Assembly: GCA_963805975.1 (NCBI GenBank)
Contig: CAWDVR010000001.1
Coordinates: 608,001 to 672,000 of the forward strand
Length of the DNA: 64,000 nt
Reading direction: 5' to 3'
From: an uncultured Acidobacteriota bacterium
GTDB lineage: Bacteria > Acidobacteriota > Thermoanaerobaculia > Multivoradales > SZUA-115
Shown: in pieces, positions 1-64,000 of the stretch
How the letters are laid out: the number at the start of each line of letters is the position of its first letter
Numbering within the stretch: the first letter of the stretch is position 1
Made by a program: the position numbers and the translations under genes
The notes under the pieces: model-generated
Seen by the model: only the letters and a program-made list of their open reading frames with translations
The model's database searches: none
What the model was told of the DNA's origin: nothing

Positions 1-1340
1 ACCCGGCGGCGATGACCGAGGCCCTCTCCCACAAGGGCCGGATGGTCGCCTCCGGCGATCTGACCGGCACCCCGGCCGAGGAGGCCGTGGAGCGCGCCAT
101 CTCCTTCCTCGAAGCGCGCGGCGCCGGCCGGCGCTCGGTGAACTTCCGGCTGCGCGACTGGCTGATCTCGCGGCAGCGCTACTGGGGCGCGCCGATCCCG
201 ATCCTCTATTGCGGCGCCTGCGGCGCGGTGCCGGTGCCGGAAGAGGATCTGCCGGTGCGGCTGCCGGACGACGTGGACTGGCGGCCGACCGGCGAGAGCC
301 CGCTCAAGCTCCATCCCACGTGGCGGAAGGCGACCTGCCCGCGTTGCGGCGGCGAGGCCGAGCGCGAGACGGACACCATGGACACCTTCATGTGCTCGTC
401 CTGGTACCACCTGCGGTACCTGTCGCCCCACTACGACCAGGGGCCGTACGACCCGCGCGAGTACGCGTACTGGATGCCGGTCGACACCTACAGCGGTGGC
501 ATCGAGCACGCCACCATGCACCTGATCTACACCCGCTTCTTCCACAAGGCGTGCCGCGATCTCGGCATCACCAGCGGGCCGGAGCCGATGCTCGAGCTGC
601 ACAACCAGGGCATCATCCTCGGCGAAGACTCGGAGAAGATGTCGAAGAGCCGCGGCAACGTGGTCGCTCCCGACGGGCTGGTCGAGACCTACGGCGTCGA
701 CACCGTGCGCGCCTACTTGATGTTCTTCGCGCGCTGGGAGCAGGGCGGGCCGTGGAGCTCCTCCGGCATCGAGGGCACGGCGCGCTGGCTGCGCCGCCTG
801 TGGGTACTGGTGACGGCGCCGCCCGGCGCTGCCGGCGAAGCGGACACGGCCACTCTCCGTGCCCTCAAACGCAAGCTCCACCAGACCATCGCGCAGGTGA
901 CTCGCGACTTCGAGAACCTGAGCTTCAACACCGTGATCTCGAGCCTCATGGAGCTCGCCAACGAGATGGGGCGCACGGCCCAGGCCGGCGCCGCCGGAAC
1001 GCCGGAGTGGGAGGAGGCGGTGGACGTCTACCTGCGCCTGCTGGCGCCGGTAGCGCCGCACATCTCGGAGGAGCTGTGGTCGCGGCTGGGCAAGCCGTAC
1101 TCCATCCACCAGCAGCCCTGGCCGCAGGCGGACGCGGCGGCAGCGGCCGAGGAGGAGATCACCCTGGTGGTGCAGGTCAACGGCAAGGTGCGGGACCGTA
1201 TCGTGCTCCCGACCGGGACCGGCGAGGAGGAGGCCCGTCGCGCCGCCCTGGCCTCCGAGACGGTACAGCGCTTCCTCGCCGGCCAGGAGCCGCGCAAGGT
1301 GATCGTGGTGCCCGGACGGCTGGTGAACATCGTGGCGTAG
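1..1340 (+). CDS. leuS: Leucine--tRNA ligase, C-terminal part (5' end outside the window)
   Basis: RLRDWLISRQRYWGAPIP, ETDTMDTFMCSSWY, GGIEHATMHLIY, KMSKS signature and C-terminal VQVNGKVR...LVNIV. Confidence 0.97.
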   Translation, partial: PAAMTEALSHKGRMVASGDLTGTPAEEAVERAISFLEARGAGRRSVNFRLRDWLISRQRYWGAPIPILYCGACGAVPVPEEDLPVRLPDDVDWRPTGESPLKLHPTWRKATCPRCGGEAERETDTMDTFMCSSWYHLRYLSPHYDQGPYDPREYAYWMPVDTYSGGIEHATMHLIYTRFFHKACRDLGITSGPEPMLELHNQGIILGEDSEKMSKSRGNVVAPDGLVETYGVDTVRAYLMFFARWEQGGPWSSSGIEGTARWLRRLWVLVTAPPGAAGEADTATLRALKRKLHQTIAQVTRDFENLSFNTVISSLMELANEMGRTAQAGAAGTPEWEEAVDVYLRLLAPVAPHISEELWSRLGKPYSIHQQPWPQADAAAAAEEEITLVVQVNGKVRDRIVLPTGTGEEEARRAALASETVQRFLAGQEPRKVIVVPGRLVNIVA

Positions 1341-1350
1341 GAAGAGCCCT

Positions 1351-2382
1351 TCAGCGCGCCGCGTTCTTCGCTTCCGGGATCGCCTCGAGGATGCGGTGGA
1401 TGAGGTCTTTCTGGATGGCGCGGGACCAGCCGCTCACCCGGTAGAGGATCACGCCCTCGTGGTCCGCCAGGATGAAGGTGGGCACGGCGGTGATCTCGAA
1501 GTCCCGATCGAGCGCCTGGCTCTCGTCGTAGATCTGCGGCCAGCTCATGCCGAGCTCGGCGACCAGCTCCCGGAGCCGCACGTCCGTGCGGTCGGTCGAG
1601 ATGCTCAGCACAGAAAAAGGCTCCGTCGCCGAGCGCTTGTTCCAGCGCTGGAGCTCGGGGACCGCTTCGCGGCAGAGAGCGTTCCCGGTCTCCCAGAAGC
1701 TGAACAGCACCACCTTGCCGAGCAGGGCCTCGTCGGTGAGGCGCCGGCCGTCGAGCGTCACGGCCTCGAAATCCGGCACCATGGGGACTCGGCCGCGCCG
1801 GGGGTTGGCGATCAGCGCCCGCGCCCGAGCGGCCTTCGGGGACTGGGGGAACTGCTCGAGGAACCGCTTCAGCTCCTCGACGCCGTGCTCGTCCTGGCCG
1901 AGCTTGAGCAGCACCCCGCCGAGGTCGTAGCGCGCGGTCACCAGCTTTCCACCCGAGACCTCGAGCGCCTGGCGCAACGACTCGGCCGCGGCGGTGAGCT
2001 GTTCCTCGGTGGCGCCGCCGCCGCGGAGGAGGGTCTGGCCGAGCAGGTAGTGGGCCTCGGCCTTGTCCTCCGGCTCCACCGCTGCGTCGATCGCGCGCCG
2101 GGCGTACGACTCGGCGTCCGGCCAGGAGCCGAAGCAGGTGTAGGCGCGGGCTGCGCCGTTCAGCACCACGAAGGTTGGCGTGGGTGCCAGCTTCTCCGCC
2201 TTGCGGAAAGCCTTGATGGCGCTGGAGCAATCCTTCTGCGAGAGAAGATCCTGCCCTTCATCGATCAGTTCTTCGTAGGTGGCAGGTTTGTCTTCGGCTG
2301 CCGTATCTCGGGCGGCGGCCAACGCCATCCCGAGCACCAGGAAGGAGAGGCCAAGCACCAGCCGGCGGCAGGGGAGGCTCAT
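1351..2382 (-). CDS. Exported TPR-repeat protein with a C-terminal TlpA/AhpC-TSA (redoxin) domain
   Basis: ATG at 2382 (MSLPCRRLVLGLSFLVLGMALAA signal peptide); TPR-like helices (AEAHYLLGQTL, ARYDLGGVLLKLG); thioredoxin-like PDFEAVTLDG...GKVVLFSFW...ITAVPTFIL. The ORF-track extension to 3774 is spurious overlap with rocD. Confidence 0.8.
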   Translation of the reverse strand: MSLPCRRLVLGLSFLVLGMALAAARDTAAEDKPATYEELIDEGQDLLSQKDCSSAIKAFRKAEKLAPTPTFVVLNGAARAYTCFGSWPDAESYARRAIDAAVEPEDKAEAHYLLGQTLLRGGGATEEQLTAAAESLRQALEVSGGKLVTARYDLGGVLLKLGQDEHGVEELKRFLEQFPQSPKAARARALIANPRRGRVPMVPDFEAVTLDGRRLTDEALLGKVVLFSFWETGNALCREAVPELQRWNKRSATEPFSVLSISTDRTDVRLRELVAELGMSWPQIYDESQALDRDFEITAVPTFILADHEGVILYRVSGWSRAIQKDLIHRILEAIPEAKNAAR

Positions 2383-2393
2383 GCCGAGCTGCT

Positions 2394-3635
2394 TCAGGCG
2401 AGCGTCGTCAGCACCTTCTCGATGCGCTCGATGGCCCAGTCGAGCTCGGCCTGCTCGATGACCAGCGGGGGAGCGATGCGGATCACGTGCTCGTGGGTCT
2501 CTTTGCAGAGCAGGCCCTCGGCGACCAAGGCCTCGCAGAAGCGGCGGGCGCCGCCGGCTTCCGGCCGGAGCACGATGCCCACCCAGAGGCCCCGGCCTCG
2601 CACCACGTCGACGTGCGGCGAGCGGATGGCGGAGAGCCGCTCGAGCAGGTAGGCGCCGAGGCGCGCGGAGCGCTCGATCATTCCTTCCGAGATCAGCACG
2701 TCGAGGGCGGCGCGGGCCACGGCGGCGGCCACCGGGTTGCCGCCGTAGGTGGAACCATGGCTCCCCGGCGTGAAGACGTTCATCAGCTCGTCGTCGGCGA
2801 GGAAGGCGGACACCGGGTAGAGGCCGCCGGAGAGCGCCTTGCCGAGGACCACTCCGTCCGGTCGGATGCCCTCGTGCTCGTAGGCGAAGAGCTTGCCGGT
2901 GCGGCCGAGGCCGGACTGGATCTCGTCGGCCACCAGCAGCACCCGATGCCGCGTGCAGATCTCGCGGAGGCGCTTCAGGTAGCCGTCCGGCGGCACGATG
3001 ATGCCGCCCTCGCCCTGGATCGGCTCGACCAGCACGGCGGCGGTGTTGGGGGTGATGGCGCGCTCCACCGCCTCGGCGTCGCCGAACGGCAGCACGGCGA
3101 AGCCCGGTGTGAACGGGCCGAACCCGTCGCGATAGCCGGCCTCGGAGGAGAAGCCCACGATGGTCGTGGTGCGGCCATGGAAGTTGTTGTCGAAAGCGAG
3201 GATCTCGGCCTGGCCGTCCGGCACGCCCTTCACCGTGTAGGCCCACCGGCGGGCGGCCTTGATGGCGGTCTCCACGGCCTCGGCCCCGGTGTTCATCGGC
3301 AGCACGCGATCGAAGCCGCTGAGCGTCGCCAGATCGCGGCAGAAGAGGCCGAGCTGGTCGTTGCGAAAGGCGCGCGAGGTGAGCGCCACGCGGCCGAGCT
3401 GCTCGATGAGCGCCGCGACGATCCGCGGGTGCAGGTGGCCCTGGTTGACGGAGGAGTAGGCGGCCAAGAGATCCATGTACTTCCGGCCCTCGACGTCCCA
3501 CACCCAGATGCCCTGGGCGCGCTGGATCACCACGTCGAGCGGGTGGTAGGTGTGGGCCCCGTACAGCTCCTCGAGCGCGATGAGATCGGCGGTGGTTTCG
3601 GGGGTTTTGGTGGAGCTGTCGAGCGCGATGGACAT
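2394..3635 (-). CDS. rocD: Ornithine--oxo-acid aminotransferase (class III PLP)
   Basis: [76 protein letters not shown]. Confidence 0.95.
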
Positions 3636-3724
3636 GGCCTGGATGGTAGCACGGAGGGCCGCCCCAATCAGGCCTCGCGGCCGGCCGGCGAACCCATCGC
3701 TCCGGCTCGCGTATCATCCTTTGG

Positions 3725-6700
3725 ATGCCTACCACCTCGGCCACGCTCCCCATCCTGATCGACGAGCTGCGCAAAGACCCGCGGCTCGCGGCGAGCGTCG
3801 CCTACAGCGCTTTCCTGCCGCCGTCCGAGGCGCGCTACGGCGTGCTCGACCCGCCGCTGGCGGACCCGCTGGTGGCGGCGCTCGAGTCGACCGGCGCGCG
3901 CAAGCTGTGGAGCCACCAGACGGCGGCTCTCGCAGCCGTGCGGCGCGGCGAGGACGTGCTGGTGACCACCCCCACGGCCTCGGGGAAGTCCCTGGTCTTC
4001 CACCTGCCGGTGCTCGAGGAGGCGCTGGCCGGCGGGCCGGGCCGGGCGCTTTGTCTCTTCCCCTTGAAGGCCCTGGGGCAGGACCAGCGGGCCAAGCTCG
4101 GGGCCCTGGCGCGCGCCGCCGGCCTGGGGCCCGATACCGCCGGCTGCGAGATCTACGACGGCGACACGCCGCGGACCGAGCGCCAGCGCATTCGCCTCGC
4201 GCCACCCCGCATCCTGATCTCGAACCCGGACATGCTCCACGCCGGCCTCCTTGCCCGGCTCGACAACTGGCGCCCTTTCTTCGCCGACCTCCGGTGGATC
4301 GTGCTCGACGAGATCCACACCTACCGCGGCATCTTCGGCAGCCACTTCCACCACGTGCTGGCACGGCTGCTGCGCGCCTGCCGCGCGGAGGGCGCGAGCC
4401 CGAGCCTGATCGCCTCGTCCGCCACCGCCGCGAACGCCGCCGAGTTCGCGGGCCTGCTCTCCGGCCGGAGCTTCCACTGGGTCAGCGAGTCCGGGGCGCC
4501 GCGCGAGGGGCGTCACTTCGTGCTGCTGCGGCCCGAGGCGAGCCCTTACACCACGGCCCTGCGGCTCTTCGTCCACCTGCTCGCGTCCGGGATGAAGACC
4601 ATCGTCTTCACCAAGGCGCGGCGCATCACCGAGCTCCTCTACTCCTGGCTCCGGCGCCAGGAGCCGGAGCTGGCGCGCGGGGTGGCGAGCTACCGCTCCG
4701 GTTTCCTGCCCGAGGAGCGGCGGGGCATCGAGCGGCGGCTCTTCGACGGTGAGCTCAAGGGCGTGATCTCCACCTCGGCGCTCGAGATGGGGATCGACGT
4801 CGGCGGCCTCGACGCCTGCGTGCTGGTGGGCTATCCCGGCAGCATGATGGCCACCTGGCAGCGCGCCGGGCGGGTGGGGCGGGCCGGGCAGGAGTCGCTG
4901 ACGGCGATGGTCGCCATGCCGGATGCTCTCGACCAGTACATCCTCGATCATCCGGCGGAGTTCCTGGAGCGGCCCTGCGAACGGCTGGTGGTCGATCCCG
5001 GCAACGAGCCGGTGGCGCGCGCGCACCTGGTCTGCGCCGCCGCCGAGATGCCGCTCTCGCGCCAGCGCGACGCCGCCTATCTCGAAGCCTTTGCGCCGCT
5101 GGTGGGGGACTTGCTCGCCACGGGAGAGCTCGTGGAGGACGAAGGGCGCGCCGAGATCCGCGCCACGAACCGCCGGCCGCACCGGGACGTGAGCCTGCGC
5201 GGCACGGGCCGCACCGCGCAGATCCTCGAGGCCGGCACCGGGCGCACGATCGGCACCGTGGACGGCATCCGCGTGCTGCACGAGTGCCATCCGGGCGCCG
5301 TCTACCTCCACGCGGGCAAGCAGTTCCTGGTGCGGGACCTGGACCTGGAGGCGCACAAGGTGTGGGCCGAGCGGGTGGAGGTGGACTACTTCACCACGCC
5401 CTTGACCGAAAAAGAGACCGAGATCCGCGAGGTGCTCTCCACCGCGGCCGAGCCTCTGCGGAGCCGCCTCGGCCGCCTGCTGGTGACCGAGCGGGTGGTG
5501 GGCTTCGAAGAGAAGCGCCTGGGCTCGCAGGAGGTGCTGGCGCGGCACCCCCTGGAGCTGCCCGAGTCGCGCTTCGAGACCGTCGGCCTGTGGTGGGAGG
5601 TGCCGCGCGCGCTCGAAGAAGCCCTGCGCCTGGCCGGCGACCACTACCTGGGTGCTCTCCACGCCAGCGAGCACGCGGCGATCTCGCTCTATCCGCTGCT
5701 GGCGCTCTGCGATCGCAGCGACATCGGCGGCATCTCCTACCCGCTCCACCCGCAGGTGGGGAGCGGCGCGGTCTTCGTCTACGACGGCCATCCGGGCGGC
5801 GTGGGCATCGCGGCGCGGGTCTTCACCGAGCTGCCGGCGCTCCTCGCGCGGGTGCTCGAGCTGGTCACGAGCTGCGCCTGCGACGGCGGCTGCCCGTCCT
5901 GCGTGCAGTCTCCCAAGTGCGGCAACGGCAACCGGCCGCTGGACAAGGCCGGCGCGGCGCGGCTGCTGCGGCTGCTCCTGGGCCGCGAGCTGGTGCCGCC
6001 GGAGGCCCTGGCCGCGGCCGAGCGCCCGCGCGCTGTGACCGCTGTCGCCCCTCGCCGGCCCTCGGTGGCGCCGGAGCTGAAGGCGCCCGTGCCGCCCATC
6101 CCGCCGCCGGCACCCATCCTCCTGGAGGCGGCGGTCCAGGTGACGTACCTTCCCGCGGCTCCTGCCGTTTCGCCGGCGCCGTCGAGCGGGGCGGCGGTGG
6201 TCGGGGACGCGGTACGCATCGAGCCGCCGCGCTCCTGGGTCGCCGGAACCTGGGTGCCGGCCCCGGGTGTGAAGCTCAGGAACACGGTGCTCTTCGACGT
6301 CGAGACCCGGCGTGCGGCGTCGGAGGTGGGAGGCTGGGGCAACGCGCACCGCATGGGGGTCGCGATCGGCGTCGCCTGCCTGCTCGAAGAGGGCCGCTTC
6401 GAGGTCTTCGACGAGAGCCGGGTGCGCGAGCTCACGGCGCTGCTCAAGAGCGCGGACCTGGTGGTGGGCTTCAACATCCGCCGGTTCGACTACCTGGTGC
6501 TCTCCGGCTACACGGGCGAGGATCTCAACCGGCTGGTGCCGACCTTCGACCTGCTGGAGGACGTCCACCACCGGCTCGGCCACCGGGCCGGGCTGGGGAA
6601 CTTGGCGCAGGCGACGCTCGGCACGGCCAAGTCAGCGGACGGCCTGCAGAGCCTCGAGTGGGTGAAGCAGGGCCGGCTCGACCTGGTGACCGACTACTGC

Positions 6701-6811
6701 CGCAAGGACGTGGAGATCCTGCGCGACCTCTACCTCTTCGGCCGCCGCGAGGGCTGCATCTACTACCCGGACAAGCGCGGCGAGCGCCTGAAGCTCACGG
6801 TGGAGTGGTAG
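3725..6811 (+). CDS. SF2 DEAH-box helicase with DUF1998 (MrfA/SftH/Hrq1-like) fused to a C-terminal RNase_H_2/DEDD exonuclease domain
   Basis: TPTASGKS, FPLKALGQDQ, NPDMLH, DEIH, SAT, TSALEMGID, QRAGRVGR; DUF1998 YDGHPGGVG...CACDGGCPSC; then FDVET...GFNIRRFDY...YCRKDV. Confidence 0.9.
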   Translation: MPTTSATLPILIDELRKDPRLAASVAYSAFLPPSEARYGVLDPPLADPLVAALESTGARKLWSHQTAALAAVRRGEDVLVTTPTASGKSLVFHLPVLEEALAGGPGRALCLFPLKALGQDQRAKLGALARAAGLGPDTAGCEIYDGDTPRTERQRIRLAPPRILISNPDMLHAGLLARLDNWRPFFADLRWIVLDEIHTYRGIFGSHFHHVLARLLRACRAEGASPSLIASSATAANAAEFAGLLSGRSFHWVSESGAPREGRHFVLLRPEASPYTTALRLFVHLLASGMKTIVFTKARRITELLYSWLRRQEPELARGVASYRSGFLPEERRGIERRLFDGELKGVISTSALEMGIDVGGLDACVLVGYPGSMMATWQRAGRVGRAGQESLTAMVAMPDALDQYILDHPAEFLERPCERLVVDPGNEPVARAHLVCAAAEMPLSRQRDAAYLEAFAPLVGDLLATGELVEDEGRAEIRATNRRPHRDVSLRGTGRTAQILEAGTGRTIGTVDGIRVLHECHPGAVYLHAGKQFLVRDLDLEAHKVWAERVEVDYFTTPLTEKETEIREVLSTAAEPLRSRLGRLLVTERVVGFEEKRLGSQEVLARHPLELPESRFETVGLWWEVPRALEEALRLAGDHYLGALHASEHAAISLYPLLALCDRSDIGGISYPLHPQVGSGAVFVYDGHPGGVGIAARVFTELPALLARVLELVTSCACDGGCPSCVQSPKCGNGNRPLDKAGAARLLRLLLGRELVPPEALAAAERPRAVTAVAPRRPSVAPELKAPVPPIPPPAPILLEAAVQVTYLPAAPAVSPAPSSGAAVVGDAVRIEPPRSWVAGTWVPAPGVKLRNTVLFDVETRRAASEVGGWGNAHRMGVAIGVACLLEEGRFEVFDESRVRELTALLKSADLVVGFNIRRFDYLVLSGYTGEDLNRLVPTFDLLEDVHHRLGHRAGLGNLAQATLGTAKSADGLQSLEWVKQGRLDLVTDYCRKDVEILRDLYLFGRREGCIYYPDKRGERLKLTVEW

Positions 6812-7017
6812 GCGTGTCGTAGCTCCGGCTACCACCCTCGAAGCCTCGAACCTCTGGCCCCTGGCGGAACGTCGCTCTGGGTCGAGAGCGCTGGGCAGTC
6901 GTGCAGGAAGGCGATGCCTCTCCTCACGTCCCGGTCGGCGCACCGGGCCAAGGTCCGATGGTACTTCAGCGCCTAATCGGATATGCTGTTAAATTAGGCA
7001 ACTACGGGAGGATCTAA

Positions 7018-7809
7018 ATGCCTGAGAAGAAAGCTGGGAAGGAAAAAGATCTCGAGAAGTACGACGACCTAGACAATCGTCACGACAAGTACCAGTCGGA
7101 TTTGGATAAAGGGCCAGACGCATTCTATCGGCGTGGCGAGGAGATCTCAGCCGATATGAGCGAAGAGGCCCGAGTCTCGCTCGAGATTCGCGAGAACAAG
7201 CAGAACGCGGCGCAGCTGACGAAACAGCTTCAGGAACTTGAGGTCGAGCGACAGAGGAAGGAATCCGAACTCTTGAAGCTCCGCGAGGAGTACATGGAAC
7301 GCGAGAATCGGAAGCCACCAGACTACGCGGAATCAACCGCTGGACGCGCGGAGATTGACCACGCCTACTCGGTCGTCTACACGTGGGCGCGGAACCAAAC
7401 GGATCAGTCGCTTTACGACGAGCATTGGAGAACCTGGCACAACCCTAGTCTTACACCAATTCAGCGGCAAGGCGCCCTGACCGCGATCAGCGATCGCCTG
7501 AATCGGCGGGAATTTAAGTTGCCCACTAACCGTCCTAAGGCAGAGTCACGGCGCCAGGCCCAATCAGAAGGCCATGCCTTCCCACCCGCAGTGCAAGACG
7601 CCGCCGAGTACAAAGACTACTACGTTAAGTTGAGAAGGTTCGCGGTCGCACTAACGCCCAAGCACCTGAGGGAGAACTTCAATCATGTTCATTCTCAGGT
7701 GTGTGCGACCAGCGATCCAGGGCTGCCGGAGTTGCTGCAACTAAAAGCGTATCTGCTCGATCTGCTTGCACGTCTAAGGTTTGCGCAAGATTACGCGGAG
7801 TCGCACTAG
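7018..7809 (+). CDS. Hypothetical charged coiled-coil protein in a lower-GC islet
   Basis: 263-aa ORF with a GGAGG RBS; E/K/R-rich heptad-like segment; more A/T-ending codons than the flanks; no family recognised. Confidence 0.6.
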   Translation: MPEKKAGKEKDLEKYDDLDNRHDKYQSDLDKGPDAFYRRGEEISADMSEEARVSLEIRENKQNAAQLTKQLQELEVERQRKESELLKLREEYMERENRKPPDYAESTAGRAEIDHAYSVVYTWARNQTDQSLYDEHWRTWHNPSLTPIQRQGALTAISDRLNRREFKLPTNRPKAESRRQAQSEGHAFPPAVQDAAEYKDYYVKLRRFAVALTPKHLRENFNHVHSQVCATSDPGLPELLQLKAYLLDLLARLRFAQDYAESH

Positions 7810-8016
7810 CGGCGGATGGGAGCCTCCGGAATCACACGTTCGACGACGGTTACAGCGGGACTCCTTGAGCTCAGTTCGAGGGCCCAAAACCTCGACCTTC
7901 AGTGCGAGCCTCACGGTGCGGGTATCCTCCCGGGGCACTCGGCGCCCCGAGCTGGGCCACCCACTCGCAATCGAGACTTGGACGAGCGCTTCCCGGCGCC
8001 CTGCTAGACTTTCTCG

Positions 8017-8877
8017 ATGCGACGGCATCCGCCCGGTGACACAGAGCAGGCAGCCGGCGAGGAGCGCCGCTACCACCACCGGTGGGGCAAGCGCACCGAC
8101 TCGGTGGAGGACCGGCAGTTTCTCGCCGGGCCGCGCTCGCGCACCGCGGAGCTGCTGCGGCTCTTCCGCATCGCGGGTGAGTTCATCCGCGGCTTTCGCC
8201 GGCTGCACTTCGTCGGCCCCTGCGTCACCGTGTTCGGCTCGGCCCGCTTCCCCCCCGAGCACCGCTTCTATGCCCTGGGGCAGGAAATGGGCTCGCGACT
8301 GGCGCGCGCCGGCTTCACGGTGATGACCGGCGGCGGCCCCGGCATCATGGAGGCGGCCAACCGCGGGGCGCGCGAGGCCGGCGGCACCTCCATCGGCTGC
8401 AACATCCGCCTGCCGAGAGAGCAAGACCCCAATCCCTACCTCGACACCTTCCTCGAGTTCCGCTACTTCTTCGTCCGCAAGGTGATGCTGGTCAAGTACT
8501 CCTACGCCTTCGTGGTGCTGCCCGGCGGCTTCGGCACTCTCGACGAGGTCTTCGAGACCCTCACCCTGATCCAGACCGGCAAGATCTACAACTTCCCGCT
8601 GGTGCTGATGGGCACGGACTACTGGTCCGGGCTGCTGGACTTCTTCCGCGGCACGCTGCTCGCCGAGCGCACCATCGACGCCCAGGATCTCGACCGCATC
8701 CTGGTCACGGACTCGCCCGAGGAGGCCATGCAGGCGATCGTCGCCGCCGCGACCGGCCCCTTCGGCCTCGAGCTCCAGCCCATCCAGCCGCAGCCCCTCC
8801 TGGGCGAGAGCGCACCGCAACCAGGCGTGACGCCGCTGCCCATCCGCAAGCCCGTGCCGGCTGCCGGCGGTTCGTAG
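8017..8877 (+). CDS. LOG family (TIGR00730) nucleotide monophosphate phosphoribohydrolase
   Basis: VTVFGSAR, TGGGPGIMEAANRGA, FFVRKVMLVK, PGGFGTLDE. Confidence 0.93.
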   Translation: MRRHPPGDTEQAAGEERRYHHRWGKRTDSVEDRQFLAGPRSRTAELLRLFRIAGEFIRGFRRLHFVGPCVTVFGSARFPPEHRFYALGQEMGSRLARAGFTVMTGGGPGIMEAANRGAREAGGTSIGCNIRLPREQDPNPYLDTFLEFRYFFVRKVMLVKYSYAFVVLPGGFGTLDEVFETLTLIQTGKIYNFPLVLMGTDYWSGLLDFFRGTLLAERTIDAQDLDRILVTDSPEEAMQAIVAAATGPFGLELQPIQPQPLLGESAPQPGVTPLPIRKPVPAAGGS

Positions 8878-8892
8878 GCCGCGGAGACTCGC

Positions 8893-9843
8893 GTGGCGAT
8901 CGCAGGAGAAAGCACGGCGCCAGCGCGGCCGGAAACCGGCGTCGTGCTGCCCCGCTTCGCGCTCCTCGGGGCGGCGGCCCTGTTCTCGACCGGTGGCGCG
9001 GCGATCAAGGCCACGGTGCTCTCGGGCTGGCAGGTGGCCTGCCTGCGCTCCGGCATCGCGGTGGCGGTGCTCGCGCTCTGGCTGGTGGTGGCGCGCGGCT
9101 CCCGGCCGCGGTTCACCCCCACCGTGTGGCTGGTGGCGGCCGTCCATGGCGCGACCATGGTGCTGTTCGTCACCGCCAACAAGCTGACCACGGCGGCGAG
9201 CGCCATCTTCCTGCAATCCACCGCGCCGCTCTACCTGCTGCTGCTCTCACCCTGGCTGCTGGGCGAGAAGGTGCGGGCCAGAGACCTGGCCTACATGCTG
9301 GTGCTGGCGGTGGGCCTCGCGTCCTTCTTCGTGGGCCTCGAACCGGCCTCGGCCACCGCCCCGGCGCCGCTCGCCGGCAACCTGCTCGGCGCCATCGCCG
9401 GCCTCACCTGGGCGCTCACCGTGATCGGCCTGCGCTGGCTGGGCTCCCGCTCGCCCGGGGCAGGGGGCGCCGGCGCCAGCGCGGACGTGACGGCCGTGCT
9501 CTGCGGCAACCTCCTCGCCTCGCTCGCGACCTTGCCGTGGGCCCTGCCGATCGCCGCCGAGCCGCGGGACTGGCTGGTCGTGCTCTACCTGGGCGCGCTC
9601 CAGATCGCGCTGGCTTACATTTTCCTCACCATCGGCACCCGGCGGGTGCCGGCGCTCGAGGCCTCGCTCCTGCTGCTGCTCGAACCCGTGCTCTCCTCGG
9701 TCTGGGCCTGGTGGTTCCACGGCGAGATGCCGGGCCCATGGTCCCTGGCCGGGGGTGCCCTGATCGTCGCGAGCACGGCGGTCAAGACCTGGCTCGATGC
9801 CCGGCAAGGGCCCCCTCTCGCGGCAGCCGCTTCGAGCGCATGA
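8893..9843 (+). CDS. DMT/EamA family transporter
   Basis: About 10 hydrophobic segments in two EamA repeats (LQSTAPLY...LLGEK; EASLLLLLEPV...GE). Confidence 0.9.
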   Translation: MAIAGESTAPARPETGVVLPRFALLGAAALFSTGGAAIKATVLSGWQVACLRSGIAVAVLALWLVVARGSRPRFTPTVWLVAAVHGATMVLFVTANKLTTAASAIFLQSTAPLYLLLLSPWLLGEKVRARDLAYMLVLAVGLASFFVGLEPASATAPAPLAGNLLGAIAGLTWALTVIGLRWLGSRSPGAGGAGASADVTAVLCGNLLASLATLPWALPIAAEPRDWLVVLYLGALQIALAYIFLTIGTRRVPALEASLLLLLEPVLSSVWAWWFHGEMPGPWSLAGGALIVASTAVKTWLDARQGPPLAAAASSA

Positions 9844-10694
9844 GCATGGAACCCAAGCCCTCTCCGAGCGAGGTCCGTGCCGCGGTGTGGAAGGCGGAGA
9901 GCGGAGAGGTCCGCGAGACCGAGGACACCCTCACGGTCGAGGAGCCGCTCGAGATCCGGCTCTCGGCAGGTGGCCGGGAGAAGACCGTCGCCGTCACCAT
10001 GCGCACGCCGGGCGCGGACGAGGAGCTGGCCCTGGGCTTCCTCTACGGCGAAGGCGTGATCCGCGAGCGCCGCGAGGTGCTGCGGGTGGAGACGCTGGCC
10101 GATCCCTGGGCGGCGCCGGGGCAGCCCTCGAACGTGCTGGCCGTGGAGCTGGCGGCGGCCGAGCTGCCCGAGCTCGCGGCGCTCGAGCGCCATTTCTTCG
10201 CTTCGAGCGCCTGCGGCGTGTGCGGCAAGGCGGGGATCGCCAACCTGCGCCAGAAGCTGCCGCGGCTCGAGCAGCAGGGGCCCAGGGTGAGCGCCGCCGT
10301 GCTCTGGTCGCTGCCGGGCCGCCTGCGCGCCGCGCAGGGCGTGTTCGAATCCACGGGTGGGCTCCATGCCGCGGCCCTCTTCACGGCCGAGGGCGAGCTG
10401 GTCGCGGCGCGCGAAGACGTGGGCCGTCACAACGCCACGGACAAGCTCGTGGGCTGGGCGCTCGGCCAGGGCCGGCTGCCGCTCGCGTCTGGGGTCGTCC
10501 TGGTGAGCGGCCGGTCGAGCTTCGAGATCGTGCAGAAGTGCGCCGCCGCCGGCGTGCCCGTGGTGGCCTCGGTCTCCGCCCCCAGCAGCCTCGCCGTGGC
10601 GCTGGCCGAAGAGCTGGGCATCACCCTGGTCGGCTTCCTGCGCGGCGAGCGTTTCAACGTCTACAGCGGCAGGGAGAGGATCGCCTTCGGCTGA
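9840..10694 (+). CDS. fdhD: Formate dehydrogenase accessory sulfurtransferase FdhD
   Basis: ATGA overlap with the DMT stop; VEEPLEI, TMRTPG, SACGVCG, TGGLHAAAL, REDVGRHNATDK, SAPSSLAV. Confidence 0.95.
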   Translation: MSMEPKPSPSEVRAAVWKAESGEVRETEDTLTVEEPLEIRLSAGGREKTVAVTMRTPGADEELALGFLYGEGVIRERREVLRVETLADPWAAPGQPSNVLAVELAAAELPELAALERHFFASSACGVCGKAGIANLRQKLPRLEQQGPRVSAAVLWSLPGRLRAAQGVFESTGGLHAAALFTAEGELVAAREDVGRHNATDKLVGWALGQGRLPLASGVVLVSGRSSFEIVQKCAAAGVPVVASVSAPSSLAVALAEELGITLVGFLRGERFNVYSGRERIAFG

Positions 10695-10745
10695 GGCGCT
10701 CCCAGGCTTGCGCCCCGGCCCTCTTCGGCGATAGCGTCCCGCCCC

Positions 10746-11486
10746 ATGCTCGAGCTTCTCTCCTCCCCGGACACCTGGATCGCCTTTCTGACCCTGGCGG
10801 CGCTCGAGATCGTTCTCGGCATCGACAACATCGTCTTCATCACCATCCTGGCCGGGAAGCTGCCGAAGGACAAGCAGATCAAGGCGCGGCGCCTGGGCCT
10901 CGCGGTGGCGCTCCTCTCGCGCCTGGGCCTCCTGGCGACGCTCTCCTGGATGGTTGGCCTGACCAAGCCGCTGTTCGCGGTGCTCGGTCACGAGGTGTCG
11001 GGCCGCGATTTGATCCTGCTGGTGGGCGGGCTCTTCCTGCTCGCCAAGGCCACGCTCGAGATCTACGACAAGGTGGAGGCCGCGCACCCCACGGAAGACC
11101 AGATGCGCTCGGCCAAGGCGGTGTCCATGGCCTCGATCCTCGCCCAGATCATGTTCCTCGACATCGTCTTCTCGCTCGACTCGGTGATCACCGCCGTGGG
11201 CATGGTGAACAACCTGTGGATCATGTCCGCCGCGGTGGTGGCGGCGGTGGCGGTGATGATGATCTTCGCCCGCCCGGTGGGCGACTTCGTGGACCGCCAT
11301 CCCTCGATCAAGATCCTCGCCCTCTCGTTCCTGGTGATGATCGGCGTGCTGCTGGTGGCCGAGGGCATGGGCCGCCATGTGGAGAAGGGCTATATCTACT
11401 TCGGCATGGCCTTCTCGCTCCTCATCGAGCTGCTCAACATGCGCTACCGGGCACGCAGCGCACGGCTCGACAAGGCAGCTCACTAG
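10746..11486 (+). CDS. TerC family integral membrane protein
   Basis: LEIVLGIDNIVFI, GGLFLLAKAT, DIVFSLDSVITAVG, KGYIYFGMAFS. Confidence 0.95.
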   Translation: MLELLSSPDTWIAFLTLAALEIVLGIDNIVFITILAGKLPKDKQIKARRLGLAVALLSRLGLLATLSWMVGLTKPLFAVLGHEVSGRDLILLVGGLFLLAKATLEIYDKVEAAHPTEDQMRSAKAVSMASILAQIMFLDIVFSLDSVITAVGMVNNLWIMSAAVVAAVAVMMIFARPVGDFVDRHPSIKILALSFLVMIGVLLVAEGMGRHVEKGYIYFGMAFSLLIELLNMRYRARSARLDKAAH

Positions 11487-11511
11487 AACCCGAGACTTTC
11501 AGGCGGCGAGG

Positions 11512-14500
11512 TCAGCCGTCCGTGGCCTGGGCGCGCAGCAGCGCCGCCAACCGTTCCCGCGCCCCGGCCGGCCCGCCGGGCGGCAGATCCTCCAGCACGG
11601 CCAGCGCCTCGGCGGCGATCGCCTGGCGGCGAGCCCGGTCCGGCAGCGTGGCGCGGCTGACCTCGTCCAGCGAGGCGAGGGCGGTGGCCGCGTCGCCCGC
11701 CTGGGCTCCCAGCCGCGCGCGGAGCAGCAGATCGGCGGCCGAGGCACTGGTGGCGAGGAGAGGGTCGAGCAGCCGCACCGCCTCGCTCGCCGCCACCGGC
11801 TCGCCGCCCGCGAGGCGCCAGGCGATGCGGAGGCGCGTGGCGGCGTTGTAGAGCGGGTGCCGGGGCGGGACCGCGGCGAGGGCCCCTTCGAGCGCCGCGA
11901 GCTCACCTTCTGCGCGCCCGTCGGCCCGCGGGTCGGCGAGGCGCCAGCCGGCGAGAACGGCGCTGGCGGCGGCGTCGCTCTCCGCCCAGGCGCGGAGCTC
12001 CGCCGGCCCGCGTTCCTCGGCCATCGCCGGGCGCAGGGCGAGGAGCAAGGCGGAACGCACCTCCTCCGAGGGCTCGGCCACGAGCGCCGGGTCCGCCGCG
12101 CGGCGGCGCCCTCCCGCGAGGTCCAAGAGGAGAAACGCGGCATGCCGCTCGGACGCCGAGGACAGGGCCGCCGCGGCGCGCAGCGCCCGAGCGGGCTGCC
12201 GCTGGCGGATGAGCCAGCGCACCACGTAGGTGCCGTCCGCGCCCGGCGGCAGGCGCCGGATGGAGTCGAAGGGGGCGATCAGGCGGTCGAGACCCGCGCG
12301 GCCGATGGGGTTCGAAAGGGCGCGGGGCGAGCGCGTCTGCAGCAGGTTCCGGCGGTCGCTGTTGAGCTCCGCACCGGCGGCGAGCTCGCGCGAGCCGGAG
12401 CCGTCGAGCACCCGGGCGAGGAGCAGATCCTCGGCGGTCTCGACCCCCACCAGGCGCCACGCCTCGGCCGAGGCCGCGGCGAGAAACGGCGCGCCGCCCC
12501 GCCCGAGCGGCTGGCCGGAGGCCACGAAGAGCACCGCTCCCCACGGGTACGGCTGGTAGACCTCGACGTGGGGAAAGGCCTCCGAGAGCGTCGCGACGAG
12601 GCTCCGGAGCAGGGGCGCGTCCACGAAGTCGAGCCCGATCCACTGCACGAAGACGCCGCCGGCAGCCAGATGCTCGCGGGCGAGCTCGAAGAACTCGCGG
12701 GTGAAGAGGTGCGAGGAGCCGCTGGTCCAGGGATGCGAGGGCTGCGACACGATGGCGTCGAAGCGCTGGCGCGAGAGGGTGAGCACGCTCCGCACGTCGC
12801 CCACGTGCAGCGACAGCCGCGGGTCGGCGAGCGGGTCGCGGCGCCGCTCCCCGGCGAGATGCCGGTTGGCGGCGATCATCTCGGGCTCGAGCTCCACCAC
12901 GTGGACCTGCTCCACGGACGAGGGCAGATCCTCGATCGAGTGGCCGGCCCCGAGCCCCACCACCAGCAATTTGCCGACGTTCTCCCGCACCGCGCCCGGC
13001 AGCAGCGTCAGCCAGCGGGCCACGGCGTAGCGGCCGGGGCGCGCGCCGGGCGGCTGCACCGCCGACTCCGGAAGCCCATTGCCGGTGAGGCGCCATTCGG
13101 CGCCGTCCTCGTGCAGCAGCACGGTGGCGCCCCGGCCCACGCCGTAGAACATCACTTCACCGAAGCCGGAGGTTGCCGAGGCTTCCGCGTCCACGGGCCC
13201 CTCTTCGACCGCCGCCGGTGTCTCGCGAGGTGGCCGGCGGGCGGTGTCCGCCGCCGGGCCGGCGAGCAGGATGGCGAGGGGCGAGGAGCGCAGCACGTTC
13301 CAGGGCGTGGGAGGCCGCACGAAGGCGAGGGCGGCGAGGCCCACGGCCGCCGCCACCAGGGCCCAGTCGAGCCGCGGGCGCTCGGCGAGAGCGACCACCG
13401 CGGCGAGCGCCAGGCTCACCGTCGCCGCCAGCGCCATGGCGCCGGCAAAGCCCAGGCCGGGCAGCAGCCAGAGGCCGGTCGCGACCGTGCCGGCCACGGC
13501 GCCGATCGTGTTCCAGGCTAGCGTCCGGCCGGCCGCGGTCGAGGCCTGGCGGGCGTCCCCGGCGAGCACGCGGACGGCGAGCGGGAAGGTCGCGCCCAGG
13601 CAGAGGGCGCCGGGCAGGATCAGGAGGCCGCCCAGGATCGCCGTCGCCGCCAGCCGGCTGTGCCCCGCGGCGGCGAGATCCGCGCCCCACGTCGGCACCC
13701 GGTCCGCGGCGGCGAAGGCGGCGAGCGACAGGAGCGCCGCGCCGAGCTGCGCCACCGCCAGCCCGAGGCGGGCTCGCTCGCGGCTCTTCGCCAGGCCGGC
13801 GGCGATCGACGCCCCCAGGGCGATGGCCACCAGGAACGCCGCCAGCATGGTGCCCAGGGCGTAGACGCTGCCGCCCACCAAGTGGGTGAGAAGCCGGCTC
13901 CAGACGATCTCGCAGCCCAGCGCCACCGCGCCAGAGAGCGCGGCCACCGCGAGCGGCCAGAACGGCCCGCGCTCACGGGTCGTGGGCGTGGCCCCGGCGC
14001 TCTCCTCGGGCGCCAGGCGGGGCGAGGCGGCCCCGAGCCCTGCCGCGAGGAGAGCTACGCAGACGTTGAGCCCCACGCCGGCCAGCGTGGCGCGGCCGAG
14101 CCCCAGCGTGGGGAGCAGCAGGAAGGCGGTTCCCACGGCCCCCGCCGCCGCGCCGAGCGTGTTGGCGGCGTAGAGCGTGCCCACGCGGGTGCCGATCGCC
14201 TCCTCGCGCCGTACCGCGTGCCGCACCAGGAGCGGCAAGGTGACTCCCATCAGAGCGGTGGGGACGAGGAGGATCAGGAACGAGGAGGCGAGCTGGAACA
14301 GCGTCGAAACGGCGAGCCCACCGTCCGCGCCGTACACCCCGTCGGTGGCCAGCAGCAGCACCTCGAGGCGGCCTGGCCGCGGCGATGAGCGAGGGCACGG
14401 CGAGCGCCAGCAGGCCGATGGCGAGCTCGATCACGGCATAGGCGAGAAGCGGCCGGGTACTACGGCGCGCCCAGCGCGCACCGGCCGCGGCACCCGCCGC

Positions 14501-14656
14501 GAGCCCGGTCATGTACGCGGCGAGGACCGAGACCAGCGCCAGCTCCGAGGCGCCGAACACGAGCGCCAGCTCTTCCATCCACACCGTCTCGAACACCAGC
14601 GCCGAAGTGCCGGAGAGCACGAAGCAGGCGAGGAGGAGCAGGAAGCGGAGGTCCAT
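11512..14656 (-). CDS. Fused multi-TM (MFS-like)/spermidine-synthase-like protein; one frameshift near 14372
   Basis: N-terminal FVLSGTSALVFETVW in one frame continues as PTALMGVTLP/LYAANTLG in another; methyltransferase-fold motifs LVVGLGAG, VELEP, GDVR, FDAIVSQPSHPW. Confidence 0.8.
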
Positions 14657-14664
14657 GGCCGGGC

Positions 14665-16482
14665 TCAGGAGCCCGCGGCCAAGCCCAGCCGGGCGACGAC
14701 CGCCTCCCTCCGGAAGCGGAAATCCGCGCCGGCGAGGATCTCGTCGACGACCTGGCGGTAGAGCTGCTGCTGGTGGCGCTCGAGGTAGTCTTTTTTCACC
14801 GGCTCCGCCACCTCCTCGTAGGGCCGTTCGCGAGGCTCCTCGCGCTCGGCGACCTGGATCAGCGAGAGCTGGCGGTTGAACTGGAAGGGGATGGTGTAGC
14901 CCGTGCCCGTCATGTCCAGGAGGTAGAAGCGGACCTTGGGCTCGAACGAGGCGAGCGCGGCGGCAGGGGTCCAGCCCGGCTCGCGCACCGTGCCGCCGAT
15001 CGCGGCGGCCGCCTGCGCGAGGTCGGTCGAGCCGGCCTCGAGCTCCCGCCGCAGCTCTTCGAGCCGCGCCAGCCGGGCCGGCGGGTTGTCGCCGAGCGGC
15101 GCCGTGAGCACCGCCAGCTTCAGGCGCAGGGGAGTCTGGTAGAGGAAGCGGTTGTCCTCGTAGAAGCGCTGCCGCTCGGCCTCGGCGCTCTCGACCTCGA
15201 CCGTCATGCGGCGCTCGATCTCGTAGTCGAGCCAGCGCTCGCCGCCCAGCCGCCGCTCCAGGGCCTCGATCGCCGGCTTCCGACGCTCGTCGAAGCCCTC
15301 GCGCTCCGCCCGGAGGAAGAGCCGCTGGCGCAGCACCTGCGTGTCGTAGAAGCGTTCCATGTCGCGCTCCGGCTCGAGCGAGGGCGGGGCGTTGTGGCGC
15401 CGCTCGCCGAAGAGCTTGCGCAGCTCGGCGACGGTCAGCCGGTAGCCGCCCACCTCGAGCACCACCTCCTCGTCGCCCAGGGCCGGCGCGCGGCGCAGGG
15501 TCTCGGCGTCGAGCACCCGCGCCTCGACCGGCAGCGGCTCGTCGCCGGCCGCCTTGGCGAGCGCCTCACGGAGCTTCTCTTCGCGCAGCTCGCGGGTGAT
15601 GGCCAGCCGCACGTCCGCCAGCGGGAAGGTCTTCTCCGGGATCACGTCGGTGACCCGGAAGAGGAGAACTCCCTGGCGGCCCGAGACCGGGGCGCTGACC
15701 TCGCCGGGCCCGAGAGCGAACACGACCTTCTCGAGCTCCGGGGGCAGCTTGCCGGCGACCACCGCGCCGAGGCGCCCGCCCAGGAGCCGGGTCTCCGACT
15801 GCGAGTGCTGTCGCGCCAGGTCGGCGAAGCTGGCGCCGGCCGCGATCTGCTGCGCGAGCGCCTCGACGAAGGCCACCGTCTTCTCCGGGTGCGCGGCGTC
15901 TTCGTGGCGGCGGAAGATGTGCCAGACCTGGCGCTGGGAGGGTCGGTGGAAGCGCGCGCGGTGGTCCGCGTAGTAGGCCTCGATCTCCGGCTCGGAGACG
16001 GCCAGGTCGGGCCGCAGGTTCTCCTGCAGGTAGAGCTCGATCACGGCGTCGCGATAGACCGTGTCCCGATCCGGGCCCAGGGCATCGAGCGCGCGGTCCA
16101 CGTCCTCGGAGGCCGGCAGCAGGGCGCGCTGGACCACCCAGTCCTCGGCCGCGCGGCGGTAGGCGTCCACCAGCGCCTCGGGGTCCTTGGCCGGCTCGGC
16201 CGCGGTCGAGGCGCGCACCGCCGGCTCGACGGCCGCGAAGGTCACGGCCCCCACCTTGCTGGTTGCCACCACATCCGCGGGCGGCGTCTCCCGGTCCGGA
16301 GACGACCCGCCGCAGGCGGCGGCGAGCAGGGCTGCGACAGCGATGGCCGCCAAGGAACCGCGAGGCCGGAGCTGCCCGGAGATGCAAGGCATCCGGCCCC
16401 GCGGCGACGGAGGCGTAGTTTTCCTACGTCGAGGAGCCGAGGGGCCGGATAACGCAGCAGATTCGGGTAGCTCCGGCCTCAC
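14665..16482 (-). CDS. Parvulin-type peptidyl-prolyl isomerase (PrsA/SurA-like) lipoprotein; start uncertain
   Basis: Lipobox LLAAAC; EIEAYY...RQVWHIF; FADLARQHSQSETRLLGGRLG; GEVSAPV; second degenerate rotamase repeat. Confidence 0.75.
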   Translation of the reverse strand: MRPELPESAALSGPSAPRRRKTTPPSPRGRMPCISGQLRPRGSLAAIAVAALLAAACGGSSPDRETPPADVVATSKVGAVTFAAVEPAVRASTAAEPAKDPEALVDAYRRAAEDWVVQRALLPASEDVDRALDALGPDRDTVYRDAVIELYLQENLRPDLAVSEPEIEAYYADHRARFHRPSQRQVWHIFRRHEDAAHPEKTVAFVEALAQQIAAGASFADLARQHSQSETRLLGGRLGAVVAGKLPPELEKVVFALGPGEVSAPVSGRQGVLLFRVTDVIPEKTFPLADVRLAITRELREEKLREALAKAAGDEPLPVEARVLDAETLRRAPALGDEEVVLEVGGYRLTVAELRKLFGERRHNAPPSLEPERDMERFYDTQVLRQRLFLRAEREGFDERRKPAIEALERRLGGERWLDYEIERRMTVEVESAEAERQRFYEDNRFLYQTPLRLKLAVLTAPLGDNPPARLARLEELRRELEAGSTDLAQAAAAIGGTVREPGWTPAAALASFEPKVRFYLLDMTGTGYTIPFQFNRQLSLIQVAEREEPRERPYEEVAEPVKKDYLERHQQQLYRQVVDEILAGADFRFRREAVVARLGLAAGS

Positions 16483-18608
16483 GGCGGTCTCTCCATCATT
16501 TGGCGTGCCTCTGCCATCACCCGCGGATCACGGCAGCGGGCGGCGAGGGTCGAGTACACGGCCTCGGCTTCACCGCGCTCGCCGGCCGCGAGGTGCAGGG
16601 CCAGCAGCGCGAGGTGGGCCTTCCAGTAGTCGGGCGCGAGGTCGAGCGCGCGCCGGAGCTCGCTTCGTGCTTCCTCCTGCCGCGCGGTCTTGAGCAGCAG
16701 GGTGGCGAGGTTCAGGTGCGCGGAAGGGTCGAGCGGCGTATCGGCCGCCAGGCGCCGCAGATGCACCTCGGCCTCGGCAACACGGCCGGCCTCGGCGAGG
16801 AGAACGGCGAGGCGCTGGCGCGCCGCGTTGTGCTTCGGGTCGGCGGCGAGCGCCGCGGCCAGCTCACCCTCCTCGGCGGCGCGGTCGCCCAGCTCCCCGA
16901 GCATGGCGCCGAGCAGGAAGTGGGTCGGTGCCGAGGCCTGGGCCGCCGCCACTTTCTTTGCCAGGGCGAGCGCCCGCTGGTGATCGCCGTTCGAGAACAG
17001 GACCCGCGCCACCTCCATGTACACGTAGTCGTTCTGCGAGCTGATCGGCCCCGCGGCGGCCACCGCGGCGGCCTCCTCCGCCTGGCCGAGGCCGAGCTGC
17101 GCGGTGGCGAGGAGCGCGCGGTAGAAGGCGTTGCCCGGCTCCTCCTCGACCAGCCGCAGCGCCTGCTCGCGGGCCCCCAGGTAGTCCTGCCGCTGGAGGC
17201 TCTGCTTGCACAGGCTCCAGAGGCTCACGCTGGCGATGTGATCCTGCGGCGGATCGCCGTCGTCGCGGAGCTTCTCCTCGATCTGGATCGGCCCTTCGCC
17301 GCCGGCCGAGATGTAGCCCAGCGCGGCCAGCCGCTCGCGGGTCGCGGCATCGCTGTCCGCCAGCGCCTCGGAGGCCGTGGTGCTGGCGTTCTCGGTGACG
17401 AAGGCCTGCAGGCCGTTCTGCAGCCGCTCGGCCTCGGCGCCGGGTGCCAGGTTGGCCAGCTCCTGCGGGTCCTGGCGGACGTCGAAGAGCTCGCGGCGCG
17501 GGCCGTGGATGTACTTGTGCGGCCCCACGAAGAGCGCGCGGAGCTCCCCCCAGCCGTAGGACAGCCGGGGCGACAGGGTCTCGGCGTAGTAGGGCCGCTG
17601 GTCGGCCGGTGCCTGGGCAGGGTTGGCATCCGCGCGCCCGAGCTCGGCGACCAGCGAGCGCCCCTGCAGGTCCGCGGGCACCGGCAGTCCCAGGATCTCG
17701 AGCAGCGTGGGCATGAGGTCGACGGTGCCGACTCGGGACCGCACCCGCCGCCCACCCTTCTCGCCCGGGATGCGGAGGATGAAGGGCACGTGCAGCGTCG
17801 CGTTGTAGAGCAGCATGGAGTGGGTGTCCTCCTCGTGCTCGCCCCGCCCCTCGCCGTGGTCGGCGAGCATGGCGATCACCGTGCGGTCGTAGACGCCCTG
17901 CCGCTTCAGCTCGTCGAGCACCACGCCCAGGGCCTGGTCGGCATAGGCGATCTCCCCCTGGTAGAGGTCGTGCGGGTAGAGGTCGGAGAAGGGTGGCGGC
18001 GGAACGTGCGGCTGGTGCGGGTCCCAGTAGTGGACCCAGGCGAAGAAGCGCCGGCGGGCGTGGTCGCGCAGCCAGGGCAGGATGGCGTCGTTCACCCGCG
18101 CCGCGGGCCGTTCGTCGAAGAAGATGCCGGGACCCTGGCGCCGCCGGCCGCGTTCGTCCTCGGCCGCCACCGTGATGTGATCGTCGTAGAAGTCGAAGCC
18201 CTGGTCGAGGCCCCAGTCGCGGGTCAACGGGAAGGCGCCGATGGCGGCGCCCGTGGCGTAGCCCTCGGCTTTCAGGATCTCGGCCAGGGTGGTGCGCTCC
18301 GCGGGCAGGCGGAAGCGACCGTTGTCCCGCACGCCGTGCGCCAGCGGGTAGAGGCCGGTGAACATGGTGGAGTGCGACGGCGTGGTGATCGGCACCGGCG
18401 TCATGCAGTTCTCGAACAGGGCACCCTCCGCCGCCAGCCGGTCGAGGTTCGGGGTGCGTGCCGAGGTCTTGCCGTAGCAGCCGAGGAAGTCGGCGCGCGT
18501 GGTGTCGAAGGTCACCAACAGGAGATTGAGCTTCGGCTCCCGCCCGCAGGCCGCGAGGGCGAGGAGGGTGAGGATGCCAGGGCGCCGGCCTGCGCGGTGG
18601 ACTGTCAT
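16479..18608 (-). CDS. Sulfatase/alkaline-phosphatase-superfamily hydrolase with C-terminal TPRs (lipoprotein)
   Basis: LALAAC lipobox, NLLLVTFDTTRAD, TPNLDRLA, ITTPSHSTMFTG, HYWDPH, ADHGEG..EH, then TPR helices. Confidence 0.88.
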   Translation of the reverse strand: MTVHRAGRRPGILTLLALAACGREPKLNLLLVTFDTTRADFLGCYGKTSARTPNLDRLAAEGALFENCMTPVPITTPSHSTMFTGLYPLAHGVRDNGRFRLPAERTTLAEILKAEGYATGAAIGAFPLTRDWGLDQGFDFYDDHITVAAEDERGRRRQGPGIFFDERPAARVNDAILPWLRDHARRRFFAWVHYWDPHQPHVPPPPFSDLYPHDLYQGEIAYADQALGVVLDELKRQGVYDRTVIAMLADHGEGRGEHEEDTHSMLLYNATLHVPFILRIPGEKGGRRVRSRVGTVDLMPTLLEILGLPVPADLQGRSLVAELGRADANPAQAPADQRPYYAETLSPRLSYGWGELRALFVGPHKYIHGPRRELFDVRQDPQELANLAPGAEAERLQNGLQAFVTENASTTASEALADSDAATRERLAALGYISAGGEGPIQIEEKLRDDGDPPQDHIASVSLWSLCKQSLQRQDYLGAREQALRLVEEEPGNAFYRALLATAQLGLGQAEEAAAVAAAGPISSQNDYVYMEVARVLFSNGDHQRALALAKKVAAAQASAPTHFLLGAMLGELGDRAAEEGELAAALAADPKHNAARQRLAVLLAEAGRVAEAEVHLRRLAADTPLDPSAHLNLATLLLKTARQEEARSELRRALDLAPDYWKAHLALLALHLAAGERGEAEAVYSTLAARCRDPRVMAEARQMMERPP

Positions 18609-20067
18609 TCACTGGCGCTATCAGGCGGATCGCCTGCTCCTCGAGGATCTGCTGCCGGAGCTTGGCCCCGGCCTCGCGCCGCCGCCGGTCGAGAAGGGAG
18701 GCGCGCACGTAGGCCTTGGCCTCGGCCAGGGACAGCTTGCGCTCGGCTCGCTTCCCCACGAGCTCGAGGATCAGGAGGCTGCGCCCTTCCTGCACCACCG
18801 GGCTGAACCCGCCGGGCTCGATCGCGAGCACGGCGGCGTTGGCGTTCAGGCCCAGAGCCCACACCTCGTCGTCGGAGAGCCAGCCCAGGTCTTCCACCTG
18901 GGCGTGCGGGGCCAGGGCCGCGGCCGCCTTCCCGAGGTCGCCGCCGGCCTCTCGCAGCTCCCGGCCCTGCTCGCGCACCCGGTCGTAGAGCGAAGCGGGG
19001 AGGTCATTGCGGATGGGGACGCGGAGGCGGCGGAGGTGGCGGCTCCCGGGCTCGCTCCAGCCTTCCGGCCGGGCTTCGAAGGCAGCCCGGAGCTCGTCCT
19101 CCGAGGGCTCGCCGATCGAGGGCCGCGTGCTCTCGTTCGCCACCGCCTGGGCCTCGAGCTCCAGGTTCTTCCAGCGCAGCAGGAGCTGGTGGTCCGCCGA
19201 CTTCGTGAGGCCCAGCCGCTCGGCTTCGACGCTCGGTCCGCCCTTGCGCTCGACCTCCTCCCGGAGGGCCTGGAAGCGCTCGTTGCGAAGCTCGGTCGCG
19301 AGATCCTCCCGCGCTCCCTCGAAGCGGGGGGCCACCGGCTCGAGCACCTGCACGCAGCGCAAGATCGCGGCGCCCCGCGGCAGGTCGATCACCGGGCTGA
19401 TCTCACCTGGCTGCAGGGTGGCGACGGCTTTCGCGAGCGGATCGGCCAGCCGGTCGAGCGTGACGAAGCCCATGGCGCCACCCCGGAGCCGGGTCGAGGA
19501 CTCGGACTCGGCCTGTGCGACGGCCGCGAAGTCCGCGCCGGCGGCCAGCCGCGCCCGCACACCTTCGAGCGTCTTGCGTACCTCGCCCTTGGCCACGTCG
19601 TCCGCCCCCGGCGGGTACGCCTTGAAGATGTCCTCGAGGCGCCAGCGGCCGGGCTCGGCGAGGGCCGCCCGGCGTACTTCGAAGAGCCGATGCAGATCGG
19701 CCTCCGTGGGTTCGGCCTGGGTCAGCAGATGGAGGTTCAGGGCGCGTTGGGCGAGCTGCGCTTCGAGCCGGCGGCGCTGGCTCCCGGTTTCCTCACGCAC
19801 CGCCGCCGGCAGAGCCGCGAAGCGCCCGGCGAGGGTCTCGAGGATCACGATCTCCTCGACCTTGCGCCGCAGGCCCAGCCGCGAAGGAGCGCCGCTGTCG
19901 AGCTGCACGAAGCGCGACCAGGATTCGACCTCGGCCGCCGACACTTCGCCCCCGCGGTAGGTGGCCACCACGGTGTCGTCCGTCGGCGGCGCGGCAGAGG
20001 CGGGCCGCGGGACGGCCGGCGAGGCGAGGGTCAGGATCAGGGGGATCAGAGCCGCGGCAAGGGTCAT
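18605..20067 (-). CDS. Second exported parvulin-type PPIase/chaperone; 3' end blurred by an apparent indel near 18610
   Basis: ATG at 20067 with a signal peptide; VVATYRGGEV; FAAVAQAESESSTRLRGGAMG; PGEISPVI. The frame runs into the sulfatase with a TGA one base out of frame just before the sulfatase ATG. Confidence 0.7.
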
Positions 20068-20079
20068 CGAGGCGGGAAG

Positions 20080-20111
20080 CTTAAACGAACAAGGCACCCC
20101 GGAGGGTGCCT
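20080..20111 (-). terminator. Intrinsic terminator downstream of the PVELMSF protein gene
   Basis: Minus strand AGGCACCC-TCCG-GGGTGCCT stem-loop followed by TGTTCGTTT. Confidence 0.7.
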
Positions 20112-20155
20112 CGAATCACGAAACGGCCGGTGTGGCCGACCTGCTCTGCTTGGAG

Positions 20156-20926
20156 CTAATCGGCTTCGAAGCTCATCAGCTCGACGGGCAGGTTGTCGCC
20201 GGTCACGCGGAAGATGGAGTTCTGGTTGGTGATCACCGTGCCGGCGCCGGGGACCGTGACCACCATGGTGGGCACGAAGGCGGCCGAGTTGAACGGCACG
20301 CGGATGCCGTGGAAGCCCATGCCGGGGTCGACGCCGCCCATGGTGAGGGCCACGCCGTCGCAGGTGCTGTTCAGGGCCACGCTGCCGGCGCAGGGGTCAT
20401 AGTCCGTATTGCGCAGGCCACCCACGAAGGCGCCGGAGTGCGCTACCACCGGCATGGTGAGGGGGGCCATGGCGGTGAACATGGTCACGTTGCCGGTGTC
20501 GCCGAACGCCAGGTAGGGCAGGCCGGTCAGCACCGTGCGGCGCAGCACCATGAAGGAGCCGGGGTTTTGATCCCAGATCGTCATCACCATCTGGTCACCG
20601 CCGTTGGGGGCGGTGCCGTAGTTGCCGGCGATGCGGAAGCTCGCCGAGGCGATCGAGTGCGGATCCTGGACACCGGCGTCGAACAAGTTGCCCACCGTTC
20701 CGCCATCGGTGCCGCGGCGGGCGAAGGGAACGTTGTTGTCGTAGGTCAGGGTCCCGGGCGCACCTGTCGGCGACAGTGGCGGACCGGCGGGCACGAGTTG
20801 CGCCTGGACAACGGGTACGGGGCTCGGGCCAGTGTGCTTGCGCGGCGCGGCCGTGGCTGCTGCTGCGGCGGCGAGGAGCAGCAGAGTGCTGGTTGCGACC
20901 AAACCCGAACGAGCGTCGACCTTCAT
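20156..20926 (-). CDS. Secreted hypothetical protein with a C-terminal LPVELMSF motif
   Basis: GGAGG/AAGGA RBS, Ala-rich signal peptide, Gly/Thr/Asn-rich body with one Cys pair, ends GDNLPVELMSFEAD*. Confidence 0.8.
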   Translation of the reverse strand: MKVDARSGLVATSTLLLLAAAAAATAAPRKHTGPSPVPVVQAQLVPAGPPLSPTGAPGTLTYDNNVPFARRGTDGGTVGNLFDAGVQDPHSIASASFRIAGNYGTAPNGGDQMVMTIWDQNPGSFMVLRRTVLTGLPYLAFGDTGNVTMFTAMAPLTMPVVAHSGAFVGGLRNTDYDPCAGSVALNSTCDGVALTMGGVDPGMGFHGIRVPFNSAAFVPTMVVTVPGAGTVITNQNSIFRVTGDNLPVELMSFEAD

Positions 20927-21097
20927 TCCTTCACCTCCGGCGGCGGGAACTGGATTGAGGCCCTGATGCTACTCGGCTGCCGGCTGCCGCGTCAAGATCA
21001 GTAGGGCGTTATTTTTCAGTTCGAGCATGTTCCGGCGTCCCCTGCGCAAGCGCTTACAGTCGCCGGGCCGGTCGCCAGGTAGACTCGGCGCCCGACG

Positions 21098-21949
21098 ATG
21101 ACCGAGCCCGTTCACGCGGCGATCAGGACGGCCGACGGCCATGGCCTCGCCGCGCGCTTCTTCGCGCCTTCGGGGCCGCCTCGCGGAGCGGTCCTCGTGG
21201 TACCGGCGATGGGCGTGACCCAGAGGTACTACGCGGCCTTCGCCTCCTGGCTGGCGGAGCAGGGCTTTCTGGCCTCGACCTTCGACTATCGCGGCGTGGG
21301 CCTGTCGCGCGCCGAAAAACTGCGAGGGTTTGCCGCCGACATCTTCGACTGGGCGCGGCTCGACTGCCCGGCGATGATCGACGCCCTGTCCGCCCGCGCT
21401 CCCGGCGTGCCGCTCTACTGGGTCGGCCACAGCCTGGGAGGTCAGATCTTCCCCTTCGTGCCCAACCATGATCGGGCGGTGAAGCTGGTGACCGTCGCCA
21501 CCGGCAGCGGCTATTGGCGCGAGAACGCGCCGCGCCTGCGCCGCACGGCCTGGTGGCTGTGGTACGTCGTCGTCCCGGTCTCGCTGCGCCTCTGCGGGTA
21601 TTTCCCGGGGCGGAGGCTGCGCAAGGTGGGGGACCTGCCCCGCGGCGTGATGGAGCAGTGGCGGCGCTGGTGCCTCGATCCGGAGTACGCGGTGGGCGTC
21701 GAGCCGGGCGCCCGCGACCTCTACGCCGCGGTCCGCACCCCGATCGTCTCCCTCTCGTTCACCGACGACGAGTTCATGTCCGCCCAGAACACCGAGTCGA
21801 TCCACGGCTACTTCTCGCAAGCGCCGCGCACCATGAAACGCATCGCCCCGGCCGACGCCGGAGTCGCCCGCATCGGCCACTTCGGCTTCTTCCGGCCGGA
21901 GCCCGGGGCCTCGTTGTGGGGTTCCGTCCTGCTGCCGGAGCTGAAGTAG
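21098..21949 (+). CDS. Alpha/beta-fold hydrolase
   Basis: FDYRGVGLS, GHSLGG nucleophile elbow, FTDDE, GHFGFF. Confidence 0.9.
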   Translation: MTEPVHAAIRTADGHGLAARFFAPSGPPRGAVLVVPAMGVTQRYYAAFASWLAEQGFLASTFDYRGVGLSRAEKLRGFAADIFDWARLDCPAMIDALSARAPGVPLYWVGHSLGGQIFPFVPNHDRAVKLVTVATGSGYWRENAPRLRRTAWWLWYVVVPVSLRLCGYFPGRRLRKVGDLPRGVMEQWRRWCLDPEYAVGVEPGARDLYAAVRTPIVSLSFTDDEFMSAQNTESIHGYFSQAPRTMKRIAPADAGVARIGHFGFFRPEPGASLWGSVLLPELK

Positions 21950-21952
21950 GGC

Positions 21953-24754
21953 CTAGTCGGCGCGCAGGGTCTCGACCGGGTCCACCGCCGCGGCGCGTCG
22001 GGCCGGCCGGAAGCCCGCCAGCGTACCCACCGCCAGCACGATCCCGAGCACCGCGAGATAGGCGGCAGGATCGCGGGCGCTGACGCCGTAGAGCAGGCTG
22101 TCGAGCAGCCGGGCGGCGAACCAGGAGACGAGCGTGCCCAGCACGGCGCCGGTGGCGATCAGGCCGAGGCCGTTGCCGAGCACGTGCGCCAGCACCTGTC
22201 CGGGCCGCGCGCCGAGCGCCATGCGAATGCCGATCTCGCGCCGCCGCTGCGCCACGGCGTAGGAGATGACGCTGTACACCCCGGCCGCGGCCAGCAGGAT
22301 CGACACCGCGGTGAAGACCCACAGCAGCCAGGAGTAGGCGAGCCGGAACCACAGCGAGCGGTCCATCCTCTCGGCGAGAGTGCGCACGTCCCCCATCGGC
22401 AGCTCGGGATCGAGCTTCGCCAGCACCTGGCGCGCCGGCGCCACGAGCTGGAGAGGGTCGCGCGAGGTGCGCAGCACGAATCCCAGTGACGGGTAGCCGC
22501 GCTGGCGGTAGGGCACGTGGAGGCTGGGCCTCATCGGCCGGTCGAGGCCGTAGTGCTTGACGTCGCGGGTGATGCCGACCACCGGGATGAAGTCCTCGCC
22601 GGTCGCGCCGTAGCGCAGCCGCTTGCCGAGGGCGCCGCCTTCCGGCCAGAATTGCCGGACGAAGCTCTCGTTGACGATCGCCACCCGGGTGGCGTCGTCG
22701 TGGCCGTCCAGCTCGCTGAAGGTCCGCCCCTCGAGCAGAGTCACCCCCAGCGTCTCGAGGTATCCGGGTGTGGCCGCGACCTCGAGCACCACCGGGTTGG
22801 CCTCGCCCGGCGCCGGCGTCCAGCCGCCCTCGACCACGGCGAACCAGCCGTTGTGCTCACCCACCGGCAGCTTCGACGCCGCGCCGGCAGACTCGACGCC
22901 GGGCAGAGCCCGAAGCTCGGCGAGGAGGCGGTCGTAGAAGGCGATTCGCGCCGCCTCGTCGGCGTACCTCGACGCCGGCGGCCAGACCCGGAACGTCAGG
23001 GCTCCCTCGGGCTCGAAGCCCGGATCGCCCGCCTGCACGTTGCGCAACGACGCCACCAGCACCGAGGACGCGACCAGCAGGAGCACGGTCAGCGCCACCT
23101 CGCCGACGATCAGCGCCGCCAGCGTGTTGCGGTGGCCGCGGGACCACCCGGCGCGGCCTCCCTCCTGCAGGCACTCGCGGGCATCCACCCGCGCCGCCGA
23201 GAGCGCCGGCACCAGGCCGAAGAGGGCGACCGCCGAGCCGGTGACCGCGGCGCAGAAGAGCGCCGCCCGGAGATCGAGGGGGAAGCCGATCCAGGCGGGC
23301 AGCAGGTCGGGGACCAGGCGCAGCAGGCCCTTCAGAGCAAGGCTGCCGAGCCCCACCCCGAGCCCGGCGCCAATCGCCGCCAGGAGCAGGCACTCGATCA
23401 GGAGCTGGCGGACGATCGCGCCCCGCGCCGCGCCCATCGCGGTGCGAATGGCGATCTCCCGGGCGCGCGAGGAGGCGCGCACCATCATCAGCCCGGCGAC
23501 ATTGGCGCAGGCGATCAGCAGCAGGATGGCGACGCCGCCGAGCAGCAGGTAGGTCGCGGTGCGGTAGCTGCCCAACAGGCGTTCGCGCAGCGGCGTCACG
23601 ATGGGCGAGGTGACGACGTCCTGCCGGCCCATGGCCGCGGCGTGGTTGCGGTGGACTCGCCCGAGGTCCGCCGTCGCCTGCTCGATCGACACACCGGGCT
23701 TCAGGCGCCCGATGCCGCTCAGGTTGTAGCTGTCCCCGACCGTCGGGTCGGCCGCGAGCGGCACCCACACCTCGGCCCTCTGCGGATAGACGGCCTCGCG
23801 CGGCAGCACGCCGACCACGGTGTAGGCCTCGCCGTCGATCTTCAGGGCGCGGCCCACGACGCCGGGATCGCCCTGGAACAGCCGGTGCCAGAGGGCGTGG
23901 CCGAGCATCGCGACCCGCGGGCCGTTCGGCCGGTCCTCCTCGGGCAGGAAGCCCCGTCCGACGACGGGGCTCAGCTTCAGCACCTCGAGCATGCGATGCG
24001 TGACCTGCGCCCCTCGCACCCGCAGCGTGCCGCCGTCGTCGGCCGTCCCCCCGGCTGGAGCCCCCTCCGCTGGTGTCAAATTGACGCCGTTGGCGATCGA
24101 GAAGGCCATGGCCTCGAACGAGGTGCTGCCGGCCTCCCAGGCGAGGTAGTCCGCGTTCGAGACGCTGGTGAACTCCAGGTTCCAGCGCGGGGCGGTCTCG
24201 TCCAGGTCCACCAGGCGGTCCAGCCCGGGGAAGGGCCAGGGTCGCAGGAAAAGGCCGTTGTAGATGCTGAACACGGCCGCGGTGCCGCCGATCCCCAGCG
24301 CGAGCATGGTGATCACCATGGCGCTGAAGGCCGGTTTCAGGCGCAGGCCACGGAAAGCCGACCTGAGGTCGTGGCCGAACGAAGCGAAGCCGAGCTTGCC
24401 GAGCATCGTCGATCTCCTCGCGACAGGTCGTAGCCCGAGCACGGGCGGCCGCGGCGAACGGAAGGTGCGCAGCGCACCGAGCGCCTGCGGGAAGCCGGTG
24501 CCCTCGTCCAGCTCGGCGAGCAACTGCCGGCGGGCCTCTCCCTCGGAGCGCCCCTGCGCCAGGAGGTCGGCGAGCTGGCTCTCGAGGTGCTGGGCCAGCT
24601 CGTCCACCACCTCGGCCTCGCGGGCCGCATCGAGCCCGGCGCGCGCCACCAGCTCCCGGACCGCCGCCCTCCAATCGGAACCGGCTCTCCAGTCAGACCC
24701 CGCTTTCCAATCAGACCCCGCTTTCCAATTAGACCCCGCTTTCCAATTAGACAT
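21953..24754 (-). CDS. ADOP-type duplicated ABC permease (MacB_PCD/FtsX x2) with an N-terminal permease-prefix region
   Basis: EVVDELAQHLE prefix, LALGIGGTAAVFS, LLIACANVAGL, REIAIRTAMGA, REIGIRMALGA, PARRAAAVDP. Confidence 0.92.
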   Translation of the reverse strand: MSNWKAGSNWKAGSDWKAGSDWRAGSDWRAAVRELVARAGLDAAREAEVVDELAQHLESQLADLLAQGRSEGEARRQLLAELDEGTGFPQALGALRTFRSPRPPVLGLRPVARRSTMLGKLGFASFGHDLRSAFRGLRLKPAFSAMVITMLALGIGGTAAVFSIYNGLFLRPWPFPGLDRLVDLDETAPRWNLEFTSVSNADYLAWEAGSTSFEAMAFSIANGVNLTPAEGAPAGGTADDGGTLRVRGAQVTHRMLEVLKLSPVVGRGFLPEEDRPNGPRVAMLGHALWHRLFQGDPGVVGRALKIDGEAYTVVGVLPREAVYPQRAEVWVPLAADPTVGDSYNLSGIGRLKPGVSIEQATADLGRVHRNHAAAMGRQDVVTSPIVTPLRERLLGSYRTATYLLLGGVAILLLIACANVAGLMMVRASSRAREIAIRTAMGAARGAIVRQLLIECLLLAAIGAGLGVGLGSLALKGLLRLVPDLLPAWIGFPLDLRAALFCAAVTGSAVALFGLVPALSAARVDARECLQEGGRAGWSRGHRNTLAALIVGEVALTVLLLVASSVLVASLRNVQAGDPGFEPEGALTFRVWPPASRYADEAARIAFYDRLLAELRALPGVESAGAASKLPVGEHNGWFAVVEGGWTPAPGEANPVVLEVAATPGYLETLGVTLLEGRTFSELDGHDDATRVAIVNESFVRQFWPEGGALGKRLRYGATGEDFIPVVGITRDVKHYGLDRPMRPSLHVPYRQRGYPSLGFVLRTSRDPLQLVAPARQVLAKLDPELPMGDVRTLAERMDRSLWFRLAYSWLLWVFTAVSILLAAAGVYSVISYAVAQRRREIGIRMALGARPGQVLAHVLGNGLGLIATGAVLGTLVSWFAARLLDSLLYGVSARDPAAYLAVLGIVLAVGTLAGFRPARRAAAVDPVETLRAD
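24662..24751 (-). repeat. 18-bp tandem repeat (5 copies, degenerating) encoding S(N/D)W(K/R)AG
   Basis: Plus-strand unit agaccccgctttccaat(t/c); protein MSNWKAGSNWKAGSDWKAGSDWRAGSDWRAA. Confidence 0.9.
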
Positions 24755-25091
24755 ACTCGACCCCGGTGAGACGGCCCATCGCCTGGGCGAACTCCCGCCA
24801 CTGCTGGCGCTGGGCCATGAGCACGCGGCGGCCGGTGGCCGTGAGCTCGTAGAAGCGCCGCCGCCGCTCGCCGGCCTTCTCGACCCAGCGGCCCTCGAGC
24901 CAGCCGCGGTCCTCCAGGCGGTAGAGCAGCGGGTAGAGGGTGGTGACGTGGAAGCTCAGCGCGCCCTCCGAGCGCGACTCGATGAGACGGCTGATCTCGT
25001 AGCCGTGGCGGGCGCGCTCCTCGAGCAGCGACAGGATCAGGAACTCGGCGCTGCCCTTCTTCCACTCGCGGTCGTACTGTGGGACCTCCAT
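24747..25091 (-). CDS. PadR family transcriptional regulator
   Basis: KKGSAEFLILSLL, HGYEI, TLYPLLYRLEDRGWL, RRRRFYELTATG; overlaps the ADOP start. Confidence 0.95.
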   Translation of the reverse strand: MEVPQYDREWKKGSAEFLILSLLEERARHGYEISRLIESRSEGALSFHVTTLYPLLYRLEDRGWLEGRWVEKAGERRRRFYELTATGRRVLMAQRQQWREFAQAMGRLTGVEYV

Positions 25092-25110
25092 ATACCGGAT
25101 TCCAATATAT
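25090..25110. promoter_or_regulatory. Imperfect palindrome over the padR start; candidate PadR operator
   Basis: ATATAccGGAtTCCaaTATAT, 16 of 21 positions symmetric, AT-rich, between padR and the divergent biosynthetic operon. Confidence 0.45.
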
Positions 25111-25193
25111 AGGCGCCCGGAAAGTCAAGGGGGGAAGTGCAATACTGAGGACGGAATCGCCTGCGACCCAGCGCACCGCAAGGAGACCGCTCC

Positions 25194-26579
25194 GTGACGC
25201 GCCCCACCCATCCCGGTCCGCGCATCGCTCTCCTCAGCCCGAAAGGGCCGCTCTATCGCCACAACGGCGGCATCTTCCGCCAGACGCTGCGCTACATGCC
25301 GTTGACGCTGCCCACCCTGGCGGCCCTGGTGCCCGCGGAGCTGGGGGCCGAGATCGCCTGCTTCGACGAGGGCATCGGCGATGTGCCGCTCGACCTCGAG
25401 GCCGACCTCGTGGGCATGACGGTGATCACCGGCTCGGCCCCCCGCGCCTACGAGCTGGCCGCGCACTTCCGGAAGCGGGGCATGGCGGTGGTGCTGGGGG
25501 GGCCGCACGTGACCCTGGTGCCGGACGACGCGCAGCCGCACGCCGACGCGATCGTGGTGGGCTATGCCGAGGAGGAGTGGCCGCGGCTGCTCCGCGACTT
25601 CGCCGCCGGCGCGCTCCGGCCGCGCTACGTCCAGTCTCCCGATCTCGACCTCGCGCTCTCGCCGCTGCCTGACCGTAGTGTGCTGCCCCGCCGCAAGTAC
25701 CTGACGGCGGACGTCTTCGAAGCCACGCGCGGCTGCCGCCACGCCTGCGACTTCTGCGTGGTGCCGGCGGCCTGGGGGAGGAGGCCGCTGCAAAAGCCGG
25801 TGGAGCACGTGGTCGAGGACATCCGGCGCCGCCGGGCCCGGCGGGCCATCTTCGTGGATCTGAACCTGATCGCCGACAAGGAGTACGCGGCGCGGCTCTT
25901 CACCGCCCTGATCCCCTTGCGGGTGCAGTGGTTCGGCCTCGCCACGACGCTCCTCGCGGAAGACCTTCCGCTCCTCGACCTCGCGGCCCGCAGCGGCTGC
26001 CGGGGGCTCCTGATGGGGCTCGAATCGATCTCGCGCACGAACCTCAGGGGCTCGAAGAAGGGATTCAACGACCCCGAGCGCTTTCCCGAGGTGGTGCACC
26101 GGCTCCATGAGCGCAAGATCGCCCTCCAGGGCTGCTTCGTCTTCGGTCTCGACGAGGACAGACCCGAGGTGTTCCTCGAGACCGCCCGTTTCGCCGTCGC
26201 CGCGCGGATCGACCTGCCGCGTTTCGCCATCGTGACGCCGTTCCCCGGCACCGAGCTCTACCGGCGGCTGGACGGCGAAGGCCGGATCCTCTCCCGCGAC
26301 TGGCAGCGCTACGACGGCCAGCACGCCGTGTTCCAGCCGCTGCACATGACTCCCCGCGAGCTCGAGCTGGGCACCGAGGCCGCCTGGAAGCACGCCTACA
26401 GCGCCGCCGGCATGGTGGCGCGGCTGCGGCACACGGCGGCGCCCTGGAGCGTGGCCCTGCTCTCGAACCTGGGGTACCGCCACTACGCCCACCGCCTGCA
26501 CCGTTTCTACACCTGCGATTGGGGCCTGGCGACGGCCGGCGGATGGTTGCGGCCCGCGCTTCAGGCGAGGGCAGGATGA
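25194..26579 (+). CDS. B12-binding-domain radical SAM protein 1
   Basis: Cobalamin-binding-like N-terminus (PLTLPTLAAL, RAYELA..FR..G..VVLGGPHVT); TRGCRHACDFC; GCFVFGLD; TPFPGT. Confidence 0.92.
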   Translation: MTRPTHPGPRIALLSPKGPLYRHNGGIFRQTLRYMPLTLPTLAALVPAELGAEIACFDEGIGDVPLDLEADLVGMTVITGSAPRAYELAAHFRKRGMAVVLGGPHVTLVPDDAQPHADAIVVGYAEEEWPRLLRDFAAGALRPRYVQSPDLDLALSPLPDRSVLPRRKYLTADVFEATRGCRHACDFCVVPAAWGRRPLQKPVEHVVEDIRRRRARRAIFVDLNLIADKEYAARLFTALIPLRVQWFGLATTLLAEDLPLLDLAARSGCRGLLMGLESISRTNLRGSKKGFNDPERFPEVVHRLHERKIALQGCFVFGLDEDRPEVFLETARFAVAARIDLPRFAIVTPFPGTELYRRLDGEGRILSRDWQRYDGQHAVFQPLHMTPRELELGTEAAWKHAYSAAGMVARLRHTAAPWSVALLSNLGYRHYAHRLHRFYTCDWGLATAGGWLRPALQARAG

Positions 26580-27436
26580 GGGTCGACCGCTCGCGCTACT
26601 TCCTGAGCCCCGCGGTGACGCCGTTCGCCTACACCGCGGCCTACGCCGGATGGAACGAGGAGCGCCGGCGGCGCTCGAACCAGCTCACGGCCCTGGCCTT
26701 CAACGAGGGCATCGCGTTCTTCGAGCGGGTGTTCTCGGGCAGCTTGGAGGCGGTGAGAGACCGGCTCGCGGAGAGCGACGAGCTGGGCGCCCCCCTCGAC
26801 CTGTTTCTCGCCGACGAAGCGCGCCACGCCGCCGCCTGGGACGCGCTCAACCGCGCCGCCGAGCCCCGCTACTACGGCGGCAAGGAGATCCGGCCCCTCG
26901 TGCCGGTGTCGCCCCGGCTCGGCCGCGCGATCGTGGGCCTGGCCGGCAGGCCGCGTCTCTTTCCCGTCGTGTTCTGGGTGATGCTGGCCTTGGAGGAGCA
27001 CTCGCTCCACATGACCCGCTGCTGCCTCGGCCGTGGCCGGGAGGCCATCGACCCTGCGTTCCGAGAGGCCTATCGCGAGCACGCGCGGGACGAGGCCCGC
27101 CACGTGCAGGTGGACCTGCGCCTGATCGAGCGCTTCTACGCCCCCCTGCCGTGGCCGCTGCGGTGGATGAACGGGCTGCTGTTGCGCACCCTCCTCCATG
27201 GTGTGCTGCTGGCGCCCGGGCGCCGGGCCCGTGCCGTCCTGGCCCGGCTGGTCGAGGAACAGCCGGAGCTGGCGGTCGAACGGCCGCGGATCGAGCGCGA
27301 GCTGTCGCAGCTCGGCCGGGACCGCGGCTACCTGGCGATGATGTACTCGCCCCGAGCCACGCCGTTGTTCTGGCAGCACCTCGGCCGCTTCCCCGAGCTG
27401 CGCTCCACCCGGCGCCGGCTGGAGGCCGCGGCATGA
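26576..27436 (+). CDS. Ferritin-like diiron oxygenase (AurF-like or desaturase-like)
   Basis: ATGA overlap at 26576; four-helix carboxylate pattern NE..FFE, DEARH, LEE, HARDEARH. Confidence 0.75.
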   Translation: MRVDRSRYFLSPAVTPFAYTAAYAGWNEERRRRSNQLTALAFNEGIAFFERVFSGSLEAVRDRLAESDELGAPLDLFLADEARHAAAWDALNRAAEPRYYGGKEIRPLVPVSPRLGRAIVGLAGRPRLFPVVFWVMLALEEHSLHMTRCCLGRGREAIDPAFREAYREHARDEARHVQVDLRLIERFYAPLPWPLRWMNGLLLRTLLHGVLLAPGRRARAVLARLVEEQPELAVERPRIERELSQLGRDRGYLAMMYSPRATPLFWQHLGRFPELRSTRRRLEAAA

Positions 27437-27446
27437 GAGCCGAGAC

Positions 27447-28772
27447 ATGAGAGTCACGTTTGTGAGGCCGGCCATCGGCGGCGTCCGCTCGTTCGACGCC
27501 ATGGAGCCGCTGGCCTTCGCCCTGCTCGCGGCACGCACGCCGGGCGAGGTGGAGCTGGCGCTCTACGACGAGCGGCTGGAGCGGGTGCCGGTGGAGGAGC
27601 CCACCGACCTCGCGGCGCTCACCATCGAGACCTACACCGCCTGCCGGGCCTATCAGTTGGCCGCCGCCTTCCGCCGCCGGGGCGTGCCGGTGGTGGCCGG
27701 GGGCTACCATCCGACTTTTCTGCCGGAGGAGGCCCTGCGGCACGTGGATGCGGTGGTGGTGGGCGACGGCGAAGAGGTGTGGCCGGAGCTGCTGGCCGAC
27801 GCCCGGGCCGGCAGGCTGGCCCGGCGCTACCAGGGGCAGGGGTTTCCCTCCCTGGCCGGCCTGCGTTTCGACCGCGCGATCTTCGCCGGCAAGCGCTACC
27901 AGCCGGTGGCGCCGGTGCAGTACGGCCGGGGCTGCCGCTACGCCTGCGACTTCTGCTCGATCCACGCCTTCTACGGCGCGAGCGTCCGCCAGCGCCCGGT
28001 GGGCGAGGTGGTGGACGAGATTCGCGCCACCGGCCGGCGCTTCGTGCTGCTGGTGGACGACAACCTGTTCGTCGACGCCGAGAAGGCCCGCGAGCTGTTC
28101 TCGGCCCTCGCGCCGCTCGGCATCTCGTGGGGCTGCCAGGTGTCGATCGACGTCGCCCGCGACCCGGAGCTGCTCGCCGCCATGGCCAGGAGCGGCTGCA
28201 TCGCGGCGCTCATCGGCTTCGAATCGCTCGCCGACGGCAACCTGCGACAGATGAAGAAACGCTGGAACCTGGCCCTCGGCGACTACCCGTCGGTGGTGGC
28301 CCGCTTCGCCGAGCACGGGATCATGATCTACGGCTCGTTCATCTTCGGCTACGACGAGGACGACCGGACCGTCTTCGACCGCACGGTGGAGTTCGCCCTC
28401 GACAGCCGGCTGTTTCTCGCCAACTTCAATCCGCTGGCGCCCACCCCCGCCACCCGGCTCTACGCCCGGCTCGAGGCCGAGGGGCGGCTGCTCTCTCCCA
28501 CCTGGTGGCTGGACCCCGACTATCGCTACGGCGACATCGTCTTCCAGCCGGCGAGGATGTCGCCCGCGGACCTCGCCCGGGGCTGCGACCGTGCCCGCCG
28601 CGGCTTCTACCGCTACGGCTCGCTGTGGAGGCGGGCCTGGGAGCGGCGCAGCAACAGCCGTTCGCTCGGGCGGCTGTCGATCTTCCTGGGCGCCAACTGG
28701 ATGTCGCGCCGGGAGCTGGCGACCAAGATCGGGCGCCGGCTGGGTGGCCAGGACCTTCTGGCGGCGGCCTGA
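27447..28772 (+). CDS. B12-binding-domain radical SAM protein 2
   Basis: MEPLAFALLA, RAYQLAAAFRRRGVPVVAGGYHPT, GRGCRYACDFC, VDDN, GSFIFGYD. Confidence 0.92.
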   Translation: MRVTFVRPAIGGVRSFDAMEPLAFALLAARTPGEVELALYDERLERVPVEEPTDLAALTIETYTACRAYQLAAAFRRRGVPVVAGGYHPTFLPEEALRHVDAVVVGDGEEVWPELLADARAGRLARRYQGQGFPSLAGLRFDRAIFAGKRYQPVAPVQYGRGCRYACDFCSIHAFYGASVRQRPVGEVVDEIRATGRRFVLLVDDNLFVDAEKARELFSALAPLGISWGCQVSIDVARDPELLAAMARSGCIAALIGFESLADGNLRQMKKRWNLALGDYPSVVARFAEHGIMIYGSFIFGYDEDDRTVFDRTVEFALDSRLFLANFNPLAPTPATRLYARLEAEGRLLSPTWWLDPDYRYGDIVFQPARMSPADLARGCDRARRGFYRYGSLWRRAWERRSNSRSLGRLSIFLGANWMSRRELATKIGRRLGGQDLLAAA

Positions 28773-28773
28773 G

Positions 28774-29721
28774 ATGAAGACCACGACCACGAAGCCCGGC
28801 CCGCGTGCCGCGTACCCCGTTCCGGCCCGGCTCAACCTGGCCATCGTCGCCGTGCAGATCGCGCTCGCCCTCGGCATCTTCTGGCTCGCCGCGCGCGCCC
28901 ACGCCCCCTGGCACCTGGTGGCGCTCGCCCTCGCCTTCGCCGTGGTGGGCAATTCGATCTATTCCTCGCTGCACGAGGCCGAGCACCGCATCCTCCATCC
29001 CCGCCGGGTAGTGAACGAAGGGCTGGGCGTGGTGCTCGGGCTGTTCTTCCCGGCGCCTTTCCACCTCTTGCGGCAAGGCCATCTCGGCCACCACCTGCGC
29101 AACCGCTCGGACGACGAGGCCTTCGACTTCTACTTCGCGGGCGAGAGCCCGCTGTGGAAGCGGGTGCAGCTCTACGGCACCTTGACCGGCCTCTTCTGGC
29201 TGGTGATCGTGCTCTCGAACCTGGTGGTGCTGGTGCGGCCGCAGGCCCTCACCCGCCGGCGGTTCGAGTTCGACCGCCCGACGGCGGCGCTGGTGGACTC
29301 GTTCAACCCTGCCTGGTGGCCGTGGATCCGGCTGGAGGCGGCGGCGGTGATCGCGCTCCACACCCTCCTGCCCTGGGCCCTGGGAGTCCCGCCGCTCTCC
29401 TACCTCGCGGTGTACTTCGGATTCGGTTTCACCTGGTCGGCGATGCAGTACGTGCACCACTTCGGCACCGAGCGCGACGTGATCGAGGGCACCCGCAACC
29501 TCGCGCTCTGGGCACCGCTCGACCTCGCCTGGCTGAACCACGGCTGGCATCTGACGCACCATCGCCACCCCACGGTGCCGTGGGTGCACCTGCCGCGCCT
29601 GAGCCGGTCCGAGAACCCGCGGCGAGAGCAGATGCTCTGGCACTACCTCAAGATGTGGCGCGGCCCTCGCCGCGGCACCGAGCACGTCGAGAACCGTTAT
29701 GACGGCCGCATCATCCGCTGA
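28774..29721 (+). CDS. Membrane fatty acid desaturase family protein
   Basis: His boxes HEAEH, HLGHH, QYVHH and HLTHH..P.VPW..LP; several TM helices; ATG 1 nt after the rSAM2 stop. Confidence 0.9.
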   Translation: MKTTTTKPGPRAAYPVPARLNLAIVAVQIALALGIFWLAARAHAPWHLVALALAFAVVGNSIYSSLHEAEHRILHPRRVVNEGLGVVLGLFFPAPFHLLRQGHLGHHLRNRSDDEAFDFYFAGESPLWKRVQLYGTLTGLFWLVIVLSNLVVLVRPQALTRRRFEFDRPTAALVDSFNPAWWPWIRLEAAAVIALHTLLPWALGVPPLSYLAVYFGFGFTWSAMQYVHHFGTERDVIEGTRNLALWAPLDLAWLNHGWHLTHHRHPTVPWVHLPRLSRSENPRREQMLWHYLKMWRGPRRGTEHVENRYDGRIIR

Positions 29722-30416
29722 CCGCACGGACCTGCCGCTGCCGGCCTTCGCTCTGCCCGCCGGGCGGCGGCTGGCGATGGTGGCGCTCGGCTACATTCCG
29801 TTGCTCCATGCCGGCGCCGTCACCGCCACACTGGTGCTGCCGCTGCTCCGGCCTCTGGCCTCGCTGGGCGTGGGCGCTGGCGCCGCCGACCCTCTTCCTG
29901 CTGCCGCCGCTCGTGGTGCGTCTCGCCCTGCTCGTTCGGCCGCTGGCTGCGGCCTCGATCGAGCTCGGCTCCGGCGCCTTTCTCCTCTGGTGGTTCACCG
30001 CCCAGTGGCAGGCGATCTTCAACCGCCTGGGCTTTCTGGAGGAGCTCCTGCGGCTGGTGCCGGGCCTCTACGGCGCCTGGCTGCGGCTCTGGGGCGCCAG
30101 GGTGGGCCGCCTGGTGTACTTCTCTCCGGAGTGCCGGGTGGTCGACCGGCCGTTCGTCGTCCTCGGCCACCGGGTTCTGCTCTCGATCGGCGCGCGGCTC
30201 TCGCCGCATCTCGTCAGCCGCGGGCCGGATGGCGTGGCGCGGCTGCTCCTGGCGCCGATCGAGATCGGCGACGGCGCGATGATCGGCGGCCACTCCTGGT
30301 TGGGGCCGGGGGCCTTCGTCGCCCCGGGAGAGATGACGCCCGCCGTCTACGCACTGCCCGCGTTCTCCCGCTTCGAGGGCGGCAAGCGCACCCACCATCA
30401 CCCCACCCTGATCTGA
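29699..30416 (+). CDS. Membrane-anchored left-handed beta-helix acyltransferase-like protein; frameshift near 29849
   Basis: Hydrophobic N-terminus; after a 1-nt shift WLRLWGARVGRLVY...PIEIGDGAMIGGHSWLGPG hexapeptide-repeat pattern. Confidence 0.65.
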
Positions 30417-30434
30417 CGGCGAAGCGAATCGACC

Positions 30435-31127
30435 ATGAGCCCCGCCAGCCTTCGCCGCCGTGTTGCCGCCCACCTGCCGCTCAAGCTGGGGCTGACGGGA
30501 GCGTTGCTGGCCGGCGTGTCGCTCGGGTACTTCGGGGTGCAGCGGTTGCGGCTCGTGGCGCCGCTCGCCGTGCCCGGGACCTGGCTCGGCAGTGGGCTCG
30601 ACCGCGCCGTACCCTTCGACCCGAGCTGGACCGGTGTCTACCTCTCGCTCTATCTGCTGACGCCGATCCTGCCCTGGGCCACCGCCGACCGGCACTCGCT
30701 GCTGCGCTATGGCCGCGGCTTCGCCGCGCTGGCAGCGGTGTCGTTTCTCTTCTTCGCGCTGCTGCCGGTGGAGTCGCCGCGGCCGGACACGCTGCCCGAC
30801 CAGGCGCTCTATCGGCTGCTGACCTCCGTCGACGGTACCCTCAACGCCTTTCCCTCTCTCCACGCGAGCCTCGCCATCTACTCCTGGCTGTACGGCCGCC
30901 GGCTGCTGGCCGCGGCCCCGGCCGGCAGCCGGCTCGCCATTCTGGGAGGCCTCGCGCTGTGGATCGCCCTGATCTTCTATTCCACGCTGGCCACCCGCCA
31001 GCACCAGGCCCTGGACCTCGCCGCCGGTGCCCTGCTGGCCTGGGTCTGCGACCGCTGGGCCTGGCGCGGCAGCGCTCGAGCTGCCGGGTCGACATGGATC
31101 GAGCTCACCAGGAGGGAAGCACCATGA
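30435..31127 (+). CDS. PAP2-superfamily membrane phosphatase/phosphotransferase (IPC-synthase-like)
   Basis: LDRAVPF, NAFPSLHAS, STLATRQHQALDLAAG; multiple TMs. Confidence 0.85.
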   Translation: MSPASLRRRVAAHLPLKLGLTGALLAGVSLGYFGVQRLRLVAPLAVPGTWLGSGLDRAVPFDPSWTGVYLSLYLLTPILPWATADRHSLLRYGRGFAALAAVSFLFFALLPVESPRPDTLPDQALYRLLTSVDGTLNAFPSLHASLAIYSWLYGRRLLAAAPAGSRLAILGGLALWIALIFYSTLATRQHQALDLAAGALLAWVCDRWAWRGSARAAGSTWIELTRREAP

Positions 31128-31741
31128 CCAAGCCGAGCCTCGCCCTCGGTCTCGCTCTCGCCGTCTGGGTGGCGCTGCCACTCGCCGCGGAAGACTCGCC
31201 CCAGGCAGTCTCCTCGCCAGCGGCTGCTTCCGAGGAGGCGGATCACGAGGCCCTGCGCGCGCTCCGCGCCTTGTACGAAGAGGCGGCGGCGAAAGGTGAT
31301 CCTGCCGCGCTCGAGCCCCACCTGGCGCCGGACTTCACCGGCGTGATGATCAAGGGCAACGAGGTAGTGGGCTACGCCGGCCTCGCCGAGTTCTGGCGCG
31401 GCGTCCAGCAGCAGATGGGAGAAGGCGGGCACTACAGCGTGCAAGTGCTGGCGGCCGAGAAGAGCCGGATCTTCGGCGACATCGCCCTGGCGCGGGGCTC
31501 CACCGAGGACCGGATCGTCACCGGTGCCGGCCGTGAGCTCCGCTTCACCAGCCAGTGGACGGCGGTCTGCCAGAAGATCGACGGCCGGTGGAAGCTGCTC
31601 CGAGTCCAGGGCACCCTCGATCCCTTGGACAATCCCTTCCTCGACGGCGTGGTGGCGGCCCGCAGCTACCAGGTGGGCGGACTGGCGCTCCTGGCGGGCC
31701 TGGTCCTGGGCTTCCTCGCCGGGAGAAGGCGCCGGGGCTGA
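31124..31741 (+). CDS. Exported NTF2/SnoaL-like (DUF4440) protein with a C-terminal TM anchor
   Basis: Signal peptide; HLAPDFTGV, GDIALARG, WTAVCQKIDGRWKLLRVQ; hydrophobic tail ending GRRRRG. Confidence 0.8.
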   Translation: MTKPSLALGLALAVWVALPLAAEDSPQAVSSPAAASEEADHEALRALRALYEEAAAKGDPAALEPHLAPDFTGVMIKGNEVVGYAGLAEFWRGVQQQMGEGGHYSVQVLAAEKSRIFGDIALARGSTEDRIVTGAGRELRFTSQWTAVCQKIDGRWKLLRVQGTLDPLDNPFLDGVVAARSYQVGGLALLAGLVLGFLAGRRRRG

Positions 31742-31744
31742 TCC

Positions 31745-32717
31745 ATGCTGGCGGCGAGCCTCTCCGCGTCCGCGGCCCCCGCCCGCCGGCTCTTCGCCGA
31801 ACCGGGCGTGGTGGTGCGCGGCTGGTACGTCGCCGCCCCGTCGCGCGAGCTCGAGGCGGGCCGGGTGAAGGCGGTGGAGCTCGGCTCCCGCCGCCTCGCC
31901 GTGTGGCGCGACCGGCAGGGTCGGCCGCACGCCTGCGACGCCCGCTGCCCGCACCTGGGCGCCGATCTCAGTCAGGGTGAGGTGGTGGAGAAGGGTCTGC
32001 GTTGCGCCTTCCATCACTGGACCTTCGACGGCGCCGGCCGCTGCGCCGCGGCACCGGGCTACGATCCGCCGCCCGATCGCCAGACGACGTCGCTGCCGGT
32101 GGCCGAGCGCTTCGGGCTGGTCTGGGTGTGGGCCGGGCCCATCGCCCTCTCGGACCCGCCGGCCTTTCCCGAGGGCGACGCGGAGCGGCGGTACCTGCGG
32201 CTGCCGGCGCCGTCCAGACGGCTCGCCTGCCACCCCCACCTGATCATCGCCAACGGCCTCGACACCGCCCATTTCGAGACCCTCCACGGCATGCGCTACA
32301 CGCGCCAGCCGGCGGTGGAGCGCGGCGGGCCGCACCCGCTCTCGGTGACGCTCGAGGGCCGGCCCCGCTCGGCGCTGCTCGCCGCGCTCACCGGCACCGG
32401 CTCGCGGCCGCTTCGAGCCCGCTTCACCGCGCTGGGGCCGGGGGTGGCGTGGTCGACCGTCGAGTTCGCCCGTCGCCTTCCATACCCTCTACACCGCCCG
32501 CCCGCTGCCGGAGGGCGGCGCCCTCACCCGCCTGGTGCTCTTCCTGCCCCGGCGGCCGGGGCTCGCCCTGCCCCGCGCCCTGCTGCTCATGGCGCTGCTC
32601 CTGCACCGCGACCGCCAGATCCTCGAACGACTGCGCTTCCACCGCGGTTTCGCCGCCCGCGACCAGGCGCTCGCCCGTTTCGCCGAGCTGGTGGATGGGA
32701 TGGAGGTGTTCTCGTGA
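31745..32717 (+). CDS. Rieske [2Fe-2S] non-heme iron oxygenase; frameshift near 32465
   Basis: CPHLG...CAFHHW Rieske motif; NGLDTAHFETLH iron site; removing 1 nt gives a C-terminus ending at a TGA that overlaps the next GTG. Confidence 0.8.
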
Positions 32718-34084
32718 GCCGCCCCTTCCGGCTCACCCTGGTGCACCCCTGCGTGGGCCGCTATCCGGGCATGAAGCGCTACATCCGCACCTGGAAGATG
32801 CAGCCCCTGCCCCCGGCGGTGATCGCGGCGCTGGCGCCCGCCGACGTCGAGAAGCGCTTCTACGACGACCGGCTGGAGGCCATCCCCTTCGACCAGCCCA
32901 CCGACCTGGTGGCGCTCTCCGTCGAGACCTACACCGCCCGCCGCGCCTACCAGATCGCCAGCGAGTTCCGCCGCCGGGGCGTGCCGGTGGTGCTGGGCGG
33001 CTTTCACGCCACGCTCTGCCCGGAGGAGGTGGCGCGCTACGGGGACTCGGTGGTGGTGGGCGAGGCGGAGGAGACCTTCCCCGAGGTGATCGACGACTAC
33101 CGCCACGGCCGGCCACGGAAGCTCTACCGCGCCGCGGACCGGCCCCGCCTGGGCCGGGTGCTGCCGGACCGCTCGATCTTCCGCGGCAAGAGCTACCTTC
33201 CCATCGGCCTCGTGGAGTTCTCGCGCGGCTGCCGCTTCAAGTGCGACTTCTGCGCCATCCAGAGCTTCTTCGACGCCAGCCACAGCCACCACCCGATCGA
33301 CCGCGTGCTCGCCGACGTGGCGCGGGCCCGGCGCCGCGGGCAGATGCTGTTCTTCATCGACGACAACATGAGCTCCGACCTCGAGGCCGCCAAGGACCTG
33401 ATGCGCGCCCTCATTCCCTTGAAGCTGCGCTGGGTGAGCCAGTCGGCGATCAACGTGGCCTTCGACGAGGAGGCGCTGGCGCTGCTGGCGGCGAGCGGGT
33501 GCCAGGGCCTGCTTGTGGGTCTCGAGAGCCTGGATGCCGCGAGCCTCAAGGACATGAACAAGGGGTTCAACCTGATGCGGGGCGGCCCCCGCCAGGCGCT
33601 CGCCAACTTCCGGCGCCACGGGCTGCGCATCTACGGAACCTTCATCTTCGGCTACGACGGCGACGGCCCCGAGGCCTTCGACCGGGCGGTGGAGTTCGGG
33701 CGGGAGGAGGGGCTGTTCATCGCCGCCTTCAACCACATCACGCCGTTTCCCGGCACTCCGCTCTACCAGCGCCTGGCCGCGGAAGGGCGGCTGCTCTACG
33801 ACGCCTGGTGGCTCGACTCCCGCTATCGCTACAACATGGTGCCGTTCACTCCACGCCGGATGAGCGCCGAGGAGCTGGCGGACCGCTGCCTCGACGCCCG
33901 GCGACGCTTCTACGCCTGGGGGAGCATCCTCGAGCGGGCGGCCCGGCGGGTGAACCGCCACAGCCCCTTCATGCTCGCCAACTTCCTCGCCATCAACGCC
34001 ATGCACCAGCGCGACGTGGAGGGGCGAAGCGGCCTGCCGCTGGGAGATCCGGGCTTCGCGGGTCCGCTGCTCGAGGCCGGCTGA
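32714..34084 (+). CDS. B12-binding-domain radical SAM protein 3
   Basis: GTG at 32714 after GGAGG; ETYTARRAYQIASEFRRRGVPVVLGGFHAT; SRGCRFKCDFC; IDDN; GTFIFGYD; TPFPGT. Confidence 0.9.
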   Translation: MSRPFRLTLVHPCVGRYPGMKRYIRTWKMQPLPPAVIAALAPADVEKRFYDDRLEAIPFDQPTDLVALSVETYTARRAYQIASEFRRRGVPVVLGGFHATLCPEEVARYGDSVVVGEAEETFPEVIDDYRHGRPRKLYRAADRPRLGRVLPDRSIFRGKSYLPIGLVEFSRGCRFKCDFCAIQSFFDASHSHHPIDRVLADVARARRRGQMLFFIDDNMSSDLEAAKDLMRALIPLKLRWVSQSAINVAFDEEALALLAASGCQGLLVGLESLDAASLKDMNKGFNLMRGGPRQALANFRRHGLRIYGTFIFGYDGDGPEAFDRAVEFGREEGLFIAAFNHITPFPGTPLYQRLAAEGRLLYDAWWLDSRYRYNMVPFTPRRMSAEELADRCLDARRRFYAWGSILERAARRVNRHSPFMLANFLAINAMHQRDVEGRSGLPLGDPGFAGPLLEAG

Positions 34085-34086
34085 CG

Positions 34087-35211
34087 ATGAGCGGAGCTCC
34101 GGCGGCGGCCCGCTTCCACGCCCGCCTCGCGACCGCGGAAGACGAGGCCGGAGCTCGCGCTCTCCTGGCCTCGCAGGCGATGGGCGGCGCGGTGCGGCTG
34201 GCCTTCGCCCGCGAGCCGGAGATCTCGCGTGCGGCCGGCATCGAGGGCGAGCCGCATCACGGCCTGGTGGTGTGCGAGGAGGGGTCGGGTCGGGTGGTGG
34301 GCTACGGCAGCCGGGCGGTGAAGACGGTGTGGGTGAACGGCGAGCGGGCACGGATCGGTTACCTGGCGCAGCTACGCCGGGCGCCGGACGCGGCGGGCAG
34401 GATCGGCCACCTGGCCATGGGCTTTCGGCTCCTGGCCCAAACCCGCCGCGACGGCGAGCTGCCCTTCGACGTCACCACCATCCTGGCCGACAACCGGGAG
34501 GCCCGCCGGCTGCTCGAAAAGGGTTTCGCCCGGCTGCCCGTCTACCGGCCGCTCGGCACGCTGGCGACGACCACGCTGGCGGTGGCCCGGCGGGCGCCCC
34601 GGCCGGGCGGCGCGGCGCGGGCCGCCACCGCCGCCGATCTGGCGGGCATCGCCGCCTGCCTCGAACGCAACGGCCGCCGCTTCCAGCTCGCCTCGGTCTG
34701 GACGGCCCAGGATCTGGCATCGCCCGTCCGCTGCCGGGGCCTCGCCCCGGCTGATTTTCAGATCGTCGAGCATGCGGGCACAGTGGTGGGCTGCGTCGCC
34801 CTTTGGGACCAACGGGCCTTCAAACAGACCCTCATCGCGGGCTATGCGCGGCCCCTGGCGCTCTCGCGTCCGCTCCTGAATCTGGGCTTTTGGGCCAGCG
34901 GCCGGCCTCTCCTGCCCCGGCCCGGTTCCCTGCTGGCGCTCGCCCACCTCTCGCACCTGGCCGTCGACGGCGACGACCCGGAGGTGGCCGCCGCGCTGGT
35001 GGCCGCCGCCCTCGCCGAGGCGGCCCGCCGCGGGCTCTCCTACCTGGCCCTCGCCCTCGGCGAGCGGCACCCGTTGCGCGCGGCCCTCGCGGCCCGATTT
35101 CCCGGTCGCCGGCTGGAGAGCGTGGTCTACCTGGTCTACAGCCACGGCCGAGAAGGGTGCGAGCCCTGCCTCGACGACCGCCCCCTCCACCTCGAGGCCG
35201 CGACCCTATGA
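34087..35211 (+). CDS. Tandem GNAT-fold acyltransferase-like protein
   Basis: Two repeats beginning R.AT..D; VVGYGSR...GYLAQLRR and VVGCVALWDQRAFKQ. Confidence 0.6.
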   Translation: MSGAPAAARFHARLATAEDEAGARALLASQAMGGAVRLAFAREPEISRAAGIEGEPHHGLVVCEEGSGRVVGYGSRAVKTVWVNGERARIGYLAQLRRAPDAAGRIGHLAMGFRLLAQTRRDGELPFDVTTILADNREARRLLEKGFARLPVYRPLGTLATTTLAVARRAPRPGGAARAATAADLAGIAACLERNGRRFQLASVWTAQDLASPVRCRGLAPADFQIVEHAGTVVGCVALWDQRAFKQTLIAGYARPLALSRPLLNLGFWASGRPLLPRPGSLLALAHLSHLAVDGDDPEVAAALVAAALAEAARRGLSYLALALGERHPLRAALAARFPGRRLESVVYLVYSHGREGCEPCLDDRPLHLEAATL

Positions 35212-35939
35212 AGGGCCGGCTGCTGGCGCGGTCCGAGATCTCGACGGAGCTGGCGGCCGAGATGTTCGGGTTGCTCGAACGGCACTTCGAGGGCGTGGCC
35301 AGGGCCCAGTTCCAGGCCGACCTCGAGGACAAGCACTGGGTGCTGCTGCTCGAGGGCCCGGCGGGCCGGCTCCAGGGCTTTTCCACGCTGAGGCTCGATC
35401 GCGAGGAGGTGGCAGGAGAGCCGGCGACGGTGGTCTATTCCGGGGACACGATCGTCGACCCCGAAGCCTGGGGCTCGTCGGTGCTGGCCCAGGCCTGGAT
35501 CGGTGCGGTGCTCTCGCTGCAGCAGAAACAGGGCGCGGGCCGTCTCTACTGGCTGCTCCTGGCGTCCGGTTTCCGCACCTACCGATTTCTGCCGGTCTTC
35601 TGGCGCGAGTTCTATCCCCGCTTCGACCGGCCCACGCCGGAGAGCCTGCGCGCCGAGGTCGATCGACTGGCGAGGCGGCGTTTCGGCGCCAGCTACGACC
35701 CGGCTGCGGGCGTGGTGCGCTTCCCGCGCCCGCAGCGGTTGCGGGGGGACCTCGCCGAAGTCCCGGCGGCGCGCCGCCACGACCCGCACGTGCGCTTCTT
35801 CGTCGAGGCCAACCCCGGCCACGCGTCGGGCGACGAGCTGGTGTGCTGGGCGGATCTCGATGCCACCAATCTCAGCCGCGCCGGCTGGCGGATGGTGAGG
35901 GCGGGGTCGCCTCTACACGGTGCACCGCCTGGAGGTTGA
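35208..35939 (+). CDS. Conserved hypothetical, GNAT-like protein
   Basis: ATGA overlap; MFGLLERHF, LQGFST, YSGDTIVDPEAWG, YWLLLASGFRTYRFL, NPGH..GDEL. Confidence 0.6.
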   Translation: MKGRLLARSEISTELAAEMFGLLERHFEGVARAQFQADLEDKHWVLLLEGPAGRLQGFSTLRLDREEVAGEPATVVYSGDTIVDPEAWGSSVLAQAWIGAVLSLQQKQGAGRLYWLLLASGFRTYRFLPVFWREFYPRFDRPTPESLRAEVDRLARRRFGASYDPAAGVVRFPRPQRLRGDLAEVPAARRHDPHVRFFVEANPGHASGDELVCWADLDATNLSRAGWRMVRAGSPLHGAPPGG

Positions 35940-35945
35940 TTCGAG

Positions 35946-37472
35946 ATGGGGCGCCTGGGCGCAGCGCTCGCCAACCGCTCGTGGGAGCTCGCCAACGGTG
36001 GCCACGAGCGGGCCTTCCGCGCCGCGCTCGCCGATCCCGCCGCCGCGCAGTGGCGGCTGCTCACCGCCAACCTCCGCGCCAACGCGGGCACCTGGTTCGG
36101 CCGGCGCCATGGCTTCGGGCAGGTCCGCTCGCTGGAACAGTTCCGCCGCCAGGTGCCGATCTCCGCCTACGAGGACTATGAGGAAGCCCTCGGGCGCGTC
36201 CGCCGGGGCGAGCGGGGCGTGCTCACCGCGGAGCCCGTCCTCCGCCTGCAACCGACCAGCGGCTCGACCGCCGGAACGAAGTGGATCGCCTACACGAGGA
36301 GCCTCCGAGGGGAGCTCCACCGCGCCGTGGGAGCCTGGGTCGTCGATCTCTTCCGGCGCCATCCGGCGCTTCGCGACGGTCGCGCCTACTGGTCGATCTC
36401 CCCGGCCACGCCCGCACCCGAAGAGACCTCGGCCGTGCCGCTGGGCTTCGCGGACGACAGCGAGTACCTGGGCGGCGTCGCGGGCTGGCTCGCTCGCCGG
36501 ACCTTCGCCGTGCCCCCGGAGACCGCCAGGCTCCCGGACGTGGACGCGTTCCGCCGCGCCACCCTGTTCCACCTGCTGGCCGCCGCGGACCTGGCGCTGG
36601 TCTCGGTGTGGCATCCGTCCTTCCTCGCGCTGCTCCTCGACGCGTTGCCTCCCGCCTGGGAGTCGCTGCTCCAGAAGCTCGCTGGGCTCCATCCGGCACG
36701 GGCGCGACAGCTCGGCGACCTCGACCCGCGGGCCTGGACGGCGATCTGGCCGCGCCTCGCCGTGGTGAGCTGCTGGGCCGACGCTCAGGCCGCGGCCCCG
36801 GCCGCCGAGCTCGCGGCGCGGCTGCCGGGCGTGACGGTCCAGCCCAAGGGCCTGATGGCCACCGAAGGGGTGCTCTCGATTCCCTTCGCCGGCCGGCGCC
36901 CGGTGGCCGTCACCAGCCATTTTCTCGAGCTTCTCGATGACCAGGATCGCTGCCACGGCGTCGAGGAGGTGGAACCGGGCGGGGAGTACACGCTGGCCCT
37001 CACCACCGGCGGCGGGCTCTACCGCTACCGCCTGGGGGACCGGGTCCGGGTCACCGGCTTTCTCGAGCGGGCTCCCTGCCTCGAGCTCCTGGGCCGCGAC
37101 GATCTGGTTTCGGACCTCGCGGGTGAAAAGCTCTCGGAGGCGTTCGTGGCTCGGGCCCTGGCCGACATCTTCGGTGCCTTCGCCCCGCAGGTCGCCTTCG
37201 CCCAGCTCGCGGCGGAGCAGGGCGCTCCACCGCGCTACAGGCTCCTCCTCGAATGCCGTGCGGATCCGCCCGCCGAGCTCGCCCAGCGGCTCGACCGAGC
37301 TCTCTGTGCCAACCCGCACTATGCCTACTGCCGGCGGTTGGGCCAGCTCGGCGAGATCGAGGTCCGCCGCCTCGCGGCCGGCGCTCACGCTGATTACCTC
37401 GAACGCCACCGCCGGATGGGCCGGCGGCTGGGCGAGATCAAGCCGGCCGCCCTCGAAGGGGTCCCCAGATGA
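35946..37472 (+). CDS. GH3-family acyl-adenylate/amido synthetase
   Basis: FRRQVPISAYEDY, PTSGSTAGTKWI, MATEG, TTGGGLYRYRLGD, LGR, GEKL. Confidence 0.9.
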   Translation: MGRLGAALANRSWELANGGHERAFRAALADPAAAQWRLLTANLRANAGTWFGRRHGFGQVRSLEQFRRQVPISAYEDYEEALGRVRRGERGVLTAEPVLRLQPTSGSTAGTKWIAYTRSLRGELHRAVGAWVVDLFRRHPALRDGRAYWSISPATPAPEETSAVPLGFADDSEYLGGVAGWLARRTFAVPPETARLPDVDAFRRATLFHLLAAADLALVSVWHPSFLALLLDALPPAWESLLQKLAGLHPARARQLGDLDPRAWTAIWPRLAVVSCWADAQAAAPAAELAARLPGVTVQPKGLMATEGVLSIPFAGRRPVAVTSHFLELLDDQDRCHGVEEVEPGGEYTLALTTGGGLYRYRLGDRVRVTGFLERAPCLELLGRDDLVSDLAGEKLSEAFVARALADIFGAFAPQVAFAQLAAEQGAPPRYRLLLECRADPPAELAQRLDRALCANPHYAYCRRLGQLGEIEVRRLAAGAHADYLERHRRMGRRLGEIKPAALEGVPR

Positions 37473-37491
37473 CCGCGTGGCCCGCCGCGGC

Positions 37492-39108
37492 TCAGTCCTG
37501 GATCGAGCGGTCCTTGGTCTCGCGCAGGAACAGCGTGCCGACCACTACGGTCATCAGCGCGACCGCGATCGGGTACCAGAGGCCGTAGTAGATGTTTCCC
37601 GCTCTCGCCACCATCGCCGTGGCGAGGAGCGGCAGCATGCCCCCGAACCAGCCGTTGCCGATGTGGTAGGGAAGCGACATCGAGGTGTAGCGGATGCGGG
37701 TGGGGAAGAGCTCCACCAGGAAGGCGGCGATCGGGCCGTAGACCATGGTGACGTAGAGCACCATGACCACCAGGACGAGGAGCGCCGGCAGGTAGCGGAT
37801 GCGGGCCTTGTCCGCCGCGGGCGGGTAGCCCGTCGCCTCGAGCGCCTCCTTGTACTTCGCCTCGTCCCAGCCCCGCAGCTCGAGCCCGCCGATCCGCGTC
37901 ACCACCTCCTCGCCGGCCGCTGCCGGCAGCGAGGTGAAGGAGAGGCCGGACTTGGTGAGGAAGTCCTTGGCGCGGTCGCAGGCGGAGAACTCGGTGCCCG
38001 GCAGGACAAAGATGTGGAAGCTGCACTCCGACGCCGCGACACTGACCGGGTGGCTCGCCTGGTACTCCTCGAGCGCCGGGTTCACGAAGTGGGTCAGGCC
38101 CTTGAACAGCGGAATGTAGGTGCAGGCCGCCAGCAGGCAGCCGGCGAGGATGATCTTGAGGCGCCCGATGCGGTCCGAGAGGCGGCCGAAGAAGATGAAG
38201 AACGGCGTGCCGATCAGGAGCGACAGGGCGATCAGCGTGTAGGCGGTGACGTAGTCCGCCTTGAGCGTGATGGTCAGAAAGAAGAGGGCGTAGAACTGCC
38301 CCGTGTACCAGACGACGCCCTGGCCAGCCGTGGCGCCCAGCAGGGCGAGCAGCACGAATTTGTTATTTGGGTAGCGCAGGAAGCTGTCGGTGAGCGGCGA
38401 CTTCGAGCCCTTGCCGCTCGCTTTCATGCGCTGGAAGACCGGCGACTCGTGGAGCTTCAGCCGGATGTAGACCGAGAACGCCAGCAGCACGAGCGAGAGC
38501 AGGAACGGGATGCGCCAGCCCCAGGACTTGAAGGTCTCGGGGCTGATCTGCGAACGGCAGAGGCCGATCACCAGCAGCGAGAGGAAGAAGCCGAGGGTGG
38601 CGGTGGTCTGGATCCAGCTCGTGGCACGGCCGCGCTCGCCATCCGGGGCGTGCTCGGCCACGTAGGTCGCGGCGCCACCGTACTCGCCGCCCAGCGCCAG
38701 GCCCTGGAGCAGCCGCAGGCCGACGAGCAGGACCGGCGCCGCGATGCCGATCGTCGCGTAGGTGGGCAGCAGGCCCACCGCGAAGGTCGAGGCGCCCATC
38801 ACCACGATGGTCAGGAGGAAGGTGTGCTTGCGGCCGACCAGGTCCCCCAGCCGGCCGAAGACCAGGGCGCCGAAGGGCCGCACCAGGAACCCCGCTGCGT
38901 AGGTCGCAAAGGCCGAGAGCAGCGCCGCGGTCTCGTTGCCCGGCGGGAAGAAGAGCGCGGCGAAAAACGGCGCCAGGGTGGCGTAGAGATAGAAGTCGTA
39001 CCACTCGAAGACGGTACCGAGCGAGGAAGCGAAAATGACCCGCCGCTCCTCCCTCTTCGAGACCAGGCCGCCGGCGGGGACGGCAGATGCCACGGGTTCG
39101 ACGCTCAT
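37492..39108 (-). CDS. MFS metabolite:H+ symporter (MHS family)
   Basis: SLGTVFEWYDF, RPFGALVFGRLGDLVGRK, QGLALGGEYGG, GWRIPF, ESPVF, ELFPTRIRYT. Confidence 0.93.
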   Translation of the reverse strand: MSVEPVASAVPAGGLVSKREERRVIFASSLGTVFEWYDFYLYATLAPFFAALFFPPGNETAALLSAFATYAAGFLVRPFGALVFGRLGDLVGRKHTFLLTIVVMGASTFAVGLLPTYATIGIAAPVLLVGLRLLQGLALGGEYGGAATYVAEHAPDGERGRATSWIQTTATLGFFLSLLVIGLCRSQISPETFKSWGWRIPFLLSLVLLAFSVYIRLKLHESPVFQRMKASGKGSKSPLTDSFLRYPNNKFVLLALLGATAGQGVVWYTGQFYALFFLTITLKADYVTAYTLIALSLLIGTPFFIFFGRLSDRIGRLKIILAGCLLAACTYIPLFKGLTHFVNPALEEYQASHPVSVAASECSFHIFVLPGTEFSACDRAKDFLTKSGLSFTSLPAAAGEEVVTRIGGLELRGWDEAKYKEALEATGYPPAADKARIRYLPALLVLVVMVLYVTMVYGPIAAFLVELFPTRIRYTSMSLPYHIGNGWFGGMLPLLATAMVARAGNIYYGLWYPIAVALMTVVVGTLFLRETKDRSIQD

Positions 39109-39207
39109 CCAGTCCCTTCCTCGAGGCGGCCGTGGGTCCGTGGGTTCAACCTGCTGCTGCGTGGAAGCGGCATGCTATCCTTTTGAGGCCAAAATCGAGA
39201 TGCCGCC

Positions 39208-39480
39208 ATGACCAAGACGATCGCCCTCGAAGACCTGGAGCACGAGCTGAGGGGCGTTCTCGACGACATTGCCTCCGATCACACGGCCTACGTCGTGACG
39301 CGTGGTGACCGCCCCGCGGCGGCGCTCGTCTCCTATGGCGAGTTCCGGAAGCTCGCCGAGCTGGAAGAGACGAGAGTGCTCGCCCAGTTCGATGCGCTGA
39401 TGGCCAGGATGGAGCGCCGGAATACCGGCATCTCCGAGGACGAGATCGCGAGCGACGTGGCGGTCGAGACCGCGCGCTGA
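39208..39480 (+). CDS. Phd/YefM-family antitoxin
   Basis: VLDDI...YVVTRGDRPAAALVSY; directly upstream of a PIN gene. Confidence 0.8.
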   Translation: MTKTIALEDLEHELRGVLDDIASDHTAYVVTRGDRPAAALVSYGEFRKLAELEETRVLAQFDALMARMERRNTGISEDEIASDVAVETAR

Positions 39481-39481
39481 C

Positions 39482-39901
39482 GCCGCAGCGGTTGTCGACA
39501 CCAACATCCTGGTCCGCGCGCTCATCAAGCCTCAAGGCACCGTCGGTCCTGTTCTGAGTCGTCTCAGGAACCGCGAGTACGTCGCCCTCTACTCGGCTCA
39601 GATCCTGGAGGAGCTCGTGGACGTACTCAACCGGCCTCGCCTCCGAGCCAAGTACGGCCTGAGACCCGAGGACGCGGCGGCTGTCCTCAAGCTGATCCTG
39701 CTGCGCGGCGCGGAAGTACGGCCGACGCGGCGAATCACTGTCTGCCGAGATCCCAAGGACGACAAGTTTCTCGAGGTGGCTGTCGCCGGGCGTGCCGACG
39801 CCATCGTCAGCGGCGATCTCGATCTCCTGGTGCTGAGCCCGTTCGAAGGGATTCCTATCCTCGAGCCGGCAGAGTTTCTGGCTCGGTTGGCGGAGTCCTG
39901 A
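39482..39901 (+). CDS. PIN-domain toxin (TIGR00305-like); no canonical start before the first motif
   Basis: AVVDTNILVRAL...ILEEL...CRDPKDDKFLEVA...IVSGDLDLL; first in-frame GTG only at 39617. Confidence 0.8.
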   Translation, partial: AAAVVDTNILVRALIKPQGTVGPVLSRLRNREYVALYSAQILEELVDVLNRPRLRAKYGLRPEDAAAVLKLILLRGAEVRPTRRITVCRDPKDDKFLEVAVAGRADAIVSGDLDLLVLSPFEGIPILEPAEFLARLAES

Positions 39902-39978
39902 AACAGTTGCCCCCCTCTCCTCGTTAGGCAGGGAGGAGCCGGCGTCGGGCCGGCCCATGGACCGACAGGAGACGCCCC

Positions 39979-42444
39979 GTGGCAGCCCTTGGCAAAGAGA
40001 TCCGGCAGACCTGGCGGCGGCTGGCCCGCGCGCCGCTCTTCACCACCGTCGCGGTCCTCACCCTGGCGATCGGCATCGGCGCCAACACCGCCGTCTTCAG
40101 CGTGATCAACGGCGTGCTCCTGAAGCCGCTGCCGTTCCCCGAGCCCGACCGGCTGGTCGGCGTCTGGCACAAGGCCCCGGGCATGGGCATCGAAGCCCTC
40201 AATCAGGGTCCGGCCCTGTACTACACCTACCGTGAGGAGAACCGCGCCTTCAGCGAGAGTGGCCTCTGGAACGGCGACCGCGTGGCGGTGACCGGGTTGG
40301 AAAAGCCGGAGCAGTTGCGGGTGGTGCGGGTGACCGACGGCGTGCTGCCGCTGCTCGGGGTCACGCCGCAGCTCGGCCGGCTCTTCTCGGCCGAGGACGA
40401 CTCTCCGGAGAGCCCCGAGACCGTGATCCTCGCTCACGGATACTGGAAGAGCCGCTTCGGAGGCGAGCCTGGCATTCTCGGCAAGAGCCTGACGATCGAC
40501 GGCAAGCCGCACGAGGTGATCGGCGTGATGCGGCCCGAGCTGGTGTTCCTGGACCGCGACCCCAGCCTCTATCTGCCCTATCGCCTGGACCGCTCCAAGG
40601 TCTTCTTCGGCAACTTCAGCCACCGGGGCATCGCACGCCTGGCGCCGGGGGCCACGCTCGAGCAGGCCAACGCCGAAGTGGCGAGGCTGATCCCGATCGC
40701 CGTGGAGCGCTACCCCATGCCGCCGGGCTTCAACAAAGGCATGATCGAGGATGCGAAGCTCGGCCCCAACGTGCGGCCGCTGAAGATCGACGTGATCGGC
40801 AACATCCACCAGGCGCTGTGGGTGATCTTCGGCACCGTCGGCCTGGTGCTCCTGGTGGCCTGCGCCAACGTCGCCAACCTCTTCCTGGTGCGCGCCGAGA
40901 GCCGCCAGCACGAGCTGGCCGTGAGGAGCGCCCTGGGGGCGAGCCGCGGCCAGGTGGCGCGGGATCTCCTGGGCGAGAGCCTGTGGCTCGGCCTCCTGGG
41001 GGGCGTCGCCGGTCTCGGCCTCGCCTGGCTCGGGATCGAGCTCCTGGTGGCCCTCGGCCCCGAAGCGCTGCCGCGGCTGAACGAGATCACGATCGATCCC
41101 TTGGTGCTCGCCTTCACCCTCGGGATCTCGATTTTCACCGCCCTGCTCTTCGGCGCGGTGGCGGCGCTCAAGCTGGGCGGCGCCAGCCTGGTCGACTCGA
41201 TGAAGGACGAGGGCCGCGGGGCGAGTGCGGGGGCGGGGCGGCGCCGGGCGCGGAACCTGCTGGTCGTGTCCCAGATCTCGCTCGCCCTGGTGCTGCTGGT
41301 CGGCTCGGGCCTCCTGTTGCGCAGCTTCCAGGCCCTGAACCGCGTCCATCCCGGCTTCGAGAAGCCGGAGGACGTGCTGACCTTCCGGCTCTCGATCCCG
41401 AGCGCCGAGGTCGAGGGCGCCGCCCAGGTGGCGCAGACTTACGAGACCCTCGCCCAGCGCCTGGCCCAGGTCCCCGGCGTCAGCTCGGTCGGCCTGTCGT
41501 CCTCGATCACCATGGACGGCTGGGACAGCAACGACCCGATCTTCGTCGAGGAGCGGCCCACCGCCAGCGACGAGCTGCCGCCGATGCGGCGCATGAAGTG
41601 GATCGGGCCTGGTTACTTCGAGACCATGCAGAACCCGCTGCTCGCCGGCCGCGCCATCACCTGGGCCGACATCCACACCCAGGCACCGGTGGCGGTGGTG
41701 ACCGAGAGCTTGGCCAAGGCCTACTGGCCGGACCCGCGACAGGCCCTGGGCAAGCGGCTGCGCGGCAGCCCGACGGGCATCTGGCGGGAGATCGTCGGCG
41801 TCGCCGCCGACGTGCGCGACGACGGCGTGGACCGGGCGCCGACCGCGATCGTCTACTGGCCGATGCGGATGGAGAAGTGGTGGGAGGCCGACGACTACGT
41901 GGAGCGCTCCATGGCGATCGCGCTGCGCAGCTCGCGGGCCGGCTCGCCGGAGCTCCTGACCGAGGTGCAGCAGGCGGTGTGGGCGGTCAACGGCAACCTG
42001 CCGCTCGCCAACGTGCGCACGCTCGAGGAGATCCTCGAGAGTTCGATGGCCCGCACCTCGTTCACCGTGGTGATGCTGGCGATCGCCTCCTTGACCGCGC
42101 TGCTCCTCGGCGCGGTGGGCACCTACGGCGTCACCTCCTACGCCGCGGCCCAGCGCCGGCGGGAGATCGGCGTGCGCATGGCGCTCGGCGCCGGGCGCGA
42201 GGACGTGACCCGCCTGGTTCTGCGCCACGGCCTGTCGCTGGCGGCCATCGGCGTGGTGGTGGGCCTCGCCGCCGCCGCCGGCTTCACGCGGCTGCTGTCG
42301 AAGCTCCTCTTCGGCGTCAGCCCGCTCGACCCCATGACCTACGCCGGGGTCGCGCTGGGAGTGGTGGTGGTGGCGTTGCTCGCGAGCTACGCGCCGGCCC
42401 GGAGGGCGGCGTCGATCGACCCCGTGGAGACGCTCAAGGCGTAG
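39979..42444 (+). CDS. ADOP-type duplicated ABC permease
   Basis: TLAIGIGANTAVFSVINGVLLKPLP, LVACANVANL, ELAVRSALGA, REIGVRMALGA, PARRAASIDP. Confidence 0.93.
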   Translation: MAALGKEIRQTWRRLARAPLFTTVAVLTLAIGIGANTAVFSVINGVLLKPLPFPEPDRLVGVWHKAPGMGIEALNQGPALYYTYREENRAFSESGLWNGDRVAVTGLEKPEQLRVVRVTDGVLPLLGVTPQLGRLFSAEDDSPESPETVILAHGYWKSRFGGEPGILGKSLTIDGKPHEVIGVMRPELVFLDRDPSLYLPYRLDRSKVFFGNFSHRGIARLAPGATLEQANAEVARLIPIAVERYPMPPGFNKGMIEDAKLGPNVRPLKIDVIGNIHQALWVIFGTVGLVLLVACANVANLFLVRAESRQHELAVRSALGASRGQVARDLLGESLWLGLLGGVAGLGLAWLGIELLVALGPEALPRLNEITIDPLVLAFTLGISIFTALLFGAVAALKLGGASLVDSMKDEGRGASAGAGRRRARNLLVVSQISLALVLLVGSGLLLRSFQALNRVHPGFEKPEDVLTFRLSIPSAEVEGAAQVAQTYETLAQRLAQVPGVSSVGLSSSITMDGWDSNDPIFVEERPTASDELPPMRRMKWIGPGYFETMQNPLLAGRAITWADIHTQAPVAVVTESLAKAYWPDPRQALGKRLRGSPTGIWREIVGVAADVRDDGVDRAPTAIVYWPMRMEKWWEADDYVERSMAIALRSSRAGSPELLTEVQQAVWAVNGNLPLANVRTLEEILESSMARTSFTVVMLAIASLTALLLGAVGTYGVTSYAAAQRRREIGVRMALGAGREDVTRLVLRHGLSLAAIGVVVGLAAAAGFTRLLSKLLFGVSPLDPMTYAGVALGVVVVALLASYAPARRAASIDPVETLKA

Positions 42445-42449
42445 CCGCC

Positions 42450-42818
42450 ATGGATGCCCACGAGCTCGGCGTCATCCTGAAGCGGTTCGAGGCGCCCGAC
42501 GAGACGCGCGTCCTCCAGAAGGGGAAGTTCGAGCTGGTCCGGCTCGGCGGCATGACCATCGGCCGCGCCACCTACGAGCCGGGATGGCGCTGGAGCGAGC
42601 ACGTCGGCCCCGGCGTGGGGGCCACCCGCTGCTCGGTCGAGCACGTCGGCATGGTGCTCTCCGGCGCGGCCACGGCCGCCTTCGACGACGGACGGGTGTT
42701 CGAGCTGCGCGCGGGGGAGCTGTTCTACATCCCGCCGGTGCCGCACGATAGCTGGGTCCTGGGCGACGAGCCCTACGTGTCGCTGCACTTCCTCGGCGCC
42801 GACCACTACGCCAAGTAG
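42450..42818 (+). CDS. Small cupin-domain protein
   Basis: EPGWRWSEH, C..EH.G.VLSG, AGELFYIPPVPHDSWV. Confidence 0.85.
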   Translation: MDAHELGVILKRFEAPDETRVLQKGKFELVRLGGMTIGRATYEPGWRWSEHVGPGVGATRCSVEHVGMVLSGAATAAFDDGRVFELRAGELFYIPPVPHDSWVLGDEPYVSLHFLGADHYAK

Positions 42819-42857
42819 TGGTTCGCCGTGTGGTCCACTGGTGATTCTCACTCTCGC

Positions 42858-43688
42858 CTAGAGTGCGTCACGATCTGCAGTCTCCGACTGCTCTCCCCAC
42901 GCGAATAGCTGAATGCACAGTGAGATCATGTAGCTGATCTGCTTCCGACGAGCAAGGATTGCGTACCGGAACGCAGCCAGCAAAATAAGAAGCGAGGCGG
43001 CGATCAGCATCCATTTGGCTAGCGGGGACATGCCCCCTTTTAAGGTGAGAGTCACGGGGATGCAGAGGATGCTCGCTGCCGCATAGCCAAACGCGAGCAC
43101 GACCTCTGCTTGCAAAGCGTCTATCTCGCGACGCTCCTGGGTAAGTTGGTGGGCGTAGATTACATGCCAAAGTAGGTCAGCGTTGCCCTCACGAGAAAGC
43201 AGCGTAATCGTCTTCTCAAACGATGCCGCTTCATCATGGGTCAGCTTCGGGCCCCTATCCTTCCCGATGTTGGCAATGGACACGAACTGCAGAAACTCGA
43301 GGAGCATTGCTTTGTGAGCCTGGAGGGTCGCTCTAAAAAGCGCGCCTACAGGAAAAACCAGGATTGCCATTGACGACCAGCCCCATCCTCTGGACCTCGG
43401 AAGCCTAAGAAGAGTAGCTGCTGCGGGCAGCCGTCCGAGGAAGCCGAGAAGGCCGGAGAACAAGCAGAGAAGCAGCTCTAAAGAAGTCGATCCGACGACC
43501 GAGACAAACACAATAGCCAAAAGTACCAGGAAGGTATTTACTTCTTGCCCGAGTAGGACTGGCGTAAAACGCTTCATCTGCTGCAACGCCGACTCCCCGT
43601 AGAGCAGGAGGTATAGCTCAATCACGACCACTAGGCCGAGCATGTATTTATGCAGGTATCGCCACGCTCGTATGATGTCCAAGTTCAT
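42858..43688 (-). CDS. Hypothetical membrane protein in a lower-GC islet
   Basis: MNLDIIRAW...; several hydrophobic segments; AT-richer than the flanks; no family recognised. Confidence 0.6.
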   Translation of the reverse strand: MNLDIIRAWRYLHKYMLGLVVVIELYLLLYGESALQQMKRFTPVLLGQEVNTFLVLLAIVFVSVVGSTSLELLLCLFSGLLGFLGRLPAAATLLRLPRSRGWGWSSMAILVFPVGALFRATLQAHKAMLLEFLQFVSIANIGKDRGPKLTHDEAASFEKTITLLSREGNADLLWHVIYAHQLTQERREIDALQAEVVLAFGYAAASILCIPVTLTLKGGMSPLAKWMLIAASLLILLAAFRYAILARRKQISYMISLCIQLFAWGEQSETADRDAL

Positions 43689-43949
43689 CGGTTGTCTCTG
43701 TGACTCAGAGCTGAGAGAAGGTTGGGCGCCTCTTGCCACTTCGGCTTGGTCGGAAGACGCAATTCCCCACCAGTGAAGCAGCTCCCGCTAAAATTATAGC
43801 TGTGGCTCTGAAGCTTCTCCTTAGAAAAGGCTCGCAGGTTTTCAAGTTGAGAAGATAAGCCAAAGCATCCGCCGGTGCTCGGCTCGCTATGAGAGGTAGC
43901 TCAACCGTGCCGTAGATTCCGCCAGGTGGGCGAGGGCGCAATCACTCGC

Positions 43950-44420
43950 TCAGTACTCGACCTTGTCCGGCTTCGCGGCCCACTCTCGGAAGCCGGACTG
44001 GGCTTCGTCGCGCAGCAGCGGGCGCATCTCGAGGCGGCGGCCCGCGATCGGCAGCGGGATCTCGCGGTAGATGAAGTCGTCGTCGAAGCCGATGGCGGCG
44101 GCGTCCTCGCGAGTGTTGGCGAAGTAGAGGCGCGGGATGCGCGCCCAGTAGACCGCCGCCAGGCACATGGGGCAGGGCTCACAGCTCGTGTAGAGCTCGC
44201 AGTCCGACAGCTCGAAAGTACCCAGCGCCCGGCAGGCCTCGCGGATGGCCACGATCTCGGCGTGGGCCGTGGGGTCGTTCGTCGAGGTCACGCGGTTGCT
44301 GCCGCGGCCCACGATCTCGCCGCCGCGCACCACCACGCAGCCGAAAGGCCCGCCGTCGCCGGAGCGCAGGCCCTCCTCCGCCAGCCGGATCGCCTCGCGC
44401 ATGAACCGCTCGTCGCTCAT
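43950..44420 (-). CDS. guaD: Guanine deaminase (CDA-fold)
   Basis: GGPFG, NDPTAHAEIVAIR, SCEPCPMC, GFDDDFIY; next to uricase. Confidence 0.9.
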   Translation of the reverse strand: MSDERFMREAIRLAEEGLRSGDGGPFGCVVVRGGEIVGRGSNRVTSTNDPTAHAEIVAIREACRALGTFELSDCELYTSCEPCPMCLAAVYWARIPRLYFANTREDAAAIGFDDDFIYREIPLPIAGRRLEMRPLLRDEAQSGFREWAAKPDKVEY

Positions 44421-44422
44421 CG

Positions 44423-45283
44423 TCAGCTCCGGCTGAGCGTGGCCTCGATCAGGCCGTAGGGCTCGTCGGTAGGCACGAAGGAGACGCCGGTCGAGTCGAG
44501 GCCGAACGGGCCCAGGTTGGCGGGGAGGTAGTGCTTGTTGGGGAGCGCCAAGCTCACCTCGCGGATCTCCGGGCAGGCCTGGAGCGCGGCGCCCGCCATC
44601 TCGTAGAGCGTGGTCTGCACCGAAGGGCTGAAGCTCCGGGCGAAGACCCCGAGCATGGCGTCGAGCACTGTGGCGTTGGCGGCTTCGAAGCTCGCGGGGT
44701 ACGCCTGCCAGCGCCAGCGGGCCCGGACCTCGGTCGAGAGGATGCGGTCGTCCGTCTCGGGCAGCGTGGTGTAGGCGTCCCGCGGAAAACCGGCGAAGCC
44801 CGAACCGGTCGACTTGAGCACCAGCAGCTCTTCGATGCCCGAGTCGAGCGCCACCTCGCCGCCGCGTGCCTCCACGGCACGCGCCACCGGCCGCCCGTGG
44901 CTGCCCGTGAAAGCGTGCTCGTGTGGCTTCCCTTCCACCTCGAGCCGGCGCCAGGCGCGCTCACCGGCGTCGACGGTCACGCGCGCCACCTGCGGGTAGC
45001 TGTCCAGGAAATGGCGGGCGAGGAGCAGCAGGAAGGGCTCGGTCTCACGGCCGAGATGCCGGTGGGCCAGCACCTGCACGGTGTTCTTCACGGTGTCCGT
45101 GGCCACCACCTTGCCGTTGTCGCCCGAGGTGTAGGATGATTCGAAGTCACCTTCGAGCCGCACGCCGACCTCGAGCTCCTTCACCTCATGGCCCTGCGAT
45201 CCCACGCCCGGCGGCGTCCGCAGCACCTTCAGCACGCGGACGCGCTGCTTGCCATAGCTGTGGGCCACGAGGTTCATCCGCAT
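44423..45283 (-). CDS. pucL: Urate oxidase (uricase)
   Basis: YGKQRV, VATDTVKNTV, LKSTGSGF, TTLPETDDRILST, SPSVQ, PNKHY, PYGLI. Confidence 0.93.
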   Translation of the reverse strand: MRMNLVAHSYGKQRVRVLKVLRTPPGVGSQGHEVKELEVGVRLEGDFESSYTSGDNGKVVATDTVKNTVQVLAHRHLGRETEPFLLLLARHFLDSYPQVARVTVDAGERAWRRLEVEGKPHEHAFTGSHGRPVARAVEARGGEVALDSGIEELLVLKSTGSGFAGFPRDAYTTLPETDDRILSTEVRARWRWQAYPASFEAANATVLDAMLGVFARSFSPSVQTTLYEMAGAALQACPEIREVSLALPNKHYLPANLGPFGLDSTGVSFVPTDEPYGLIEATLSRS

Positions 45284-45303
45284 CGATCCCCTACGAGAAA
45301 ATC

Positions 45304-46893
<1,590 letters not shown>

Positions 46894-46899
46894 GCGATA

Positions 46900-47461
46900 G
46901 TGCGGATCCCCGACCTCAACACCTGCGACCGCGAAGACGTTCGTCGGCGCCCTCGGCCATCTCTTCGAACATTCGCCCTGGGTGGCCGAGGCCGCCTTCG
47001 AGCGCCGGCCGTTCCGCGACGCCCGCCACCTGCACGAGGAGCTGTGCGGCGCGATGTACGATGCAGCCGCGGAGGAGCAGCTCGAATTGCTCCGAGCTCA
47101 TCCGGATCTCGGCGGGAGGCTGGCACGGCAGAGCGCGCTCACGGCTGACTCGGCGCGCGAGCAGGCGAGCGCCGGTCTCGACATGCTGTCGAGCGCAACG
47201 CTCGCCGAGCTCGGCAGCTTAGGCTCCGTCTACCGCGAGCGCTTCGGCTTTCCGTTCATTCTCTGCGCCCGGCTCAACAACTTGGAGACGATCCTCGCCG
47301 CGCTCCGCTCGCGGCTCGGGAACACGCCCGAGGAGGAGCAGGCCACGGCGCTCGCCGAGATCGAGAAGATCGCCTGGCTCAGGCTCCAGGACACCTTGAC
47401 CCAGGACAAGCTAACCCAGGACAAGCCAACCCAGGGACAAGCCAACGGAGTGACGCGATGA
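46900..47461 (+). CDS. uraD: OHCU decarboxylase; frameshift near 46935
   Basis: After removing 1 nt: LN...[17 protein letters not shown]; [29 protein letters not shown]. Confidence 0.88.
47399..47444 (+). repeat. 15-bp tandem repeat x3 at the uraD 3' end
   Basis: acccaggacaagcta / acccaggacaagcca / acccagggacaagcca. Confidence 0.8.
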
Positions 47462-47799
47462 CCGGAAAGCTCTCCACACACGTCCTGGACCTCACCCGCG
47501 GCGGCCCTGCCGCCGGGATGAGGATCGAGCTGTGGCGGCTGGACACCGCGCCCGTCCTGGTCAAGGCCGTTGCCACCAACGCCGACGGCCGCACCGACGA
47601 GCCCATGCTCGGCCCGGCGGAGATCACAGCCGGCGCTTACGAGCTGGTGTTCTTCGTCCGGGACTACTTCACGGCCCGCGGCATCGACTCGCCGTTCCTC
47701 GACCGCGTTCCCGTGCGCTTCGAGCTGGCGGCGAATGGCACGTACCACGTGCCACTGCTGGTCACACCGTGGGCGTACAGCACGTACCGGGGGAGCTGA
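47458..47799 (+). CDS. uraH: 5-hydroxyisourate hydrolase
   Basis: LSTHVLD, TNADGR, YHVPLL, C-terminal YRGS. Confidence 0.96.
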
Positions 47800-47818
47800 G
47801 GGGCGAGGGCTCCCACTC

Positions 47819-47855
47819 TTGACGCAGGCCCTGGATGCGCATAAGATATGCGCAT
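47819..47855 (+). promoter_or_regulatory. Sigma70-type promoter of ccdAB with two palindromic operators
   Basis: TTGACG (47819) - 17 bp - TAAGAT (47842); ATGCGCAT at 47835-47842 and 47848-47855. Confidence 0.75.
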
Positions 47856-47873
47856 TAGCTCGGGAGGCCTCGG

Positions 47874-48119
47874 ATGTTGCCGCTCTACGAACAGCGCGCT
47901 GCCAAGAAACCCACCAACCTCAGCCTCAACAGCGATCTGCTCCGCCAAGCCCGTGACTTGGATATCAACCTCTCTTCGGTTCTGGAAGAGGCGCTGGAAG
48001 TAGTCGTCAGGCGCCGACTCGGCGAGCAATGGCTGGCCGAGAACCAGAAGGCCATCGCTGCCTACAACGAGCACGTCGAAACGCATGGCCTGTGGAGCGA
48101 CGGCCTCCGGACGTTCTGA
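47874..48119 (+). CDS. ccdA: CcdA antitoxin
   Basis: KKPTNLSLNSDLL, INLS, WLAENQKAIAAYN, ends RTF. Confidence 0.92.
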   Translation: MLPLYEQRAAKKPTNLSLNSDLLRQARDLDINLSSVLEEALEVVVRRRLGEQWLAENQKAIAAYNEHVETHGLWSDGLRTF

Positions 48120-48436
48120 TGCCGCAGTTCACGGTCTACCGCAACAAGAGCGCGCAATCCAGAGGGGGAATTCCTTTTCTGCTCGACGTGCAGAACGACC
48201 TGCTGAGCGACCTCAAGACTCGCGTAGTGATTCCTCTCTACTCGAAGACCTTGCTCGGCACCAAGCCGATCACCAGACTGGTGCCCGAGGTCCAGGTCGA
48301 GGGTAAGAAGCTCGTCCTGATGACGCCTCAACTCGCCGGCGTCGCGGTCAAGGATCTCGGTGAGCCGGTGGCGAGCCTCGTTGAGCGCCGGGCGGACATC
48401 GTCGCTGCGCTGGATCTGCTGATCACGGGGTTTTGA
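48119..48436 (+). CDS. ccdB: CcdB toxin
   Basis: MPQFTVYRN, PFLLDVQNDLL, TRVVIPL, ALDLLITGF. Confidence 0.92.
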   Translation: MPQFTVYRNKSAQSRGGIPFLLDVQNDLLSDLKTRVVIPLYSKTLLGTKPITRLVPEVQVEGKKLVLMTPQLAGVAVKDLGEPVASLVERRADIVAALDLLITGF

Positions 48437-48492
48437 CGCTTCGCTCGCAGCCGCCACCGACCTCGGCTGGGTGCCTGGTAGGCTTCGGGCCC

Positions 48493-49752
48493 ATGTCGCC
48501 GCCACGGGTTCGCGCTAGCTCACTCGCCTCCCGCCTCGACGAGCTGGGCCGGGTCTCCGAGGAGCCCGGCCGGCTGACCCGTACATTCCTCTCGCCGGCC
48601 ATGCGCCGGGTCCACGAGCGGGTCGGTGGCTGGATGGCGGAGGCGGGCCTCGCGGTGCGCGAGGACGCGGTGGGCAACCTGATCGGCCGGCTCGAGTCCC
48701 CGTGGCGCGGTGCCAAGACCCTGCTCCTGGGCTCGCACCTGGACACGGTGCGCGACGCCGGGCGCTTCGACGGCGCGCTCGGCGTGCTGCTGCCGATCGC
48801 CGCCGTGGAGGAGCTTCGCCGCCGCGGCCGGGTGCTGCCGTTCCATGTCGAGGTGCTGGGGTTCTCCGAAGAAGAGGGCGTGCGCTTCGCCAGCGCCTAC
48901 CTCGGGAGCAAGGGCTACACGGGCGCGTTGCGGGCCGCGGACCTGAAGCTCGCGGACGGCGACGGCGTCACCGTGCGCCAGGCGCTCGAAGCGCACGCTT
49001 TGGCGGTTGGAGGGGGCGCTCCCTTCCGCCGCCCCAGGGCCGCGCACCGCTCGCGGGACCTCCTGGGCTACCTCGAGGTCCACATCGAGCAGGGGCCGGT
49101 GCTCGAAGCCGAAGGCCTGGCCGTGGGTGTGGTCTCGGCGATCGCCGGACAGAGCCGCGTGAAGCTCACGTGGACGGGCAAGGCCGGCCATGCCGGCACC
49201 ACGCCGATGCACCTGCGCCGTGACGCCCTGGCCGGCGCCGCGGAGCTGGTGCTGGCGGCCGAGGAGCTGGCGCGAGGATCCGCTCCGCTGGTGGCCACCG
49301 TCGGCGCGCTGTCGGTGGCACCCGGCGCCGGCAACGTCATCCCCGGCGAGGTAACCCACACTCTCGACGTGCGCCATCCGCAGGATCGCGCCCATGCCGC
49401 CGCGCTCGCATGCCTGCATCGCACGGCGGAGCGGATCGCCCGCCGCCGCAGGCTCGGTCTCGACTGGCTCCTCACCCAGGACCACGGCGCAGTGGCCTGC
49501 TCGAAGGCGCTCGCCGCGCTGCTCGACGAGAGCGTGCGCCAGGTACAGGGCAAGAGCCTCACGCTCGCGAGCGGCGCCGGCCACGACGCGGTGATCCTCT
49601 CGCGGCTCGCGCCGGTCGCCATGCTCTTCGTGCGCTGCCGCGACGGGCTCTCGCACCACCCGGACGAGCACGCCTCGCCCGCGGACCTCGCGACGGCGCT
49701 CGCGGTCACGGTGGACTTCCTGGAGCGCCTGGCGGCCCGGGTCGAGGCATGA
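48493..49752 (+). CDS. allC: Allantoate amidohydrolase (M20 family)
   Basis: GSHLDTV, GRFDGALG, EEEGVRF, EVHIEQGP, GHAGT, SGAGHDA, SHHPDE. Confidence 0.9.
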   Translation: MSPPRVRASSLASRLDELGRVSEEPGRLTRTFLSPAMRRVHERVGGWMAEAGLAVREDAVGNLIGRLESPWRGAKTLLLGSHLDTVRDAGRFDGALGVLLPIAAVEELRRRGRVLPFHVEVLGFSEEEGVRFASAYLGSKGYTGALRAADLKLADGDGVTVRQALEAHALAVGGGAPFRRPRAAHRSRDLLGYLEVHIEQGPVLEAEGLAVGVVSAIAGQSRVKLTWTGKAGHAGTTPMHLRRDALAGAAELVLAAEELARGSAPLVATVGALSVAPGAGNVIPGEVTHTLDVRHPQDRAHAAALACLHRTAERIARRRRLGLDWLLTQDHGAVACSKALAALLDESVRQVQGKSLTLASGAGHDAVILSRLAPVAMLFVRCRDGLSHHPDEHASPADLATALAVTVDFLERLAARVEA

Positions 49753-51119
49753 GCAGCCGGCTCGACCTGGTGATCCGCGGCGGCGAGGTGGTGACGCCGG
49801 AGGGTGTGGCCCGCGCCGATCTCGGCATTACAGAGGGCCGCATCGTGGTGGTGTCGCCGGAGATCGTCGAGCGAGCCTCCGAGGTGCTCGACGCCCGCGG
49901 TCTCTACGTCTTTCCCGGCATTCTCGACGCCCACGTCCACTTCAACGAGCCGGGACGCACGGACTGGGAGGGGCTGGCGAGCGGCTCGGCCGCGCTCGCC
50001 GCCGGCGGCGGTACGTGCTTTTTCGACATGCCGCTGAACTCGCTGCCGCCGGTGCTCGACGCCGCGAGCTTCGCTCTCAAGCGCACCGCGGCGGAGCGTG
50101 CCTCGCGCCTCGACTTCGGCCTCTGGGGCGGCCTGGTGCCGGGCAACCTCGACCACCTGGGCGAGCTGGCCGAGGCGGGCGCCGTGGGCTTCAAGGCGTT
50201 CCTCTGCGCGAGCGGGGTCGAGGAGTTCGAGGCGGTCACCGAGACCGCGGTCCTGGGGGAGGGAATGAGGCGCGCCGCCGCCCTGGGCTTGCCCGTGGCC
50301 GTCCATGCCGAGGACGACGCCTTGGTGAGCTCGCTCACCGACGCCGCGCGCCGGCGTGGGGCGACCGACGTGCGGTCCTGGCTCTCGACCCGGCCGGTGG
50401 CGGCGGAGGTGGAGGCGATTCGCCTCGCCTGCGAGCTGGCCGGCGAGACCGGCTGCGCCCTGCACGTGGTGCACGTGAGCAGCCCCGAGGGTGTTCTCGA
50501 GATCGCCGAGGCGAAGCGCCGTGGGGTCGACGTGAGCGCCGAGACCTGCCCGCACTACCTGCTGCTCACCGAAGACGAGGTGGTCCGCCTGGGCGCAGCG
50601 GCGAAATGCGCACCGCCGCTGCGCAGCGAAGCGCGGCGCCAGGCCCTCTGGGACGCGCTCCTCGCGGACAGCCTCGACACGCTCGGCTCGGACCACTCGC
50701 CCGCGCCGCCGTCGATGAAGACCGCGCTAGACTTCTTCGCCGTCTGGGGAGGCATCTCGGGCTGTCAGCACGGGTTCCCGCTCCTGCTGAGCGAGGCGCT
50801 CGCGAGGCATCCGGCGCCCGTGATCCTGCCGAGGCTCGCCGAGCTTCTGGCTGCGAACGTGGCACGGCGCTTCCGGGTCGGTCGCCGTAAGGGCCGTCTG
50901 GCCGAGGGCTTCGACGCGGACCTCGCGCTGCTCCAAGTAGGGGAGGAGCACACGCTGGCCAACTCCGACCTCCTCTACCGCCATCGGCAAGGGCCGTACG
51001 AAGGCCGCCGCTGCCGGGTCCGCGTGGTGCGCACCCTGGCGCGGGGCCGCACGGTGTTCGCGGCCGGCGAAACGTCATCCAACCCACCGGCCGGGGCTTT
51101 CCTCCGGCCGGAGACCTGA
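49749..51119 (+). CDS. allB: Allantoinase
   Basis: DAHVHFNEPGR, DMPLNS, GFKAF, VHAE, HVVH, ETCPHYL, KCAPPLR, SDHSP, WGGISG. Confidence 0.95.
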   Translation: MSSRLDLVIRGGEVVTPEGVARADLGITEGRIVVVSPEIVERASEVLDARGLYVFPGILDAHVHFNEPGRTDWEGLASGSAALAAGGGTCFFDMPLNSLPPVLDAASFALKRTAAERASRLDFGLWGGLVPGNLDHLGELAEAGAVGFKAFLCASGVEEFEAVTETAVLGEGMRRAAALGLPVAVHAEDDALVSSLTDAARRRGATDVRSWLSTRPVAAEVEAIRLACELAGETGCALHVVHVSSPEGVLEIAEAKRRGVDVSAETCPHYLLLTEDEVVRLGAAAKCAPPLRSEARRQALWDALLADSLDTLGSDHSPAPPSMKTALDFFAVWGGISGCQHGFPLLLSEALARHPAPVILPRLAELLAANVARRFRVGRRKGRLAEGFDADLALLQVGEEHTLANSDLLYRHRQGPYEGRRCRVRVVRTLARGRTVFAAGETSSNPPAGAFLRPET

Positions 51120-51128
51120 GGCCTCTAC

Positions 51129-51872
51129 ATGATCGAGCTATTCGGTCACACCCGCGCGCGCATCGCCGGCCGGCATGCGCTCATCACCCCGCACAACCAC
51201 GTCAACAGCGTGCTGCCCGGCGTCACCGGCGCCGCCTCGGTGGTGCTCATCAACCAGGCCATGGGCGCGGGCTTCGCGCAGACCTCGCTGACCTTCCAGG
51301 AGGGCGGCGCAGCCACTCTCCCGGCCGGCGAGCTCGAAACCTTCGGCTACGTGATGAGCGGCGGCGCGTCGGTTGCCGCGGGCGATCTCGGCGGCCGGCT
51401 CGCGGCCGGCGGGTATTTCTTCGCACCGCCGGGCTCGGGGTGGAGCTTGCGCGAGCCGGAGGAAGGCACGCGGTTGATGCTTTTCGAGAAGCGCTACGTG
51501 CCGCTGGCCGGTGCCCTGCCTCCGGGTGCCGTGATCAGCCGTGCGGACGCGGTGGAAGGCGCACCCTTCCTCGGCGACCCCGCCGCCGACCTCAAGGTCC
51601 TGCTGCCGGACCAGCCTTCCTACGACATGGCCGTGAACCTCTTCTCCTACCAGCCCGGCGGGCACCTGCCCTTCGTCGAGGTCCACGTCATGGAGCACGG
51701 GCTCGTCATGCTCGAAGGCACCGGCGTCTACCGGCTGGAGGACTCCTGGTACCCGGTGCAGGCGGGTGACGTGATCTGGATGGCGCCCTACTGCGCGCAG
51801 TGGTTCGTTGCCATGGGCAAGACACCCGCGAAGTACCTGTACTACAAGGACGTGAACCGGGCGGCGATCTAG
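51129..51872 (+). CDS. allE: (S)-ureidoglycine aminohydrolase (bicupin)
   Basis: PFVEVHVMEHGL, GDVIWMAPYCAQW, YLYYKDVNR. Confidence 0.93.
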   Translation: MIELFGHTRARIAGRHALITPHNHVNSVLPGVTGAASVVLINQAMGAGFAQTSLTFQEGGAATLPAGELETFGYVMSGGASVAAGDLGGRLAAGGYFFAPPGSGWSLREPEEGTRLMLFEKRYVPLAGALPPGAVISRADAVEGAPFLGDPAADLKVLLPDQPSYDMAVNLFSYQPGGHLPFVEVHVMEHGLVMLEGTGVYRLEDSWYPVQAGDVIWMAPYCAQWFVAMGKTPAKYLYYKDVNRAAI

Positions 51873-51891
51873 GCCTGATAATCTGGCGGCC

Positions 51892-54800
51892 ATGGCTTTT
51901 TCCTTCCATCTCAACGGCCGGCGGATCGAGGTGGATGGGCCGGCGCCTACCACCACGCTGGCGGATTTCCTGCGTTCCGAAGGCCTCACCGGCACCAAGA
52001 TCGGCTGCGCTGAAGGGGACTGCGGCGCTTGCACGGTGGCGCTCCTGGAGAACGACGCGGCCGGCCGGCCTACGTACCGCGCGATCAACAGTTGCATCGC
52101 GCTCCTGCCCATGGTCGCCGGCCGCGAGGTGGTGACGGTCGAGGGCCTGGCGGACGGCGAGCGGCTGCACCCGGTGCAGGCGGCGATGGTCGAGCAGTAC
52201 GGGTCGCAGTGCGGCTACTGCACTCCCGGCTTCGTGGTCTCGCTTTTCGAGGCCTTCTATCGCGAGGGCTGCCGCACCTCCCGCGACCTTTCCGACCAGC
52301 TCTGCGGCAACCTCTGCCGCTGCACCGGCTATCGGCCGATCCGCGACGCGGCGCTCGACGCGCTGGCAAAGCGGGACGAGCCGGCGAACGGCGAAGACCC
52401 GTTCCGCGCCCGCCTCGAAGCCGCAGTTCCGGTCCTCGACTCACTCGCCTACGAGGCGGCGGGAGAGCGGTTCTTCCGCCCTACCTCGCTCGCCGAGCTC
52501 TTCGCGCTCTGGTCCGCCCACCGGGAGGCACGCCTGGTGGCCGGTGCCACGGAGATCGGCGTCGATCTCAACAAGAAGTTCCAGGCGTTTCCGCTCCTGA
52601 TCTCGACCGAGGGCGTTCCGGAGCTGACGCGGATCACCTCGACCCCGGCCGCCTGGCGGATCGGCGGCGCGGCCACGCTCACCGCGGTCGAGGAGGCCTT
52701 GGCGGGAGAGTATCCGTCGTTCGCCAAGATGCTCCGCGTCTTCGCCTCGCGGCAGATCCGCAGCCGCGCGACGCTCGGCGGCAACCTCGCCACGGCCTCG
52801 CCGATCGGCGACACCGCGCCCGTGCTGATGACGCTCGACGCCGAGCTGGTGCTCGCCTCGGCCGCGGGCGAGCGCACGGTGCCGATCGCGGACTTCTTCA
52901 CCGCGTACCGCAAGACCGTGCTCGGGCCGGGAGAGCTGATCCGCGAGATCGTCGTGCCCCGTTTCCCCGCCGTGGGCCCGGGCGCGACGCGCCGGGTCGA
53001 CTTCCTCAAGGTCTCGAAGCGCCGAGAGCTCGACATCTCGATCGTGGCCGGCGCCTTCGCCCTGGACCTCGACGCCGCCGGCGTGGTGTGCCAGGCGCGG
53101 CTGGCCTACGGCGGGGTGGCCGCGACGCCGCTCCGTGCGCGGAGGGCGGAGGCGGCGCTCGAAGGCCGTACGCTTGCCGCCGCGGCGGAAGAGGTCGAGC
53201 GCATCCTCGCCGCGGACCTTCATCCCATCGACGACGTGCGCGGCGGTGCCGCCTACCGGCGTGGCCTGGTGGTCAGCCTGTGGCGAAAGTTCGTGACCGG
53301 GGAGGCGAGCGAGGCCCAGGATGGTGCGCTCGACTTCGAGCACGGGGAGCGCTGGCCGGGCTCCGACGCCTCGCGTGCCCTCCGCCACGAGAGTGGCGTG
53401 GGCCACGTCACGGGCCGCGCGCTCTACGCGGACGATCTCGCGCAGCGCCGGCCCATGCTCGACGTGTGGCCCGTGGTCTCGCCGCACGCGCGGGCGAGGG
53501 TCCTGCGCCGCGACGCCAGCCGGGCAGCGGCCGCGCCCGGCGTGGTCGCGGTGCTGCTGGCCGAGGACATCCCCGGCGAGAACAACGTCGGCGTGGCGCG
53601 CCACGACGAGCCGCTGCTGGCGGTGGACGAGGTCTCCTACCACGGCCAGCTCGTGGCGCTGGTGGTGGGGGAGTCGCAGCGCGCCTGCCGTGCCGCCGCG
53701 GCGCTGGTGGAGGTGGAGTACGAGCCGCTGCCGCCGGTGCTGACCCTCGCCGAAGCGATGGCGCAGGGGAGCTACCACACCGAGCCGCACGTGTTGGCGC
53801 GTGGCGACGTAGCCGCGGCGCTGGCCGCCGCGCCCTGCCGGCTGGACGGTAGCTTCGAGATGGGCGGCCAGGAGCACTTCTACCTCGAGACCCACGCCGC
53901 CTGGGCCGAGCCGGGCGAGAACGGCACGGTGCTGGTCTGCTCCTCGACGCAGCACCCCTCCGAGATCCAGGCCATGGTGGCCGAGGTGCTGGGCCTGCCG
54001 CGCAACAAAGTGGTGACCCGCGTGCCGCGCATGGGCGGCGGCTTCGGCGGCAAGGAGACGCAGGGCAACATGTTTGCGGCGCTCACCGCGCTGGCGGCCA
54101 CCAAGACCGGCCGGCCGGTGCGCGTGCAGCTCGACCGCGACCTCGACCTCGCCATCACCGGCAAGCGGCACCCGTTCCACGCCAGTTTCTCCGTGGGTCA
54201 CGACCGCGACGGCCGGCTGCTCGCGGCCGGGGTCGAGCTGGTGTCGAACGGCGGCTGGTCGCTCGACCTCTCGCAGGCCATCCTCGACCGCGCGCTCTTC
54301 CACCTCGACAACGCCTACTACCTGCCGGCGGTCCGCTTCTCGGGGCGCGTGGCGAAGACCAACCTCGCCTCCAACACCGCCTTCCGCGGCTTCGGCGGGC
54401 CCCAGGGCATGCTGGTGATGGAAGAGATCCTCGACCGCGTGGCGCGCCGGCTGGGTCTCGCACCCGAGGTGGTGCGCGAGCGGAACCTCTACCGTGGCTC
54501 GGGCGAGACCAACACCACGCACTACAACATGGAGATCGGCGACCAGCGGCTGCTGGAGGTCTGGCGGCGGGTGTTGGAGGAGTCGAGCTTCGCCGAGCGA
54601 AGGCTCGCGGTCGCGGCCTGGAACCGCGAGCACCGGACCGTCAAGCGCGGCCTCGCCGTGACGCCGGTCAAGTTCGGCATCTCCTTCACCCTCACGCACT
54701 ACAACCAGGCGGGCGCGCTCGTCCTGCTCTACCAGGACGGCAGCGCGCAGGTGAACCACGGCGGCACCGAGATGGGGCAGGGCCTGCACACCAAGGTGCT

Positions 54801-55704
54801 CGGCATCGCCATGCGGGAGCTGGGCCTCCCGGCCGAGCGCATCCGGCTGATGACCACTTCGACGGACAAGGTGCCCAACACCTCCGCCACCGCGGCCTCG
54901 GCCGGCGCGGACTTGAACGGCGCGGCCGTCGCCGCGGCGTGCAAGACGCTCCGCGAGCGGCTGGCGCCGGTGGCGGCCCGGCTGCTGGCCCAGCAGACGG
55001 GCATTGCCGTCGAGCCGGATGAGCTGGTGTTCGCGGACGGGGGCGTCCAAGCGGGCGAGGCACGGCTTTCCTTCGCGGCCGTCTGCAAGCAGGCGTACGT
55101 GGAGCGCGTCAGCCTCGCCGCCACCGGCTACTACGCGACGCCGGGGATCTCCTGGGACTGGTCCACGGCCACGGGCCGGCCCTTCTACTACTTCGTCTCC
55201 GCCGCCGCCGTGGCCGAGGTGGAGGTGGACGGCTCCACGGGCATGCACCGCGTGCTGCGAGTCGACATCGTGGAGGACGCGGGCGACTCGCTCAACCCCG
55301 GTGTCGATCGCGGGCAGATCGAAGGCGGCTTCGTGCAGGGCATGGGCTGGCTGACGCGGGAGGAGCTGCTGTGGGACGGCGAGGGCCGCCTCCTCACCCA
55401 CAGCGCCAGCACCTACGCCATCCCGGCGGTCAGCGACGCGCCGCTCGAGATGCACGTCACGCTGCTGACCAACGCACCGCAGGAGGGCGTGATCCACGGC
55501 AGCAAGGCGGTGGGCGAGCCGCCGCTGATGCTCGCCTTCTCGGTGCGCGAGGCGATCCGCGACGCCATCGCCGCCTTCGGCGAGACGGGCGGCGAGATCA
55601 CCCTACCTTCGCCGGCCACCTGCGAGGCGATCTTCCACGCGGTCCGGGCGCGGGAGGGGAGCCGAATCGAAGAAGCGCAAGCGGTGGAGGTGGTGGGGGC
55701 GTAG
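51892..55704 (+). CDS. Xanthine dehydrogenase, single-chain XdhA-XdhB fusion
   Basis: GCAEGDCGAC, QCGYCTPG, GNLCRCTGY; FAD domain AGATE, ATLGGNL; Moco domain GGQEHFYLE, GGGFGGKE, AFRGFGGPQG, EMGQG, SKAVGEPP. Confidence 0.95.
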   Translation: MAFSFHLNGRRIEVDGPAPTTTLADFLRSEGLTGTKIGCAEGDCGACTVALLENDAAGRPTYRAINSCIALLPMVAGREVVTVEGLADGERLHPVQAAMVEQYGSQCGYCTPGFVVSLFEAFYREGCRTSRDLSDQLCGNLCRCTGYRPIRDAALDALAKRDEPANGEDPFRARLEAAVPVLDSLAYEAAGERFFRPTSLAELFALWSAHREARLVAGATEIGVDLNKKFQAFPLLISTEGVPELTRITSTPAAWRIGGAATLTAVEEALAGEYPSFAKMLRVFASRQIRSRATLGGNLATASPIGDTAPVLMTLDAELVLASAAGERTVPIADFFTAYRKTVLGPGELIREIVVPRFPAVGPGATRRVDFLKVSKRRELDISIVAGAFALDLDAAGVVCQARLAYGGVAATPLRARRAEAALEGRTLAAAAEEVERILAADLHPIDDVRGGAAYRRGLVVSLWRKFVTGEASEAQDGALDFEHGERWPGSDASRALRHESGVGHVTGRALYADDLAQRRPMLDVWPVVSPHARARVLRRDASRAAAAPGVVAVLLAEDIPGENNVGVARHDEPLLAVDEVSYHGQLVALVVGESQRACRAAAALVEVEYEPLPPVLTLAEAMAQGSYHTEPHVLARGDVAAALAAAPCRLDGSFEMGGQEHFYLETHAAWAEPGENGTVLVCSSTQHPSEIQAMVAEVLGLPRNKVVTRVPRMGGGFGGKETQGNMFAALTALAATKTGRPVRVQLDRDLDLAITGKRHPFHASFSVGHDRDGRLLAAGVELVSNGGWSLDLSQAILDRALFHLDNAYYLPAVRFSGRVAKTNLASNTAFRGFGGPQGMLVMEEILDRVARRLGLAPEVVRERNLYRGSGETNTTHYNMEIGDQRLLEVWRRVLEESSFAERRLAVAAWNREHRTVKRGLAVTPVKFGISFTLTHYNQAGALVLLYQDGSAQVNHGGTEMGQGLHTKVLGIAMRELGLPAERIRLMTTSTDKVPNTSATAASAGADLNGAAVAAACKTLRERLAPVAARLLAQQTGIAVEPDELVFADGGVQAGEARLSFAAVCKQAYVERVSLAATGYYATPGISWDWSTATGRPFYYFVSAAAVAEVEVDGSTGMHRVLRVDIVEDAGDSLNPGVDRGQIEGGFVQGMGWLTREELLWDGEGRLLTHSASTYAIPAVSDAPLEMHVTLLTNAPQEGVIHGSKAVGEPPLMLAFSVREAIRDAIAAFGETGGEITLPSPATCEAIFHAVRAREGSRIEEAQAVEVVGA

Positions 55705-55791
55705 ATCCAGCCTGGGGAGAGTTTCGGAGAAGGAACCGGAAAGGGTTTGCTTCAGCCTGCGTGCTAAGTTACCAGCGGAGCGGGGAGACAT

Positions 55792-55998
55792 ATGAGCTTC
55801 ACGATCGAGATCGAGCGCGAGGAGGACGGCCGCTGGCTGGCGGAGGTGCCCGCCCTGCCAGGCGTGCTTTGTTACGCCGCTACGCGTGAAGAAGGGATCG
55901 CTCGGGCGCAAGCTCTCGCTTTGCGGGTGATCGCCGAACGGCTCGAACACGGCGAGGTGCCCGCCGAGCTTCTTCAGGTGTCCTTCCAAGCAGCGTGA
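55792..55998 (+). CDS. hicB: HicB-like antitoxin (short, no DNA-binding domain)
   Basis: IEREEDGRWLAEVPALPGV...TREE. Confidence 0.88.
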   Translation: MSFTIEIEREEDGRWLAEVPALPGVLCYAATREEGIARAQALALRVIAERLEHGEVPAELLQVSFQAA

Positions 55999-56207
55999 GC
56001 CACTTCTCGGCGACCCGGGCGAGGCGCGTCCTGGCTGCGCTTCTGCGTCTCGGTTGGGTGGTCAAGCGTCAGAGCGGCTCGCACCGCACCCTCGCGAGGC
56101 CGGGATGGCCCGACTTTGTCTTCGCCTTCCACGAGAACGAGGAGATCGGACCTCGAATGCTGTCGAGGATCGCTCGCCACACCGGCCTGCGACCTACGGA
56201 TCTCTGA
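55995..56207 (+). CDS. hicA: HicA toxin
   Basis: LGWVVKRQSGSHRTL, AFH..EEIG..ML..I; GTGA overlap. Confidence 0.88.
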   Translation: MSHFSATRARRVLAALLRLGWVVKRQSGSHRTLARPGWPDFVFAFHENEEIGPRMLSRIARHTGLRPTDL

Positions 56208-56273
56208 TCCAGGGCCAGCGGGTTTCTCGAAGGACAAGTTGCGCTAACGGGTAGGGGGTGCCGCCTAAACCAA

Positions 56274-56301
56274 CGAGGGCGGCCGGACCGGGCCGCCCTC
56301 G
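56274..56301. terminator. GC-rich hairpin between convergent hicA and the paralog array
   Basis: CGAGGGCGGCC-6 nt-GGCCGCCCTCG; no clear U-tract. Confidence 0.55.
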
Positions 56302-56326
56302 CCGTTGTCCACTCACACCTGAATCT

Positions 56327-57147
56327 CTACGGGCAGTCGTAGGGGTAGCACACCTCGCCGCCGCTGCAGTGCTGTTTGCTCTCGCCCTCGTACTCGTGGC
56401 AGGTCATCGGCCCGCAGGGGAGCAGAGGCCGGGTTCCCACTGGTAGCCCGCAGGGTCCCAGCCTGCCGCGAAGTTGGAGGTCCCGGCGAGGTGGGTGTCG
56501 GGGATGCCGTCGCCGTTGGTATCGGCGAAGGTGGGCCCGACGACCTTGCCGCCCGGGCCGGGCGTAAAGGACCAGGGCAGCGACTGCGCGGGGAAGGTGA
56601 AGCTGCCCGCGAGCTCGAGCGGGCGCGCCGCGCGGCCGGAGACCGGCACGAAGGTCAGGCGCACATCGACCGCCAGCGGGGCGACGAAGGTGCCGCCGCG
56701 CTCGTGGCTGCGGTAGATGTGCATCGTGGTCACACGCTGGGTGCCGGCGAGGCTGACGTGGACGTGGAAAGCGCCGCACGGCGTCTCGAGCGGGGCGGAG
56801 CTGACCATCGACAGGGCCTGGAACTGGACGCGCGTCACGGCACGGCCGCTCTCGTCGAAGGCGGCGTCGTCGAGGCGGGCGATCACCGTGTCGGTGCCGC
56901 GAAGCTGGCCGGGGACCGCGGTCTCGATCGGCAGGCCCTTGAAGGTGACGCGGCCGGTGAAGGCCGGCGAGCTCCGGCAGAAGAAGCCGGCGGGGATGGG
57001 GTCGTCGGCGAAGTCGTAGAACGTCTTGCCGTTGTCGAGGGTGACGAACACGTCGCTGCCGCGCTCGATCACCGGTGCGGCGTTTGCGGGGAAGGCACTG
57101 ATCGCGATGGTAACGGCGAGCGCGATCAGAAGTGCGGTCCTCTTCAT
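56327..57147 (-). CDS. Secreted paralog 4 of the Cys-rich-tip array; 1-nt deletion in a C run near 56418
   Basis: AAGGAG RBS, signal peptide, conserved core; restoring one C gives the tip LCSPCGPMTCHEYEGESKQHCSGGEVCYPYDCP*. Confidence 0.8.
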
Positions 57148-57175
57148 TTCGATCTCCTTGAGTTCCGGTGCGGTC

Positions 57176-57997
57176 TTAGGGACAGAGGACGTTCTCGCAG
57201 CCGGGTGGGGTGTACGGGAAGGAGCAGTGCATCTTGCCCGATCCGTCGTCGTGGCAGGTCACGCCCTGGCACGGGTTGCAGTCGTACCACTGGTAGACGG
57301 CAGGGTCCCAGCCCGCCGCGAAGTTGGAGGTCCCGGCGAGGTGGGTGTCGGGGACGCGGTCGCCGTTGGTGTCGGCGAAGGTAGGGCCGATGCCCTTGGC
57401 GTCCGAGGAGGGCGGGAAGGACCAAGGCAGCGCCTCCGCCGGGAAGGTGAAGCTGCCGTTGAGCTCGAGCGGACGCGCGGCGCGGCCGGAGACCGGTACG
57501 AAGCGCAGGCGAACGTCCACCGCCAGCGGAGCGACGAAGGTGCCGCCGCGCTCTTCGGTGCGGTAGATGCTCATAGAGGTCACGCGCTGGGTGCCGGCGA
57601 GGCTGACGTGGACATGGAAAGCGCCGCAGGTTGTCTCGAGCGGCTTGGAGCTGACCAGGGACAGGGCCTGGAACTGGACCCGGGTCACGGCGCGGCCGGT
57701 TTCGTCGAAGGTGGCGTCGTCGAGGCGGGCGACCACGGTGTCGGCGCCGTGGAGCTGCCCGGGGACGGCGGTCTCGAGCGGCAGGCCCTTGAAGGTGACG
57801 CGGCCGGTGAAGGCCGGGGAGCCCTGGCAGAAGAAGCCGGCCGGGATGGGGTCGTCGGCGAAGTCGTAGAACGTCCTGCCGTTGTCATGGGTGGTGAACA
57901 CGTCGCTTCCGCGCTCGATGACCGGCGCCGCGTTCGCGGGCAGGGTGCCGAGCGCGATTGCGAGGGCCAGTACCGTCAACAGTGCGATTCTTCTCAT
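57176..57997 (-). CDS. Secreted paralog 3 of the Cys-rich-tip array
   Basis: AAGGAG RBS, MRRIALL signal peptide; tip CNPCQGVTCHDDGSGKMHCSFPYTPPGCENVLCP*. Confidence 0.85.
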   Translation of the reverse strand: MRRIALLTVLALAIALGTLPANAAPVIERGSDVFTTHDNGRTFYDFADDPIPAGFFCQGSPAFTGRVTFKGLPLETAVPGQLHGADTVVARLDDATFDETGRAVTRVQFQALSLVSSKPLETTCGAFHVHVSLAGTQRVTSMSIYRTEERGGTFVAPLAVDVRLRFVPVSGRAARPLELNGSFTFPAEALPWSFPPSSDAKGIGPTFADTNGDRVPDTHLAGTSNFAAGWDPAVYQWYDCNPCQGVTCHDDGSGKMHCSFPYTPPGCENVLCP

Positions 57998-58025
57998 GGC
58001 GATCTCCTTGGTTACAGGTGCGTTC

Positions 58026-58841
58026 CTAGGGACAGACAATCTCTTGGCAGTGGGGCGGAGTGGGCGGCAAGGAGCAGTGCCACTTGCCCGTTCCGTCGTC
58101 GTGGCAGGTTTCCTGGCACTGGTTGCATTCGCCCCACCAGTTGACCTCGCTCGGGCGCCAGCCCGCCGCGAAGTTGGAGGTCCCGGCGAGGTGGGTGTCG
58201 GGGATACGGTCGCCATTGGTGTCGGCGAAGGCGGGGCCGGGGCCCTTGGCGCCAGATCCGGGAACGAAGGCCCAGGGCAGCGCCTGCGCGCCGAAGGTGA
58301 AGCTGCCGGTGAGCTCGAGCGGGCGTGAGGCGCGGCCGGAGACGGGCACGAAGCGCAGGCGCACGTCGACCGCCAGCGGGGCGACGAAGGTGCCGCCGCG
58401 CTCCTCGCTGCGGTAGATATTCATGGTGGTCACGCGCTGGGTGCCGGCCAGGCTGACGTGGACGTGGAAAGCGCCGCACGGCGTCCTGAGGGGGCTGGAG
58501 CTGACCAGGGACAACGCCTGGAACTGGACGCGAGTCACGGCACGGCCGCTCTCGTCGAAGGTGGCGTCGTCGAGGCGCGCGACCACGGTGTCGGCGCCGT
58601 GGAGCTGGCCGGGGGTCGCAGTCTCGAGCGGCAGGCCCTTGAAGATGACGCGGCCGGTGAAGGCCGGGGAGCCCTGGCAGAAAAAGCCGGCCGGGATGGG
58701 GTCGTCGGCGAAGTCGTAGAACGTCCTGCCGTTGTCATGGGTGGTGAACACATCGCTTCCGCGCTCGATCACCGGCGCCGCGCCCACGGGGAGGGCGGTG
58801 ATCGCGAGCGCCAGCACTACCAGCAGAACCGTTCTCCTCAT
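58026..58841 (-). CDS. Secreted paralog 2 of the Cys-rich-tip array
   Basis: AAGGAG RBS, signal peptide; tip CNQCQETCHDDGTGKWHCSLPPTPPHCQEIVCP*. Confidence 0.85.
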   Translation of the reverse strand: MRRTVLLVVLALAITALPVGAAPVIERGSDVFTTHDNGRTFYDFADDPIPAGFFCQGSPAFTGRVIFKGLPLETATPGQLHGADTVVARLDDATFDESGRAVTRVQFQALSLVSSSPLRTPCGAFHVHVSLAGTQRVTTMNIYRSEERGGTFVAPLAVDVRLRFVPVSGRASRPLELTGSFTFGAQALPWAFVPGSGAKGPGPAFADTNGDRIPDTHLAGTSNFAAGWRPSEVNWWGECNQCQETCHDDGTGKWHCSLPPTPPHCQEIVCP

Positions 58842-58865
58842 GGCAGTCTCCTTTCCTGGAAGTGA

Positions 58866-58895
58866 CGCCGGGAGCTGGAACGCGGGCTCCCGGCG
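58866..58895. other. Intergenic stem-loop between paralogs 1 and 2
   Basis: CGCCGGGAGC-10 nt-GCTCCCGGCG. Confidence 0.55.
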
Positions 58896-58924
58896 CGAAG
58901 ATCAGTCACCGCCATCCCGCTGCA

Positions 58925-59740
58925 TCACGGGCACACGGCGGGCTGGCAGACGACCAACGGGCCGGAGCAGTGCTCCTTGCCTCCGTCCATGTGGCATTGC
59001 CGCGGCTCGCAGGTGAAGCAGCCGGTTTCCACCTGGTAACCGTTGGGGTCCCAGCCCGCCGCGAAATTGGAGGTGCCGGCGAGGCGCGTGTCGGGAATGC
59101 GGTCGCCGTTGGTGTCGGCCAGCGAGGGCCCGACCACCTTGCCGCCCGGGCCGGGCGCGAAGGACCACGGCAGGGACTGTGCGGGGAAGGTGAAGCTGCC
59201 GCTGAGCTCGAGCGGGCGCGAGGCGCGGCCGGCGACCGGCACGAAGCGCAGGCGCACGTCGACCGCCAGCGGGGCGACGAAGGTGCCGCCGCGCTCGTGG
59301 CTGCGGTAGATGCTCATCGTGGTCACGCGCTGGGTGCCGGCGAGGCTGACGTGCACGTGGAAGGCGCCGCAGGGCGTCTGGAGGGGGCTGGAGCTGACCA
59401 GTGACAGGGCCTGGAACTGGACCCGCGTCACGGCACGGCCGCTCTCGTCGAAGGTGGCGTCGTCGAGGCGGGCGATCACCGTGTCGGCGCCGCGGAGCTG
59501 GCCGGGGACCGCAGTCTCGAGCGGCAGGCCCTTGAAGGTGACGCGGCCGGTGAAAGCCGGCGAGTTTCTACAGAAGAAGCCGGCCGGGATGGGGTCGTCG
59601 GCGAAGTCGTAGAACGAGGTTCCGTTGTCGACAGTGGTGAACACGTCGCTGCCGCGCTCGATCACCGGCGCGGCGGTCAGGGGAGCAGATCCGAGCACCA
59701 ACGCGACGGCGAGCACTACCCAAAGGCTTCGGTTCCTCAC
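58925..59740 (-). CDS. Secreted paralog 1 of the Cys-rich-tip array
   Basis: AAGGAGG RBS, GTG start, signal peptide; tip CFTCEPRQCHMDGGKEHCSGPLVVCQPAVCP*. Confidence 0.85.
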   Translation of the reverse strand: MRNRSLWVVLAVALVLGSAPLTAAPVIERGSDVFTTVDNGTSFYDFADDPIPAGFFCRNSPAFTGRVTFKGLPLETAVPGQLRGADTVIARLDDATFDESGRAVTRVQFQALSLVSSSPLQTPCGAFHVHVSLAGTQRVTTMSIYRSHERGGTFVAPLAVDVRLRFVPVAGRASRPLELSGSFTFPAQSLPWSFAPGPGGKVVGPSLADTNGDRIPDTRLAGTSNFAAGWDPNGYQVETGCFTCEPRQCHMDGGKEHCSGPLVVCQPAVCP

Positions 59741-59893
59741 GTCTTGCCTCCTTTCGAGAGACAGGGACGCCGGACGTAGGCCCGCCCGGCTAGGGGTGAC
59801 AAGGAGATTCGATGGAACATATGCGCAAAGCGCTCTAATTCTCTATATCTTCAGGTGACTCTGCTTCTCCGGAATTGCTTCAGTCGAAGAAGC

Positions 59894-60349
59894 TTAGTAG
59901 TCGAAGCGCGCGGCGATGTAGCCGCTGTAATGCCAGTTCTCTGCGTAGCAGGTGGGGGAGCCGACGTAGATCTTGAAGTAGTTGCCCACACCGGCCGCCT
60001 GGGAGAGGCCGTAGGCCTTGCCCACGCAGGAGGCGCAGCGCAGCGAGCCGTTGCGGTACACGTCCCAAAGGCCGATGATCTCGTCGTTGTCGCTCGAGCC
60101 CACGGAGATCAGGCGGAACTCGTACTGCGTGGCGCCCACGAAGCCGATGGCGTTCGAGAACGCCTGGAGCGTTTTCTCCTGCCAGCTCGAAACGGAGTTG
60201 CCGCTGGTCGGGCTGTACCAGGCGCCGGTGTCGCCGTCGGCGATGGCGATCGGCTTGTCCGACCACACGCTGTGGACCGGCTGGGCGGCGAGCGGAGCGG
60301 CGGCGAGCAAGGCGATCAGGACGAAGGCGAGGCGGAGCGAAGCGCGCAT
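59894..60349 (-). CDS. Small secreted hypothetical protein (about 151 aa)
   Basis: AAGGAG RBS, MRASLRLAFVLIALLAAAPLAAQ signal peptide; beta-strand/aromatic-rich; CASC plus a third Cys. Confidence 0.75.
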   Translation of the reverse strand: MRASLRLAFVLIALLAAAPLAAQPVHSVWSDKPIAIADGDTGAWYSPTSGNSVSSWQEKTLQAFSNAIGFVGATQYEFRLISVGSSDNDEIIGLWDVYRNGSLRCASCVGKAYGLSQAAGVGNYFKIYVGSPTCYAENWHYSGYIAARFDY

Positions 60350-60590
60350 GAAGGGGTCTCCTTCTCTCCGAGCAAAGGTGGGGAGGGGAATGCCTCCGCC
60401 ATGATTCGGAGCTTCTGTTGTCTCTGTGCATTTCTGCACTGAAGTGTAGACAATTATAAGTCCGAAATGCTCGCTCTGGTTCGTCGCACCTCTCGCCTAA
60501 TACCCGGCTTCGACCTCTTCGTCTCTACCACTGACCAAGCCACGCTATGAGCCGATCCCGGCTCGAGCGACCGTTCAGAGGAGAGGTCCC

Positions 60591-62255
60591 ATGCGATCCG
60601 CAGTCCAGAGCTGGCAGTGCTTTGCCGTGATCTTCGCCCTGCTCGCCGCGCCGAGCAGTGCCGCCACCATCAGTGACGAAGCCGGGCGCCTGATCGACCG
60701 CGCCGGGTTCACCGAGCTCCTGGATCTCGAGCTCCACCTCACGCCCGCGGCGGAGGTCGAGACCCTGGGCCAGGAAGTGACGGCCAGCTTCGCGGTCGGT
60801 GAGCGAGGTGAGAGGTCTTACACTCTGAACGGCGAGCGGGTCGGAGAGGCGGAGCTCGCGGCCCACTCCGAGCGTACCAAGCGGGAGTTGCTGGCCAGGG
60901 CGGAGGCACGCGCGCGCCGCGACCAGTCGCGGTTCGAGGCGGCGATCCGGCGAGCCGGGCTCGAGGGCAAGGTCTCGGCCACTGTCGGGCGGGTGCTGCG
61001 AGTGCGGCTCAACCGCGACGAGGCCCGCCGTGCGATCGAGGCGCTCGGCGGCGAGCTGTCCCTGGTCGACCTGCCGCAGGTCCCGCGACTGACGCTCACC
61101 CAGGCGACCACGACCAACACCCAGGGCGCCTTCGAGGCGACCGGCATCGTGCCCTACGCGCACAGCTACGGTTTGAAGGGCTCAGGAGTCGGCGTGTGGC
61201 TCGAGGAGGGCAACTCGCCGGACTCGAGCGACCCGGCGATCAACACCGCCAACCTGCGCTACCTGACCAGCGACCCGGTGCTGGGAGACCACGCGACGCT
61301 CACCACCGTCACGCTCCAGAAGGCGGCCCCGCAAGCGGTGGTCTACTACGGCCACCAGCCGGCCGGCTGTCACCTCTTGTCGAGCATCCTTACCCAAACC
61401 AACCCGCCGATCTACCTCGGTTCGCACTCCTGGAACTGGGGGGACGTGGCCTCGGCCACCTACACCAACTGCTGCGCGGAGTGGGACGACTTCGTCTACG
61501 AGAACCGGCTGCCCATGTTCGTGCCCTCGGGCGGTAGCGCGCCGGACGTCTACACCACCAGCCCCGGCAAAGCGTTCAACGTGGTGGCGGTGGGCGGCGC
61601 GGACACCGATGCCGGCATCATCGACGGCTACTCCGGCTACCTCAACCCCGAGACCGGCGCCATCAAGCCGGACGTCGTCACCCCGGGCACCTGCCTGGCG
61701 ATCAAGCCGGGCCACGACTGCGTAAGCGGCGTCTCGATCGCCACGCCGATCGCCGCCGGCTTCGCGGCCGACATGATCGGCGGCTCCGCCTTCTTCCGCA
61801 ACCAGCCGCAGGTGGTGAAGGCATACCTGGTGGCCGGCGCCACCACCGACATCGAGCCCGGCATCGCCATGGACGGGCCCGGCATGGCCAACTTCCTCCA
61901 CACCTGGTTCTACCGCTGGGGCAAGTGGTGGAACGGCAGCAATGCCTCGTACTTCAACTCCAACCAGGAGATCATCGAGACCACCAACCTAACGGCCGGT
62001 AAGCGCTACCGGGTCGCGATCTCCTGGCTGGTGCCGGGCTCCTACGCGCTGGCCAACAAGAAGCCGAACATGGAGATGTCGCTGACCGTCACCCGCGGCA
62101 CGTCGACCTTCACCAGCAACTACTCGCGGAGCATCTTCCAGTGGGTGGACTTCGTGGCCCCCACCTCTGGCAGCTACACCATCAAGATCAAGCGTACGTT
62201 CAACGCCGGGGTGGGCGACCTGGCCCTGGCGCTGACCGTGGGGGAGGTGGTGTAG
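60591..62255 (+). CDS. Secreted S8 (subtilisin-like) peptidase with a propeptide and C-terminal beta domain
   Basis: Signal peptide; GLKGSGVGV, DHAT, SHSW, PGKAFNVVAVG, IKPDVVTPG, SGVSIATPIAAG. Confidence 0.8.
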   Translation: MRSAVQSWQCFAVIFALLAAPSSAATISDEAGRLIDRAGFTELLDLELHLTPAAEVETLGQEVTASFAVGERGERSYTLNGERVGEAELAAHSERTKRELLARAEARARRDQSRFEAAIRRAGLEGKVSATVGRVLRVRLNRDEARRAIEALGGELSLVDLPQVPRLTLTQATTTNTQGAFEATGIVPYAHSYGLKGSGVGVWLEEGNSPDSSDPAINTANLRYLTSDPVLGDHATLTTVTLQKAAPQAVVYYGHQPAGCHLLSSILTQTNPPIYLGSHSWNWGDVASATYTNCCAEWDDFVYENRLPMFVPSGGSAPDVYTTSPGKAFNVVAVGGADTDAGIIDGYSGYLNPETGAIKPDVVTPGTCLAIKPGHDCVSGVSIATPIAAGFAADMIGGSAFFRNQPQVVKAYLVAGATTDIEPGIAMDGPGMANFLHTWFYRWGKWWNGSNASYFNSNQEIIETTNLTAGKRYRVAISWLVPGSYALANKKPNMEMSLTVTRGTSTFTSNYSRSIFQWVDFVAPTSGSYTIKIKRTFNAGVGDLALALTVGEVV

Positions 62256-62284
62256 CCACCGGAGGCGCGCGGTGAGCCCGAGGC

Positions 62285-62797
62285 CTACGGCGAGTCCACG
62301 GTCACCTGGCCGCGGATCTCGCCGCTGGAGTAGCGGTCGGTGTGAACGTTCACATAGGCCACGCCCTGGCGCAGGGCGCGCTGGAACCGGAAGAAGTTGC
62401 CGGCCGGCACGCCCTGGGGCCCGGCAGTGGCGACGATATCCGCCGCCGTGATCGTGCCCGAGACAGCGCCGGCCTCGGGGCAGGCTTGCGTACCGGCCGG
62501 GCCGTTGCCCAGGTTCGAGCACAGGAAAGCCATGATGCCGCCATTGACGCCGCGTTGCGCGAAGTGGATGTGGGCCTGGGTGACGGTGCCGCTGGTGCTC
62601 GAGAAGTCGAGCTCCCAGGTCAGTTCGGTGAGGTCTTCGTTCAGAGTGGCCCTGAAGCTGCCTTCGCCAAAGCTCATGATCGCAGGCACCTCTTCGAAGG
62701 AGCGTAGTGCTGCACTGAGCGAGATCGGTTCCTGGGCTCTGGCGGTTCCGGCAGAGGCCAGCAGGCCGACGAGGATGAAGAGGATCGAGCGTCGCAT
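62285..62797 (-). CDS. Secreted CHRD-domain protein
   Basis: EEVPA, VTQAHIHF, AYVNVHT..YSSGEIRGQ. Confidence 0.92.
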   Translation of the reverse strand: MRRSILFILVGLLASAGTARAQEPISLSAALRSFEEVPAIMSFGEGSFRATLNEDLTELTWELDFSSTSGTVTQAHIHFAQRGVNGGIMAFLCSNLGNGPAGTQACPEAGAVSGTITAADIVATAGPQGVPAGNFFRFQRALRQGVAYVNVHTDRYSSGEIRGQVTVDSP

Positions 62798-62884
62798 GGA
62801 ATGCTCCTCCAGTAGTTTGAGAGGCGAGGATGAGCCGCGCCATTGCGGTCGATCTCAGCCGTACCGGCTTAAGATGCACCCCAC

Positions 62885-64000
<1,116 letters not shown>

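Follow-up and report, generated by a model that had tools for sequence, protein, structure and literature searches.

What do twelve genes, lying one behind the other on the plus strand at positions 25194-37472 of the 64,000-nt window (the whole stretch of DNA that was analysed), make? The answer that we prefer, with a probability of about 60%, is that the operon synthesises an amide-linked membrane lipid of the lipo-amino-acid type, which would then be methylated, oxidised and capped with a head group. The order of the genes, the folds, the intactness of the catalytic motifs and the modular co-occurrence are established; the enzymatic steps and the product are what we infer from remote homology. 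The earlier note had proposed the tailoring of a membrane lipid or an N-acyl amino acid, and the lipid-type gene neighbourhood agrees with this; however, because three candidate amide- or acyl-forming enzymes are encoded, the amide scaffold is probably made by the operon itself, which would then do more than tailor an existing lipid. The statement that no characterised cluster could be recognised still stands: there was no NCBIfam match to a characterised system, and literature searches returned no description of the gene set.

All twelve genes are genuine, lie on the same strand and are tightly coupled, and their previously claimed order (R1, AurF-like, R2, desaturase, LbH, PAP2, NTF2, Rieske, R3, GNAT1, GNAT2, GH3) was confirmed from coordinates, strand, Pfam matches and predicted folds (Table 1). 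The 11 junctions measure, in operon order, -4, +10, +1, -23, +18, -4, +3, -4, +2, -4 and +6 nt; the claim that all are ATGA/GTGA overlaps or gaps below 20 nt is right except at the desaturase/LbH junction, a 23-nt overlap. Upstream the operon is bounded by a divergent PadR-ABC permease pair, downstream by a convergent MFS gene. In LbH and in Rieske the reading frame changes once, which the earlier note did not mention, and the two Rieske pieces are colinear on the profile (positions 2-218 and 219-298). Soil metagenome contigs from an independent run (X1; ∼94-98% alike) have one base fewer exactly at 29846 and 32465, and both one-base frameshifts are absent from this related strain; the same contigs hold the operon in the same gene order, in 8 pieces, with all 11 gene junctions bridged. 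The junctions leave no space for a precursor peptide. As the earlier note had it, no ACP, PKS, NRPS or shared precursor peptide occurs among the recurring families or the small flanking ORFs; 48 of the latter were checked for ACP (calling floor ∼45-50 aa), and 45 had no PP-binding match, the remaining three being Phd, PIN and ABM.

Table 1. The twelve genes of the operon, with window coordinates and principal evidence
Feature	Position	Strand	Evidence
B12-binding radical SAM, clade R1, core	25194..26579	+	PF02310, PF04055, weak DUF4070
AurF-like ferritin-fold diiron oxygenase, optional	26576..27436	+	PF11583 E 6.5e-11
B12-binding radical SAM, clade R2, optional	27447..28772	+	B12-binding and Radical_SAM Pfam; clade tree
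Membrane diiron desaturase/hydroxylase	28774..29721	+	PF00487 (FA_desaturase) E 3.9e-27
Membrane-anchored left-handed beta-helix (LbH) acyltransferase-like, frameshift near 29846	29699..30416	+	Hexapep weak
PAP2-family membrane phosphotransferase/phosphatase	30435..31127	+	PF01569, PF14378 (PAP2/PAP2_3)
NTF2/SnoaL-fold protein	31124..31741	+	PF14534 E 2.5e-11 (DUF4440/SnoaL)
Rieske non-haem iron oxygenase, frameshift near 32465	31745..32717	+	PF00355 E 1.2e-22, KshA_C
B12-binding radical SAM, clade R3, core	32714..34084	+	B12-binding and Radical_SAM Pfam; clade tree
GNAT1, tandem-GNAT NMT-like acyltransferase, core	34087..35211	+	AF2 pLDDT 95.6; Foldseek NMT
GNAT2, single-GNAT acyltransferase, core	35208..35939	+	AF2 pLDDT 94.1; VIA
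GH3-family acyl-adenylate/amide synthetase, core	35946..37472	+	PF03321, PF23571, PF23572

Do these genes form a fixed pathway? The earlier note had treated them as one unit and expected them to co-occur elsewhere. They do recur, across 80 related loci covering 14 named phyla, so the operon is not a product of chance; the set is not fixed, however, but assembled from conserved modules. Five genes (R1, R3, GNAT1, GNAT2 and GH3) form a core that is present in 35 of the 40 loci with complete flanks. The core proteins have no clear transmembrane segment, and 7 of the 40 loci have the core alone, two observations that count against a membrane lipid. Within the core, R1 and R3 are adjacent in 71/76 loci, R3 lies directly upstream of GNAT1 in 78/82 loci with both, and GNAT2 stands immediately upstream of GH3 in 76/78; at one locus (L025) these last two share a single open frame. 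To this core are added desaturase-PAP2-NTF2, AurF-like-LbH, Rieske, or the second radical SAM pair, R2-R4. Members of the first, commonest module appear at the 40 loci with frequencies of 21 (desaturase), 22 (NTF2) and 18 (PAP2); NTF2 and desaturase occur together in 66/73 loci, and the AurF-like gene accompanies LbH in 19/21 and the desaturase likewise in 19/21. R4 is the usual partner of R2, present in 47 of the 53 R2 loci with at least 1.5 kb downstream, and R4 and Rieske never occur together in 60 fully flanked loci. In the present copy R2 is kept without R4, Rieske is added, and the host genome has no fourth close radical SAM paralog.

Where other loci carry exchanged genes, these frequently encode lipid enzymes, mostly as single-locus cases: a GlsA-like O-acyltransferase directly behind R3 (242.6 bits vs a cut-off of 260; L039), a phosphatidylserine decarboxylase gene overlapping a radical SAM gene (L022), a fatty-acid hydroxylase (L044 and L052) and an MMPL transporter in the same orientation as R2 (L016). 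An alpha/beta hydrolase, found at 11 loci, belongs with them.

What, then, is the substrate of the radical SAM enzymes? All three exceed the Pfam cut-offs for the B12-binding and Radical_SAM domains and have the class B arrangement, in which B12-binding precedes a radical SAM domain with CxxxCxxC (residue 181 in R1). Their DUF4070 matches are weak (E 0.004, 0.008 and 5e-5), and only R3 surpasses the 22-bit cut-off (23.8, against 17.6 for R1 and 16.6 for R2). Clade R1 has an SH-aLRT support of 100 and carries DLNL at the site that holds DDN in the other clades. The layout of B12-binding, radical SAM and DUF4070-like domains with an intact CxxxCxxC recalls HpnP and HpnP-like proteins as described in the accessible part of PMC10697835, where it is left unsettled whether terpenoids are substrates of the HpnP-like proteins at all. 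It is natural to ask if these enzymes tailor a known lipid, such as hopanoids (HpnP/R/J), tetraethers (Grs/Gmm), ladderanes or sphingolipids. We consider this highly improbable, although, besides the layout, there are weak matches to HpnJ, HpnR and TIGR04072 and, for PAP2, to phosphoinositol dihydroceramide synthase in one homolog and HpnC/HpnD in fusions elsewhere. All scores are far too low: 68-83 of 577.6 bits for HpnJ and 42-64 of 650 for HpnR (both NCBIfam), 52-74 of 360 for the ladderane model TIGR04072, and at best 87 bits vs cut-offs of 251-775; no HpnP model appears among their NCBIfam matches. The enzymes are below the cut-offs of HpnJ and of the ladderane model, two of the groups with which the earlier note had proposed to compare them. 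The host differs, too, from hopanoid systems: its genome, 96% complete, has no match to squalene-hopene cyclase (PF13243). Tes (65/450 bits), TIGR03960 (194/462), which we take to be an Mss-like family, and Spt (217/500) are all under cut-off, and together these results make hopanoid, tetraether and sphingolipid tailoring unlikely. Two further genes with strong B12-binding matches lie in the host genome, which has no match to CobS.

Compared with HpnP, HpnR, HpnJ, Grs and Gmm, as far as the consulted parts of PMC10697835 and PMC13459092 describe them, the radical SAM enzymes of these loci form four old paralog groups tied to GH3 and GNAT genes. In the text available of a 2026 review of lipid radical SAM enzymes, GH3, amide, acyltransferase and Rieske are unmentioned. 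The anammox ladderane clusters, too, contain B12-radical SAM genes for which action on lipids has been proposed, but they include FASII/ACP genes, and GH3 is not mentioned in the portion seen of that paper (PMC2649909).

The GH3 ligase has the N, middle and C domains of the family and the three nucleotide-binding motifs given in the available text of PMC12493201 (TSGSTAGTK at 104, GLMATE at 302 and GLYRYRLGD at 357), and its profile matches plant GH3 structures with E 2e-36. The closest characterised relative is OlsH of Singulisphaera acidiphila, although GH3 fails the OlsH family cut-off. According to the same partial source, OlsH uses ATP to make N-acyl-ornithine from a free fatty acid and requires neither ACP nor CoA. 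The OlsH/OlsI/OlsG pathway resembles the present operon in its bacterial GH3 with the same motifs, in joining acyltransferase-type and methylating enzymes and in needing no ACP of its own; it differs in that its acyltransferase is an alpha/beta hydrolase, here replaced by GNATs, that its methylation is on nitrogen, whereas radical C-methylation is predicted here, and that the oxygenases, PAP2, LbH and NTF2 are extra here (PMC12493201, as far as seen). The GH3 scores 47.9 of 620 bits for the OlsH model NF052613 (53.3 for one homolog), and no alpha/beta-hydrolase like OlsI is among the 12 genes. A lipase-like Ser-Asp-His alpha/beta hydrolase, with no NCBIfam match, occurs at 11 other loci.

The two GNAT assignments were borne out by predicted folds, though neither window protein has a Pfam or NCBIfam match (PF13527 is found in 10/62 GNAT2 family members). 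The GNAT1 model matches N-myristoyltransferase (NMT) in Foldseek with E 1e-11 and TM 0.60, and in VIA the Z score of 22.2 ties with the 22.1 of a tandem GNAT of unknown function; identity to both kinds of structure is 9-17%. The alignment with NMT runs through the last residue (374), and the C-terminus, [ED]x[ASG]x[LMF]-stop, falls in one column in 142/142 sequences. GNAT1 is thus predicted to be a tandem GNAT with its C-terminus in the active site, the terminus being placed from the alignment range. In eukaryotic NMT the C-terminal carboxylate acts as the base, as set out in the accessible part of PMC7048800, and GNAT1 shares the two GNAT domains, the chain end folded back and the fixed C-terminal length; it differs in its 9-14% identity, in having no PDB sequence match (0 at E 10) nor Pfam NMT/NMT_C match, and in that other tandem GNATs fit about equally. 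Its family comprises 3913 clusters at 50% identity, among which no characterised member was found.

Could GNAT1 instead be a true bacterial N-myristoyltransferase, and the product an acylated and tailored envelope macromolecule, such as a protein N-terminus or lysine, a lipoprotein anchor or lipid A? NMT is its best fold match, C-terminal tail included, a secreted, membrane-tethered NTF2 protein accompanies the cluster, and Lgt lies nearby in L039. Yet the fold is common to Eis-type and other tandem GNATs, no substrate protein or precursor peptide is conserved, the NTF2 gene is missing at 18/40 fully flanked loci, and the GH3 substrates known from structure matches and the consulted text of PMC12493201 are free acids and amino acids. 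We therefore find this distinctly unlikely.

The oxidative enzymes keep their catalytic motifs. The AurF-like protein scores 42.4 bits vs a cut-off of 29.6 for PF11583 and keeps the AurF-type set of 3 His and 4 carboxylates (E44, E81, H84, E140/E141, H169, E173, H176) in 10/10. It shares the ferritin fold and the E..ExxH..E..HxxxExxH ligands of the aryl-amine oxygenases AurF and CmlI, but is only remotely related (family profile vs AurF structures, E 8e-4), and travels with LbH and desaturase. The desaturase has hydrophobic segments and keeps H67, H71, H103, H106, H107, H229, H262 and H263 in 29/29; Rieske has CxH..CxxH at 68 and DxxHxxxxH at 173. The Hexapep match of LbH is weak (E 0.006; a homolog, 9e-6), and homologs are found in 10/80 loci at best, with identities of about 47-57% (35-56% in another comparison).

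These ligands lead to another question: is the product a small diffusible acyl-amide (a signal, antibiotic or chelator), for example an N-acyl or N-aroyl amino acid that receives a C-methyl and an acetyl group and whose nitrogen is oxidised by the AurF-like enzyme? With the small acids conjugated by plant GH3s (auxin, jasmonate and benzoates, from structure matches) and the aryl amine of AurF, a small molecule fits equally well. The GNAT2 model is as close to LasI (VIA Z 11.9), RpaI (11.3) and FeeM (10.4) as to NatD (12.2) and Gcn5 (12.1). The distribution is patchy and lateral, with GH3 in 4/41 relatives and 0/7 of the host's family and one copy on a mobilisable plasmid, and certain loci have an RnfD/FG-GAP/UnbV fusion, a P450 or an ABM monooxygenase. 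On the other hand, no exporter, resistance gene, receptor or regulator is conserved among the recurring families, the commonest optional module is membrane-bound, and precursor-supply genes for aromatic acids, aminobenzoate included, do not recur at the loci. On balance, we regard a small diffusible product as rather unlikely, and retain the membrane lipid.

What would the head group of this lipid be attached by? In PAP2, N137, P140, S141, L142, H143, H190 and D194 are kept in 22/22, and so is the H-H-D triad of IPC-synthase-like enzymes (PSLH and HxxxD motifs); KxxxxxxRP is not conserved. S141, H143, H190 and D194 correspond to S253, H255, H294 and D298 of the fungal IPC synthase Aur1 in the accessible part of PMC13133130, with which the protein shares the S-x-H ... 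H-x-x-x-D triad along with a PAP2_3 match. Its acceptor is probably not ceramide because Spt is under cut-off in the host, and it could be a plain phosphatase because the triad does not separate transferase from phosphatase. As side observations, the phosphoinositol dihydroceramide synthase match of the one PAP2 homolog has E 0.002, and the HpnC/HpnD matches of the PAP2 fusions elsewhere are weak. The neighbouring NTF2 protein has hydrophobic stretches at 4-22 (N-terminal, signal-like) and 182-200 (a C-terminal membrane segment).

The route to an amide lipid can be sketched as follows. Like OlsH, GH3 would adenylate a free fatty acid and couple it to an amine, for instance an amino acid. GNAT2 and the NMT-like GNAT1 may draw on acyl-CoA or acyl-ACP to attach further acyl groups, and GNAT1 would form its amide with the C-terminal carboxylate acting as base. 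R1 and R3, joined in this copy by R2, would methylate unactivated carbons with imported B12. Given O2, Rieske, desaturase and the AurF-like enzyme could introduce hydroxyls or double bonds, and LbH might acylate the AurF-like product. Finally, PAP2, acting like IPC synthase, would take the phospho head group of a glycerophospholipid and place it on a hydroxyl; this step would occur on the outer side of the inner membrane, next to the tethered NTF2 protein.

A bolder proposal, speculative and in our opinion doubtful, is that these products are pseudo-ceramides, a new and ancient lipid class. GH3 and the NMT-like acyltransferase would form the amide without serine palmitoyltransferase, paired B12-radical SAMs would methylate or cyclise it, and the IPC-synthase-like enzyme would add the phospho head. 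R4 and Rieske would be O2-independent and O2-dependent routes to the same modification, and the present host would record the swap, with R2 kept, R4 lost and Rieske gained.

If the amide-lipid reading is true, an undescribed amide lipid is made by bacteria from 14 or more phyla, and its synthesis combines a GH3 ligase with an NMT-like acyltransferase of bacterial origin and with as many as five HpnP-like radical SAMs. Lipid radical-SAM chemistry would gain a new substrate class, the HpnP-like clades described as uncharacterised in the accessible text of PMC10697835 would gain a function, and the unassigned methyl-branched amino lipids of soils and sediments could be accounted for. The plasmid copy is carried by a cultured Citrobacter strain, which makes the question open to experiment.

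The operon is one form of a modular gene system whose core of five genes recurs in other genomes and metagenomes: R1 and R3, two clades of B12-binding radical SAM enzymes (rSAMs), the two acyltransferase-like genes GNAT1 and GNAT2, and GH3. An alignment search of the genome collection with GNAT1, whose family amounts to 3913 clusters at 50% identity, gave 114 relatives, and the best 80 of these were retained; their loci are spread over 14 named phyla, with 3 left unassigned. Over these best 80 of 114, tblastn recovered GNAT1 at 80 loci, an R3-like gene at 73, GH3 at 70, GNAT2 at 69, and an R1-like gene at 67. Forty are fully flanked, i.e., with at least 2.5 kb past the last recognised gene on each side. 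Co-occurrence elsewhere, whose absence the earlier note would have taken as refuting its reading, is borne out by this synteny check, since the core is complete in 35 of the 40 and one locus, L031, has 11 of the 12 genes. The other genes are optional: among the same 40 loci, NTF2 is found in 22, the desaturase in 21, PAP2 in 18, Rieske in 11, and R4, a further rSAM clade, in 10, while the genes for the ferritin-fold diiron oxygenase (AurF-like) and the left-handed beta-helix acyltransferase-like protein (LbH) occur in the identical six. Gene order is also kept, with R3 before GNAT1 in 78/82 loci, GNAT2 before GH3 in 76/78, R1 before R3 in 71/76, and R2 before R4 in 23/24.

The distribution of the system is patchy. 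Of 201 genomes of the host's class, 30 have GNAT1, and 24 of these belong to a single family; the tally takes in weak matches and the unpublished G175 and G179, two genomes that no other result depends on. The operon's type of GH3 is present in 4 of 41 relatives (0 of 7 in the host's family), and 2 of 41 have the AurF-like gene. Across the phylum, GH3 at E 1e-60 is found in 19 of 401 genomes; about 11 of these matches score lower and are mostly lone GH3 genes from another subfamily. This second Acidobacteriota subfamily is seen at L210-L218 with no cluster genes around it. Phyla are intermixed in the core tree, and the system is also present on a plasmid of Citrobacter portucalensis (NZ_CP134684.1), where it comprises five rSAMs, both GNATs, GH3, PAP2, NTF2, and the desaturase.

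Within the window, the ORF listing, sequence reading, and GC3 frame tracking all confirm twelve co-oriented genes in the order first proposed. The junctions had been described as tight, which holds for the gaps (the largest is 18 nt), but one overlap is as long as 23 nt. As for the gene labels, Pfam backs 10 of 12, LbH weakly, and GNAT1 and GNAT2 are without a Pfam or NCBIfam match. The frame changes once in the LbH gene and once in the Rieske gene. In a soil metagenome (X1), a strain ~94-98% alike, whose operon is covered by 8 contig pieces in the same order, has one base fewer at 29846 and at 32465; because it lacks those two bases, the frame breaks are most likely assembly errors, strain-specific mutations being the alternative. 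A third frameshift, suspected in the neighbouring PIN gene, turned out not to be real.

The rSAMs form four old, cross-phylum groups (SH-aLRT 100, 92, 93, and 99 on 42 chosen rows), with 60-65% identity within groups and 33-43% between them. Their layout is that of HpnP, with a weak DUF4070 match. R1, R2, and R3 are present in the window, and R4 was not found in the genome. The nearest loci differ by part: L001, L008, L004, and L014 for the core, Vicinamibacterales-type loci such as L031 for the AurF-desaturase-LbH-PAP2-NTF2 block and the Rieske gene, and L033 and L044 for R2. When metagenomes were scanned for loci centred on R2 (the best 80 of at least 635 were used), 47 of the 53 with enough downstream DNA proved to have R4; L169 and L172 resemble the window in that R2 sits within the AurF/LbH/PAP2/NTF2 block and the sequence covered has no R4. 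None of the 60 fully flanked loci has both R4 and Rieske (26 versus 15; naive Fisher p 4e-5), a count that omits short loci and three duplicates, and an earlier tally gave 0 of 48. Corrected for the tree, only 7 independent pairs are left (sign test p 0.25-0.5), and one of 188 loci of any length, L138, has both, its Rieske belonging to another subfamily. Mutual exclusion of the two is thus a lead only. R4 is usually followed immediately (15/16) by F7, an unnamed 220-aa membrane family in which an HHGF motif is invariant (L022:15530-16198 and 13 other loci); its atlas name has no Pfam family behind it and recognition is low.

What, then, might the operon make? At a probability of roughly 60%, we favour amide-lipid synthesis with acylation, radical C-methylation, oxidation, and head-group addition, each chemical step being assigned from knowledge of the families. 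GH3 would convert a free fatty acid to an N-acyl amide, and the GNATs would add acyl groups to this product; the rSAMs would C-methylate it, the three iron enzymes oxidise it, LbH acylate it, and PAP2 add a phospho head group. GH3 has the three nucleotide-binding motifs set out in PMC12493201 and matches plant GH3 structures, and it scores below the OlsH cut-off; OlsH itself was silent in living E. coli. GNAT1 gives a confident tandem-GNAT model, with N-myristoyltransferases as top match, level with a mycobacterial tandem GNAT. Its C-terminus reads [ED]x[ASG]x[LMF], in the same column in 142/142 aligned members (two longer matches and several partial ones omitted). This fixed end recalls the arrangement in N-myristoyltransferase, where the C-terminal carboxylate acts as base, according to PMC7048800. 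GNAT2 is a single GNAT, distantly like the first domain of GNAT1 (47% probability). A GNAT2-GH3 fusion as the general form was discarded: a single open frame exists in L025, and a search for longer homologs, a weak test, was empty. PAP2 keeps the Aur1-type triad in 22/22 and does not keep the first PAP2 motif, as these are described in PMC13133130. The metal and cluster motifs are intact (desaturase histidines 29/29, AurF-type ligands 10/10, and the Rieske motifs).

GH3 and GNATs stand without an rSAM in the sequence covered at L036, L052, L057, and L058, some of them incomplete, which suggests that the scaffold would come from the amide-forming enzymes and be tailored by the rSAMs. Among the genes inserted elsewhere are those for a GlsA-like O-acyltransferase, phosphatidylserine decarboxylase, fatty-acid hydroxylases, an MMPL transporter, and a lipase-like hydrolase, but also for a P450 and an RnfD/FG-GAP/UnbV fusion. 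Neither the recurring families nor the small flanking ORFs include an ACP or shared precursor, in keeping with what the earlier note saw in the operon. Soluble core proteins and remote homologies speak against the amide-lipid reading. Its rivals are a diffusible acyl-amide as the product, which is conceivable if doubtful, and, less probable still, acylation of an envelope macromolecule. Hopanoid, tetraether, ladderane, and sphingolipid readings were set aside as unlikely, as family cut-offs were missed (host matches to the Tes, TIGR03960, and Spt models are all under cut-off) and the host genome has no match to squalene-hopene cyclase; tailoring of a known lipid class is very improbable. Anti-phage defence was likewise dismissed, with just a weak rSAM match to PDC-M51A in 2/12 proteins. 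CobS has no match in the host, which does have further B12-binding genes; B12 would therefore be imported.

No description of such a cluster was met in the open literature, a scope exclusive of subscription journals, MIBiG, and supplements, and the initial failure to recognise a characterised counterpart stands. The gene set is not covered in the consulted passages of 2026 reviews on lipid rSAMs (PMC13459092) and amino-lipids (PMC12971839), or of the ladderane paper (PMC2649909). We class the operon as probably one of the GH3-initiated amino-lipid pathways; that its product is a new lipid class is a tentative and rather unlikely proposition.

Upstream of the operon, a PadR-permease pair runs divergently from it, and downstream an MFS gene runs towards it. 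PadR is taken as a putative regulator of its own permease; a PadR gene likewise lies upstream of the L031 cluster. Rfam gave 0 riboswitch or ncRNA matches at gathering score across 24500-38000, and the promoter scan 0 sigma-70-like sites. Terminator-like sites numbered 7 versus 3.9 expected, all within genes. A look for expression listed no RNA data set that contains the operon. At L001, a Phd/PIN pair immediately follows the cluster. One gene adjoining the purine-degradation set may be an OHCU decarboxylase.

Operon and neighbouring features in the window
Feature	Position	Strand	Remark
PadR regulator, then MacB/FtsX-type ABC permease	21953-25091	-	Divergent from operon, ~100 nt between
18-nt repeats, four to five	24664-24753		Before or at permease start
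Twelve-gene operon	25194-37472	+	R1, AurF-like, R2, desaturase, LbH, PAP2, NTF2, Rieske, R3, GNAT1, GNAT2, GH3
Phd/YefM antitoxin and PIN-domain toxin pair	39208-39901	+	Just past downstream MFS gene
Purine-degradation genes (deaminase, uricase)	43950-47461		Malate synthase adjoining

Other loci add several arrangements. At L035:434-6928, a GNAT1 homolog without the cluster lies behind DUF3419, a UbiA prenyltransferase, and a BioF/Spt-family enzyme, and is a second context for the GNAT1 family. The fusion of RnfD, FG-GAP, and ASPIC/UnbV (L052, L057, L058, L076, and L120) adjoins GNAT1 or heads the AurF-desaturase-LbH-PAP2-NTF2 block; in the genome G215, this block and the core are on separate contigs. 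At L001:16389-17858 and in L015, L034, L045, and L079, PAP2 forms a fusion with a helical domain that has DDxxD motifs and weakly resembles HpnC/HpnD; in L015 the fusion additionally includes the desaturase. A squalene-synthase-like identity for a domain fused to PAP2 at other loci, not in the window, was set aside as weak (E 8e-4 to 3e-3 in one comparison, 0.1-0.9 in another). Near the clusters of L021, L029, L033, and L078 is a gene we take to be B12-dependent methionine synthase-like. At L068:5572-9560, IS66 and other transposase genes and a DruA-like gene lie immediately upstream of GNAT1, in the core's expected place.

Follow-up and report, generated by a model that had tools for sequence, protein, structure and literature searches.

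Four tandem genes (g1 to g4) in the window, by which we mean the whole 64,000-nucleotide stretch of acidobacterial DNA analysed here, encode what we consider, on the strength of structure models, fairly probable to be exported ligand-binding barrels with a variable wall, strands 7 and 8, that tunes what is bound. In these models, the C-terminal tip of each protein, rich in cysteine and histidine, very probably completes the barrel as its last two strands. A tip placed in this way is likely to be a diversified pocket wall and not a separate peptide.

The four-gene array and its family

All four genes follow one another in the same direction on the minus strand, in agreement with a first-pass annotation that had described four consecutive paralogs without giving a strand. 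That annotation also assigned each gene its own AAGGAG ribosome-binding site, which we found 6–7 nt upstream of all four starts, and a divergent signal peptide; signal-peptide-like N-termini, called by eye and from a predicted helix at residues 2–17, indeed differ among g1–g4. Residue numbering and the full structure model refer to g3 throughout. The features are:

58925..59740, minus strand: g1, 271 aa from a GTG start codon, signal peptide plus barrel domain with a tip of the GP class
58026..58841, minus strand: g2, 271 aa, likely chimera of a PP-class tip and a GP-clade core
57176..57997, minus strand: g3, 273 aa, likely chimera of a PP-class tip and a GP-clade core
56327..57147, minus strand: g4, frameshifted as assembled, start at 57147, 247-aa product stopping at 56404, GP-class tip
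59748..59753, minus strand: AAGGAG ribosome-binding site of g1
58848..58853, minus strand: AAGGAG ribosome-binding site of g2
58004..58009, minus strand: AAGGAG ribosome-binding site of g3
57154..57159, minus strand: AAGGAG ribosome-binding site of g4
56417..56420, no strand assigned: run of four G where the g4 frame breaks, a probable assembly indel
57347..57373, minus strand: D-x-N-x-D-x-x-x-D loop, a probable Ca2+ site (from sequence) on an optional inserted hairpin, g3 residues 209–217
57215..57259, minus strand: CH...HC hairpin, predicted strands 7 and 8, g3 residues 247–261, with His249 and His257 probably inward and Cys248-Cys258 outward

The core (residues 24–230) is 85–90% identical among the four proteins and 87–90% identical at the nucleotide level, with the longest identical DNA run between any pair of cores at 40–68 nt; the cores are thus similar rather than near-identical with long shared DNA stretches, as had been claimed. 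Tips are 38–59% identical. No two of the four signal peptides or tips are alike, and the spacers, of 83, 28 and 28 nt, differ too. We found neither a sigma-70 promoter-like site nor a terminator on the minus strand. Public sequencing runs cover at most 0.18 of the window: the pieces listed from four of these include none that spans the array or covers the g4 break, and the RNA run contains no piece at ≥95% identity to the window. One public contig skips 56281–56440, a hint of a relative with another last tip that is too weak to use.

All four genes had been given about 270 aa; this holds for g1–g3, which are intact (271–273 aa), whereas the g4 frame stops at 247 aa as assembled. The rest of the g4 tip lies in another frame, where it ends at the stop at 56327 and retains the Cys/His pattern. 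For 142 genes from two relatives whose counterpart in the host genome is clear, the alignment used more than one frame in 10 cases; paralogs account for two of them, and the eight that remain make an assembly indel at g4 plausible. The g4 frameshift is probably an assembly error.

On one side of the array lies a purine-catabolism operon with hicAB; the other flank comprises genes for a small secreted protein, an S8 peptidase, a CHRD protein and a predicted transporter. A comparison of 119 loci showed no conserved neighbour. Elsewhere, the 5.36-Mb host genome carries two further full, distant paralogs (C3:712808-713788 and C2:728985-729950) and one 3' remnant near C1:1143676.

That the proteins belong to no recognised family, as first reported, is borne out by Pfam and NCBIfam, where no model fits the four proteins and the only match, FG-GAP_3, lies below cut-off (g4, E 1.5e-4). 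A Pfam search of 74 family members was likewise uninformative, as were PDB sequence searches with three alignments and Foldseek searches of PDB and viral models; an adiponectin match in the PDB (E 6e-4) was discarded because it came from three copies of one 14-residue hairpin. We found no relevant paper on the family in a literature search that lay mostly outside subscription journals; nor was there one on DUF6073 or DUF6004, on secreted paralogs of Thermoanaerobaculia or on lipocalin-like barrels of Acidobacteriota.

The family is nonetheless large: 1,284 of 7,608 candidates are homologues of g3, and since the tip Cys/His residues are also conserved in 118 close relatives, the array is not a product of chance. 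Against 1.84 billion representatives (clusters at 50% identity), the family profile returned 3,169 matches at E ≤0.001 and 712 at 1e-30. All seven taxon-labelled sequences among the best 120 g3 homologues come from Thermoanaerobaculia, and of 79 loci in genomes that carry a name, 78 bear the label Acidobacteriota or that of one of its subgroups. A profile search of 41 related genomes placed the family in 17, with up to 21 matches per Thermoanaerobaculia genome. In a phylum-wide set of 301 genomes, of which only 8 candidates each were scored, it turned up in 7. Arrays had been suggested as something to look for in related genomes, and they do occur: 17 of 119 loci have at least two copies, and one of these has seven. 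Among the distant proteins examined, 54 of 153 carry 2–6 copies of the domain, and in the 36 long proteins scanned the repeated domain is joined to TSP3, dockerin-like, S8, FG-GAP, GEVED or IPTL-CTERM parts.

Predicted barrel and pocket

The full model, of g3, is an eight-stranded antiparallel barrel, and a comparison of two models revealed that removing the tip takes away two of the strands. A complex prediction of core (residues 24–234) and tip (235–273) with Zn scored 0.54, 0.01 and 0.00, and we count it neither way.

The model superposes on the barrel of DynF over most of its length. According to PMC8725005, the only relevant paper found on it, DynF (PDB 6ubl) is a dimeric eight-stranded barrel whose closed hydrophobic cavity contains palmitate, and what it does in enediyne biosynthesis is not confirmed; the DynF sequence given there shows none of the signal peptide, disulfides, acidic loop and strand 7–8 histidine of the array family. 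Unlike DynF and DUF6073, the family has no biosynthetic cluster at the array locus, enediyne or polyketide, and it is present in many copies per genome and as repeats in multi-domain chains. None of the 74 members matched PF19550 (DUF6073) or PF19467 (DUF6004), and a PF19550 search of the genome found other genes. The host genome does encode a DUF6073 protein, which matches DynF with E 1.2e-15. Comparison with DUF6073 by hhalign gave a probability of 2–3% (E 0.017–0.027, from only 1–5 DUF6073 sequences), and the nearest named clusters by language-model features, DUF6073 and DUF6004 (0.76–0.84), are leads only. The family is probably a DynF-type barrel, related to DynF but outside PF19550. With avidin-type and other soluble ligand-binding barrels of eight strands (2c1q, shwanavidin, YceI/BcnB), it shares at most ~10% identity and no motifs, and it differs from them by long insertions; middling Z scores against these barrels may reflect only the shared arrangement.

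Several residues point to a pocket. Asp32, Thr36, Thr87 and Arg91 are kept in 217–237 of 239 distant copies and would lie on the same inner face of the model; Asp32 and Arg91 covary. His257 occurs in 299 of 306 close and medium members and in 157 of the 239 distant copies (with 39 gaps); by sequence conservation, His257, Asp32 and Arg91 are family-wide. Position 249 in the distant copies is His in 87 and Glu in 27, and position 255 is His in 51. The two tip histidines stand 6–8 residues apart in 251 of the 274 tails bearing the motif, and the turn motifs of the tip set His opposite His and Cys opposite Cys. Moreover, the residue two after His257 is Val, Ile or Leu in 99 of 154 distant copies, which argues that His257 is placed inside. 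Tip and core covaried strongly in just one of two alignments, the narrower, and this poor reproducibility counts against reading the tip as a pocket wall.

The barrel possibly contains a histidine metal site. Were it a secreted metalloenzyme, His249, His257 and the His or Glu at 255 would hold a catalytic Zn, Cu, Ni or Fe inside the barrel, and the tips would shift the substrate range; this we judge unlikely, for 60 of the 157 His257-bearing distant copies lack both the upstream His and a Glu at −7, the domain is repeated 2–6 times in one chain, and pathway neighbours are not conserved in 119 loci. Markedly less probable than an enzyme is a protein that scavenges a metal chelate or non-covalently bound heme, in which His257, perhaps together with Met142 on the opposite side of the barrel, would be axial ligand and Arg91 would bind a propionate. 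Scanning 86 neighbours revealed one TonB receptor and no recurring TonB or heme transporter, Met142 is Leu or Ile in 59 of 239 distant copies, and two histidines side by side on one wall should not both be able to serve as axial ligands.

The strands alternate hydrophobic and charged residues, with inward positions mostly hydrophobic, and hydrophobic residues covary across non-adjacent strands (L114-L158, M142-W192, V89-L158), which suggests that the hydrophobic face is inside and the protein soluble. An eight-stranded outer-membrane protein, resembling an OmpA- or NspA-like adhesin with loops varying under phage or predator pressure, would share the strand number, and we rate it slightly lower again than the heme scavenger. 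Compared with NspA (1p4t), OmpA and OprF, the family lacks the C-terminal aromatic beta-signal (the last residue is Pro in 152 and Phe in 13 of 306), its strands 7–8 are polar, without a hydrophobic face, Asp32 and Arg91 sit on the hydrophobic face of the barrel, and the domain is repeated in large soluble-type proteins.

Genomic neighbours may bear on the cargo of such barrels. An MMPL/sterol-sensing exporter adjoins 6 of 40 relative loci (4 genomes, 3 arrangements), and the host genome's DUF6073 and DUF6004 genes are also near MMPL genes; in the closest subfamily the exporter is found at 1 of 79 loci, and we rejected a general MMPL partnership for the array subfamily on this count. For the superfamily the association hints that the cargo is hydrophobic; it does not identify a partner of the array.

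The acidic loop had been proposed to bind Ca2+, and the sequence keeps this prediction plausible: acidic residues occupy loop positions 1, 3, 5 and 9, as in a DxDxDG-type Ca2+ loop, and in the 118 close relatives D209 is invariant and D213 and D217 are at least 90% conserved. The loop (209–217) is absent from 125 of 239 distant copies.

The cysteine-rich tip

The core motifs quoted in the first-pass annotation are present, as are the abrupt switch after NFAAGW and the Lys two residues ahead of the second His. Its Cys/His tip pattern matches g1–g3 apart from the spacer after HCS, which is 5–7 residues rather than 4–7. In the 118 aligned close relatives, His257 and five of the six tip cysteines are invariant, His249 is present in 117 and Cys267 in 106. 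Disulfides, which had been among the proposals, are supported by an even cysteine count in 283 of 306 tails and by covariation, in which Cys57-Cys124 ranks 4th and Cys248-Cys258 7th among all pairs; a Cys248-Cys258 bond would lie outside the barrel, and two further bonds may form in the tip. Distant copies carry the tip cysteines in 92 of 239 and 52 of 239 cases, and on sequence grounds these residues are a subfamily addition, not a family-wide feature.

Least probable of all is a model along the lines of the first-pass annotation, in which a constant carrier presents or sheds a small disulfide-rich peptide (a knottin, defensin, RiPP or toxin tip), or in which the tip is an eight-ligand metal finger or a CX4CH heme-c site. 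In its favour, identity falls sharply past residue 230, the linker ahead of the tip is variable and often has Lys immediately before the first Cys, tips appear to move between cores, C-x4-CH is found in 214 of 306 tails (the upstream Cys is missing in 19, and the remaining tails have other spacings), and the tip weakly resembles a U1-C zinc finger (E 0.07). With knottins, defensins, RING-H2 domains and the CX4CH of cytochrome c3, the tip shares six cysteines in ~35 residues and a C3-H2-C3 order, but it lacks the independent domain, matching spacing, indispensable cysteines and Pfam match that would make it knottin- or RING-H2-like. Knottins and defensins have interleaved disulfide connectivity, such as 1-4, 2-5, 3-6; we rejected it for the tip because the predicted Cys3-Cys4 pairing (248, 258) does not fit. 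A constant carrier with a mini-domain is further contradicted by the predicted loss of two barrel strands with the tip and by the lack of free tips: of 15 tip matches in the 41 genomes, 13 stand at the end of a core and two are chance matches, non-coding or in the wrong frame. Nor is a peptidase, modifying enzyme, exporter or immunity gene conserved nearby. The cysteines are missing from many homologues that keep the histidine, which counts against an eight-ligand metal finger and covalent heme c, and a Pfam search of 56 tips gave no match (best E 0.03) and no zinc-finger family. As for thioether bonds to heme, Cys248 appears to be paired with Cys258. What also stands of the earlier description is a likely secreted protein with a conserved core and a diversified C-terminal part.

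Likely exchange of tips and the proposed role

We built a tree of 234 cores with FastTree (midpoint root, no topology test), leaving out those below 55% identity to g3. Tip classes defined by cysteine spacing switch 24 times on this tree as compared to at least 102 times in 200 shuffles, and tips are therefore normally inherited with their cores. Within the GP-tip group, the four array cores cluster with a single close metagenomic relative (clade support 0.999), yet the tips of g2 and g3 are of the PP class, most of whose members fall in a different clade. Profiles built without the array genes scored the tips (PP/GP bits) at 51/21 for g3, 46/19 for g2, 33/57 for g1 and 20/41 for g4. From these sequence comparisons, g2 and g3 are likely chimeras that carry a PP tip on a GP-clade core.

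In a same-genus genome, G001, there is a single copy at the syntenic position, so the array is either a lineage-specific expansion or has lost copies in G001. Core dS among the array genes is 0.24–0.32, versus 0.48–0.60 to G001; g1 is likely the counterpart of the G001 copy. The g1 tip is 59% identical to G001 and 41–44% to g2 and g3. Across 86 close pairs, core dS was 0.33 and dN/dS 0.30, versus 0.79 and 0.42 for the tip, a dS contrast inflated by choosing the pairs for high core identity; the pairs are also non-independent, and a few have the truncated g4 tail. The comparison of dN/dS, which had been named as a check, thus gives a higher value for the tip without establishing positive selection, and it favours recombination or gene conversion instead. 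Ten local pairs suggested positive selection (tip dN/dS 0.45–1.18 on ~40 codons), a candidate that we rejected for want of support in the 86 pooled pairs. Two old tip classes, GP and PP, sit on a recently homogenised core, and the simplest reading is that conversion or recombination homogenised the cores while old tips persisted. On gene conversion with a hypervariable C-terminus we found no relevant paper, again mostly outside subscription journals.

If the array does encode ligand-binding barrels, the proteins would be exported by Sec, as their signal peptides suggest, with strands 1–6 supplied by the conserved core and strands 7–8 by the CH...HC hairpin. The cavity would hold a small hydrophobic molecule, and different tips would make different pockets. 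His249 and His257 would face each other inside, near Asp32, Thr36, Thr87 and Arg91, and might grip the polar end of the ligand directly or through a Zn- or Cu-type ion. Outside, Cys248-Cys258 and two further bonds would staple the variable loops, Cys57-Cys124 would staple the core, and the acidic loop would bind Ca2+. One gene may have become four, with gene conversion or recombination homogenising the cores and keeping two old tip classes, as the tree, profile scores and dS suggest; the result would be a repertoire of pocket variants.

More broadly, and only tentatively, soil Thermoanaerobaculia may build a repertoire of secreted binders or metalloenzymes from a constant six-strand scaffold and swappable, disulfide-stapled two-strand cassettes that complete the barrel with a histidine site, the same domain recurring often as a repeat unit of very large proteins that uncultured bacteria secrete. 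A new kind of system would call for a demonstrated ligand or activity. The case also warns against taking cysteine-rich C-termini for peptides or metal fingers. A large domain family, absent from Pfam and NCBIfam and much expanded in soil Acidobacteriota, gains a predicted fold, a probable link to DynF, and Asp32, Arg91, His249 and His257 as candidate functional residues. If the tips set ligand specificity, the array would be a rare case of a diversified C-terminal region integral to the fold, and its natural scaffold, in which one wall of the pocket can be exchanged, would be useful for protein engineering.

Immediate neighbours of the array

Two features directly flank the four-gene array of predicted barrel proteins, and a second toxin-antitoxin-like pair lies elsewhere in the window, within the purine-catabolism operon:

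59894-60349, minus strand: secreted-looking gene of 151 aa, directly upstream of the array
55792-56207, plus strand: toxin-antitoxin pair of the hicB-hicA type, next to the array on its downstream side
47874-48436, plus strand: ccdAB-like pair, judged by eye, within the purine-catabolism operon

Searches of Pfam and NCBIfam with the 151-aa gene product returned no match; its counterpart in G001, a genome of the same genus with a single family copy at the syntenic place, is likewise syntenic and 74% identical, and no counterpart was found in the other loci compared. At the downstream edge, the HicA match lies above the Pfam cut-off and the HicB match below it, and G001 carries different genes at this site. 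There, beside the single family copy and in the place that hicAB takes in the source genome (G000), lies a gene for a bacterial RING-finger protein of 136 aa (G001 L037:8904-9311), whose RING match passes the Pfam cut-off at E 7e-14.

Within the window, GC content dips to 0.58 at 7001-8000 and to 0.55 at 43001-44000, against ~0.71. The G001 counterpart of a long gene aligns in two frames at ~14373-14656 (G000:C1:622373-622656), which is probably another assembly frameshift.

Polyketide synthase and DUF6073/DUF6004 loci

Elsewhere in the source genome, a polyketide synthase of 1,947 aa is followed by a thioesterase-like gene of 153 aa (G000:C3:330137-336435), a pair that we take, by eye, to resemble the enediyne-type PksE/TE pair; an MMPL gene lies ~6 kb away. 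A near-identical tandem pair of DUF6073 (DynF-family) genes, both with signal peptides (G000:C1:990737-992479), and a DUF6004 gene (G000:C1:819111-820376) each have an MMPL gene and a LolA-like gene, the latter judged by eye, within 5-9 kb. DUF6073 was found in 4 of 151 genomes of the class, and each of the four has members of the array's family as well, although these are small numbers from kin genomes.

Further copies of the family

The seventh family gene of the source genome is a 3' remnant with a frameshifted Cys/His tip (G000:C1:1143652-1143960), immediately following a large S8 peptidase-like gene. In the related genome G020, an array of seven family genes (L021, G020:C53:608-7539) adjoins UnbV/ASPIC and FG-GAP genes and carries a three-His variant of the tip, CH...H-x-H-C. 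The strongest candidates for a metal site are these three-His genes.
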